Source: Escherichia phage Wphi. From it: a DNA stretch of 32,684 nucleotides. Location: sequence record AY135739; one strand, given 5' to 3'. Both the position numbers and the translations under genes were made by a program. The notes under the pieces are model-generated. The model saw only the letters and a list, made by a program, of their open reading frames with translations. It did no database searches and was not told the DNA's origin. Positions 1 through 32,684 of the stretch are shown piece by piece; the stretch's first letter is position 1, and each line of letters starts with the position of its first letter.

Positions 1-19
1 GGCGAGGCGGGGAAAGCAC
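1..19. other. cos: cos cohesive-end sequence (left end of packaged P2-like genome)
   Basis: Window begins GGCGAGGCGGGGAAAGCAC, which I recognise as the P2-type 19-nt cohesive end; it sits just outside the portal/terminase module as in P2. Confidence 0.5.
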
Positions 20-160
20 TGCGCGCTGGCGGTGGTGCTGATTTTATTTTTTCAGCGTCTCAGCGCGTCGTGACGGCACTTAGTCTGCCCGTTGAGGCGT
101 TGTGTGTCTGCGGGCTGTTTTGTGCGGTGGTGAGCGTGTGAGGGTGTGATGACGGGGTGT

Positions 161-183
161 AAAAAAGCCGCCCGCAGGCGGCG
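161..183 (-). terminator. putative rho-independent terminator of leftward Q-P late transcript
   Basis: On the minus strand, GC-rich hairpin GCCGCC-TGC-GGGCGGC followed by TTTTTT, immediately downstream of the Q stop codon. Confidence 0.45.
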
Positions 184-187
184 ATGT

Positions 188-1222
188 TCAGCCGTTGTCA
201 GTGTCCAGTGAGTAGTTTTTAAAGCGGATGACCTCCTGACCGAGCCAGCCGTTTATTTCCCGAATCCTGTCCTGTAACGGGATAAGCTCATTGCGGACAA
301 AGACCTTTGCCACTTTCTCAATATCACCCAGCGACCCGACGTTCTCCGGCTTGCCGCCCATCAACTGAAAGGGGATGCGGTGCGCGTCCAGCAGGTCAGC
401 GGCGCTGGCTTTTTTGATATTAAAAAAATCGTCCTTCGTTGCGACTTCACTGAGCGGGATAATTTTAATGCCGTCGGCTTTCCCCTGTGGGGCATAGAGA
501 AACAGATTTTTAAAGTTGTTGCGGCCTTTCGACTTCACCATGTTTTCGCGAAGCATTTCGATATCGTTGCGATCCTGCACGGCATCGGTAACGTACATGA
601 TGTATCCGGCATGTGCGCCGTTTTCGTAATACTTGCGGCGGAACAGCGTGGCCGACTCATTCAGCCAGGCAGAGTTAAGGGCGCTGAGATATTCCGGCAG
701 GCCGTACAGCTCCTGATTAATATCCGGCTCCAGCAGGTGAAACACGGAGCCGGGCGCGAAGGCTGTCGGCTCGTTGAAGGACGGCACCCACCAGTAAACA
801 TCCTCTTCCACACCACGGCGGGTATATTTTGCCGGTGAGGTTTCCAGTCTGATGACTTTACCGGTAGTGCTGTAACGCTTTTCCAGAAACGCATTACCGA
901 ACACCAGAAAATCCAGCACAAAGCGGCTGAAATCCTGCTGGGACAGCCACGGATGCGGGATAAATGTCGAGGCCAGAATATTGCGTTTGACGTAAATCGG
1001 GGAGCTGTGATGCACGGCAGCACGCAGGCTTTTTGCCAGACCGGTAAAGCTGATTGGTGGCTCATACCATCTGCCGTTACTGATGCATTCGACGTAATCC
1101 AGAATGTCACGGCGGTCGAGTACCGGCACCGGTTCGCCAAAGGTGAATGCCTCCATTTTCGGGGCGCTGGCGGTCATTTTTTTTGCCGCAGGTTGCAGTG
1201 TTTTCCCTTTTTTCTTGCTCAT
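188..1222 (-). CDS. Q: portal (capsid portal vertex) protein
   Basis: 344-aa ORF; position and size match P2 gpQ next to the terminase; start ATG overlaps P stop (TGATG); GGAG upstream. Confidence 0.88.
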   Translation of the reverse strand: MSKKKGKTLQPAAKKMTASAPKMEAFTFGEPVPVLDRRDILDYVECISNGRWYEPPISFTGLAKSLRAAVHHSSPIYVKRNILASTFIPHPWLSQQDFSRFVLDFLVFGNAFLEKRYSTTGKVIRLETSPAKYTRRGVEEDVYWWVPSFNEPTAFAPGSVFHLLEPDINQELYGLPEYLSALNSAWLNESATLFRRKYYENGAHAGYIMYVTDAVQDRNDIEMLRENMVKSKGRNNFKNLFLYAPQGKADGIKIIPLSEVATKDDFFNIKKASAADLLDAHRIPFQLMGGKPENVGSLGDIEKVAKVFVRNELIPLQDRIREINGWLGQEVIRFKNYSLDTDNG

Positions 1223-2994
1223 CAGTAAAACTCCAGAATGGTGGATGTCAGCGGTGTGCTGATACCGGCGGTGAGTGGCTCATTTAACAGGGCGTGCATG
1301 GTCGCCCAGGCGAGGTCGGCGTGGCTGGCTTCCTCGCTGCGGCTGGCCTCATAGGTGGCGCTGCGTCCGCTGCTGGTCATGGTCTTGCGGATAGCCATAA
1401 ACGAGCTGGTGATGTCGGTGGCGCTGACGTCATATTCCAGACAGCCACGGCGGATGACGTCTTTTGCCTTGAGCACCATTGCGGTTTTCATTTCCGGCGT
1501 GTAGCGGATATCGCGCGCGGCGGGATAGAACGAGCGCACGAGCTGGAACACGCCGACACCGAGGCCGGTGGCATCAATACCGATGTATTCGACGTTGTAT
1601 TTTTCGGTGAGTTTGCGGATGGATTCCGCCTGAGTGGCAAAGTCCATGCCTTTCCACTGGTGACGCTCAAGTATTCTGAATTTGCCACCGGCCACCACCG
1701 GCGGTGCCAGTACCACGCATCCGGCGCTGTCGCCACGGTGTGACGGGTCGTAACCAATCCAGACCGGGCGGGAGCCGAACGGATTGGCGGCAAACGGCGC
1801 ATAGTCTTCCCATTCTTCCAGCGTGTCGACCATGCAGCGTTGCAGCTCCTCGAACGGGAATACCGACGCCTTGTCGTCAACAAATTCACACATGAACAGG
1901 TTTTTAAAATCGTCGGCGCTGTTTTCGCGTTTAAGCTGCTCAATGTCGAACAATGTGCAGCCACCTTTCAGGGCGTCCTCAATGGTGACAATCTGCCGCC
2001 ACTGGCCGTCCGCACAGAGAAGACCTCCGGCAAGGGCGTTATGACTGACGTCGATTTCCACGCGTTCGGCGGCGCTGGCGCGTCCCCGGTTAAACAGTTC
2101 ACCGGACCAGAACGGATAGGCGTCGTGCGCCAGCGTGGACGGGGTGGAGAAATAGGTCGAGCGCAGGTGACTCTGTGAGGCCATACCTGATGCCACCTTA
2201 CGCAGTACCTGAAAATTCGGGATCCAGAAAATCTCGTCGACGTACAGGTCGCCGTTATGGCTCTGTGCGGTGTTGGAGTTGGTGCCGAGAAAAATCAGTT
2301 TTGCGCCGTTATTGCCCAGGACAATCGGGTCACCGGTCAGGTCAACGTCAACCAGCCGGGCAAAGGCGATGATGTATTCACGGAACACATACGCCTGCGT
2401 TTTACTGGCCGACAGAAAAATCTGGTTATGACCGGTTTTCAGGGCGCGCAGCAGCGCCTCGCGGGAAAAATAAAACGTCGCGCCAATCTGGCGGGATTTC
2501 AGGATATCGCGGATGCGGTGCTCAAGCCCGGCGCGATACCAGTGCAACTGATATTCGAAAGACTGCTCAAAGAAAATCTGCTCCAGCTTTTCGATGGCCT
2601 CGTCACTGAAAAAATTCTTTTTCGGTTTGCGACGCCCGCCTTTGTTGCGGTTAGCGACGTTCGGATTAAGGTCTGCCTCGTTGCCGGTCTGACTGTAACG
2701 GTTGACCCGTGCCAGTCGTTCAATCTGGCGTCCGAGCAGGTCAATTTCCTTGAAGTCACCGCCGGTTTTCTGCGGTTTGATGATGAGCTGGGTCAGCCGC
2801 GCTTCCAGACTCATTTCGACACGGCTGATGGGGGCAACGCTGTCCCAGCCGTCGCGCTGTTTCCAGCTCTGCACCGTCGGGCGTTTCATCTGCAACATGG
2901 CGGCAATCTGCGGCACGGAAAACCCCTGCCAGTACAGCAGCGCCGCCTGACGACGCGGGTCGTGTAAAAGAGTGGTGTCTGTGGTGATGGTCAT
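1222..2994 (-). CDS. P: terminase large (ATPase) subunit
   Basis: ORF track gives 636 aa from 3132; I place the start at the internal ATG at 2992-2994 (MTITTDTTLL...), giving about 590 aa as expected for P2 gpP; large terminase position next to portal. Confidence 0.88.
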   Translation of the reverse strand: MTITTDTTLLHDPRRQAALLYWQGFSVPQIAAMLQMKRPTVQSWKQRDGWDSVAPISRVEMSLEARLTQLIIKPQKTGGDFKEIDLLGRQIERLARVNRYSQTGNEADLNPNVANRNKGGRRKPKKNFFSDEAIEKLEQIFFEQSFEYQLHWYRAGLEHRIRDILKSRQIGATFYFSREALLRALKTGHNQIFLSASKTQAYVFREYIIAFARLVDVDLTGDPIVLGNNGAKLIFLGTNSNTAQSHNGDLYVDEIFWIPNFQVLRKVASGMASQSHLRSTYFSTPSTLAHDAYPFWSGELFNRGRASAAERVEIDVSHNALAGGLLCADGQWRQIVTIEDALKGGCTLFDIEQLKRENSADDFKNLFMCEFVDDKASVFPFEELQRCMVDTLEEWEDYAPFAANPFGSRPVWIGYDPSHRGDSAGCVVLAPPVVAGGKFRILERHQWKGMDFATQAESIRKLTEKYNVEYIGIDATGLGVGVFQLVRSFYPAARDIRYTPEMKTAMVLKAKDVIRRGCLEYDVSATDITSSFMAIRKTMTSSGRSATYEASRSEEASHADLAWATMHALLNEPLTAGISTPLTSTILEFY

Positions 2995-3167
2995 GAATAC
3001 CTCGCCGTGATGAATCCATGGCAAGGCTACTGAGTCGCGCCCCGCGATTCGGTAAGGTGCTGTTGTGGCAGTGATAAGCCATCCGGGACTGATGGCGGAG
3101 GATGCGCATCGTCGGGAAACTGATGCCGACATGTGACTCCTCTAATCACTATTCAGGACTCCTGACA
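2995..3167. promoter_or_regulatory. divergent late promoter region (P_P leftward / P_O rightward) expected by P2 synteny
   Basis: 173-bp non-coding gap between divergently transcribed P and O; exact -10/-35 or Ogr dyad not confidently identified by eye. Confidence 0.35.
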
Positions 3168-4022
3168 ATGGCAAAAAAAGTCTCAAAATTCTTTCGTATC
3201 GGCGTTGAGGGTGACACCTGTGACGGGCGTGTCATCAGTGCGCAGGATATTCAGGAAATGGCCGAAACCTTTGACCCGCGAGTCTATGGTTGCCGCATTA
3301 ACCTGGAACATCTGCGCGGCATCCTGCCTGACGGTATTTTTAAGCGTTATGGCGATGTGGCCGAACTGAAGGCCGAAAAGATTGACGATGATTCGGCGCT
3401 GAAAGGCAAATGGGCGCTGTTTGCGAAAATCACCCCGACCGATGACCTTATCGCGATGAACAAGGCCGCGCAGAAGGTCTATACCTCAATGGAAATTCAG
3501 CCGAACTTTGCCAACACCGGCAAATGTTATCTGGTGGGGCTGGCCGTCACCGATGACCCGGCAAGCCTCGGCACGGAATACCTGGAATTCTGCCGCACGG
3601 CAAAACACAACCCCCTGAACCGCTTCAAATTAAGCCCTGAAAACCTGATTTCAGTGGCAACGGCGGTTGAGCTGGAATTTGAAGACCTGCCTGAAACCGT
3701 GTTCACAGCCCTGACCGAAAAGGTGAAATCCATTTTTGGCCGCAAACAGGCCAGCGATGACGCCCGTCTGAATGACGTGCATGAAGCGGTGACCGCTGTC
3801 GCTGAGCATGTGCAGGAAAAACTGAGCGCCACTGAGCAGCGCCTTGCTGAGATGGAAACCGCCTTTTCCGCACTTAAGCAGGATGTGACTGACAGGGCGG
3901 ATGAAACCAGTCAGGCATTCACCCGCCTGAAAAACAGTCTCGACCACACCGAAAGTCTGACCCAGCAGCGCCGCAGCAAAGCCACCGGCGGTGGCGGTGA
4001 CGCCCTGATGACGAACTGCTGA
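3168..4022 (+). CDS. O: capsid scaffolding protein
   Basis: Internal ATG at 3168 (MAKKVSKFF...) gives 284 aa, the size of P2 gpO; lies between terminase and major capsid gene. Confidence 0.85.
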   Translation: MAKKVSKFFRIGVEGDTCDGRVISAQDIQEMAETFDPRVYGCRINLEHLRGILPDGIFKRYGDVAELKAEKIDDDSALKGKWALFAKITPTDDLIAMNKAAQKVYTSMEIQPNFANTGKCYLVGLAVTDDPASLGTEYLEFCRTAKHNPLNRFKLSPENLISVATAVELEFEDLPETVFTALTEKVKSIFGRKQASDDARLNDVHEAVTAVAEHVQEKLSATEQRLAEMETAFSALKQDVTDRADETSQAFTRLKNSLDHTESLTQQRRSKATGGGGDALMTNC

Positions 4023-4080
4023 CCGGCGTCAGTCAGTCCGGGAAAACCTTCACGATTAACCCTTAATTTCAGGAAAAACT

Positions 4081-5154
4081 ATGCGCCAGGAAACCCGCTT
4101 TAAATTTAATGCCTACCTGTCCCGTGTTGCCGAACTGAACGGCATCGACGCCGGTGATGTGTCGAAAAAATTCACCGTTGAACCGTCGGTCACCCAGACC
4201 CTGATGAACACCATGCAGGAGTCCTCTGACTTTCTGACCCGGATCAACATTGTGCCGGTCAGCGAAATGAAAGGGGAAAAAATTGGTATTGGTGTCACCG
4301 GCTCCATCGCCAGCACCACCGACACCGCCGGTGGCACCGAGCGTCAGCCGAAGGACTTCTCGAAGCTGGCGTCAAACAAGTACGAATGCGACCAGATTAA
4401 CTTCGATTTTTATATCCGCTACAAAACGCTGGACCTGTGGGCGCGTTATCAGGATTTCCAGCTCCGTGTCCGTAACGCCATTATCAAACGCCAGTCCCTT
4501 GATTTAATCATGGCCGGTTTTAACGGCGTGAGGCGTGCCGAAACCTCTGACCGCAGCAGTAACCAGATGCTGCAGGATGTGGCGGTCGGCTGGCTGCAGA
4601 AATACCGCAATGAAGCCCCGGCGCGCGTGATGAGCAAGGTCACTGACGAGGAAGGTCACACGACCTCTGAGGTCATCCGCGTGGGTAAGGGGGGTGATTA
4701 TGCCAGCCTCGATGCACTGGTGATGGATGCGACCAACAACCTGATTGAGCCGTGGTATCAGGAAGACCCTGACCTTGTGGTGATTGTGGGGCGTCAGCTG
4801 CTGGCGGACAAATATTTCCCCATCGTCAACAGGGAGCAGGACAACAGCGAAATGCTGGCCGCTGACGTCATCATCAGCCAGAAACGCATCGGTAACCTGC
4901 CGGCGGTACGCGTCCCGTACTTCCCGGCGGATGCGATGCTCATCACGAAGCTGGAAAACCTGTCCATCTACTACATGGATGACAGCCATCGCCGCGTGAT
5001 TGAGGAAAACCCGAAACTCGACCGCGTGGAGAACTACGAGTCAATGAACATTGATTACGTGGTGGAAGACTACGCCGCCGGTTGTCTGGTGGAAAAAATT
5101 AAGGTCGGTGATTTCTCCACACCGGCTAAAGCGACCGCAGAGCCGGGAGCGTAA
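4081..5154 (+). CDS. N: major capsid protein
   Basis: 357-aa ORF in P2 gpN position and size; follows scaffold gene. Confidence 0.9.
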   Translation: MRQETRFKFNAYLSRVAELNGIDAGDVSKKFTVEPSVTQTLMNTMQESSDFLTRINIVPVSEMKGEKIGIGVTGSIASTTDTAGGTERQPKDFSKLASNKYECDQINFDFYIRYKTLDLWARYQDFQLRVRNAIIKRQSLDLIMAGFNGVRRAETSDRSSNQMLQDVAVGWLQKYRNEAPARVMSKVTDEEGHTTSEVIRVGKGGDYASLDALVMDATNNLIEPWYQEDPDLVVIVGRQLLADKYFPIVNREQDNSEMLAADVIISQKRIGNLPAVRVPYFPADAMLITKLENLSIYYMDDSHRRVIEENPKLDRVENYESMNIDYVVEDYAAGCLVEKIKVGDFSTPAKATAEPGA

Positions 5155-5157
5155 CCG

Positions 5158-5901
5158 ATGACGAGTCCCGCACAGCGCCACATGATGCGGGTCTCGGCAG
5201 CGATGACCGCGCAGCGGGAAGCCGCCCCGCTGCGACATGCAACTGTCTATGAGCAGATGCTGGTTAAGCTCGCCGCAGACCAGCGCACACTGAAAGCGAT
5301 TTATTCAAAAGAGCTTAAGGCCGCGAAAAAACGCGAACTGCTGCCGTTCTGGTTGCCGTGGGTGAACGGCGTGCTGGAGCAGGGCAAAGGTGCACAGGAT
5401 GACATTCTGATGACGGTCATGCTGTGGCGTCTGGATACCGGCGATATTGCCGGTGCGCTGGAGATTGCCCGTTATGCCCTGAAGTACGGTCTGACCATGC
5501 CGGGTAAACACCGCCGCACCCCGCCGTACATGTTCACCGAGGAGGTGGCGCTTGCGGCCATGCGCGCCCACGCTGCCGGTGAGTCTGTGGATACCCGCCT
5601 GCTGACGGAGACCCTTGCACTGACCGCCACGGCAGACATGCCTGATGAAGTGCGCGCAAAGCTGCACAAAATCACCGGTCTGTTTCTGCGTGACGCTGGT
5701 GATGCCGCCGGTGCGCTGGCTCACCTGCAACGTGCGACACAGCTCGACTGTCAGGCAGGCGTCAAAAAAGAGATTGAACGACTGGAGCGGGAGCTGAAAC
5801 CGAAGCCGGAGCCGCAGCCCAAAGCGGCCACCCGCGCCCTGCGTAAGACCCGGAGCGTGACACCGGCAAAACGTGGACGCCCGAAAAAGAAAGCCAGTTA
5901 A
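5158..5901 (+). CDS. M: terminase small (endonuclease) subunit
   Basis: 247-aa ORF directly after N, matching P2 gpM position and size; basic K/R-rich C-terminus. Confidence 0.85.
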   Translation: MTSPAQRHMMRVSAAMTAQREAAPLRHATVYEQMLVKLAADQRTLKAIYSKELKAAKKRELLPFWLPWVNGVLEQGKGAQDDILMTVMLWRLDTGDIAGALEIARYALKYGLTMPGKHRRTPPYMFTEEVALAAMRAHAAGESVDTRLLTETLALTATADMPDEVRAKLHKITGLFLRDAGDAAGALAHLQRATQLDCQAGVKKEIERLERELKPKPEPQPKAATRALRKTRSVTPAKRGRPKKKAS

Positions 5902-6000
5902 CAACCGAATGCGCCCCGCGCCAGGGCGGCACGCCGGTCAGTGAGGGTGAATCACCTGACGCTGTACCGGCGTCCACCGCCCGACTTTTCAGAGGTAGTC

Positions 6001-6510
6001 ATGATGACGCTGATTATTCCGCGAAAGGAGGCTCCCGTGTCCGGTGAGGGTACGGTGGTCATCCCGCAACCGGCAGGCGACGAGCCGGTGATTAAAAACA
6101 CGTTCTTTTTTCCCGATATCGACCCGAAGCGCGTCCGGGAACGTATGCGCCTTGAGCAGACCGTCGCCCCCGCCCGTCTGCGTGAGGCCATCAAGTCAGG
6201 CATGGCGGAGACGAATGCGGAGCTGTACGAGTACCGCGAACAGAAAATTGCCGCCGGTTTTACGCGTCTGGCGGACGTTCCGGCGGACGACATCGACGGT
6301 GAAAGCATCAAAGTTTTTTACTACGAGCGCGCCGTGTGTGCGATGGCGACCGCGTCGCTTTATGAGCGTTACCGCGGCGTGGATGCCAGTGCGAAAGGCG
6401 ACAAGAAGCCTGACAGCATTGACAGCACCATTGATGAGCTGTGGCGGGATATGCGCTGGGCGGTGGCGCGTATCCAGGACAAGCCGCGCTGCATCGTGAG
6501 TCAAATCTGA
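6001..6510 (+). CDS. L: head completion/stabilisation protein
   Basis: ATG at 6001 preceded by GAGGTAG gives 169 aa (P2 gpL size); ORF-track start at 5941 lacks an RBS. Confidence 0.8.
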   Translation: MMTLIIPRKEAPVSGEGTVVIPQPAGDEPVIKNTFFFPDIDPKRVRERMRLEQTVAPARLREAIKSGMAETNAELYEYREQKIAAGFTRLADVPADDIDGESIKVFYYERAVCAMATASLYERYRGVDASAKGDKKPDSIDSTIDELWRDMRWAVARIQDKPRCIVSQI

Positions 6511-6713
6511 TGAAGACCTTTGCGCTACAGGGCGACACGCTCGACGCCATTTGTGTCCGGTATTACGGGCGCACTGAGGGCGTGGTCGAGGCCGTGCTCG
6601 CCGCAAATCCGGGACTGGCTGAACTGGGTGCGGTGCTGCCACACGGCACCGCCGTCGAACTGCCCGACGTTCAGACCGCGCCCGTGGCTGAAACTGTCAA
6701 TCTGTGGGAGTAA
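6510..6713 (+). CDS. X: tail protein X (LysM-like)
   Basis: ATG at 6510 overlaps the L stop (ATGA...); 67-aa product MKTFALQGDTLDAICVRYYGRTEGV... matches P2 gpX size and position. Confidence 0.75.
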   Translation: MKTFALQGDTLDAICVRYYGRTEGVVEAVLAANPGLAELGAVLPHGTAVELPDVQTAPVAETVNLWE

Positions 6714-6716
6714 CGC

Positions 6717-6998
6717 ATGACAGCAGAAGAAAAAAGCGTCCTGTCGCTTTTCATGATTGGGGTGCTGATTGTTGTCGGCAAGGTGCTTGCCGGTGGTGAA
6801 CCCATCACCCCGCGTCTGTTTATCGGGCGCATGTTGCTCGGTGGTTTTGTCTCGATGGTTGCCGGTGTTGTTCTGGTGCAGTTTCCTGACCTGTCACTGC
6901 CTGCGGTGTGCGGCATCGGCTCCATGCTGGGTATCGCCGGTTATCAGGTGATTGAGATTGCCATTCAGCGCCGTTTTAAGGGCAGGGGGAAACAGTAA
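6717..6998 (+). CDS. Y: holin
   Basis: 93-aa protein with hydrophobic transmembrane segments and a charged C-terminus (RRFKGRGKQ); first gene of the lysis cassette as in P2. Confidence 0.8.
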   Translation: MTAEEKSVLSLFMIGVLIVVGKVLAGGEPITPRLFIGRMLLGGFVSMVAGVVLVQFPDLSLPAVCGIGSMLGIAGYQVIEIAIQRRFKGRGKQ

Positions 6999-7495
6999 TG
7001 CCGGTAATTAACACGCATCAGAATATCGCCGCCTTTCTCGACATGCTGGCAGTGTCCGAAGGGACGGCGAATCATCCGCTGACGAAAAACCGGGGCTATG
7101 ACGTGATAGTCACCGGACTGGACGGGAAGCCGGAAATTTTCACCGACTACAGTGACCACCCGTTCGCGCATGGCCGACCGGCGAAGGTGTTTAACTGTCG
7201 CGGTGAAAAATCCACGGCCTCCGGTCGCTATCAGCAGCTTTACCTGTTCTGGCCGCATTACCGCAAACAGCTTGCCCTGCCGGATTTCAGTCCGTTGTCA
7301 CAGGACAGACTCGCCATTCAGTTGATCCGCGAACGCGGTGCGCTGGATGACATCCGGGCGGGACGCATTGAGCGCGCCATTTCACGCTGTCGCAATATCT
7401 GGGCGTCCCTGCCGGGTGCCGGTTACGGTCAGCGTGAGCATTCACTGGAAAAACTGGTCACCGTCTGGCGTACCGCTGGCGGCGTACCGGCTTAA
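6998..7495 (+). CDS. K: endolysin (lysozyme-like)
   Basis: 165-aa ORF starting at TAATG overlap with Y; position and size of P2 gpK. Confidence 0.85.
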   Translation: MPVINTHQNIAAFLDMLAVSEGTANHPLTKNRGYDVIVTGLDGKPEIFTDYSDHPFAHGRPAKVFNCRGEKSTASGRYQQLYLFWPHYRKQLALPDFSPLSQDRLAIQLIRERGALDDIRAGRIERAISRCRNIWASLPGAGYGQREHSLEKLVTVWRTAGGVPA

Positions 7496-7509
7496 ACGGA
7501 GTAAACACC

Positions 7510-7935
7510 ATGAAGAAATTATCCCTTTCACTGATGCTGAACGTGTCGCTGGCGCTGATGCTGGCACTGTCCCTGATTTACCCGCAGAGCGTGGCCGTCA
7601 AGTTTGTCTGCACCTGGGCGATTCTGGCGACGGTTATCTGTGTGGTTGCCGGTGGTGTCGGCGTGTATGCCACTGAGTATGTGCTGGAACGCTACGGGCG
7701 GGAGCTGCCGCCTGAATCGCTTGCCGTGAAGATTGTCACGTCGTTGTTTTTGCAGCCGGTGCCGTGGCGCAGACGGGCGGCGGCTCTGGTGGTGATGGTG
7801 GCGACGTTTATCTCGCTGGTCGCTGCCGGGTGGATTTTTACCGCGCTGATTTACCTCGTGGCGTCGCTGTTCTTCCGGCTGATACGTACGGCCTGTCGTC
7901 AGCGTTTTGAGGGGCGGGAACCATGTCAAAGCTGA
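7510..7935 (+). CDS. lysA: lysis accessory membrane protein (putative antiholin)
   Basis: 141-aa strongly hydrophobic protein with multiple predicted TM helices; P2 lysA position and size. Confidence 0.7.
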   Translation: MKKLSLSLMLNVSLALMLALSLIYPQSVAVKFVCTWAILATVICVVAGGVGVYATEYVLERYGRELPPESLAVKIVTSLFLQPVPWRRRAAALVVMVATFISLVAAGWIFTALIYLVASLFFRLIRTACRQRFEGREPCQS

Positions 7936-8348
7936 TGATTGTGATGGTTGTGTTGTTATCGCTGGCGGTGGCGGGGCTGTTTCTGGCGAAGCATGAAAAC
8001 GCCAGCCTGCGCGCCTCGCTGGACAGGGTGAACAACGTCGCCAGTGAACAGCAGACGACCATCACCATGCTGAAAAATCAGCTTCATGTTGCCCTCACCA
8101 GGGCAGACAAAAACGAGCTGGCGCAGGTGGCACTGCGTCAGGAACTGGAGAACGCCGCGAAGCGTGAAGCACAGCGCGAGAAAACCATCACGAGGTTACT
8201 GAATGAAAACGAAGATTTTCGCCGCTGGTATGGTGCTGGCCTGCCTGATGCTGTGCGCCGGTTGCACCAGCGCCCGGCCTGCACAGACGCCAGTGATTGT
8301 CGCCAACGCCTGCCCGAAAGTGAGCCTTTGCCAGATGCCGGGCAGTGA
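7923..8348 (+). CDS. lysB: inner-membrane spanin component (Rz-like)
   Basis: 141 aa; N-terminal TM helix followed by a charged, helical (coiled-coil-like) region; P2 lysB position. Confidence 0.7.
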   Translation: MSKLMIVMVVLLSLAVAGLFLAKHENASLRASLDRVNNVASEQQTTITMLKNQLHVALTRADKNELAQVALRQELENAAKREAQREKTITRLLNENEDFRRWYGAGLPDAVRRLHQRPACTDASDCRQRLPESEPLPDAGQ

Positions 8349-8493
8349 CCCGGAGACGAACGGCGATTTAAGTGCCGATATCCGACAGCTTGAGAACGCG
8401 CTGGCACGCTGTGCCAGCCAGGTAAAAATGATTAAACACTGTCAGGACGAAAACGATGCTCAAACCCGACAGCCTGCGCAGGGCGCTGACTGA
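8203..8493 (+). CDS. lysC: outer-membrane lipoprotein spanin component (Rz1-like), embedded out of frame in lysB
   Basis: 96-aa ORF in a different frame inside lysB; signal peptide ending in lipobox-like LCAGC; GAGG RBS about 7 nt upstream of the ATG. Confidence 0.65.
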   Translation: MKTKIFAAGMVLACLMLCAGCTSARPAQTPVIVANACPKVSLCQMPGSDPETNGDLSADIRQLENALARCASQVKMIKHCQDENDAQTRQPAQGAD

Positions 8494-8923
8494 TGCCGTC
8501 ACGGTGCTGAAAACCAGTCCCGAGATGCTGCGGATATTCGTTGATAACGGGAGTATTGCCTCCACGCTGGCGACGTCGTTGTCATTCGAAAAGCGTTACA
8601 CGCTCAATGTGATTGTGACCGACTTTACCGGTGATTTTGACCTGCTCATTGTGCCGGTGCTGGCGTGGCTGCGGGAAAATCAGCCCGACATCATGACCAC
8701 CGACGCAGGCCAGAAAAAGGGCTTCACGTTTTATGCAGACATCAACAATGACAGCAGCTTTGATATCAGCATCAGCCTGATGCTGACCGAGCGCACGCTG
8801 GTCAGTGAGGTGGACGGCGCACTGCATGTGAAGAATATCCCGGAACCCCCGCCGCCGGAGCCGGTCACCCGCCCGGTGGAGCTTTATATCAATGGCGAAC
8901 TGGTGAGCAAGTGGGATGAATGA
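8456..8923 (+). CDS. R: tail completion protein
   Basis: 155-aa ORF; P2 gpR position and size. Confidence 0.8.
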   Translation: MLKPDSLRRALTDAVTVLKTSPEMLRIFVDNGSIASTLATSLSFEKRYTLNVIVTDFTGDFDLLIVPVLAWLRENQPDIMTTDAGQKKGFTFYADINNDSSFDISISLMLTERTLVSEVDGALHVKNIPEPPPPEPVTRPVELYINGELVSKWDE

Positions 8924-9368
8924 GTTTAAGCGTTTTGAAGACCGGCTGACCGGACTGATTGAATCGCTGTCACCGTCAGGGCGTCGGCGACTGAGTGCCG
9001 AACTGGCGAAGCGTCTGCGGCAGAGTCAGCAGCGTCGGGTGATGGCACAGAAAGCCCCGGACGGCACACCCTACGCGCCACGTCAGCAGCAGAGCGCCAG
9101 AAAAAAGACCGGTCGCGTTAAGCGAAAAATGTTTGCGAAACTTATCACCAGTCGTTTTTTGCATATCCGCGCCAGCCCTGAACAGGCCTCAATGGAGTTT
9201 TACGGCGGAAAGTCACCGAAAATCGCCAGTGTGCATCAGTTCGGTCTGTCGGAAGAAAACCGGAAAGACGGTAAGAAGATTGATTATCCGGCGCGTCCTC
9301 TGCTCGGCTTTACCGGTGAGGATGTGCAGATGATTGAAGAGATTATCCTGGCTCACCTCGACCGTTAG
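8916..9368 (+). CDS. S: tail completion protein
   Basis: 150-aa ORF overlapping the R end; P2 gpS position and size. Confidence 0.8.
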   Translation: MNEFKRFEDRLTGLIESLSPSGRRRLSAELAKRLRQSQQRRVMAQKAPDGTPYAPRQQQSARKKTGRVKRKMFAKLITSRFLHIRASPEQASMEFYGGKSPKIASVHQFGLSEENRKDGKKIDYPARPLLGFTGEDVQMIEEIILAHLDR

Positions 9369-9434
9369 TTGTGCCATTCCCGACACCTCATCGTCACATT
9401 GCCGCCGGTATGACCCGGCGGCATCCTTCCCGTT
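9369..9434 (+). promoter_or_regulatory. putative late promoter P_V region
   Basis: Short non-coding gap before V; contains TGT-N12-ACC, a near match to the TGT-N12-ACA dyad described for P2 late promoters. Confidence 0.3.
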
Positions 9435-10070
9435 ATGAACACTCTCGCAAATATTCAGGAACTCGCGCGCGCACTGCGCAACATGATTCGCACCGGCATT
9501 ATCGTCGAAACCGACCTTAACGCCGGTCGCTGCCGTGTGCAGACCGGCGGCATGTGCACCGACTGGCTTCAGTGGCTGACCCATCGCGCCGGGCGTTCGC
9601 GCACATGGTGGGCACCGTCCGTGGGGGAACAGGTGCTGATTCTGGCCGTGGGCGGTGAACTCGACACGGCGTTCGTTCTGCCGGGGATTTATTCCGGTGA
9701 TAACCCCGCGCCGTCTGCGTCGGCGGATGCCCTGCATATCCGTTTCCCTGACGGGGCGGTGATTGAGTATGAACCCGAAACCAGTGCACTCACGGCAAGC
9801 GGAATTAAAACGGCCAGCGTGACAGCTTCCGGTTCTGTTACTGCCACGGTGCCGGTGGTCACGGTGAAAGCGTCAACCCGTGTCACCCTGGACACACCGG
9901 AAGTGGTCTGCACCAACAAACTGACTACCGGCACGCTGGAAGTGCAGAAGGGCGGGACGATGCGCGGCAACATCGCGCATACCGGCGGTGAACTCTCATC
10001 AAACGGTAAGGTACTGCATACCCATAAACACCCCGGCGACAGCGGCGGCACAACCGGGGGACCTCTATGA
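9435..10070 (+). CDS. V: baseplate spike/assembly protein
   Basis: 211-aa ORF; P2 gpV position and size. Confidence 0.85.
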   Translation: MNTLANIQELARALRNMIRTGIIVETDLNAGRCRVQTGGMCTDWLQWLTHRAGRSRTWWAPSVGEQVLILAVGGELDTAFVLPGIYSGDNPAPSASADALHIRFPDGAVIEYEPETSALTASGIKTASVTASGSVTATVPVVTVKASTRVTLDTPEVVCTNKLTTGTLEVQKGGTMRGNIAHTGGELSSNGKVLHTHKHPGDSGGTTGGPL

Positions 10071-10414
10071 CTGCGCGTTATCTCGGAATGAATCGCAGTG
10101 ATGGCCTGACTGTCACTGACCTTGAGCATATCAGCCAGAGTATCGGCGATATCCTGCGCACGCCGGTCGGCTCACGGGTGATGCGTCGTGATTACGGTTC
10201 GTTGCTGGCGTCAATGATTGACCAGCCGCAGACCCCGGCGCTTGAGTTGCAGATTAAAGTCGCCTGTTACATGGCGGTGCTGAAATGGGAACCCCGCGTC
10301 ACCCTGTCATCCGTCACCACGGCGCGCAGTTTTGACGGGCGAATGACGGTCACGTTAACCGGCCAGCACACCGATACCGGCCAGCCACTTTCGTTAACCA
10401 TCCCTGTGAGTTGA
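10067..10414 (+). CDS. W: baseplate wedge protein (gp25-like)
   Basis: 115-aa ORF, ATGA overlap with V; P2 gpW position and size. Confidence 0.85.
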   Translation: MTARYLGMNRSDGLTVTDLEHISQSIGDILRTPVGSRVMRRDYGSLLASMIDQPQTPALELQIKVACYMAVLKWEPRVTLSSVTTARSFDGRMTVTLTGQHTDTGQPLSLTIPVS

Positions 10415-10418
10415 AATC

Positions 10419-11327
10419 ATGCCGATTATCGACCTGAACCAGCTACCCGCACCGGATGTGGTCGAGGAGCTGGACTTTGAAACCATTCTCGCCGAACGCA
10501 AGGCGACACTGATTTCCCTTTACCCGGAAGACCAGCAGGAGGCGGTCGCCCGTACCCTGACGCTGGAATCCGAGCCTCTCGTCAAACTGCTGGAGGAAAA
10601 TGCTTATCGTGAGCTTATCTGGCGTCAGCGTGTGAATGAGGCTGCACGGGCGGTGATGCTGGCCTGTGCCGCCGGTAATGACCTTGATGTGATTGGTGCC
10701 AATTACAACACCACACGCCTGATTATCACCCCGGCAGATGATTCGACCATCCCGCCGACACCGGCCGTGATGGAATCTGACACCGATTATCGTCTGCGTA
10801 TTCAGCAGGCGTTTGAAGGCTTAAGCGTCGCCGGGTCAGTGGGAGCCTATCAGTATCATGGTCGCAGTGCTGACGGGCGTGTCGCCGATATTTCTGTCAC
10901 CAGTCCGTCTCCTGCCTGTGTCACCATCTCTGTGCTGTCACGTGAAAATAACGGCGTCGCATCCGAAGACCTGCTGGCTGTGGTGCGTAACGCCCTTAAT
11001 GGTGAGGACGTCAGGCCGGTGGCCGACCGCGTGACCGTGCAGTCTGCCGCCATCGTTGAATATCAGATAAACGCCACGCTTTACCTTTACCCTGGTCCCG
11101 AAAGCGAACCCATTCGCGCTGCCGCTGTGAAAAAGCTGGAAGCGTATATCACGGCACAGCACCGGCTGGGGCGCGACATCCGTCTGTCTGCCATTTATGC
11201 CGCTTTGCATGTGGAAGGCGTGCAGCGTGTCGAGCTGGCCGCACCACTGGCCGACATTGTGCTCAACAGTACGCAGGCGTCTTTCTGTACTGAATACCGC
11301 GTCGTGACCGGAGGCTCGGATGAGTGA
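10419..11327 (+). CDS. J: baseplate protein J
   Basis: 302-aa ORF; P2 gpJ position and size. Confidence 0.85.
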   Translation: MPIIDLNQLPAPDVVEELDFETILAERKATLISLYPEDQQEAVARTLTLESEPLVKLLEENAYRELIWRQRVNEAARAVMLACAAGNDLDVIGANYNTTRLIITPADDSTIPPTPAVMESDTDYRLRIQQAFEGLSVAGSVGAYQYHGRSADGRVADISVTSPSPACVTISVLSRENNGVASEDLLAVVRNALNGEDVRPVADRVTVQSAAIVEYQINATLYLYPGPESEPIRAAAVKKLEAYITAQHRLGRDIRLSAIYAALHVEGVQRVELAAPLADIVLNSTQASFCTEYRVVTGGSDE

Positions 11328-11850
11328 TTCGCGACTGCTGCCGACCGGCTCATCACCGCTTGAAGTTGCCGCCGCAAAAGCCTGTGCGGAAATTGAAAAA
11401 ACGCCGGTCAGGATTCGTGAACTGTGGAACCCGGACACCTGCCCGGCAAATCTGCTGCCGTGGCTGGCGTGGGCGTTTTCGGTCGACAGGTGGGATGAAA
11501 AGTGGCCGGAAGCGACCAAACGTGCCGTTATCCGCGATGCCTATTTCATCCACTGTCATAAAGGCACTATCGGCGCAATCCGGCGTGTGGTGGAGCCGCT
11601 CGGCTATCTCATTAACGTGACGGAGTGGTGGGAAAACAGTGACCCGCCAGGCACCTTCCGGCTTGATATTGGTGTACTGGAAAGCGGTATCACAGAGGCA
11701 ATGTATCAGGAAATGGAACGGCTGATTGCTGATGCCAAACCTGCAAGCCGCCACCTTATTGGCCTGAACATTACCCGGGACATTCCCGGCTACCTGTTCG
11801 CCGGTGGTGTGGCTTATGACAACGATATAATTACGGTTTACCCCGGATAA
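11320..11850 (+). CDS. I: baseplate protein I
   Basis: 176-aa ORF overlapping the J end; P2 gpI position and size. Confidence 0.8.
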   Translation: MSDSRLLPTGSSPLEVAAAKACAEIEKTPVRIRELWNPDTCPANLLPWLAWAFSVDRWDEKWPEATKRAVIRDAYFIHCHKGTIGAIRRVVEPLGYLINVTEWWENSDPPGTFRLDIGVLESGITEAMYQEMERLIADAKPASRHLIGLNITRDIPGYLFAGGVAYDNDIITVYPG

Positions 11851-11860
11851 GTGAGGAATA

Positions 11861-13870
11861 ATGAGCACAAAATTCAAAACCGTTATCACCACTGCCGGTG
11901 CAGTAAAGCTGGCAGCGGCAACCGCGCCGGGAGGGCGGAAGGTCAACATTACCACGATGGCCGTCGGGGATGGCGGTGGTAAATTGCCTGTCCCGGATGC
12001 CGGACAGACCGGGCTTATCCACGAAGTCTGGCGACATGCGCTGAACAAAATCAGCCAGGACAAACGAAACAGTAATTATATTATCGCAGAGCTGGTTATT
12101 CCGCCGGAGGTGGGCGGTTTCTGGATGCGAGAGCTTGGCCTGTACGATGATGCGGGAACGTTAATTGCCGTGGCGAACATGGCCGAAAGTTATAAACCTA
12201 CCCTTGCCGAAGGCTCAGGGCGTTCGCAGACCTGCCGCATGGTCATCATCGTCAGCAGTGTGGCCTCAGTGGAGCTGACCATTGACACCACAACGGTGAT
12301 GGCGACGCAGGATTACGTTGATGACAAAATTGCAGAGCATGAACAGTCACGACGTCACCCGGATGCCTCGCTGACCGCAAAAGGTTTTACTCAGTTAAGC
12401 AATGCGACCAACAGCACGTCTGAAACACTGGCCGCAACGCCGAAAGCGGTTAAGGCCGCATATGACCTTGCTAACGGGAAATATACCGCACAGGACGCCA
12501 CCACCGCGCGAAAAGGCCTTGTCCAGCTCAGTAGCGCGACTAACAGCACGTCTGAAACGCTCGCCGCAACACCAAAAGCCGTTAAGACGGTAATGGATGA
12601 AACGAACAAGAAAGCGCCATTAAACAGCCCTGCACTGACCGGAACGCCAACGACGCCAACTGCGCGACAGGGAACGAATAATACTCAGATCGCAAACACG
12701 GCTTTCGTTATGGCCGCGATTGCCGCCCTTGTAGACTCGTCGCCTGACGCACTGAATACGCTGAACGAGCTGGCGGCGGCGCTGGGCAATGACCCGAATT
12801 TTGCTACCACCATGACTAATGCGCTTGCGAGTAAGCAACCGAAAGATGCCACTTTGACGGCGCTGGCGGGGCTTGCTACTGCGGCAGACAGGTTTCCGTA
12901 TTTTACGGGGAATGATGTTGCCAGCCTGGCGACCCTGACAAAAGTCGGGCGGGATATTCTGGCTAAATCGACCGTTGCCGCCGTTATCGAATATCTCGGT
13001 TTGCAGGAAACGGTAAACAGGGCCAGGAACGCGGTGCAAAAGAATGGCGATATCTTGTCCGGCGGAATTACTTTTGAAAACGACTCAATCCTTGCCTGGA
13101 TTCGAAATACTGACTGGGCGAAGATTGGATTTAAAAATGATGCCGATGGTGACGCTGATTCATACATGTGGTTTGAAACGGGGGATAACGGCAATGAATA
13201 TTTCAAATGGAGAAGCCGCCAGAGTACCACAACAAAAGACCTGATGACGCTGAAATGGGATGCACTAAATATTCTTGTTAATGCCGTCATTAATGGCTGT
13301 CTTGGAGTTGGTACGACGAATGCACTAGGTGGTAGCTCTATTGTCCTTGGTGATAATGATACCGGATTTAAACAGAATGGAGACGGTATTCTTGATGTTT
13401 ATGCTAACAGTCAGCGTGTATTCCGTTTTCAGAATGGAGTGGCTATTGCTTTTAAAAATATTCAGGTAGGGGATAGTAAAAAGTTCTCGCTATCCAGCTC
13501 TAACACATCCACGAAGAATATTACCTTTAATTTATGGGGTGCTTCCAACCGTCCAGTGGTTGCAGAGTTAGGCGATGAGTCCGGATGGCATTTCTATAGC
13601 CAGCGAAATACAGATAACTCGGTAATATTTGCTGTTAACGGTCAGATGCAACCCAGCAACTGGGGAAATTTTGATTCCCGCTATGTGAAAGATGTTCGCC
13701 TGGGTACGCGAGTTGATCAATTGATGGCGCGAGGTGGTCGTTATGAAAAAGCCGGACACACGATTACCGGATTAAGAATCATTGGTGAAGTTGATGGCGA
13801 TGATGAAGCCATCGTCAGGCCAATACAAAAATACATCAATGGCACATGGTATATCGTCGCACAGGTGTAA
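11861..13870 (+). CDS. H: tail fibre protein
   Basis: 669-aa ORF after the baseplate genes; internal repeated motif NSTSETLAATPKAVK; AT-rich C-terminal third (putative receptor-binding part). Confidence 0.85.
   Translation: MSTKFKTVITTAGAVKLAAATAPGGRKVNITTMAVGDGGGKLPVPDAGQTGLIHEVWRHALNKISQDKRNSNYIIAELVIPPEVGGFWMRELGLYDDAGTLIAVANMAESYKPTLAEGSGRSQTCRMVIIVSSVASVELTIDTTTVMATQDYVDDKIAEHEQSRRHPDASLTAKGFTQLSNATNSTSETLAATPKAVKAAYDLANGKYTAQDATTARKGLVQLSSATNSTSETLAATPKAVKTVMDETNKKAPLNSPALTGTPTTPTARQGTNNTQIANTAFVMAAIAALVDSSPDALNTLNELAAALGNDPNFATTMTNALASKQPKDATLTALAGLATAADRFPYFTGNDVASLATLTKVGRDILAKSTVAAVIEYLGLQETVNRARNAVQKNGDILSGGITFENDSILAWIRNTDWAKIGFKNDADGDADSYMWFETGDNGNEYFKWRSRQSTTTKDLMTLKWDALNILVNAVINGCLGVGTTNALGGSSIVLGDNDTGFKQNGDGILDVYANSQRVFRFQNGVAIAFKNIQVGDSKKFSLSSSNTSTKNITFNLWGASNRPVVAELGDESGWHFYSQRNTDNSVIFAVNGQMQPSNWGNFDSRYVKDVRLGTRVDQLMARGGRYEKAGHTITGLRIIGEVDGDDEAIVRPIQKYINGTWYIVAQV
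12404..12588 (+). repeat. intragenic direct repeat (two roughly 50-bp copies 132 bp apart) inside H
   Basis: Near-identical copies starting at 12404 and 12536, in frame, encoding ATNSTSETLAATPKAVK twice; also mirrored as a repeated peptide in the antisense ORF 12391..12609. Confidence 0.6.
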
Positions 13871-13873
13871 TTT

Positions 13874-14401
13874 ATGCAGCATTTAAAGAATATTACTGCG
13901 GGTAATCCAAAAACTGTTGCCCAATATCATCTGACAAAAAATTTTGATGTTATCTGGTTATGGTCCGAAGAGGGAAAAAACTGGTATGAGGAAGTAAGTA
14001 AGTTTCAGGAAGACACGATAAAGATTGTTTACGATGAAAATAATATTATTGTCGCCATCACCAGAGATGCTTCAACGCTTAATCCTGAAGGTTTTAGCGT
14101 CGTTGAGGTTCCTGATATTACTTCCAACCGGCGTGCTGATGACTCTGGTAAATGGATGTTTAAGGATGGTGCTGTGGTTAAACGGATTTATACGGCAGAT
14201 GAACAGCAACAACAGGCAGAATCACAAAAGGCCGCGTTACTTTCCGAAGCGGAAAGCGTTATTCAGCCACTGGAACGCGCTGTCAGGCTGAATATGGCGA
14301 CGGATGAGGAACGTGCACGACTGGAGTCATGGGAACGCTACAGCGTTCTGGTCAGCCGTGTGGATCCTGCAAATCCTGAATGGCCGGAAATGCCGCAATA
14401 A
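13874..14401 (+). CDS. G: tail fibre assembly (chaperone) protein
   Basis: 175-aa ORF immediately after H; P2 gpG position and size. Confidence 0.8.
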
Positions 14402-14439
14402 GTTGTATGAGCTCTAGTGTGGGCTTACATATCTATGGC

Positions 14440-14478
14440 ACAGAGTAAAGCCTAATCTGACAGTCCACTCTGTGCCAG
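14440..14478. repeat. perfect 10-bp inverted repeat (GGCACAGAGT ... ACTCTGTGCC) with 19-nt spacer
   Basis: Read directly from sequence; lies between G and the cargo gene; no flanking T-tract on either strand, so not a canonical intrinsic terminator. Confidence 0.55.
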
Positions 14479-14616
14479 AGGTGGGCATTGCTGATGTCAT
14501 AAAATATTATGCCAGCAGCCGTCTTAGGGGAGTGTTTACATTTCAATGATCGGGTATGATCTCGGCATGTTAATGGTTTATTACTAAATGCTTGCGCCTA
14601 TCTTTATGGAGGAGTA

Positions 14617-15516
14617 ATGAGTGGTATTCGTATAACTCAGGCTATTGATAACAATCAGATTTTAGTAAATGTAAATACTTTTAATTATAGTGTTAATCCC
14701 TATCCACTCAAATGTCCTGACCCAAATTGCTCTGCTCATTTGGTGTATGTCAAAAGCCATATTCGTCGGAGTTTTAATAAAACCTTGCATATCCCCGCCT
14801 TCTTTAGACTGGAAAAAAATTTCACGCATGACAAATTATGTCAGTATGGAACTTCAGGATTGAATACAATTTATGCAAGTGATTCCAGTCATGATATCAG
14901 CCGTGCGCTTGCCACAGGTAATAATATATTCCGTATACATATACTCGATGAAGATGATATCTCTAAATTAAGCAGAAAAGCTGCAGCTATGCAGGCAAAT
15001 CCACCTTCTGATACTACAGACCGCGTTTATGTCAAGAGAGGTCGGAAAGCCCCCTATGTGAAGAACATGGATAGCTTACGGGAGATCTATGAATATGGAA
15101 AAGCTCACCCCAACAAGAGAAACAGCATAAAAATTGTTACTGGAACAAGTACTGTAACGTGGTCTGATTTTTTCTATGAAACAACGCAGTTAGAACGATT
15201 GTCAACTTACCTCCAGAAAGTAAAAATAGCTCAGGTTGCTGTAATTATGAAAGTGCATGTGGCGAGAATCCCTATGGCGAAATTTAATTATCGACACTTC
15301 ATTGAAGGTTCGCCAATGAGGATAAAAGGGGGCTTTAATATATATCCTACGATTCAATTAGGAAATGTTACTCCAAAATTATTTCCGTTGAGTAGCATTG
15401 TCATGGTACTCGGTAAATTTACTATTCCAACAAATAGAAAAATGATAATGGATCCAACATTTGAGCGTGAAGTCAGAACCATAGTTTCTAGTGAAGAGCA
15501 AGTGCTAATTCTTTGA
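14617..15516 (+). CDS. hypothetical protein, accessory (moron) gene in the Z/fun slot between G and FI
   Basis: 299-aa ORF with strong RBS (GGAGGAGTA-ATG); markedly AT-rich versus flanking tail genes; flanked by 215-bp and 319-bp non-coding gaps; no family recognised. Confidence 0.7.
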   Translation: MSGIRITQAIDNNQILVNVNTFNYSVNPYPLKCPDPNCSAHLVYVKSHIRRSFNKTLHIPAFFRLEKNFTHDKLCQYGTSGLNTIYASDSSHDISRALATGNNIFRIHILDEDDISKLSRKAAAMQANPPSDTTDRVYVKRGRKAPYVKNMDSLREIYEYGKAHPNKRNSIKIVTGTSTVTWSDFFYETTQLERLSTYLQKVKIAQVAVIMKVHVARIPMAKFNYRHFIEGSPMRIKGGFNIYPTIQLGNVTPKLFPLSSIVMVLGKFTIPTNRKMIMDPTFEREVRTIVSSEEQVLIL

Positions 15517-15710
15517 AATCAAGAGGATTTGGCTCGGATGATTATGTGCGGCTTATAACCATAACGTAATGAGCGGATTTTTCTACTGCTTTTTATCATT
15601 TTGGTTAACTAAAACTAACCTCTGCTCCTCGCTCAAAGCAGACTGTCAGATTTGATAGCGTTTTGGCTATGTAAATTGTCAGTCGGAAAATGAGTGAGTA
15701 CAAATCAGGA

Positions 15711-15740
15711 CAGGCGGGCGAATTGCCTGCCTTTTCTTTA
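15711..15740 (+). terminator. weak putative terminator after the cargo gene
   Basis: Short stem CAGGC/GCCTG with 9-nt loop followed by CCTTTTCTTTAT; marginal. Confidence 0.3.
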
Positions 15741-15835
15741 TCTGTTGTTTCATCCACTGACCAGCCAGGTCAAATAGCGTCTCATGCACTGCCCAACAGA
15801 AAATAGTTGCACCCATTAACCACGGAGTTAAACGG
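15741..15835 (+). promoter_or_regulatory. putative late promoter P_F region upstream of FI
   Basis: By P2 synteny the fourth late promoter precedes FI; motif not confidently resolved by eye. Confidence 0.3.
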
Positions 15836-17026
15836 ATGAGTGACTATCATCACGGCGTGCAGGTGCTGGAGATTAACGAGGGCACCCGCGTCATTTCCAC
15901 CGTATCCACCGCCATTGTTGGCATGGTCTGCACGGCCAGCGATGCGGATGCGGAAATCTTCCCCCTCAATAAACCGGTACTGATTACCAATGTGCAGAGT
16001 GCAATTGCAAAGGCCGGTAAAAAAGGCACGCTGGCGGCGTCGTTGCAGGCTATCGCCGACCAGTCAAAACCGGTCACCGTTGTCGTACGTGTGGAAGACG
16101 GCACCGGCGAAGACGAAGAAACGAAACTCGCGCAGACCGTTTCCAATATCATCGGCACCACTGACGAAAACGGTCAGTACACCGGACTGAAGGCCCTGCT
16201 GGCGGCAGAGTCGGTAACCGGTGTTAAACCGCGTATTCTCGGCGTGCCGGGACTGGACACCAAAGAGGTGGCTGTTGCACTGGCATCAGTCTGTCAGAAG
16301 CTGCGCGCTTTCGGGTATATCAGCGCATGGGGCTGTAAAACCATTTCCGAGGTGAAAGCCTACCGCCAGAATTTCAGCCAGCGTGAGCTGATGGTCATCT
16401 GGCCGGATTTCCTCGCATGGGATACGGTCGCCAGTACCACCGCCACCGCGTATGCCACCGCCCGTGCGCTGGGTCTGCGCGCTAAAATCGACCAGGAGCA
16501 GGGCTGGCATAAAACGCTGTCCAACGTCGGGGTGAACGGTGTTACCGGCATCAGCGCGTCCGTATTCTGGGATTTGCAGGAGTCCGGCACCGATGCTGAC
16601 CTGCTTAACGAGTCAGGCGTCACAACGCTGATTCGCCGTGACGGTTTCCGCTTCTGGGGTAACCGTACCTGCTCTGATGATCCGCTGTTCCTCTTTGAAA
16701 ACTACACCCGCACCGCGCAGGTGCTGGCCGACACGATGGCTGAGGCGCACATGTGGGCGGTGGACAAGCCCATCACCGCAACGCTGATTCGCGACATCGT
16801 TGACGGCATCAATGCCAAATTCCGTGAGCTGAAAACAAACGGCTATATCGTGGATGCGACCTGCTGGTTCAGCGAAGAGTCCAACGATGCGGAAACCCTC
16901 AAGGCCGGAAAACTGTATATCGACTACGACTATACCCCGGTGCCTCCTCTTGAAAATCTGACCCTGCGCCAGCGCATTACCGATAAATACCTGGCAAATC
17001 TGGTCACTTCGGTTAACAGCAATTAA
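15836..17026 (+). CDS. FI: contractile tail sheath protein
   Basis: 396-aa ORF, GGAG RBS; P2 gpFI position and size. Confidence 0.9.
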   Translation: MSDYHHGVQVLEINEGTRVISTVSTAIVGMVCTASDADAEIFPLNKPVLITNVQSAIAKAGKKGTLAASLQAIADQSKPVTVVVRVEDGTGEDEETKLAQTVSNIIGTTDENGQYTGLKALLAAESVTGVKPRILGVPGLDTKEVAVALASVCQKLRAFGYISAWGCKTISEVKAYRQNFSQRELMVIWPDFLAWDTVASTTATAYATARALGLRAKIDQEQGWHKTLSNVGVNGVTGISASVFWDLQESGTDADLLNESGVTTLIRRDGFRFWGNRTCSDDPLFLFENYTRTAQVLADTMAEAHMWAVDKPITATLIRDIVDGINAKFRELKTNGYIVDATCWFSEESNDAETLKAGKLYIDYDYTPVPPLENLTLRQRITDKYLANLVTSVNSN

Positions 17027-17038
17027 GGAGCCTGACCG

Positions 17039-17557
17039 ATGGCAATGCCGCGCAAACTCAAGTTAATGAACGTCTTTCTGAACGGCTACAGCTATCAGGG
17101 CGTTGCAAAGTCCGTCACGCTGCCAAAACTGACCCGTAAGCTCGAAAACTATCGCGGTGCGGGGATGAACGGCAGCGCACCGGTAGACCTCGGCCTTGAT
17201 GACGATGCGCTGTCAATGGAGTGGTCGCTCGGTGGCTTCCCGGATTCAGTTATCTGGGAGCTTTACGCCGCAACCGGTGTGGATGCTGTGCCGATTCGTT
17301 TTGCAGGCTCTTACCAGCGTGACGATACCGGCGAAACGGTGGCCGTCGAAGTGGTCATGCGTGGACGTCAGAAAGAAATCGACACCGGCGAGGGCAAACA
17401 GGGAGAAGACACCGAGTCGAAAATCTCCGTGGTCTGCACCTATTTCCGGCTGACGATGGACGGTAAGGAGCTGGTCGAAATCGACACCATCAACATGATT
17501 GAGAAGGTGAACGGCGTCGACCGGCTGGAGCAACACCGCCGCAATATCGGCCTGTGA
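17039..17557 (+). CDS. FII: tail tube protein
   Basis: 172-aa ORF directly after the sheath gene; P2 gpFII position and size. Confidence 0.9.
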   Translation: MAMPRKLKLMNVFLNGYSYQGVAKSVTLPKLTRKLENYRGAGMNGSAPVDLGLDDDALSMEWSLGGFPDSVIWELYAATGVDAVPIRFAGSYQRDDTGETVAVEVVMRGRQKEIDTGEGKQGEDTESKISVVCTYFRLTMDGKELVEIDTINMIEKVNGVDRLEQHRRNIGL

Positions 17558-17613
17558 TTTTCATCCGGTCAGCCTGGCTGACCGGTTAACCCCGATTCAG
17601 AAGTGAGAAAACC

Positions 17614-17889
17614 ATGAACAAAGAAAATGTGATTACCCTGGACAATCCGGTCAAGCGTGGTGAGCAGGTTATCGAACAGGTCACGCTGATGAAACCCAAT
17701 GCCGGGACGCTGCGCGGTGTCAGTCTGGCTGCGGTCGCAAACTCCGAAGTCGATGCGCTGATTAAGGTGCTGCCGCGCATGACGGCACCAATGCTGACCG
17801 AGCAGGAGGTCGCCGCGCTGGAACTGCCTGACCTTGTGGCGCTGGCCGGTAAGGTGGTCGGTTTTTTGTCGCCGAACTCGGTGCAGTGA
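17614..17889 (+). CDS. E: tail assembly chaperone E
   Basis: 91-aa ORF between tube and tape-measure genes; contains slippery GGTTTTTTG near its 3' end. Confidence 0.8.
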   Translation: MNKENVITLDNPVKRGEQVIEQVTLMKPNAGTLRGVSLAAVANSEVDALIKVLPRMTAPMLTEQEVAALELPDLVALAGKVVGFLSPNSVQ

Positions 17890-18041
17890 CGTTCCCGAAA
17901 AATTTCTCGGTCGATGACCTGATGGCGGATGTGGCAGTGATATTTCACTGGCCGCCATCAGAACTGTATCCCATGAGCCTGACCGAACTCATCACATGGC
18001 GCGAAAAGGCGCTCCGGCGAAGCGGAAACACGAATGAGTGA
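17614..18041 (+). CDS. E': tail assembly chaperone E+E' (programmed -1 frameshift product)
   Basis: Slippery heptamer T_TTT_TTG at 17862-17868 in E frame; -1 frame is open from 17868 to TGA at 18039-18041, giving 85+57=142 aa; extension ends just inside the T start, as known for P2 E+E'. Confidence 0.6.
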
Positions 18042-20481
18042 CAATGTAAAATTACAGGTATTGCTCAGGGCTGTTGACCAGGCATCCCGCCCGTTTAAAT
18101 CCATCCGTACAGCGAGCAGGTCGCTGTCGGGTGATATCCGGGAAACACAAAAATCACTGCGCGAGCTGAACGGTCAGGCATCCCGTATTGAGGGATTCCG
18201 CAAGACCAGTGCACAGCTCGCCGTGACTGGTCATGCACTTGAAAAGGCACGGCAGGAGGCCGAAGCCCTTGCCACACAGTTTAAAAACACCGAGCGTCCG
18301 ACCCGTGCTCAGGCGAAAGTGCTGGAATCCGCAAAGCGAGCAGCGGAGGACTTACAGGCGAAATATAACCGCCTGACGGATTCCGTTAAACGCCAGCAGC
18401 GGGAACTGGCTGCTGTGGGAATTAATACCCGCAATCTTGCACATGATGAGCAGGGGCTGAAAAACCGTATCAGTGAAACCACCGCGCAGCTTAACCGGCA
18501 GCGTGACGCGCTGGCGCGTGTCAGTGCGCAACAGGCAAAACTTAACGCAGTAAAACAGCGTTATCAGGCCGGAAAGGAACTGGCCGGAACTATGGCCTCA
18601 GTGGGCGCTGCCGGTGTGGGGATTGCGGCGGCGGGAACGATGGCCGGTGTTAAGTTGCTGATGCCCGGTTATGAGTTTGCGCAGAAAAACTCAGAATTGC
18701 AGGCCGTGCTCGGCGTGGCAAAAGACTCCGCCGAAATGGCCGCACTCCGCAAGCAGGCGCGCCAGCTCGGTGACAATACTGCCGCCTCGGCGGATGATGC
18801 AGCCGGTGCACAGATTATCATTGCGAAAGCCGGTGGAGATGCTGCGGCTATTCAGGCGGCAACGCCGGTCACGCTGAATATGGCACTGGCGAATCAGCGG
18901 TCGATGGAAGAAAACGCGCAACTGTTGCTGGGGACTAAGGCATCCTTTCAACTGTCAAATGATGATGTCAGTCATGTGGGCGACGTGTTGTCGGCAACGA
19001 TGAATAAGTCGGCGGCTGATTTTCAGGGACTCAGTGATGCACTGACTTATCTCGGCCCGGTTGCGAAGACGGCAGGTGTAAGTCTTGAGCAGGCAGCAGC
19101 CATGACAGGTGTGCTGCATGACAATAACATCAGGGGGTCAATGGCGGGTACGGGTAGCAGTGCCGTTGTCACCCGATTACAGGCTCCGACAGGGAAAGCA
19201 TGGGATGCACTCAAAGAGCTTGGCGTTAAAACCTCGGACAAAAAGGGAAATATGCGCCTGTTGTTCACCATTCTGAAAGAGATTCAGGCCAGCTTTGATA
19301 AACACAAGCTGGGAACGTCTCAGAAGGGGGAATACCTTAAAACCATTTTTGGTGAGGAAGCCCTGAAATCAGCGAACGTTTTACTGGCAGCGGCAGCAAG
19401 CGGAAAACTGGATACGCTGACCGCCACGCTGAAAGCCTCGGACGGTAAAACGGAAGAGCTGGTTAAAATCATGCAGGATAACCTCGGCGGTGACTTTAAG
19501 GAGTTTCAGTCCGCTTATGAGGCGGTGGGGACTGACCTGTTTGACCAGCAGGAAGGCGCACTGCGTAAGCTCACACAGACGGCCACAAAGTATGTGTTAA
19601 AACTCGACGGCTGGATCCAGAAAAACAAATCACTGGCGTCAACCATCGGCCTCATTGTCGGTGGCGCACTGGCGCTGACTGGCGTCATCGGTGCCATTGG
19701 CCTCGTAGCCTGGCCGGTTATCACCGGCATCAATGCCATCATCGCGGCAGCAGGCGCAATGGGGGCAATCTTCACGACGGTTGGCAGTGCTGTTATGACG
19801 GCCATCGGGGCGATTAGCTGGCCGGTTGTTGCCGTGGTGGCCGCCATTGTCGCCGGGGCGTTGCTTATTCGTAAATACTGGGAGCCTGTCAGCGCATTCT
19901 TTGGCGGTGTGGTGGAAGGGCTGAAAGCGGCATTTGCGCCGGTGGGGGAACTGTTCACGCCACTTAAGCCGGTGTTTGACTGGCTGGGCGAAAAGTTACA
20001 GGCCGCGTGGCAGTGGTTTAAAAACCTGATTGCCCCGGTCAAAGCCACCCAGGACACCCTGAACCGTTGCCGTGACACGGGTGTCATGTTCGGGCAGGCA
20101 CTGGCTGACGCGTTGATGCTGCCGCTTAATGCGTTCAACAAACTGCGCAGTGGTATTGACTGGGTACTGGAAAAACTCGGTGTCATCAACAAAGAGTCAG
20201 ACACACTTGACCAGACCGCCGCAAGGACTAATGCCGCCACGTATGGCACCGGTGGTTATATTCCGGCGACCAGCTCTTATGCAGGCTATCAGGCTTATCA
20301 GCCGGTCACGGCACCGGCTGGCCGCTCTTATGTGGACCAGAGTAAAAACGAATATCACATCAGCCTGACCGGTGGTACTGCGCCGGGGACACAGCTTGAC
20401 CGCCAGTTACAGGATGCGCTCGAAAAATACGAGCGGGATAAACGTGCGCGCGCCCGTGCCAGCATGATGCATGACGGTTAA
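18034..20481 (+). CDS. T: tail tape measure protein
   Basis: 815-aa ORF, Ala/Gly-rich with hydrophobic segments; P2 gpT position and size. Confidence 0.9.
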   Translation: MSDNVKLQVLLRAVDQASRPFKSIRTASRSLSGDIRETQKSLRELNGQASRIEGFRKTSAQLAVTGHALEKARQEAEALATQFKNTERPTRAQAKVLESAKRAAEDLQAKYNRLTDSVKRQQRELAAVGINTRNLAHDEQGLKNRISETTAQLNRQRDALARVSAQQAKLNAVKQRYQAGKELAGTMASVGAAGVGIAAAGTMAGVKLLMPGYEFAQKNSELQAVLGVAKDSAEMAALRKQARQLGDNTAASADDAAGAQIIIAKAGGDAAAIQAATPVTLNMALANQRSMEENAQLLLGTKASFQLSNDDVSHVGDVLSATMNKSAADFQGLSDALTYLGPVAKTAGVSLEQAAAMTGVLHDNNIRGSMAGTGSSAVVTRLQAPTGKAWDALKELGVKTSDKKGNMRLLFTILKEIQASFDKHKLGTSQKGEYLKTIFGEEALKSANVLLAAAASGKLDTLTATLKASDGKTEELVKIMQDNLGGDFKEFQSAYEAVGTDLFDQQEGALRKLTQTATKYVLKLDGWIQKNKSLASTIGLIVGGALALTGVIGAIGLVAWPVITGINAIIAAAGAMGAIFTTVGSAVMTAIGAISWPVVAVVAAIVAGALLIRKYWEPVSAFFGGVVEGLKAAFAPVGELFTPLKPVFDWLGEKLQAAWQWFKNLIAPVKATQDTLNRCRDTGVMFGQALADALMLPLNAFNKLRSGIDWVLEKLGVINKESDTLDQTAARTNAATYGTGGYIPATSSYAGYQAYQPVTAPAGRSYVDQSKNEYHISLTGGTAPGTQLDRQLQDALEKYERDKRARARASMMHDG

Positions 20482-20495
20482 GGAGGTGACGAAAA

Positions 20496-20975
20496 ATGAT
20501 GCTCGCGTTAGGTATGTTTGTTTTTATGCGCCAGACGCTGCCACACCAGACCATGCAGCGCGAATCAGATTATCGCTGGCCGTCAAATTCCCGTATCGGT
20601 AAACGGGATGCCTTTCAGTTTCTCGGTGTGGGTGAGGAAAACATGACGCTGGCCGGCGTGCTTTATCCCGAACTGACCGGCGGGAAGCTGACGATGACCA
20701 CGCTCAGGCTGATGGCAGAGGAAGGGCGGGCGTGGCCGTTGCTGGATGGCACCGGCATGATTTACGGCATGTATGTCATCAGCAGGGTGAGTGAAACAGG
20801 GAGTATTTTCTTTGCAGACGGCACACCCCGGAAAATTGATTTTACGTTGTCGCTCACCCGCGTTGATGAATCACTGGCCGCGCTTTATGGCGATATCGGT
20901 AAACAGGCGGAATCGCTCATCGGTAAGGCTGGCAGTATGGCGACTAAATTCACGGGTATGACGGGGGCGGGATAA
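20496..20975 (+). CDS. U: tail protein U
   Basis: 159-aa ORF with AGGAGG RBS; P2 gpU position and size. Confidence 0.85.
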   Translation: MMLALGMFVFMRQTLPHQTMQRESDYRWPSNSRIGKRDAFQFLGVGEENMTLAGVLYPELTGGKLTMTTLRLMAEEGRAWPLLDGTGMIYGMYVISRVSETGSIFFADGTPRKIDFTLSLTRVDESLAALYGDIGKQAESLIGKAGSMATKFTGMTGAG

Positions 20976-22138
20976 TGCTGGACGCGCTGACATTTGATGC
21001 AGGCAGTACGCTGACGCCGGATTACATGCTGATGCTCGACAGCAGGGATATTACCGGCAATATCAGCGACCGTCTGATGAGCATGACCCTGACGGATAAC
21101 CGGGGCTTTGAGGCTGACCAGCTTGATATTGAACTGAACGATGCCGACGGGCAGGTCGGGCTGCCGGTTCGTGGCGCTGTCCTGACGGTGTATATCGGCT
21201 GGAAAGGTTTTGCCCTAGTATGCAAAGGGAAATTCACCGTTGATGAGGTTGAACACCGGGGCGCGCCGGATGTGGTCACCATCCGCGCCCGGAGTGCAGA
21301 TTTCCGCGGGACGCTCAATTCCCGCCGTGAAGGCTCCTGGCATGACACCACGCTCGGTGCGATTGTTGAGGCGATAGCCTCCCGTAACAGACTGGAAGCC
21401 AGTGTCGCTCCGTCACTGGCCGGAATTAAAATCCCGCACATCGACCAGTCGCAGGAGTCTGATGCGAAATTCCTGACCCGTCTTGCAGAACGCAACGGCG
21501 GTGAGGTCTCTGTAAAAATGGGAAAACTGTTGTTTCTCAAAGCGGGGCAGGGGGTGACGGCCAGTGGTAAAAAAATCCCGCAGATTACCATCACCCGCAG
21601 CGACGGCGACCGTCATCATTTTGCGATTGCTGACCGTGGAGCTTACACCGGCGTAACGGCAAAGTGGTTACACACAAAAGACCCGAAGCCGCAAAAGCAG
21701 AAGGTAAATCTGAAACGCAAAAAGAAAGAGAAACACCTGCGCGCACTGGAGCACCCGAAAGCGAAACCAGTCACGCAGAAGAAAGCGCCAAAAGTACCGG
21801 AAGCGCGCGAAGGTGAATACATGGCAGGTGAGGCTGACAACGTTTTTGCCCTGACCACGGTATATGCCACGAAAGCGCAGGCCATGCGCGCCGCTCAGGC
21901 GAAGTGGGATAAGCTGCAACGGGGCGTTGCGGAGTTCTCCATCAGTCTGGCTACTGGTCGGGCAGATATTTACACGGAAACGCCGGTCAAAGTATCAGGC
22001 TTTAAGCGCGTCATAGACGAGCAGGACTGGACAATCACTAAGGTGGCACATTTTCTCAATAATAGCGGCTTCACGACGTCCTTAGAGCTTGAGGTCAGGC
22101 TTTCTGATGTGGAGTACGAAACAGAAGGTGATGAGTAA
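20975..22138 (+). CDS. D: tail protein D (late gene D)
   Basis: 387-aa ORF, TAATG overlap with U; contains a lysine-rich low-complexity linker; P2 gpD position and size. Confidence 0.85.
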   Translation: MLDALTFDAGSTLTPDYMLMLDSRDITGNISDRLMSMTLTDNRGFEADQLDIELNDADGQVGLPVRGAVLTVYIGWKGFALVCKGKFTVDEVEHRGAPDVVTIRARSADFRGTLNSRREGSWHDTTLGAIVEAIASRNRLEASVAPSLAGIKIPHIDQSQESDAKFLTRLAERNGGEVSVKMGKLLFLKAGQGVTASGKKIPQITITRSDGDRHHFAIADRGAYTGVTAKWLHTKDPKPQKQKVNLKRKKKEKHLRALEHPKAKPVTQKKAPKVPEAREGEYMAGEADNVFALTTVYATKAQAMRAAQAKWDKLQRGVAEFSISLATGRADIYTETPVKVSGFKRVIDEQDWTITKVAHFLNNSGFTTSLELEVRLSDVEYETEGDE

Positions 22139-22219
22139 AGTGTTTCTTTTATCTGTTTGTTTTATAAGGGTAATTTAACTAAAATGGCACCATCAACAAA
22201 ACCGGAAGAGGTGCTCGCG

Positions 22220-22438
22220 ATGTTTCATTGTCCTTTATGCCAGCATGCCGCACATGCGCGTACAAGCCGCTATATCACTGACACGACAAAAGAGCGTTAT
22301 CATCAGTGCCAGAACGTGAATTGCAGTGCCACGTTCATCACTTATGAGTCGGTACAGCGATACATCGTGAAGCCGGGAGAAGTCCACGCCGTAAGGCCGC
22401 ACCCGTTGCCGTCAGGGCAGCAAATTATGTGGATGTGA
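22220..22438 (+). CDS. ogr: late gene transcriptional activator, Cys4 zinc-finger
   Basis: Internal ATG at 22220 gives 72 aa MFHCPLCQHAAHARTSRY...CQNVNC with a C-x2-C...C-x4-C motif; GGAAGAGG RBS; matches P2 Ogr size and position after D. Confidence 0.85.
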   Translation: MFHCPLCQHAAHARTSRYITDTTKERYHQCQNVNCSATFITYESVQRYIVKPGEVHAVRPHPLPSGQQIMWM

Positions 22439-22448
22439 TCACAAAAAT

Positions 22449-22476
22449 AGCCCCTCAGTTGAGGGGCTTTATTTAT
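22449..22476 (+). terminator. rho-independent terminator downstream of ogr
   Basis: Perfect hairpin AGCCCCTC-AGTT-GAGGGGCT followed by TTATTTAT, 10 nt after the ogr stop. Confidence 0.65.
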
Positions 22477-22481
22477 GGTCG

Positions 22482-22505
22482 ATGTGGACGCTATGTGGAC
22501 AGTGG
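22482..22505 (+). repeat. tandem ATGTGGAC repeats, putative integrase arm-type binding sites (one arm of attP)
   Basis: ATGTGGACGCTATGTGGACAGTGG read from sequence; a related tandem copy occurs at 22679-22698. Confidence 0.45.
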
Positions 22506-22565
22506 TTGATATAAATCCATTTATATCATCAGGTTAGGTGCTTTTTTGTGACACCATCCCTGTCT

Positions 22566-22593
22566 TCCCCCACATGATGTGGGGGTTTTTTTT
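22566..22593 (+). terminator. hairpin plus T8 tract, terminator-like element inside the attP region
   Basis: CCCCCA-CATGATG-TGGGGG followed by TTTTTTTT; no phage gene ends here, so it may be the phage-borne copy of a host target-gene 3' end and terminator. Confidence 0.45.
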
Positions 22594-22678
22594 ATCAATC
22601 ACTTACATCGGTTTCCGTAAGAAAACAGTAACTTAAGAAAACCTATAAGGGACTGGAAGGGCTACAAAGTTCTGAGAG

Positions 22679-22698
22679 TGTGGACACTATGTGGACAC
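22679..22698 (+). repeat. tandem TGTGGACA repeats, putative integrase arm-type binding sites (other arm of attP)
   Basis: TGTGGACACTATGTGGACAC immediately downstream of the int stop codon; same motif as 22482-22505. Confidence 0.45.
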
Positions 22699-22711
22699 TC
22701 AGAAGGGAAAT

Positions 22712-23692
22712 TTATAACGTCACTCCGCCTTTTAGAGGATTCAGCGCGACGGCATTTTGCAGGTAGTCAGGCGCAAGGTGCGCATAGGCCATCGTCTGCT
22801 GAATGCTCGCATGTCCCAGAATCTGTTGCAGTGCGATTATATTGCCCCCATTCATCATGAAATGGCTTGCGAATGTATGCCGCAGGATGTGGGTTGCCTG
22901 ATTGGGTGGTATATCTGGCTTCACTCTGCGTAAAATCCCGCAAAACTTCTCATAATCAACTTTGAATAATTTAGCGCTGGCCTCCTCTTTAACTTTTTTC
23001 TCCAGTTCCTCAGAAATCGGCACGGTTCGCTTTTTACCGTTTTTGGTTTTCAGGAAGGTAACCCTGCAATTTGTAATCTGTGCTGGTTTTAGCGTGGCAA
23101 CTTCCGTCCATCTTCCTCCAGTGCTCAGACATAAAAGTGCGACAAGTAAGTCATCACCAGCCAAAACATTTAACAGTTTTTCGATTTCTGCTTTTTCCAG
23201 GAACGTCATTTCAGGGTTGGCCTCCGCCAGTGGCGGCAGTCCGTGAATTGGGTGTTGCCCGGAAAATTCATCCAATTGAATTAATTTTGTGAACATGCCG
23301 GATAATCGGTACATGTCACGGTTTATCGTTGCGGCACTGATACCATCACGTAGTCGCATGGAACGATAATCCATCAAAGCTCTTTTGCTCATCCGGCTCA
23401 CTGGTATATCACCTATGCCGCTGATGGTTTTGAGCAGATGATTAAACTCTTTTGTTCCATGCTCGTGGTTTTGCCCGTGATATTTCCACCAGATGTCCAG
23501 CAACTCACTCAAAGTTCGGCGATCTGCTCGCTGACCTGCCCATTCTTTCTGGCTGGCGTAGGCGATTGTGTATCGCTCAAATGCTACAGCCTCAGCTTTT
23601 CTTTCAAATTTCCTGCGGATGCGTTTTCCGTCGCGACCGCGAGGTCTAATGTCCACTTCATAGCGTCCATCATCGAGCTTCTTAATTGACAT
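22712..23692 (-). CDS. int: tyrosine integrase (P2-type)
   Basis: Start placed at ATG 23690-23692 (MSIKKLDDGRYEVDIRP...) with GAGGG RBS, 326 aa; the ORF-track start at 23722 (336 aa) is the alternative; C-terminal ...HILRHTFASHFMMNGGNIIALQQILGHASIQQTMAYAHL... is the tyrosine recombinase catalytic region. Confidence 0.85.
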   Translation of the reverse strand: MSIKKLDDGRYEVDIRPRGRDGKRIRRKFERKAEAVAFERYTIAYASQKEWAGQRADRRTLSELLDIWWKYHGQNHEHGTKEFNHLLKTISGIGDIPVSRMSKRALMDYRSMRLRDGISAATINRDMYRLSGMFTKLIQLDEFSGQHPIHGLPPLAEANPEMTFLEKAEIEKLLNVLAGDDLLVALLCLSTGGRWTEVATLKPAQITNCRVTFLKTKNGKKRTVPISEELEKKVKEEASAKLFKVDYEKFCGILRRVKPDIPPNQATHILRHTFASHFMMNGGNIIALQQILGHASIQQTMAYAHLAPDYLQNAVALNPLKGGVTL

Positions 23693-23761
23693 AAGAAAGC
23701 CCTCTGACGCTGTGTTCACCATCTTGGTAACAAATGGTGAAAATGTAATGTTTATAGAGTG

Positions 23762-24055
23762 TTAACCAGTCTGTTTTTCGGAGTGGTCTGATTCTGTTGG
23801 TTTTTGCCCAATGTGTGCGAGAGCCGGCGCGATCTGACCAGCTTGTGGTGACGTATCACCAGTCATTAACCAGAGCGTATATTTTTTAAATAAAGGCGTA
23901 TTTGTGACTCGCATAACGATGCTGAGACCAGGGTCTTTATGCCCACTTTCGTAATTTTTGACTGTTCCTAGAGCTATCCCGCTAATTTCGCTGAATTTCG
24001 CCTGTGTTAAGCCTTCTGCTTTCCTAATCGCTTTCAGTTTTTCGAATGTCTGCAT
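23762..24055 (-). CDS. C: immunity repressor C
   Basis: 97-aa ORF transcribed leftward just upstream of int; N-terminal helix-turn-helix-like segment; position and size as P2 C. Confidence 0.75.
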   Translation of the reverse strand: MQTFEKLKAIRKAEGLTQAKFSEISGIALGTVKNYESGHKDPGLSIVMRVTNTPLFKKYTLWLMTGDTSPQAGQIAPALAHIGQKPTESDHSEKQTG

Positions 24056-24207
24056 TTGACAGTAACCTATTGGTGACTTATATTCCCGTCAAAAGGTTGT
24101 GTATTGGTGACCTTTTGAGTGTGTTAGCCAGTCCCTAGAAAGGACAGGGGCGACCTAGAAGGGACTGGATCTAATAAGGGTAACACGAAAGCAAAAAGGG
24201 CTAATCA
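24056..24207. promoter_or_regulatory. C/cox developmental switch region (divergent Pc/Pe promoters and operators)
   Basis: 152-bp gap between divergent C and cox containing a 10-bp direct repeat TATTGGTGAC (24068-24077 and 24103-24112) and an 8-bp inverted repeat CCAGTCCC...GGGACTGG flanking two CTAGAA copies (about 24122-24162). Confidence 0.45.
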
Positions 24208-24480
24208 ATGGAAGTCAATGACTATGTGATTCAGTACCCGATTGATGCGGTACATACGGTTAAGTTTGCAGAGTTACTTGGTAAGCCAGAAACGGCTGTA
24301 GTCAAGATGGTAAAAGAGAATAAATTGCCAGTTATTGAGCTTCGTGATCCAAGTAAGCCGAACGCTCGTGTCGGTGAGAAGTGGGTTTTCATTCCAGAGT
24401 TTAATCGCGCTGTACGAGAGGCGTTTTATAACCGACCAGTTGAACAGCGTGATGCATGGCTTTTGTGGATGGGGTTGTGA
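24208..24480 (+). CDS. cox: Cox excisionase/repressor of Pc
   Basis: 90-aa ORF, first rightward early gene opposite C, as P2 cox. Confidence 0.7.
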   Translation: MEVNDYVIQYPIDAVHTVKFAELLGKPETAVVKMVKENKLPVIELRDPSKPNARVGEKWVFIPEFNRAVREAFYNRPVEQRDAWLLWMGL

Positions 24481-24482
24481 TT

Positions 24483-24653
24483 ATGAGTGAACCGCGTTGT
24501 ATTGCTCAGTTACTGCGTAACGAAAGCCCCAGGGCGATTGACTTCACCATCACCCACGGTAAGGGGCGTAAGGGAATCATTATCCGCACCAAAAAACAGA
24601 GTCCGGTAAAAAAGGCTCTGACCTTTCTGAAAAGCCGGAGGGTCTGGAAATGA
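24483..24653 (+). CDS. hypothetical early protein (P2 orf78 position)
   Basis: ATG at 24483 right after the cox stop (MSEPRCIAQLL...), 56 aa, basic; stop overlaps the B start (ATGA). Confidence 0.45.
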   Translation: MSEPRCIAQLLRNESPRAIDFTITHGKGRKGIIIRTKKQSPVKKALTFLKSRRVWK

Positions 24654-25150
24654 CAGTGATGACGCTCAATCTCGTTGAAAAACAGCCAGCAGCTATGCGC
24701 CGGATAATTGGTAAGCATCTGGCCGTCCCTCGCTGGCAGGAGACATGCGATTATTATAATCAGATGATGGAACGCGAACGGCTAACGGTTTGCTTTCATG
24801 CGCAGTTAAAACAACGTCACGCAACGATGCGTTTTGAAGAAATGAACGACGTCGAACGTGAACGGCTGGTTTGTGCAATTGATGAATTGCGTGGGGCATT
24901 CTCAAAACGCCGTCAGGTTGGCGCAAGTGAGTATGCATATATTAGTTTTTTAACAGTCAGTCAGCGCCGTACTTTATTTATGCACGCACGACTGACAGAA
25001 AAAGAATTTAACCAGCCATACTGGCGAATTAATGAAGAGTCATGTTACTGGCGTGATGCTTTATTCCGTGCATTACGTGAATTATTCAGTCTGTTTGAGT
25101 ATGCACCGACAATTCTGACGTCGGTAAAACCAGAGCAATATCTGCATTAA
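24650..25150 (+). CDS. B: replication protein B (helicase-loader-like)
   Basis: 166-aa ORF in P2 gene B position and size in the early operon. Confidence 0.8.
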   Translation: MTVMTLNLVEKQPAAMRRIIGKHLAVPRWQETCDYYNQMMERERLTVCFHAQLKQRHATMRFEEMNDVERERLVCAIDELRGAFSKRRQVGASEYAYISFLTVSQRRTLFMHARLTEKEFNQPYWRINEESCYWRDALFRALRELFSLFEYAPTILTSVKPEQYLH

Positions 25151-25213
25151 GTAATTAACCAGAGTTTTTAACGCACTTAATCGTGCGGGGCTTCTTTTTG
25201 CCTGGAGAAAGTC

Positions 25214-25438
25214 ATGCATACAGTTTCTGAAAATCAGTGCGGTAAATTCGCATTACTGCTGCAACAGGCCAGAACCGAAGCACAGGCCGACGCTGCGACG
25301 CGCTTTTCTTCTCATCTTGACGCCATGATTCGCCACATCACAAAGGCGGAGTTATCCCGCGTGGAGATAGTCGAGCTGCTCAGTCAGGAGTCGGAAAAAT
25401 TTCACAACATCGGATTGTCTCGCGGGGAGGTGCTTTGA
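25214..25438 (+). CDS. hypothetical early protein (P2 orf80 position)
   Basis: 74-aa ORF with GGAGAAAGTC-ATG RBS. Confidence 0.5.
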
Positions 25439-25740
25439 TGTCCTGTTCTCATTCAGTTGTATTACTGAACAATGCCTTAAAAATCGCCGTTATGAAAAAT
25501 GGCGATTTGTCTCTTATTCAACTTGGTCTTGATAAAGAAAAACGCGAAATAACTGAATCTGTTATCGCGATTTATCAGAGTGAATTAAACCTCCTGTCTG
25601 ATGTGGTCAATTTACTTGTTAAACGCGCTGTATTTCACAAGCAAATTTCCTCCGTGGATGAACTGACGAAATTAACGACAGAAATCGCCAGCTATTGCGC
25701 TGATGAATTTAAAAAACTGAACGACAAAAGGAACTGGTAA
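25438..25740 (+). CDS. hypothetical early protein (P2 orf81 position)
   Basis: ORF-track start 25435 is TTG; the ATG at 25438 overlaps the upstream stop (TGATG), giving 100 aa. Confidence 0.5.
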   Translation: MSCSHSVVLLNNALKIAVMKNGDLSLIQLGLDKEKREITESVIAIYQSELNLLSDVVNLLVKRAVFHKQISSVDELTKLTTEIASYCADEFKKLNDKRNW

Positions 25741-25964
25741 TGCCGGACAACGTAGATTTCATTCAGGAACAACAGGCTGAATTACTGGAGCGCCAGATTA
25801 ACGCGGCAAGGGTAAAACATTGTGGTGCTTCTGCGCTGGTTTGCGAAGAGTGTGACGCGCCAATACCTGCTGCCCGTCGTGCAGCTTATCCGTCAGCCAC
25901 GCGTTGTGTTTCCTGCCAGTCAGTCTTTGAAGCAAAAAACAAGCATTACCGGAGAATGGCATGA
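25740..25964 (+). CDS. TraR/DksA-family C4 zinc-finger protein (P2 orf82 position)
   Basis: 74 aa with CGASALVCEEC...CVSC (C-x7-C-x2-C...C-x2-C) near the C-terminus, the TraR/DksA-type finger arrangement. Confidence 0.6.
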   Translation: MPDNVDFIQEQQAELLERQINAARVKHCGASALVCEECDAPIPAARRAAYPSATRCVSCQSVFEAKNKHYRRMA

Positions 25965-26236
25965 GTATTCGTATCGAAATTGGCGAACGTTATGTCGTTA
26001 CCAGTGACAGCTTTCAGTTTATTCTCCACGAGAAAAAGAGAGCGGAAAGCGGTAAAAACGCCGGTCAGGAATGGCTGGCGGTGGTTGGTTATTACCCGAA
26101 ATTAAGCCAGCTCGTTTCCGGCCTGATGCATCACGATATTCTGACCGGAAGCGCAAAGTCTTTTGCTGATTTAAACGCGCAGGTTGAGCAACTCAGCAAG
26201 CGTTGTTCAGAGGCTTTTGGCTCATATGGCCGTTAA
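25961..26236 (+). CDS. hypothetical early protein (P2 orf83 position)
   Basis: 91-aa ORF, ATGA overlap with the preceding gene; 3' end overlaps the A start. Confidence 0.45.
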   Translation: MSIRIEIGERYVVTSDSFQFILHEKKRAESGKNAGQEWLAVVGYYPKLSQLVSGLMHHDILTGSAKSFADLNAQVEQLSKRCSEAFGSYGR

Positions 26237-28511
26237 AGCCTCCGGGCGTTTTGTCCCTCCGTCAGCATTTGCCGCAGGCACCGGTAAGGCGTTTACCGGT
26301 GCTTATGCATGGAACGCGCCACGCGAGGCTGTCGGGCGCGAAAGACCCCTTACACGTGACGAGATGCGTCAGGTGCAAGGTGTTTTATCCACGATTAACC
26401 GCCTGCCTTACTTTTTGCGCTCGCTGGTTACTTCACGCTATGACTACATCCGGCGCAATAAAAGCCCGGTGCACGGGTTTTATTTCCTTACATCCACTTT
26501 TCAGCGTCGTTTATGGCCGCGCATTGAGCGCGTGAATCAGCGCCATGAAATGAACACCGACGCGTCGTTGCTGTTTCTGGCAGAGCGTGACCATTATGCG
26601 CGCCTGCCTGGAATGAATGACAAGGAGCTGAAAAAGTTTGCTGCCCGTATCTCATCGCAGCTTTTCATGATGTATGAGGAACTCTGCGATGCATGGGTTG
26701 ATGCTCATGGCGAAAAAGAATCGCTGTTTACGGATGAGGCGCAGACTCACCTGTATGGTCATGTTGCTGGCGCTGCACGTGCTTTCAATATTTCCCCGCT
26801 CTACTGGAAAAAATACCGTAAAGGGCAGATGACCACGAGGCAGGCATATTCTGCCATTGCCCGCCTGTTTAACGATGAGTGGTGGACTCATCAGCTTAAA
26901 GGCCAGCGTATGCGCTGGCATGAGGCGTTACTGATTGCTGTCGGGGAGGTCAATAAAGACCGTTCTCCTTATGCCAGTAAACATGCCATTCGTGATGTGC
27001 GTGCGCGCCGCCAGGCAAATCTGGAATTTCTTAAATCGTGTGACCTTGAAAACAAGGAAACCGGCGAGCGCATCGACCTTATCAGTAAGGTGATGGGCAG
27101 TATTTCTAATCCAGAAATTCGCCGGATGGAGCTGATGAACACCATCGCCGGTATTGAGCGTTACGCCGCCGCAGAGGGTGATGTGGGGATGTTTATCACG
27201 CTGACCGCGCCGTCAAAGTATCACCCGACACGTCAGGTCAGAAAAGGCGAAAGTAAAACCGTCCAGCTAAATCACGGCTGGAACGATGAGGCATTTAATC
27301 CAAAGGATGCGCAGCGTTATCTCTGCCGTATCTGGAGCCTGATGCGCACGGCATTCAAGGATAATGATTTACAGGCCTACGGTTTGCGTGTTGTTGAACC
27401 ACACCACGACGGAACGCCGCACTGGCATATGATGCTTTTTTGTAATCCACGCCAGCGTAACCAGATTATTGAAATCATGCGTCGCTATGCGCTCAAAGAG
27501 GATGGCGACGAAAGAGGAGCCGCGCGAAACCGTTTTCAGGCAAAACACCTTAACCGGGGCGGTGCTGCGGGATATATCGCGAAATACATCTCAAAAAACA
27601 TCGACGGCTATGCACTGGATGGTCAGCTCGATAATGATACCGGCAGGCTGCTGAAAGACACTGCAGCGGCTGTTACCGCATGGGCGTCTACGTGGCGCAT
27701 TCCGCAATTTAAAACGGTTGGCCTGCCGACAATGGGGGCTTACCGTGAGCTACGCAAATTGCCTCGCGGCGTCAGCATTGCTGATGAGTTTGACGAACGC
27801 GTCGAGGCTGCACGCGCCGCCGCAGACAGTGGTGATTTTGCGCTGTATATCAGCGCGCAGGGCGGGGCAAATGTCCCGCGCGATTGTCAGACTGTCAGGG
27901 TCGCCCGTAGCCCGTCGGATGACGTTAACGAGTACGAGGAAGAAGTCGAGAGAGTGGTAGGCATTTACGCGCCGCATCTCGGCGCGCGTCATATTCATAT
28001 CACCAGAACGACGGACTGGCGCATTGTGCCGAAAGTTCCGGTCGTTGAGCCTTTGACTTTAAAAAGCGGCATCGCCGCGCCTCGGAGTCCTGTCAATAAC
28101 TGTGGAAAGCCTGCCAGCAGTGATAATTCGTTACCGGCTCCCACGCCTTCTGAGCACGCCGCAGCAGTGCTTAATCTGGTTGATGACGGTGTTATCGAAT
28201 GGAATGACCCGGAGGTCGTGAGGGCGCTCAGGGGCGCATTAAAACACGGGCTGAGAACACCAAATCGTCAGCAGAGAAACGGAAGCCCGTTAAAAACACA
28301 TGAAATTGCACCGTCGGCCAGACTGACCCGGTCGGAACGAATGCAAATTACCCGTATCCGCGTTGACCTCGCTCAGAACGGTATCAGGCCGCAGCGATGG
28401 GAGCTTGAGGCGCTGGCGCGTGGCGCGACCGTAAATTATGACGGGAAAAAATTCACGTATCCAGTCGCTGATGAGTGGCCGGGATTCTCAACAGTAATGG
28501 AGTGGACATGA
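26226..28511 (+). CDS. A: rolling-circle replication initiator endonuclease
   Basis: Start placed at ATG 26226 (MAVKASGRFVPPS...), 761 aa as for P2 gpA; contains HUH-like HWHMMLF and catalytic-tyrosine region GYIAKYISKN. Confidence 0.88.
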   Translation: MAVKASGRFVPPSAFAAGTGKAFTGAYAWNAPREAVGRERPLTRDEMRQVQGVLSTINRLPYFLRSLVTSRYDYIRRNKSPVHGFYFLTSTFQRRLWPRIERVNQRHEMNTDASLLFLAERDHYARLPGMNDKELKKFAARISSQLFMMYEELCDAWVDAHGEKESLFTDEAQTHLYGHVAGAARAFNISPLYWKKYRKGQMTTRQAYSAIARLFNDEWWTHQLKGQRMRWHEALLIAVGEVNKDRSPYASKHAIRDVRARRQANLEFLKSCDLENKETGERIDLISKVMGSISNPEIRRMELMNTIAGIERYAAAEGDVGMFITLTAPSKYHPTRQVRKGESKTVQLNHGWNDEAFNPKDAQRYLCRIWSLMRTAFKDNDLQAYGLRVVEPHHDGTPHWHMMLFCNPRQRNQIIEIMRRYALKEDGDERGAARNRFQAKHLNRGGAAGYIAKYISKNIDGYALDGQLDNDTGRLLKDTAAAVTAWASTWRIPQFKTVGLPTMGAYRELRKLPRGVSIADEFDERVEAARAAADSGDFALYISAQGGANVPRDCQTVRVARSPSDDVNEYEEEVERVVGIYAPHLGARHIHITRTTDWRIVPKVPVVEPLTLKSGIAAPRSPVNNCGKPASSDNSLPAPTPSEHAAAVLNLVDDGVIEWNDPEVVRALRGALKHGLRTPNRQQRNGSPLKTHEIAPSARLTRSERMQITRIRVDLAQNGIRPQRWELEALARGATVNYDGKKFTYPVADEWPGFSTVMEWT

Positions 28512-28789
28512 TGGCAAAAATTCACGAGGTAAAGCTGCACGCAAAATATTTCGACCTTGTGCTGGAAGGAAAGAAACGCGCAGAGTTTCGGAAAAATGAC
28601 CGTAATTATGAGCGCGGGGACACGTTGATTTTGCATGAATGGGTACAGGGTGTGTTTACGGGGCGAAAGGTTGAAGCCCGGATAACAGATGTTACTGACC
28701 TGTCAGACTGGCTGGAAGATTATGTCTTGCTAAGTATTGAGCTGCTTAATACAGGCGTATATGAGATTGTGAACTGGAAAGAAACTTAG
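28508..28789 (+). CDS. hypothetical protein, ASCH/DUF3850-like (P2 orf91 position)
   Basis: ATG at 28508 overlaps the A stop (ATGA); about 93 aa MMAKIHEVKLHAKYFDLVLEGKKRAEFRKNDRNYERGD... Confidence 0.55.
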   Translation: MMAKIHEVKLHAKYFDLVLEGKKRAEFRKNDRNYERGDTLILHEWVQGVFTGRKVEARITDVTDLSDWLEDYVLLSIELLNTGVYEIVNWKET

Positions 28790-28828
28790 TGAGCCGTGGC
28801 TTGGTATTCAGAAATTAATCATGAAATT

Positions 28829-29023
28829 ATGCATCAGCTCGGCCTTGCTGTTATGTATGAACCAGAGACGGGGATGTCTGGCGGGGCAATGGTTGCCACG
28901 GATGGAGCATGGAACTATTCAGATGAACAGATGGAGCCGTGCACAGCAAAACGGGTGGCTTGGATAATGCACAGAATACCAGGCGAGATACCCGCACCCA
29001 TAAAACTAAAAATATCAAGCTGA
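28829..29023 (+). CDS. questionable small ORF at the accessory-island boundary
   Basis: ORF-track start 28796 is GTG; first ATG at 28829 has no convincing RBS; 64 aa, no recognisable features. Confidence 0.2.
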   Translation: MHQLGLAVMYEPETGMSGGAMVATDGAWNYSDEQMEPCTAKRVAWIMHRIPGEIPAPIKLKISS

Positions 29024-29380
29024 TGGCTATTGTTCAGCGTTTACCAGCGGATTATGGTCAACGAAAATCTGACGCCCGATGAGCTGGTCGGGTGTGCCGA
29101 AATAGTCCGGGATAATTACGGGCGGTTTAACCATATCGGTCAGTCCAGAGTTGCGCCACCACAACGCAGACGATAGAGAACGCCGCCAGTCGTGAAACTT
29201 GTTTTCAGGGCTGGCGGGGTTGAATAACGAGTGTCGCGAGGCGTTAGTTTGAGCTTACAATTAAACCTATTGAAAATTAATGAGAAGTCAATTTTATCTT
29301 TTTCTCGTTAAAGATGGCCACAACTACTAAAACGTGAGAATATCAAGACTTGGCAAAATCTAGCTTTTCCCAACGGGGTG

Positions 29381-29418
29381 TTTCGCTATAATACGCGGTC
29401 GGTTTTTAGGAGGGGTCA
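29381..29418 (+). promoter_or_regulatory. putative promoter -10 element and RBS for the methyltransferase gene
   Basis: Consensus TATAAT at 29387-29392; AGGAGG at 29407-29412, 6 nt before the ATG; no good -35 seen. Confidence 0.4.
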
Positions 29419-30357
29419 ATGCCAACTGTAGTTTCACTTTTTTCTGGATGTGGTGGTTCTGATGCGGGAGTTTTGAACGCAGGTTTCAATGTGCTTATGG
29501 CAAATGATATTTTGCCTTACGCAAGGGACGTTTACTTAGAAAACCATCCTGAAACTGACTACATTTTGGGCGATATCTCAGGGCTCCAGTCGTTCCCTTC
29601 TGCTGAGTTGCTCATCGGATGCTATCCTTGCCAAGGATTTAGTCAAGGTGGGGCAAGGAAGGCAGATAGAAAGATTAATACACTATATTTAGAGTTTGCC
29701 CGTGCTTTGAGTAAAATTAAGCCAAAAGCATTCATTGTAGAGAATGTCTCTGGTATGGTAAGGCGTAACTTTGAGCATTTATTAAAGGATCAATTCAAAG
29801 TTTTCGAAGAAGCAGGTTATACAGTAAGCTCGCAAATTCTGAATGCGTCCCATTATGGGGTATCCCAAGATAGGAAGCGAATCTTTATCGTAGGAATACG
29901 AAAGGACTACGGTATTACATACAAATTTCCAAAACCAACACATGGTGATGGTTTGACACCATATTCCACAATTCGTGATGCTATTGGGCATATGCCTGTT
30001 TGGCCTGTTGGCGAGTTTTATGACGCCGATTTTCATTGGTATTATCTATCGCGAAACCGTAGGCAAGATTGGGATCAGATATCTAAAACAATTGTTGCAA
30101 ATCCTAGACATATGCCTCTACATCCAATAAGTCCAACATTAGAAAAATTGGGACCTGATAAGTGGCAATTTACTTCGGATGCACCAGCTCGTAGGTTTAG
30201 CTATCGAGAGGCTGCTATTTTACAAGGTTTTGGAGATTTAATTTTCCCAGAAACTGAACGGGCTTCTATTAATATGAAATATACTGTGGTAGGTAATGCA
30301 GTACCGCCTCCATTGTTTGAGGCGGTTGCTAGAAACCTTCCAGATTTATGGGATTAA
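29419..30357 (+). CDS. DNA (cytosine-5)-methyltransferase
   Basis: 312 aa with C5-MTase motifs in canonical order: FSGCGG (motif I), PCQGFS (motif IV, catalytic Cys), ENV (motif VI), QDRKR (motif VIII), GNAVPPPL (motif X); AT-rich gene. Confidence 0.85.
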   Translation: MPTVVSLFSGCGGSDAGVLNAGFNVLMANDILPYARDVYLENHPETDYILGDISGLQSFPSAELLIGCYPCQGFSQGGARKADRKINTLYLEFARALSKIKPKAFIVENVSGMVRRNFEHLLKDQFKVFEEAGYTVSSQILNASHYGVSQDRKRIFIVGIRKDYGITYKFPKPTHGDGLTPYSTIRDAIGHMPVWPVGEFYDADFHWYYLSRNRRQDWDQISKTIVANPRHMPLHPISPTLEKLGPDKWQFTSDAPARRFSYREAAILQGFGDLIFPETERASINMKYTVVGNAVPPPLFEAVARNLPDLWD

Positions 30358-31391
30358 GCAGCGATCGCGCTGGAAGGATCAAGGATGATATCTAGATAGC
30401 TAATATTTTGACTGTGATCAATATTATCAGATGCTCTGGTTAAATTGATTAATCTTAGGCGATCAACAAAAATAGCATCGCCTAACTTATTTTTATGTGC
30501 CCACTCACCATCTATCCATCGTAGATCTTGAGGTAAGAAATAATAAGTTGCCCATCGGTGAGCTACGGGGAATTTACTGTAGAGCATCGCAGGTGAGGCC
30601 TCAAGCTGCTTCGCTTCCCACTCTTCTTGAGAACAGCCACACTGAACAAAAGAAATAGGGATGGCATCTCGTTGATCTCCCATTGGATGCCAGGCAATTA
30701 TGTCAAGGCCTCCGTCACCACTATTTCCTCGACTGAAATCTCGTTCTTTGAAGTTCGCTGTGCAACGGATATCGGAAGCAATACTCTTAAATTTATTATA
30801 TAGAGTTCCAGTGTAAGGGGCCGCTTGACCACCAGAAGCCCAGCATGCTTTTATTATGCTACCGCTAGGCATTAGGCTTTCAAAAATAGGTAAACTAATT
30901 AGTTCAAAACTGCGCGTTATCTCTCTTCTGCTCATTATGTTGACATATTTTATGTTAGCACAGATTAGTAAAGCTAAATATAGTCTTTCTAAATGTTCCA
31001 GTGGCTTTTCTGATATATCACGTAACTCTACAGTATCGTTGTCTTCTGATAAAGTAAAAGGGTAACTATCCCCAAATAAATCAATGCGTTGTCGTATGAA
31101 GCCTATCGCATAGCTCCACTTTCTGTCAGTATATGCTCGACTAACACTTCGTTTTGTTCTCTTGCGTACAGGCGTATCATTTTCATCATCAACATCATAA
31201 ACGCCCTCTTCTTCTGCTTCATCTGTTTCAGCTAGTACTGCTTCGGGTTGAGCTTGCAGTGTGCTATATAGGTCTCCTCGACTGAATGACCTGTCGATAT
31301 TAGTTAAGGCCAATATCTCAATATAATCAGCCCATAAATAAGGCTCATTAGAAGGCATTGAATCAAGATTTGTAATCATAATCTCAATCAT
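30354..31391 (-). CDS. hypothetical protein, second gene of leftward operon, convergent with the methyltransferase
   Basis: Start assigned to ATG 31389-31391 abutting GGGAGG (alternative ATG 31377-31379), about 345 aa; acidic tract ETDEAEEEGVYDVDDEND; stop codon overlaps the MTase stop (TTAA); AT-rich. Confidence 0.6.
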   Translation of the reverse strand: MIEIMITNLDSMPSNEPYLWADYIEILALTNIDRSFSRGDLYSTLQAQPEAVLAETDEAEEEGVYDVDDENDTPVRKRTKRSVSRAYTDRKWSYAIGFIRQRIDLFGDSYPFTLSEDNDTVELRDISEKPLEHLERLYLALLICANIKYVNIMSRREITRSFELISLPIFESLMPSGSIIKACWASGGQAAPYTGTLYNKFKSIASDIRCTANFKERDFSRGNSGDGGLDIIAWHPMGDQRDAIPISFVQCGCSQEEWEAKQLEASPAMLYSKFPVAHRWATYYFLPQDLRWIDGEWAHKNKLGDAIFVDRLRLINLTRASDNIDHSQNISYLDIILDPSSAIAA

Positions 31392-32457
31392 CCTCCCTTT
31401 TGCTTCTGATCTGATTTCTAATATTTTTTGACATCTCAAAAATTTCAGATGCAGCCTCTTCATGCTCTAATGTTAATTCTTTAGCTTTAAGTAGCATATC
31501 CCAAACTACTCTTAATTTAACACTAGCTGCGTTTAGTGCTTTATCTAATGCTTCTCTTTCTCCGCTGGTATATAGATATGCTTCATCCAAGTTTGAACTT
31601 TTCATGAGAATTTCAATTGCTTCGGGTTTCTCAACCACTGCTGCAATATCTTTTATTCTTCGAGACTCACCGATGATGGTTCTACCTTGTTGGTCAGGCA
31701 CAAAAAACCAAGAGAATAAACGCTTAAGGTTTTCTTCATTTAAATTTGGGTCTAAAAAATCCTTTTTATCCTGTAGACCTAACCAGTTTGTGATTTTTGA
31801 ATATCCCAAAGCTGTGGTTATATATGAAAATTCCACGTCAGAAGCCTTCATGGGTAAATTAAAAAACTCATGGTCATGCGCGACTTCATATAAGTTCAGT
31901 GCAGTGAGAAGTGTTGCAACATAATGTGGTTTACTCCCAATCTCACGAGCCAGATTTTTTAATACTATCTCTTTAGGTTCATGTGAATAAAAAGTATCAC
32001 ATAACTCTTTAAGGTATTTGGCTTTAGATAATGAGTCCCATTCTTTGACCCCAGTTATATGACGATAACCGATATATCTCAGTACATCCTCTCGGTTTTC
32101 ATAAATGATGCAGGGAAGCTTCTTAGGTTTATTGGTAGTATCATCAATGATTTCTTGCACACCTTTAAGTTTTCTTTTTGGAGGAAGCAGATCTCCATTG
32201 AGCAACTTTACAGCAGCTAAGCGTCTGTTTCCCTCAACCACGATGTAGTTTCCATTGCTTTTTACTGCCAATAAAGGTTCTCCAGGAAAGTAACCTTGCT
32301 GACCGATTGATAGCATTAGATCGTGGACACTTTCGTCATCTAACATTTCCTCAATGACTGTTGCAGCGTTACTGGCATCATTGAGACGAAAGAAACGTGG
32401 GTTTTTAGGGTCAAAATCAAGCTTATTTGTCTCAATTTCTACGATTTTGTTATCCAT
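31384..32457 (-). CDS. ParB/Srx-fold (ParB N-terminal domain-like) protein
   Basis: Start assigned to ATG 32455-32457 with GAGG RBS about 5 nt upstream (357 aa; ORF-track maximum 401 aa); ParB-box-like FDPKNPRF and VVEGNRRLAAVKLL; overlaps downstream gene by 8 nt. Confidence 0.65.
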   Translation of the reverse strand: MDNKIVEIETNKLDFDPKNPRFFRLNDASNAATVIEEMLDDESVHDLMLSIGQQGYFPGEPLLAVKSNGNYIVVEGNRRLAAVKLLNGDLLPPKRKLKGVQEIIDDTTNKPKKLPCIIYENREDVLRYIGYRHITGVKEWDSLSKAKYLKELCDTFYSHEPKEIVLKNLAREIGSKPHYVATLLTALNLYEVAHDHEFFNLPMKASDVEFSYITTALGYSKITNWLGLQDKKDFLDPNLNEENLKRLFSWFFVPDQQGRTIIGESRRIKDIAAVVEKPEAIEILMKSSNLDEAYLYTSGEREALDKALNAASVKLRVVWDMLLKAKELTLEHEEAASEIFEMSKNIRNQIRSKREDD

Positions 32458-32684
32458 CTTAACCTCATGGGATGATGTAAATATCTTTTGGGGGATGCTT
32501 GATAAAACATCCATATTTGATCGTTTGCAGCGCATTTGATACATCGAAGTGTACAAAAATGCTGGGCATAACTCTGCATTAAAATGCATTCACATTCAAA
32601 GCACTATTTTCTCGTTGGACATTTAGCCTAAGAGAGTTTGGACGGCTTTTGGAATTGCATCAAAACCGACCCATGAAGCGGGCG

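Follow-up and report, generated by a model that had tools for sequence, protein, structure and literature searches.

A predicted winged-helix and PD-(D/E)xK-like protein paired with a ParB/KorB-like protein in a restriction-modification-like cassette of a P2-like prophage

What could be the role of a protein whose gene is packed between a ParB-like gene and a DNA methyltransferase gene in a prophage? The question is raised by a protein of 345 aa, as annotated, encoded on the minus strand at positions 30354..31391 of the window (the whole stretch of 32,684 nucleotides analysed here, Escherichia phage Wphi, record AY135739). A sequence-only reading had described it as uncharacterised, translationally coupled to the upstream ParB-like gene and possibly an effector or an endonuclease. 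The reading frame does exist: it is present in the window, the RefSeq entry WP_000570053.1 ("hypothetical protein", E. coli W) has identical ends, the homologues are far above chance and the peptides quoted in that reading are found in the translation. A mechanical ORF of 369 aa beginning at 31463 was rejected, as it would run 80 nt into the ParB-like gene and is not backed by homologues.

The beginning of the gene was examined with respect to the proposed coupling. With the ATG at 31391-31389, the gene overlaps the ParB-like gene, whose TGA is at 31386-31384, by 8 nt (ATGATTGA), as had been claimed, and a Shine-Dalgarno-like GGGAGG (31392..31397, minus strand) is indeed read within the final codons of the ParB-like gene. 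This motif is, however, at 0 nt from ATG 31391 and, since no spacer separates them, it is not usable as the Shine-Dalgarno site of that codon; it is at 12 nt from the ATG at 31379 (Met5). In the alignment, Met5 corresponds to the N-terminal Met in at least 90% of the homologues, and the most common gene call among them (P0001, 341 aa, 292 member sequences) begins at Met5. Judged from these sequences, the true start is probably ATG 31379 rather than 31391, giving 341 aa and a gap of 4 nt in place of the overlap, and the two genes are closely packed under either start codon. At the other end, the overlap with the opposite-strand methyltransferase is exact, the stop codons of the two convergent genes sharing the TTAA at 30354..30357 (sequence and ORF ends; no strand assigned).

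The three genes form a small cassette of 3.2 kb located between gene A and the portal gene Q in the P2-like prophage of the laboratory strain E. coli W, an interval which is a defence hotspot, the tin/old hotspot of P2 (PMC9122126, PMC9519451). The G+C content of the cassette is 38-41%, versus 51-57% for gene A. A P4-type satellite was rejected as an identity for the window, gene A and the portal and capsid genes being marks of a P2-like prophage. The cassette was found in 104 of 5,426 complete E. coli genomes (~2%), and two natural disruptions leave the methylase gene intact: in strain JXZ9A32M an IS5 splits the nuclease-candidate gene, and in strain E2 an IS2 lies upstream of the ParB-like gene. 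Accession numbers of the cassette appear among the hotspots of Table S5A of Rousset et al. 2022, with no test reported, and no description of it was found in the literature on PDC-M38, on prophage ParB with cytosine methylase or on ParB, CTP and phage defence.

The 345-aa protein belongs to a large family. At 50% identity the family amounts to 1,584 clusters (E <= 1e-3), almost all of them of ~300-370 aa, and 203 homologues, the best with E = 2e-228, come from a 90%-identity database. Its comparison with Pfam, NCBIfam and PADLOC gave zero matches, and the only PHROGs matches were phrog_3984 and phrog_14650, both of "unknown function". Among PDB sequences, phmmer with the protein and a search with the family profile returned zero real matches, an aldolase at E = 0.07 being dismissed as noise, and the best Foldseek hit against the PDB (E-value 0.06) was not significant. 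Mrr_cat (PF04471) was marginal in two of 74 family members (best E = 0.13 in a Pfam scan at E <= 10); the 345-aa query did not reach the gathering score of Mrr_cat and did not match it even at E <= 10, and hhalign of the family profile with an Mrr-like protein aligned only a 13-residue GDGGID stretch, with a probability of 6.7%.

The AF2 model of the protein (pLDDT 93.5, pTM 0.91) contains the alpha-beta-beta-beta-alpha-beta core of the PD-(D/E)xK superfamily, predicted at approximately residues 150-320 (30432..30944, minus strand), with E163 on alpha1 and with D310-R-x-R313. A search for this fold had been suggested as a check in the sequence-only reading, and its outcome, as far as a predicted structure goes, favours the guess of an effector or endonuclease. 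The core is preceded by an N-terminal winged-helix-like domain (approximately residues 1-130; 31002..31391, minus strand), in which P13, D22, R102 and P111 are invariant and E25 is found in 48 of 49 sequences. The acidic segment followed by a basic patch, which had also drawn attention, is present (approximately residues 50-88; 31128..31244, minus strand), and the pLDDT falls to 78-80 across it. It is an insertion confined to the closest enterobacterial clade (E. coli, Citrobacter, Morganella), with a gap in all remaining homologues of the alignment; it was therefore rejected as a functional motif and is not a hallmark of the family.

In contrast, the cluster of Asp, Glu and His residues that had looked conserved proved to be so: G225-D-G-G and D230 do not vary among 49 sequences whose identities range over 21-89%. 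The corresponding GDGGLD lies ahead of beta2 (30702-30719, minus strand). Among these 49 members, from approximately eight phyla, the candidate active-site residues D226, D230, D239, Q250 (on beta3; 30642-30644, minus strand) and K261 (30609-30611, minus strand) are invariant, and E163 is present in 48. Of the catalytic signature of the superfamily (Glu on alpha1, Asp at the start of beta2, (D/E/Q)-x-K on beta3), E163, D230 and Q250 are present, but the lysine is not: all 49 members carry Gly or Ala at position 252. The motif reads Qx(G/A), and the invariant K261 follows 11 residues after Q250, on the next helix. Catalysis would therefore require a relocated lysine, for which we infer that K261 could be the substitute. 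The replacement of the second acid by Q is known in active Mrr/MspJI-type enzymes. These enzymes, including the HARE-HTH and REase proteins of dnd neighbourhoods, have QxK where the present family has Qx(G/A), and the Mrr/MspJI enzymes attack modified DNA, an activity that the neighbouring methylase would make suicidal for the cassette protein.

The upstream gene (31384..32457, minus strand) encodes a ParB/KorB-like protein of 357 aa, whose predicted ParB-CTPase fold is accompanied by an HTH DNA-binding domain and by long C-terminal helices. Its P-motif, E75-G-N-R-R-L-A-A82 (32212-32235, minus strand), has six of eight residues invariant and A81 conserved in at least 90% of the sequences, and the NTP motif GxxRxxA is invariant. 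The features of a ParB/KorB CTPase clamp, namely the ParB-N fold, the GxxRxxA P-motif and the HTH, are thus all found in this protein. It falls outside the partition family by score (29.9 bits against a TIGR00180 cut-off of 58.45) and scores 15 with Pfam ParB_N, for which the cut-off is 26.3; the annotation of the cassette contains no ParA-like gene.

To what extent the two proteins belong together was apparent from the gene context of 101 loci (46 genome, 55 viral) from approximately eight phyla and from phages. A ParB-like gene lies directly upstream on the same strand in all 43 genome loci in which the nuclease gene is intact and the sequence extends upstream of it, and directly upstream of the nuclease gene in 53 of the 55 viral loci, which were seeded from the ParB side. 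The two proteins co-diverge: their pairwise identities are correlated with r = 0.93, whereas the coefficients with the methylase are 0.61 and 0.56. An obligatory ParB-like neighbour with an intact NTP motif argues against a stand-alone endonuclease.

The convergent gene (29419..30357, plus strand) encodes a C5 cytosine DNA methyltransferase of 312 aa (Pfam DNA_methylase, PF00145, 1e-61), which is similar over its full length to M.HaeIII (1.6e-48) and is presumed to be the self-protecting modification enzyme. From this similarity a GGCC-like target motif can be weakly predicted. As in classical type II R-M systems, the genes of the methylase and of the candidate endonuclease are adjacent, here with overlapping stop codons. 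Of 46 genome loci, 37 have a C5-methylase adjoining the pair, as do 51 of 55 viral loci. Together with the 7 loci that have dndCDE, some modification module accompanies the pair in 44 of the 46 genome loci, and the remaining two are cut by contig ends. At one viral locus (L112), with distant relatives of the pair, a D12 (Dam-type) adenine methylase replaces the C5-methylase. The methylase gene is less than 400 bp from the pair in 36 of 39 complete triads, all three genes are on one strand in 10 loci, and two loci (L005 and L011) also carry Vsr, which repairs m5C deamination. The R-M-like or toxin-immunity-like arrangement that had been suggested is supported, as both a DNA-modification gene and a ParB-like gene accompany the protein across phyla. 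The methylase is nevertheless evolutionarily uncoupled from the pair, since methylases 97% identical in aa are paired with ParB-like and nuclease proteins that are only 32% and 21% identical, respectively; phage vB_EcoM-12474II encodes a divergent version of the pair. The same methylase beside divergent pairs, together with the chemically different marks, is hard to fit with a site-matched type II enzyme.

Taken together, these data lead us to consider it rather likely that the three genes make up an R-M-like defence cassette, carried at a cargo hotspot by a P2-like prophage, and that the 345-aa protein acts as its nuclease subunit. The support is computational: the predicted fold of both proteins, the invariant candidate residues, the P-motif, the pairing and the adjacency of modification modules all point to this reading. 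The HaeIII-like m5C methylase would mark the DNA of the host and of the prophage; the ParB/KorB-like protein would bind DNA by its HTH, its NTP-binding ParB fold acting as a switch or a clamp, and would recruit or license the winged-helix and PD-(D/E)xK-like protein, which would cut DNA devoid of the methylase mark. We infer that the 345-aa protein would have nuclease activity, that the cassette would be NTP-dependent, that the ParB-like and nuclease proteins would be in physical contact, that modification would protect DNA and that the cassette would confer an anti-phage phenotype.

The closest validated relative is PD-lambda-5 (Vassallo et al. 2022, PMC9519451), carried by a P2-like prophage in E. 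coli ECOR7. It consists of a ParB/HEPN protein and a methyltransferase, and experiments validated it as a broad defence. Both combine a ParB domain, an effector and a DNA methylase as cargo of E. coli prophages, in the same type of hotspot, and the ParB-like N-terminal domains are homologous (PADLOC PD-Lambda-5_A, E = 3e-24), but within this profile the alignment with the partner covers the first ~158 positions only. In PD-lambda-5A the effector is HEPN/DUF4145-like and fused to the ParB domain, whereas here it is a separate winged-helix and REase-fold protein; the partner thus differs from component A, a protein of ~500 aa with ParB-N and a C-terminal HEPN/DUF4145-like region. Component B also differs, being a D12 (MethyltransfD12) adenine methylase where the cassette has a C5-cytosine enzyme.

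LlaJI and BsuMI are McrBC-like pairs with m5C methylases and perform NTP-dependent restriction of unmethylated DNA. The logic proposed for the cassette resembles theirs, with an NTPase and a PD-(D/E)xK nuclease as separate subunits and with cytosine-5 methylase(s) protecting self DNA, but its NTPase has the ParB/KorB CTPase fold instead of that of an AAA+ GTPase, and no relation to McrB or McrC in sequence or fold is known. No sequence similarity was found between the 345-aa protein and the CCGG-family enzymes NgoMIV, Cfr10I, Bse634I, SgrAI, AgeI, BsaWI and Kpn2I; type IIP/IIF enzymes of this family are stand-alone dimers or tetramers of strict site specificity, whereas the cassette protein does not occur without its ParB-like partner. 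In GmrSD/BrxU, SspE, PD-T4-2 and Menshen NsnA (PMC12065111), a ParB-fold NTP-binding and DNA-binding sensor is coupled to a nuclease and is often linked to modification (PT for SspE), as proposed for the cassette. These systems differ from it by their DGQQR-type DUF262, where the partner has a classical GxxRxxA and a KorB/ParB-like HTH, and by their HNH (DUF1524), HEPN or BECR effectors, where the effector here has a REase fold.

Other explanations of the same data should be considered. The REase-fold domain could be catalytically dead and the protein a DNA-binding or modification-reading adaptor, the damage being done by the ParB-like protein or a host factor. The Gly or Ala at position 252 and the N-terminal winged helix, well suited to a reader, are in agreement with this hypothesis, members of the ParB superfamily can be nucleases or NTP-degrading enzymes, and ParB-DUF262 defence proteins (Menshen NsnA, PMC12065111) are known to contain inactive REase domains that serve only to bind DNA. 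However, E163 (in 48 of 49), D226, D230, D239, Q250 and K261 are kept in an active-site pattern across phyla at 21-30% identity, and such invariance over approximately eight phyla favours an active domain, as degenerate inactive domains rarely show it; moreover, the Pfam, NCBIfam and PADLOC scans reveal no other nuclease domain in the cassette. We regard a dead domain as unlikely. Slightly lower in our estimation is an abortive-infection or addiction module, in which methylation and the ParB-like protein would restrain a nuclease toxin that hits the cell's own DNA when infection disturbs the system or when the prophage is lost. PD-lambda-5 was called a compacted "RM+Abi" system by Vassallo et al. 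(PMC9519451) and its effector is HEPN-like, as suicide RNases typically are; exchangeable methylases and the pairing with PT and m6A would also agree more readily with a general "loss of modification" alarm than with restriction at matched sites. Against this, the effector here has a predicted DNase fold related to restriction enzymes and not a HEPN domain, and the co-occurrence of Vsr and the one-strand operon with a methylase (10 loci) are typical of R-M systems.

The dnd-linked clade, of which a Thalassotalea locus (L054) is an example, raises the further idea that the pair serves to regulate or to limit DNA modification, like DndB or a controller protein, instead of attacking foreign DNA, given that DndB, the regulator of the dnd operon, is itself a member of the ParB superfamily (PMC10853773). 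In this clade the pair is additional to dnd(B)CDE, and at one locus (L050) it is also beside DptH and an SBD-HNH enzyme. A DGQHR-motif DndB-like protein is encoded directly upstream of dndC, besides the pair, at L050, L052 and L054 (in L054 with a Pfam DndB match at E = 4e-129), so that the ParB-like protein was rejected as a replacement of DndB. It has no match to the DndB models of Pfam and NCBIfam either, and an invariant nuclease-like site would be unnecessary for a regulator; we judge such a role very improbable. At L051 and L053 a GmrSD-like gene adjoins the pair as a separate gene. Neither protein of the pair matches the Dnd/Dpt models of NCBIfam, and no homology to DndFGH, SspE, PbeABCD or DndI was found.

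Under the preferred reading of an R-M-like cassette, the large family to which the 345-aa protein belongs, absent from domain databases, gains, besides a predicted fold, a set of candidate catalytic residues and a role that experiments can address, and the ParB-CTPase fold gains a role beyond chromosome partition, as the obligatory partner of a predicted nuclease in R-M-like immunity. The presence of one two-protein module beside three chemically different self-marks raises the question of how "unmodified" is recognised, and the same question is raised in E. coli by a single methylase that accompanies two forms of the pair which have diverged strongly. One answer, which we put forward tentatively and hold to be possible rather than likely, is that the ParB-like protein and the non-canonical REase constitute a modification-agnostic engine, in which an NTP-gated clamp of the ParB/KorB type would scan DNA and license the nuclease where the self-mark is missing, the marks (m5C, Dam-type m6A and Dnd phosphorothioation) being interchangeable. 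If true, such an engine, together with PD-lambda-5, in which the nuclease would be swapped for a fused HEPN-like domain, would form a new R-M-like class built on the ParB-CTPase fold, and target discrimination would lie outside any site-matched endonuclease. For E. coli, the cassette may influence the host range of phages in therapy and the transfer of DNA into W-derived production strains.

The open reading frame at 30354..31391 (-), which the sequence-only reading had proposed as an effector or endonuclease gene coupled to its ParB-like neighbour, corresponds to an annotated gene (WP_000570053.1, "hypothetical protein"), and the claimed overlap was borne out, the annotated ATG (31391) lying 8 nt into the ParB-like gene (31384..32457 (-)), whose stop codon occupies 31386-31384. 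The minus-strand junction reads ...AGC AAA AGG GAG GAT GAT TGA GATT ATG ATT ACA.... The GGGAGG motif (31397-31392) is indeed located in the last codons of the ParB-like gene, but it abuts the ATG at 31391 with zero spacer. The next ATG (31379, Met5) lies 12 nt 3' of GGGAGG, is aligned to the initiator Met in at least 90% of homologues and is the start of the most frequent gene call (341 aa); we therefore think that 31379 is a more likely start than 31391. The two genes are closely packed whichever start holds. An extension to an ATG at 31463 (31392-31463 (-); 369 aa), which overlaps the ParB-like gene by 80 nt and has no homologue support, was rejected. The TTAA common to the convergent stop codons of the nuclease and C5 cytosine methylase (29419..30357 (+)) genes is present, as described before. 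The acidic and basic segment also exists, but it is an insertion confined to the nearest enterobacterial relatives.

The 345-aa protein has no match in Pfam, NCBIfam, PADLOC models or PDB sequences, and its PHROGs family (phrog_3984) is labelled "unknown function". All of its 203 homologues in a 90%-identity database are unnamed, and 1,584 clusters at E <= 1e-3 were retrieved when 1.84 billion representatives were searched with a profile; nearly all of the best 150 are 300-370 aa long, with a few shorter fragments and zero fusions. The AlphaFold2 model (74-sequence alignment) is confident (pLDDT 93.5, pTM 0.91), with a winged-helix-like domain at the N-terminus (about residues 1-130) and, in the C-terminal part, a predicted nuclease core (about residues 150-320). 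When 49 members (21-89% identity) from Proteobacteria, Campylobacterota, Bacteroidota, Chloroflexi, Acidobacteria, Verrucomicrobia, Armatimonadetes and Desulfobacterota were aligned, G225-D-G-G228, D230, D239, Q250, K261, P287 and D310-R-x-R313 were invariant and E163 was kept in 48; in the model, E163 is on the helix preceding beta1, D230 at the start of beta2 and Q250 on beta3. These residues resemble the GDGGID...QxK arrangement of Mrr-type enzymes, whereas the position of the lysine (252) is Gly or Ala in 49/49 members; the helix that follows carries the invariant K261, which would be the obvious candidate to substitute for the missing canonical lysine. The earlier reading of this protein as the endonuclease or effector of an R-M-like pair is supported by computation.

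The 357-aa partner gives weak matches to ParB_N (Pfam) and TIGR00180, and matches PADLOC PD-Lambda-5_A (E = 3e-24) over the N-terminal ~158 profile positions. Its P-motif, E75-G-N-R-R-L-A-A82, has six of eight residues invariant among 67 homologues, A81 being conserved in at least 90%. Based on these matches and this conservation, the partner has a ParB-CTPase fold and an HTH domain, with long helices at the C-terminus; no HEPN match was found in it.

The same gene triad recurred in four look-ups, once in a P2-like prophage of Enterobacter and otherwise in Ramlibacter, Oryzomicrobium and Methylotenera chromosomes. Taking one genome per species, a scan yielded 46 loci, whose ORFs were searched with HMMs: each of the 43 loci whose nuclease gene is intact and that include the DNA 5' of it has the ParB-like gene directly upstream, on the same strand, and a C5 methylase is found in 37 of the 46. 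In seven others (L044, L047, L050-L054, our handles for loci), dnd(B)CDE phosphorothioation genes adjoin the pair and dndCDE takes the place of the methylase; the remaining two are interrupted by contig ends. DndC, DndD and DndE of L054 are above NCBIfam cut-offs, and a DndB-like protein with a DGQHR motif is encoded 5' of dndC in L050, L052 and L054, Pfam DndB confirming the last. In the nuclease tree, the seven dnd loci make up one clade together with a locus that a contig end truncates. In L050 the pair has DptH and a PT-dependent SBD-HNH endonuclease as further neighbours; a GmrSD-type gene is upstream in L051 and L053, a HEPN_Swt1 gene downstream in L053, and the protein encoded downstream in L051, its translation read by eye, has an N-terminus like HARE-HTH and the Mrr-type motif GDGGID...QAKRY.

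Among 55 viral loci (IMG/VR, ParB-side seeding), the nuclease gene is next in 53 and a C5 methylase is found in 51, and the triad is present in Pseudomonas phage vB_PaeM-D14A. In one IMG/VR contig (L112 1197-4374) a distant pair, its nuclease aligning only weakly (E = 5e-8), faces a convergent gene for a D12-class adenine methylase. Vsr lies alongside the cassette in two loci, including the betaproteobacterial L005. In L005 (9373-12507) and the betaproteobacterial L022 (8104-11232), the gene for a ~1,044-aa protein with N6_Mtase motifs (type IIG-like) separates the pair from a C5 methylase of greater divergence.

Pairwise identities of the nuclease and the ParB-like protein are strongly correlated (r = 0.93, 39 complete triads), whereas their correlations with the methylase are only 0.61 and 0.56. 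In the extreme case, which is found within E. coli, the cassette of phage vB_EcoM-12474II (L008 4120-7156) has a methylase with 97% amino acid and 93% nucleotide identity to that at 29419-30357, while its ParB-like protein and nuclease are only 32% and 21-25% identical to those of the window; this combination of a near-identical methylase with a divergent pair occurs in other P2-like phages and is probably carried by 36 complete E. coli genomes. On these sequence comparisons, the ParB-like protein and nuclease behave like a single unit, with the methylase as a module that can be exchanged. The recombination break between the two cassette types falls at the convergent stop codons.

The region 29300-32684 is 100% identical to the chromosomes of E. 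coli W and of the W derivatives LY180 and KO11FL, and, among 5,426 complete genomes of E. coli, 104 have this entire region at >= 99% identity. The RefSeq record of strain W places it in a P2-like prophage inserted after cpxP, ordered integrase, C/Cox, replication gene A, DUF3850 gene, triad, portal gene Q, terminase and capsid genes. The triad thus sits in the gene A-gene Q interval, the tin/old locus of P2, a hotspot of anti-phage cargo according to two studies (PMC9122126; PMC9519451), and the G+C content of its three genes is 38-41% against 51-57% for gene A. Rousset et al. (PMC9122126) entered WP_000570053, WP_000368931 and WP_001143634 among P2 hotspot loci, together with a divergent variant ("DNA_methylase + hypothetical + ParBc"), testing being unreported for both. 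A terminator-like hairpin with a T-run (32669-32683 (-)), right after the portal gene end and 5' of the ParB-like gene, may divide the late operon from the cassette; a simple scan gave no promoter-like site for the latter. The P2 orf91-like DUF3850/ASCH gene adjoining gene A (28475-28789 (+)) encodes 104 aa as read and 150 aa as annotated in E. coli W (L001 28518-28970), with a 7-nt difference at the gene A end as well; the two sequences are likely to differ by a small indel. At the hotspot of the P2-like Yersinia phage L-413C (L055 207-1199), a ParB-like gene (34% identity over 79% of the query) overlaps orf91, and the nuclease and methylase genes are absent; this lone gene is probably a remnant.

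In the mechanism that we consider most likely, the methylase would mark self DNA, the ParB/KorB-like protein would bind DNA and be switched or clamped by NTP binding, and the winged-helix/REase protein would cleave DNA lacking the mark. Computation gave the folds, the residue conservation, the linkage of the genes and their co-divergence, whereas activity, NTP dependence, interaction, methylation protection and phenotype are inferred. The nuclease gene is split by IS5 in E. coli JXZ9A32M (L057 1555-3783), and IS2 is inserted just upstream of the operon, between the ParB-like and portal genes, in E. coli E2 (L058 3817-5045), the methylase gene being intact in both; these anecdotal disruptions are compatible with a costly restriction arm. 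Since the pair accompanies three chemically different marks and one methylase is common to very divergent pairs, the data suggest that DNA is not discriminated in the way of a classical type II enzyme with a matched site.

A nuclease-fold protein serving as an inactive reader subunit is unlikely in our opinion, and an abortive-infection or addiction toxin seems to us slightly more doubtful still. That the pair only regulates modification is very improbable, and is weakened by the presence of DndB beside it.

The closest comparison for the proposed restriction cassette is PD-lambda-5, which Vassallo et al. (PMC9519451) obtained by selection from a fosmid library of E. coli, recorded as "ParB/HEPN, methyltransferase", requiring a host without mrr, protecting against 9/10 phages and read by its authors as a compact "RM+Abi" system. 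Their HHpred table gives ParBc at residues 6-89 and weak DUF4145/HEPN hits near the C-terminus for protein A, and MethyltransfD12 for protein B, the methylase class found in L112. The two cassettes have the ParB-like domain and the logic in common, but the Wphi effector is a separate REase-fold protein and its methylase is C5-cytosine instead of D12. The pair is not described in the parts consulted of reviews on ParB-fold diversity (PMC12704722) and Dnd neighbourhoods (PMC10853773). Computation supports the Wphi cassette as an R-M-like defence built with a ParB-fold NTPase, a kind whose validated cousin is PD-lambda-5.

Follow-up and report, generated by a model that had tools for sequence, protein, structure and literature searches.

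Introduction

ParB-type CTP switches are known to act in DNA segregation (ParB), in nucleoid occlusion (Noc) and in gene silencing (by KorB, a ParB-family CTP-dependent repressor). A 2025 survey describes the fold as widespread with unknown roles and does not place the protein family considered here in a defense context (PMC12704722). Elsewhere in the ParB superfamily, the NTPase-nucleases SspE and DndI read DNA modification to control cleavage (PMC11662687), and DndB reportedly controls the dnd operon (PMC10853773). In SspE, DndI and GmrSD/BrxU, a DUF262 domain, the ParB-superfamily NTPase, is fused to an HNH nuclease.

Among the described systems closest to the locus analyzed here is PD-lambda-5 from E. 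coli ECOR7, in which a protein A described as 'ParB/HEPN' is combined with a methyltransferase, protein B (Vassallo et al. 2022, PMC9519451). PD-lambda-5 confers validated broad anti-phage defense, and its authors call it a compact RM+Abi system (PMC9519451). It required a host with the mrr region deleted (PMC9519451), which implies active methylation by the system. As protein A is the only component besides the methyltransferase, the restriction or Abi function must lie in it; in the literature searched we found no publication on the mechanism.

The interval between gpA and the portal gene of P2-like phages is a known hotspot for anti-phage cargo (PMC9122126, PMC9519451). Here we analyze a three-gene cassette in this hotspot of phage Wphi and propose, with a probability of about 0.55 and without biochemical evidence, that its ParB-like protein is the NTP-switch and DNA-binding subunit of an R-M-like anti-phage system.

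Results

A three-gene cassette in the gpA-portal hotspot

The window, by which we mean the whole 32,684-nucleotide stretch of DNA analyzed (Escherichia phage Wphi, AY135739), is a P2-like phage genome identical to the prophage that sits at cpxP in E. coli W. The ParB-like gene and its cassette are located in the gpA-portal hotspot, and the GC content of the cassette is 36-45% against 52% for the phage.

188-1222, minus strand: portal gene, the right hotspot boundary across the circular permutation
22712-23722: integrase (P2-like phages integrate)
26184..28511, plus strand: P2 gpA replication endonuclease, the left hotspot boundary (Pfam Phage_GPA, E 3e-122; E. coli W prophage annotation)
29419..30357, plus strand: HaeIII-like C5 cytosine DNA methyltransferase, 312 aa, WP_001143634.1
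30354..31391, minus strand: partner protein, 345 aa, WP_000570053.1, with a predicted PD-(D/E)xK restriction-endonuclease fold
31384..32457, minus strand: ParB-like protein, 357 aa, WP_000368931.1, with a ParB/Srx N-domain, a ParB-type helix-turn-helix (HTH) and then a unique all-helical C-terminal region

A sequence-only reading of this DNA had claimed the 357-aa frame with its boxes FDPKNPRF and VVEGNRRLAAV, a co-operonic unknown protein and an adjacent methyltransferase, and all of these held. The longest minus-strand open reading frame at the ParB-like gene is 31384..32589 (401 aa); we set the start at 32457 based on homologue alignment, the RefSeq model WP_000368931.1 and a GAGG Shine-Dalgarno sequence 8 nt 5' of this position. 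Depending on which start is taken, that of the partner overlaps the end of the ParB-like gene by 8 nt or sits 4 nt past its stop; the true partner start is perhaps the ATG at 31379, which would give 341 aa. The methyltransferase gene is convergent with the partner gene, and their stop codons overlap by 4 nt.

Scans for promoters and terminators returned sites no more numerous than in shuffled sequence. The sole near-palindrome found upstream of the ParB-like gene, the imperfect TGCATTAAAATGCA at 32575-32588, was considered as an operator or parS-like site and is probably not cassette-specific: it lies within an ATGCA-rich motif that is common to P2-like backbones and absent from non-P2 loci.

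The cassette is uncharacterized and unnamed in the literature that we searched (named systems, WP accessions, ParB + CTPase + anti-phage, ParB + phosphorothioate), where no paper describing it was found; its entry in Table S5A of Rousset et al. reads only 'hypothetical + DNA_methylase'. The 'putative plasmid partitioning system' that Rousset et al. place in P2 hotspots is a StbA/Plasmid_stab_B cassette and not the present one. E. coli W is termed 'restriction minus' in its genome paper, a label that rests on the genome alone (W is without hsd, mcrBC and mrr).

The ParB-like protein has the fold and domain order of ParB

Structure prediction and fold search confirm computationally that the protein has a ParB/Srx alpha-beta fold with box I (PxxNPR-like) and box II (GxRR) present. 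Foldseek returned KorB, the best structural match, along with ParB, Noc and Spo0J at E values of 3e-6 to 4e-3. These alignments, of 214-290 columns, span the N-terminal domain (NTD) and the DNA-binding domain, the ParB structures matched being C-terminally truncated, and Spo0J could be aligned structurally over 158 residues. The canonical domain order, with the CTPase domain at the N-terminus and the HTH DNA-binding domain after it, is present by the same fold search.

Generic sequence profiles are weaker. Pfam ParB_N (PF02195) gives E=0.021 and 15.3 bits, under its 26.3-bit gathering cut-off, and TIGR00180 (parB_part) gives E=2.8e-7 and 30.5 bits, under its cut-off of 58.45; neither of these sub-threshold matches could settle the fold by itself. 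A PDB sequence search yielded marginal ParB/Noc matches alone. PHROG ParB-like partition families match at 6e-9 and 3e-6, and a precomputed PF02195 match is present in many homologues. Despite the weak generic profiles, the ParB assignment goes beyond chance. The protein can be divided as follows.

32392..32415, minus strand: box I, FDPKNPRF, aa 15-22, read from the sequence; equivalent of the ParB 'PNPxQPR' nucleotide-pocket motif
32212..32235, minus strand: box II, EGNRRLAA, aa 75-82; equivalent of the ParB GERRxRA phosphate-binding motif
32050..32070, minus strand: GYRHITG, aa 130-136, a motif particular to this family at the place of ParB box III (ENLQR)
31873..31974, minus strand: predicted ParB-type HTH, aa ~162-195, 'LKNLAREIGSKPHYVATLLTALNLY' (model helices 162-173 and 177-195)
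31387..31860, minus strand: unique helical C-terminal region, aa ~200-357 (predicted secondary structure, pLDDT 90-97)

Conservation was counted over 62 family members at 30-100% identity. D16, N19, P20 and R21 of box I are kept in 61-62 of the 62, and E75, G76, N77, R78 and R79 of box II are invariant (62/62); box II, which lies within VVEGNRRLAAV (aa 73-83), aligns with GERRLRA of H. pylori ParB and with Noc. In ParB, box III (ENLQR) carries hydrolysis residues. The GYRHITG motif (G130, H133, I134 and G136 in 62/62, T135 in 60/62) is possibly its positional equivalent, an inference from motif order and from what is generally known of ParB sequences; with ENLQR replaced in this way, the switch chemistry of the protein is uncertain. 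Nucleotide specificity cannot be reliably predicted from sequence or by AlphaFold3 (PMC12704722), and that the protein binds a nucleotide, and which one, is inferred only, there being no binding data.

In the predicted HTH region, I173, G174 and S175 are near-invariant across the family. The C-terminal region is predicted to end in a long helical hairpin (300-324, 330-355); for aa ~200-357 there are non-specific helical-bundle matches alone. It could possibly serve dimerization or partner binding, a function that we infer. Of the earlier claims about this protein, the ParB/Srx N-terminal domain held by structure prediction, fold search and motif conservation. The claim that the remaining ~270 residues match nothing held in part, as ~95-200 is the ParB HTH domain and just ~200-357 is unmatched. 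The boxes had also been read as a CTP/NTP pocket and DNA-nicking site; the CTP pocket stands for ParB, and nicking rests on contested older reports.

The partner is predicted to have a nuclease fold

The partner protein, whose family comprises 1474 clusters at 50% identity, matched no Pfam family, including no Pfam restriction-enzyme family, and no PADLOC family or model; a PDB sequence search with it matched nothing. Conservation delineates one segment that may form the active site.

30609..30719, minus strand: putative active-site segment of the partner, GDGGLD (aa 225-230), QCG (250-252) and K261

Across the partner family, D230 and Q250 are kept in 61/61, W258 and K261 in 60/61 and G228 in 59/61, as are D22 and E25 of the N-terminal helix (59/61). 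The canonical (D/E)xK lysine position is a glycine (QCG). The segment may represent an Mrr-like D...(Q)x..K arrangement in which the lysine has moved to the following helix, although the catalytic roles are inferred. Partner activity would hinge on this displaced K261, and nuclease activity is itself an inference without experiments. No Rosetta-stone fusions of the partner with the ParB-like protein occur among the best 150 of the 1474 partner-family representatives.

The methyltransferase matches Pfam DNA_methylase (PF00145) at E 9.9e-62 and M.HaeIII over its full length at 1.6e-48, target-recognition region included. Motifs of the FxGxG (here FSGCGG), PCQ and ENV classes are visible, and the enzyme looks active. 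Similarity to HaeIII (GGCC) is a mere lead to the recognition site, which we infer is possibly GGCC-like. GGCC occurs in the window at 0.66 of expectation; GGCC avoidance was dropped as uninformative about the target site, the phage carrying its own methyltransferase and GGCC being perhaps depleted generally in E. coli.

The pair travels with DNA-modification genes

Synteny, as established computationally, ties the two minus-strand genes together. Of 66 loci from many phyla, 59 have the pair intact, with the partner following directly downstream in the same orientation; the other seven are degraded remnants or lie at contig ends. The neighbor of the ParB-like gene is the nuclease-fold partner in each of the 59 intact pairs; the association, which holds wherever sequence allowed a check, is obligate. 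Counted at phylum or class level, pairs occur in at least ten groups. Across Proteobacteria the ParB-like protein is better conserved (55-67% identity) than the nuclease (41-55%). No ParA was seen beside the pair in the window, in the neighbor proteins scanned or in annotated loci, a scan that did not cover every neighbor ORF of all 59 loci.

DNA-modification genes adjoin 50 of the 59 pairs. The adjoining gene encodes a C5 methyltransferase in 36 loci (convergent in 26, with stop codons overlapping by 4 nt in 10), and the methyltransferase lineage of Wphi (at least 40% identity) is adjacent in 30/59. The phosphorothioation genes dndCDE take the place of the methyltransferase in 14/59; these dnd-associated pairs form one clade, mostly of Bacteroidota, and follow dndE at the 3' end of the operon rather than at its promoter. 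The remaining nine loci have no adjacent modification gene (two are contig-limited); five have an HNH_2 nuclease and four have none.

Among E. coli genomes with the pair, the methyltransferase is present in 104/104. The sole disrupted copy carries IS5 in the nuclease gene beside an intact methyltransferase, which is how an R-M system would be expected to decay. Within E. coli, copies of the methyltransferase that share 98% aa identity accompany ParB-like alleles of just 32% identity and nuclease alleles of just 25%, which is hard to fit to a simple model of a pair that recognizes the same sequence as the methyltransferase.

Comparison with described systems

Twenty-four PADLOC PD-Lambda-5_A profiles match residues 1 to ~151 of the ParB-like protein (best E=2.5e-24). 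The match holds for distant family members too and, with rare exceptions, stops at about profile position 165 of 430-590. This computational evidence shows specific homology over the N-terminal ~150-165 residues (boxes I-III), at E 2.5e-24 versus 0.02 for generic ParB_N, and in both systems a ParB-N protein goes together with a DNA methyltransferase. Whereas PD-lambda-5 has two genes, the cassette has three. Its protein A is ~440-500 aa long with a different C-terminal part that gives weak DUF4145/HEPN signals; the ParB-like protein has 357 aa, with its N-domain followed by a ParB-type HTH and a helical tail, and neither HEPN nor DUF4145 was matched in Pfam. The presumed effector here is a separate PD-(D/E)xK-fold protein without a PADLOC model, and the methyltransferase is a C5 cytosine enzyme (PF00145), not a Dam-like N6-adenine enzyme (MethyltransfD12, PF02086) as in PD-lambda-5. 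A further PADLOC profile, the 715-aa protein A of PDC-M38, matches residues 41-327 at positions 58-342 (E 6.5e-25). The ParB-like core is shared, part of the helical region included, but the profile is twice as long and its C-terminal half matches neither the ParB-like protein nor the partner. PDC-M38 is a computational candidate only, and no published function was found in the literature searched.

The CTP-dependent clamps ParB, KorB and Noc are the best structural matches over the NTD and HTH, and the pocket motifs of boxes I and II are kept. Unlike them, the protein here has no ParA/KorA partner, no identified loading site, an unrelated C-terminal domain and GYRHITG in place of ENLQR; its obligate partner is the predicted nuclease and its context is a defense hotspot or defense islands.

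SspE, DndI, GmrSD and BrxU follow the same logic, in that a ParB-superfamily NTPase is joined to a nuclease and acts together with a DNA modification, phosphorothioate or modified cytosine, or recognizes it. As a further likeness, the present pair lies directly after dndC-D-E in one clade. The family differs from all of these in carrying EGNRR rather than DGQQR, in belonging to a different superfamily branch, in using a ParB-type HTH as DNA-binding domain, and in having its nuclease as a separate PD-(D/E)xK protein rather than a fused HNH/DUF1524 domain. No Pfam match to DUF262 (PF03235) or PF07510 was found in the ParB-like protein, and Foldseek reached DndI (9jfl) only at E 0.8. DndB is ruled out, with no match to its Pfam family (PF14072, DGQHR-type) in the window protein or a dnd-linked member; the DndB gene lies upstream of dndC, whereas the dnd-linked ParB-like gene follows dndE. 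Membership in Menshen was also tried and gave no match. The sequence-only reading had suggested profile searches of this kind: ParB_N alone would have been inconclusive, PD-Lambda-5_A matches, and DUF262 and DndB do not.

With Type II R-M systems that have a HaeIII-like enzyme the cassette shares a stand-alone C5 methyltransferase beside a restriction-endonuclease-fold protein, convergent and tightly packed. In contrast to such systems, the nuclease falls outside the Pfam restriction-enzyme families, is encoded with a ParB-type protein wherever this can be checked, and forms with it an R pair that occurs also with phosphorothioation genes. R-M controller (C) proteins are small (~80-100 aa) Xre-type HTH proteins with C-box operators, whereas the ParB-like protein has 357 aa and a ParB fold. 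No conserved operator was found at the ParB-like gene, and a functional analogy with C proteins is still not excluded.

Discussion

A proposed ParB-licensed restriction system

The suggestion, in the sequence-only reading, that a ParB-fold protein outside a partition context acts as sensor or effector of a defense system is supported by the ParB fold, the absence of a visible ParA, the hotspot, the endonuclease-fold partner, the conserved arrangement and the kinship with PD-lambda-5, and it can be refined: the dedicated nuclease is probably the partner, for which no activity has been shown. We propose that the HaeIII-like methyltransferase would mark host and prophage DNA at a short, possibly GGCC-like, site. 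The ParB-like protein would bind DNA through its HTH, with the nucleotide pocket (FDPxNPR / EGNRR) as the switch, either by closing or sliding as a clamp in the manner of ParB and KorB or by a modification-sensitive release such as that of DndI. On unmarked DNA it may recruit or license the translationally coupled PD-(D/E)xK nuclease, so that incoming unmodified phage DNA would be destroyed and self DNA spared. The ParB-like/nuclease pair would then be a portable 'R' module, attached in one clade to dndCDE instead of a methyltransferase. Clamping or sliding, the reading of modification and the anti-phage phenotype are inferred only, as are nucleotide binding and nuclease activity; cleavage at or near the methyltransferase site, blocked by methylation, is inferred without cleavage or methylome data.

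Several observations weigh against this proposal. There is no experimental evidence of defense, nucleotide binding or cleavage; the partner's lysine is displaced and GYRHITG stands for box III; 9/59 loci have no adjacent modification gene; divergent pairs share one methyltransferase; E. coli W has been called 'restriction minus'; and a layout in which a C gene precedes an R gene that converges on M also fits a controller role for the ParB-like protein. A bolder reading, which as a joint claim we hold to be less likely than not, is that the cassette represents an unrecognized class of restriction, in which a nucleotide-gated clamp or sensor of genuine ParB type (NTD + HTH), and not a helicase/translocase or DUF262 domain, would scan DNA and license a PD-(D/E)xK nuclease, the two-gene 'R' module being portable between 5-methylcytosine and phosphorothioate self-marks.

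Alternative explanations

A controller role is rather unlikely but remains a real possibility. The partner would be a conventional Type II enzyme cognate to the methyltransferase, and the ParB-like protein, functionally like an R-M C-protein, KorB or DndB, would bind an operator through its HTH, perhaps as an NTP-dependent clamp, and delay or limit the nuclease so that methylation comes first. An HTH protein followed by a nuclease, convergent with M, is the gene order of C-protein R-M systems such as Esp1396I, and the cassette matches it; the top structural match, KorB, is a CTP-dependent repressor; and DndB provides a precedent (PMC10853773), one clade of the pair being found in dnd operons. 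Against this, the N-domain is related to PD-lambda-5 protein A, the only candidate for the restricting component of a working defense system, and the ParB-like protein is both better conserved than the nuclease and always co-occurring with it where checkable, which is unusual for a dispensable controller. Outside P2 backbones, moreover, no conserved operator-like palindrome was found upstream of the pair, and in dnd loci the pair sits at the operon's 3' end, away from the promoter. We consider it unlikely that the pair is instead a toxin-like Abi effector, triggered by some phage cue (modified DNA, a DNA end or an anti-restriction protein, for example), with the methyltransferase in another role, e.g. 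as an antidote or in shielding the phage genome from host enzymes. The 'RM+Abi' description of PD-lambda-5 favors this view, as do the many abortive systems among the cargo of P2 and P4 hotspots (PMC9122126, PMC9519451), the five loci with an HNH_2 nuclease and no modification gene, the four with none, and the pairing of one methyltransferase with very divergent pairs, as expected if the pair ignores the methyltransferase site. However, modification modules of two chemically different kinds at 50/59 loci are a self-marking signature, and the conservation of 4-nt convergent stop overlaps with one methyltransferase lineage speaks for genes that work as one unit.

The two remaining alternatives fare worse. 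That the ParB N-domain is itself a nuclease, nickase or NTP-depleting enzyme, with the partner a non-catalytic recognition or scaffold subunit, seems very unlikely to us. Some ParB/Srx members (Osa and RK2 ParB; cited in PMC12839542 and PMC10853773) reportedly show nicking or NTPase activity, the partner's QCG lacks the canonical lysine, and PD-lambda-5 protein A is without a recognized nuclease domain, weak HEPN/DUF4145 signals excepted. Yet D230, Q250 and K261 (60-61/61) and the acidic residues of the N-terminal helix are kept in the partner, as is typical of active variant PD-(D/E)xK sites, while it is disputed whether ParB domains act as nucleases, and CTP clamps are the nearest structural matches. 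A canonical partition ParB, which would keep the phage as a plasmid or segregate DNA, can be all but excluded. It finds support in the NTD + HTH architecture shared with ParB and in weak matches to TIGR00180 and the PHROG 'ParB-like partition protein'; against it, TIGR00180 scores 30.5 of the 58.45 bits required, the neighbor is the nuclease wherever checkable, and P2-like phages integrate, as the integrase at 22712-23722 and the prophage at cpxP attest. The sequence-only reading had named a cognate ParA and parS site as what would refute it; no ParA was seen beside the pair in the window or in the related loci examined, and the single palindrome found upstream is probably not cassette-specific.

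Implications

In this large family, which has no name, a protein with the complete ParB NTD + HTH layout is firmly tied to a nuclease of restriction-enzyme fold. If the cassette restricts DNA, it would offer a compact, E. coli-native, three-gene model for a ParB-type switch that controls a nuclease and a mechanistic handle on the unexplained PD-lambda-5. It would also supply a missing defense-annotation model, as PADLOC, without a partner profile, would not call the system, and would revise the 'restriction minus' label of the biotechnology strain E. coli W. Should the bolder reading be true, the ParB CTP-switch principle would extend from segregation and silencing into immunity. The coexistence of one methyltransferase with pairs of 25-32% identity raises the question of how self/non-self specificity is encoded. 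The three-gene arrangement occurs also in Methylomonas and Dechloromonas chromosomes and in P2-like phages of Pectobacterium, E. coli and Pseudomonas, and a Vsr fragment lies near the Methylomonas copy of the cassette.

The ParB-like protein and its fold

The sequence-only reading had proposed that this gene encodes a sensor or effector of a defence system. Our analysis supports that proposal and sharpens it: we conclude, on computational grounds only, that the product serves as the ParB-type subunit in an R-M-like cassette of three genes that is widespread and unnamed.

Genes of the cassette
31384-32457, minus strand: ParB-like gene, 357 aa
30354-31391, minus strand: partner gene, 345 aa (start may be at 31379), opening inside the final codons of the ParB-like gene
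29419-30357, plus strand: C5 cytosine methyltransferase, 312 aa (PF00145, E 9.9e-62), convergent with the partner gene, the stop codons overlapping by 4 nt

The longest ORF of the ParB-like gene on the minus strand begins at 32589; we place the start at 32457 from the homologue alignment, RefSeq WP_000368931.1 and a GAGG ribosome-binding site. The claim of a ParB N-terminal domain with two signature boxes held. Both boxes are present, FDPKNPRF at residues 15-22 and EGNRRLAA at residues 75-82, and D16, N19, P20, R21 and E75-R79 are essentially invariant across 62 family members (30-100% identity). Generic profiles alone left the question undecided, both Pfam ParB_N (E 0.021) and TIGR00180 (2.8e-7) falling under their cut-offs; the predicted fold is settled instead by an AlphaFold2 model (40 homologues, pLDDT 86.3) and Foldseek. 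Against the PDB, the top 24 hits were without exception ParB-family structures without the C-terminal domain (24/24), namely KorB, Caulobacter, Myxococcus and Bacillus ParB, Noc and Spo0J, at E 3e-6 to 4e-3 over 214-290 alignment columns. Because these matches are ParB-family structures, we assign to the protein both a ParB N-domain and a ParB-type HTH DNA-binding domain ('LAREIGSKPHYVATLLTALNLY'), as predicted by the model. The further claim that everything past residue ~80 matches nothing held only in part, since the HTH domain is recognised and only residues ~200-357 lack a specific match. That region is modelled as confidently helical, with a long helical hairpin at its end. Where ParB has box III (ENLQR), the family carries an invariant GYRHITG, which we infer to be its positional equivalent, and the hydrolysis chemistry may therefore differ from that of ParB. 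Nucleotide specificity is not predictable (PMC12704722).

The predicted partner nuclease and the methyltransferase

The partner protein, for which a PD-(D/E)xK restriction-endonuclease fold is predicted, has no match in Pfam, NCBIfam, PADLOC or PDB sequences; its further matches include NucS, Can2, Cfr10I, Bse634I, HamA and McrC. Residues conserved family-wide are D22 and E25 in the first helix, GDGGxD with D230, Q250 in a QCG motif and K261 in the next helix. We read these as a variant PD-(D/E)xK constellation, and the catalytic assignment is only inference because the canonical lysine position is occupied by glycine. The family falls into 1474 clusters at 50% identity, 440 of them at E<=1e-30, and each of the best 150 is a stand-alone protein (150/150). 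An acidic insertion of ~35 residues (AVLAETDEAEEEGVYDVDDEND...) at residues 47-84 (window 31140-31253) is carried by the partner proteins of E. coli, Citrobacter and Morganella and missing from all other homologues; it is modelled with low confidence (pLDDT 62-64). The methyltransferase aligns end to end with M.HaeIII, target-recognition region included.

A conserved pair in varied genomic contexts

All close-homologue loci examined (54-67% identity) show the same order, a ParB-like gene followed by a ~304-aa gene and a convergent C5 methyltransferase, whether on the Methylomonas DH-1 chromosome, beside a Tn7-like element in Dechloromonas or in a Pectobacterium P2-like prophage. E. coli phage vB_EcoM-12474II and Pseudomonas phage D14A carry more distant homologues (32-39% identity) in the same layout. 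We screened 100,044 species-representative genomes and recovered 66 loci, distributed over Gamma-, Beta- and Alphaproteobacteria, Bacteroidota, Actinobacteria, Negativicutes, Acidobacteriota, Fibrobacteria and one CPR bacterium. Profile searches of the locus ORFs showed that in 59 of them the partner gene follows directly downstream in the same orientation; the remaining seven are contig ends or degraded copies.

Neighbours of the 59 intact pairs
C5 methyltransferase no more than 1.1 kb away: 36; it belongs to the window's lineage (>=40% identity) in 30, is convergent in 26, lies at a gap of <=26 nt in 23 and shows the same 4-nt overlap in 10
dndC (PAPS-reductase), dndD (SMC-like ATPase) and dndE upstream and co-directional, by Pfam: 14, mostly Bacteroidota; the pair follows dndC-dndD-dndE and there is no methyltransferase (L043, L047-L049, L053-L055, L057, L059, L060, L062, L063, L068, L069)
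HNH_2 protein upstream: 5
No obvious neighbour: 4, two of these contig-limited

A self-marking module, of two different chemistries, is thus attached to the pair in 85% of loci, and the dnd-linked pairs form a single clade in a neighbour-joining tree. We conclude that the ParB-like gene and the nuclease gene form an obligate, mobile two-gene module.

Several loci carry features of their own. Just past the cassette methyltransferase of Methylomonas sp. DH-1 (locus L002) lie a transposase and, at 12669-12845, a 58-aa fragment of Vsr (very-short-patch repair); Vsr genes are usually found with C5 methyltransferases. In L048, the only dnd-linked locus scanned for this, whose pair lies at 5983-8059, dndE carries a fused HerA/FtsK-like ATPase that resembles the C-terminus of DndH (4407-5996), and similar ORFs of ~520-530 aa occupy the same position in several other dnd-linked loci. 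Yersinia phage L-413C carries in the same slot a lone 330-aa ParB-like gene of the divergent allele (L008, 207-1199), which is probably a remnant, since it is C-terminally shortened and accompanied by neither the nuclease partner nor the methyltransferase.

Allele mixing in E. coli

Every E. coli genome having the pair also has the methyltransferase (104/104). The sole disrupted copy is in strain JXZ9A32M (L076, 2448-4676), where IS5 splits the nuclease gene and leaves the methyltransferase and ParB-like genes intact. These population data fit an R-M system.

A further 36 of 5426 E. coli genomes lack the window's pair and carry, in the same slot, a methyltransferase gene of 93% nucleotide identity. 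The one such locus inspected, from E. coli O145 RM10425-C1 (L077, 4001-7037), combines a methyltransferase of 98% amino acid identity with a ParB-like protein of 32% and a nuclease of 25% (this pair spans 4940-7037), and phage vB_EcoM-12474II has the same combination in the P2 slot (L007, 204-3240). A near-identical methyltransferase beside so divergent a pair implies recombination with a sharp break between the R and M genes. Across the wider set, both deep clades of the pair accompany one methyltransferase lineage (60-98% identity). Either a single site or mark is recognised by both versions of the pair, or the pair detects modification independently of sequence, which would suit a sliding sensor better than a classical Type II enzyme.

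Relation to known defence systems

The most specific sequence link of the ParB-like protein is to PD-lambda-5, a validated ParB-plus-methyltransferase defence: 24 PADLOC PD-Lambda-5_A profiles hit residues 1-~151 (lowest E 2.5e-24), and a candidate profile, PDC-M38A, covers residues 41-327. Distant family members give the same PADLOC pattern; the partner is never recognised by PADLOC, in distant members included. PD-lambda-5 was experimentally selected from E. coli ECOR7, gave broad phage protection, required a host deleted for the mrr region and was labelled by its authors a compact 'RM+Abi' (PMC9519451). Its protein A, described as 'ParB/HEPN' (PMC9519451), has a ParBc domain spanning residues 6-89 and, near 390-500, only weak DUF4145/HEPN signals; its protein B is a Dam-like methyltransferase. 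Like PD-lambda-5, the cassette joins a protein with this ParB N-domain to a methyltransferase, whereas gene number, the rest of the ParB-like protein, the effector and the methyltransferase class all differ. We therefore reject membership in PD-lambda-5.

A DUF262-type enzyme (GmrSD, SspE, DndI) is also rejected, given the absence of a DUF262 hit, EGNRR rather than DGQQR, and a Foldseek E of 0.8 to DndI; identity with DndB was rejected as well. SspE and DndI nonetheless offer a precedent for a nuclease-coupled ParB-superfamily NTPase that reads DNA modification to decide cutting (PMC11662687). Our literature search found no paper naming or testing the cassette. Table S5A of Rousset et al. enters it only as 'hypothetical + DNA_methylase'; a second allele appears there under 'DNA_methylase + hypothetical + ParBc'. 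What those authors term a 'partition system' is a StbA cassette.

Proposed mechanism and alternatives

We propose an R-M-like mechanism in which the methyltransferase would mark host and prophage DNA, by prediction at a short GGCC-like motif, the HTH of the ParB-like protein would bind DNA with the nucleotide pocket acting as a switch, and the ParB-like protein would license the coupled nuclease on unmarked DNA. This is inference that we favour only narrowly (probability roughly 0.55): all of the evidence is computational, the nuclease active site is non-canonical and the methylation site is unidentified.

It is also conceivable that the ParB-like protein is a controller, in the manner of a C-protein, KorB or DndB, and that the nuclease is an ordinary Type II enzyme. 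We consider this unlikely; homology to PD-lambda-5 protein A counts against a purely regulatory role, because that working defence has nothing besides protein A and its methyltransferase. Somewhat less likely again is that the pair acts as an abortive or trigger-sensing module, to which the methyltransferase would be accessory, and still less credible is a ParB domain that is itself a nuclease or an NTP-depleting enzyme. Partition can be all but excluded: identity as a canonical partition ParB was rejected, and on this point the sequence-only reading held.

Setting in the phage genome

The 32,684-bp window is a P2-like phage genome in circularly permuted form, and the ParB-like gene is located in the slot between gpA and the portal gene.

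Landmarks of the phage genome
188-1222, minus strand: portal gene, then terminase, capsid, tail and lysis genes
14617-15516, plus strand: 299-aa ORF, between tail-fibre genes and the sheath gene, in the second P2 cargo hotspot (Z/fun position)
22157-22438: Ogr
22712-23722: ORF at the integrase position, agreeing with the annotated integrase
26184-28511: replication endonuclease gpA (Pfam Phage_GPA, E 3e-122)
28475-28789, plus strand: DUF3850/ASCH (PUA-like) protein, directly 3' of gpA at the P2 orf91 position
28796-29023, plus strand: 75-aa ORF after the DUF3850/ASCH gene

In P2 this cos-proximal slot houses old and tin. Two studies describe it as a hotspot of anti-phage cargo (PMC9122126, PMC9519451), and its GC content of 36-45%, against 52% for the phage, is the pattern expected of an acquired cassette. 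The last 4.3 kb of the window are 99.8% identical to a prophage beside cpxP in E. coli W, and the same prophage match recurs in roughly 100 further complete E. coli genomes. The genome paper of E. coli W describes the strain as 'restriction minus', a label based on its lacking hsd, mcrBC and mrr and not on any test of this prophage.

In phages, DUF3850 is reported to be fused often to ParB-CTPase folds (PMC12704722); the copy in this window is a separate gene of the P2 backbone. The 299-aa ORF, without a match in Pfam or PADLOC, is possibly another unknown accessory or defence gene. GATC is strongly depleted across the whole window (30 observed, 129 expected, ratio 0.23), followed among 4-base palindromes by GGCC (ratio 0.66). 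An ATGCA-rich repeat or near-palindrome (TGCATTAAAATGCA) at window 32572-32601, ~120 nt upstream of the ParB-like start, is common to P2-like loci (upstream regions of L006, L010 and L026) and missing from chromosomal cassette copies; it is likely to be P2 backbone near cos rather than a cassette operator.
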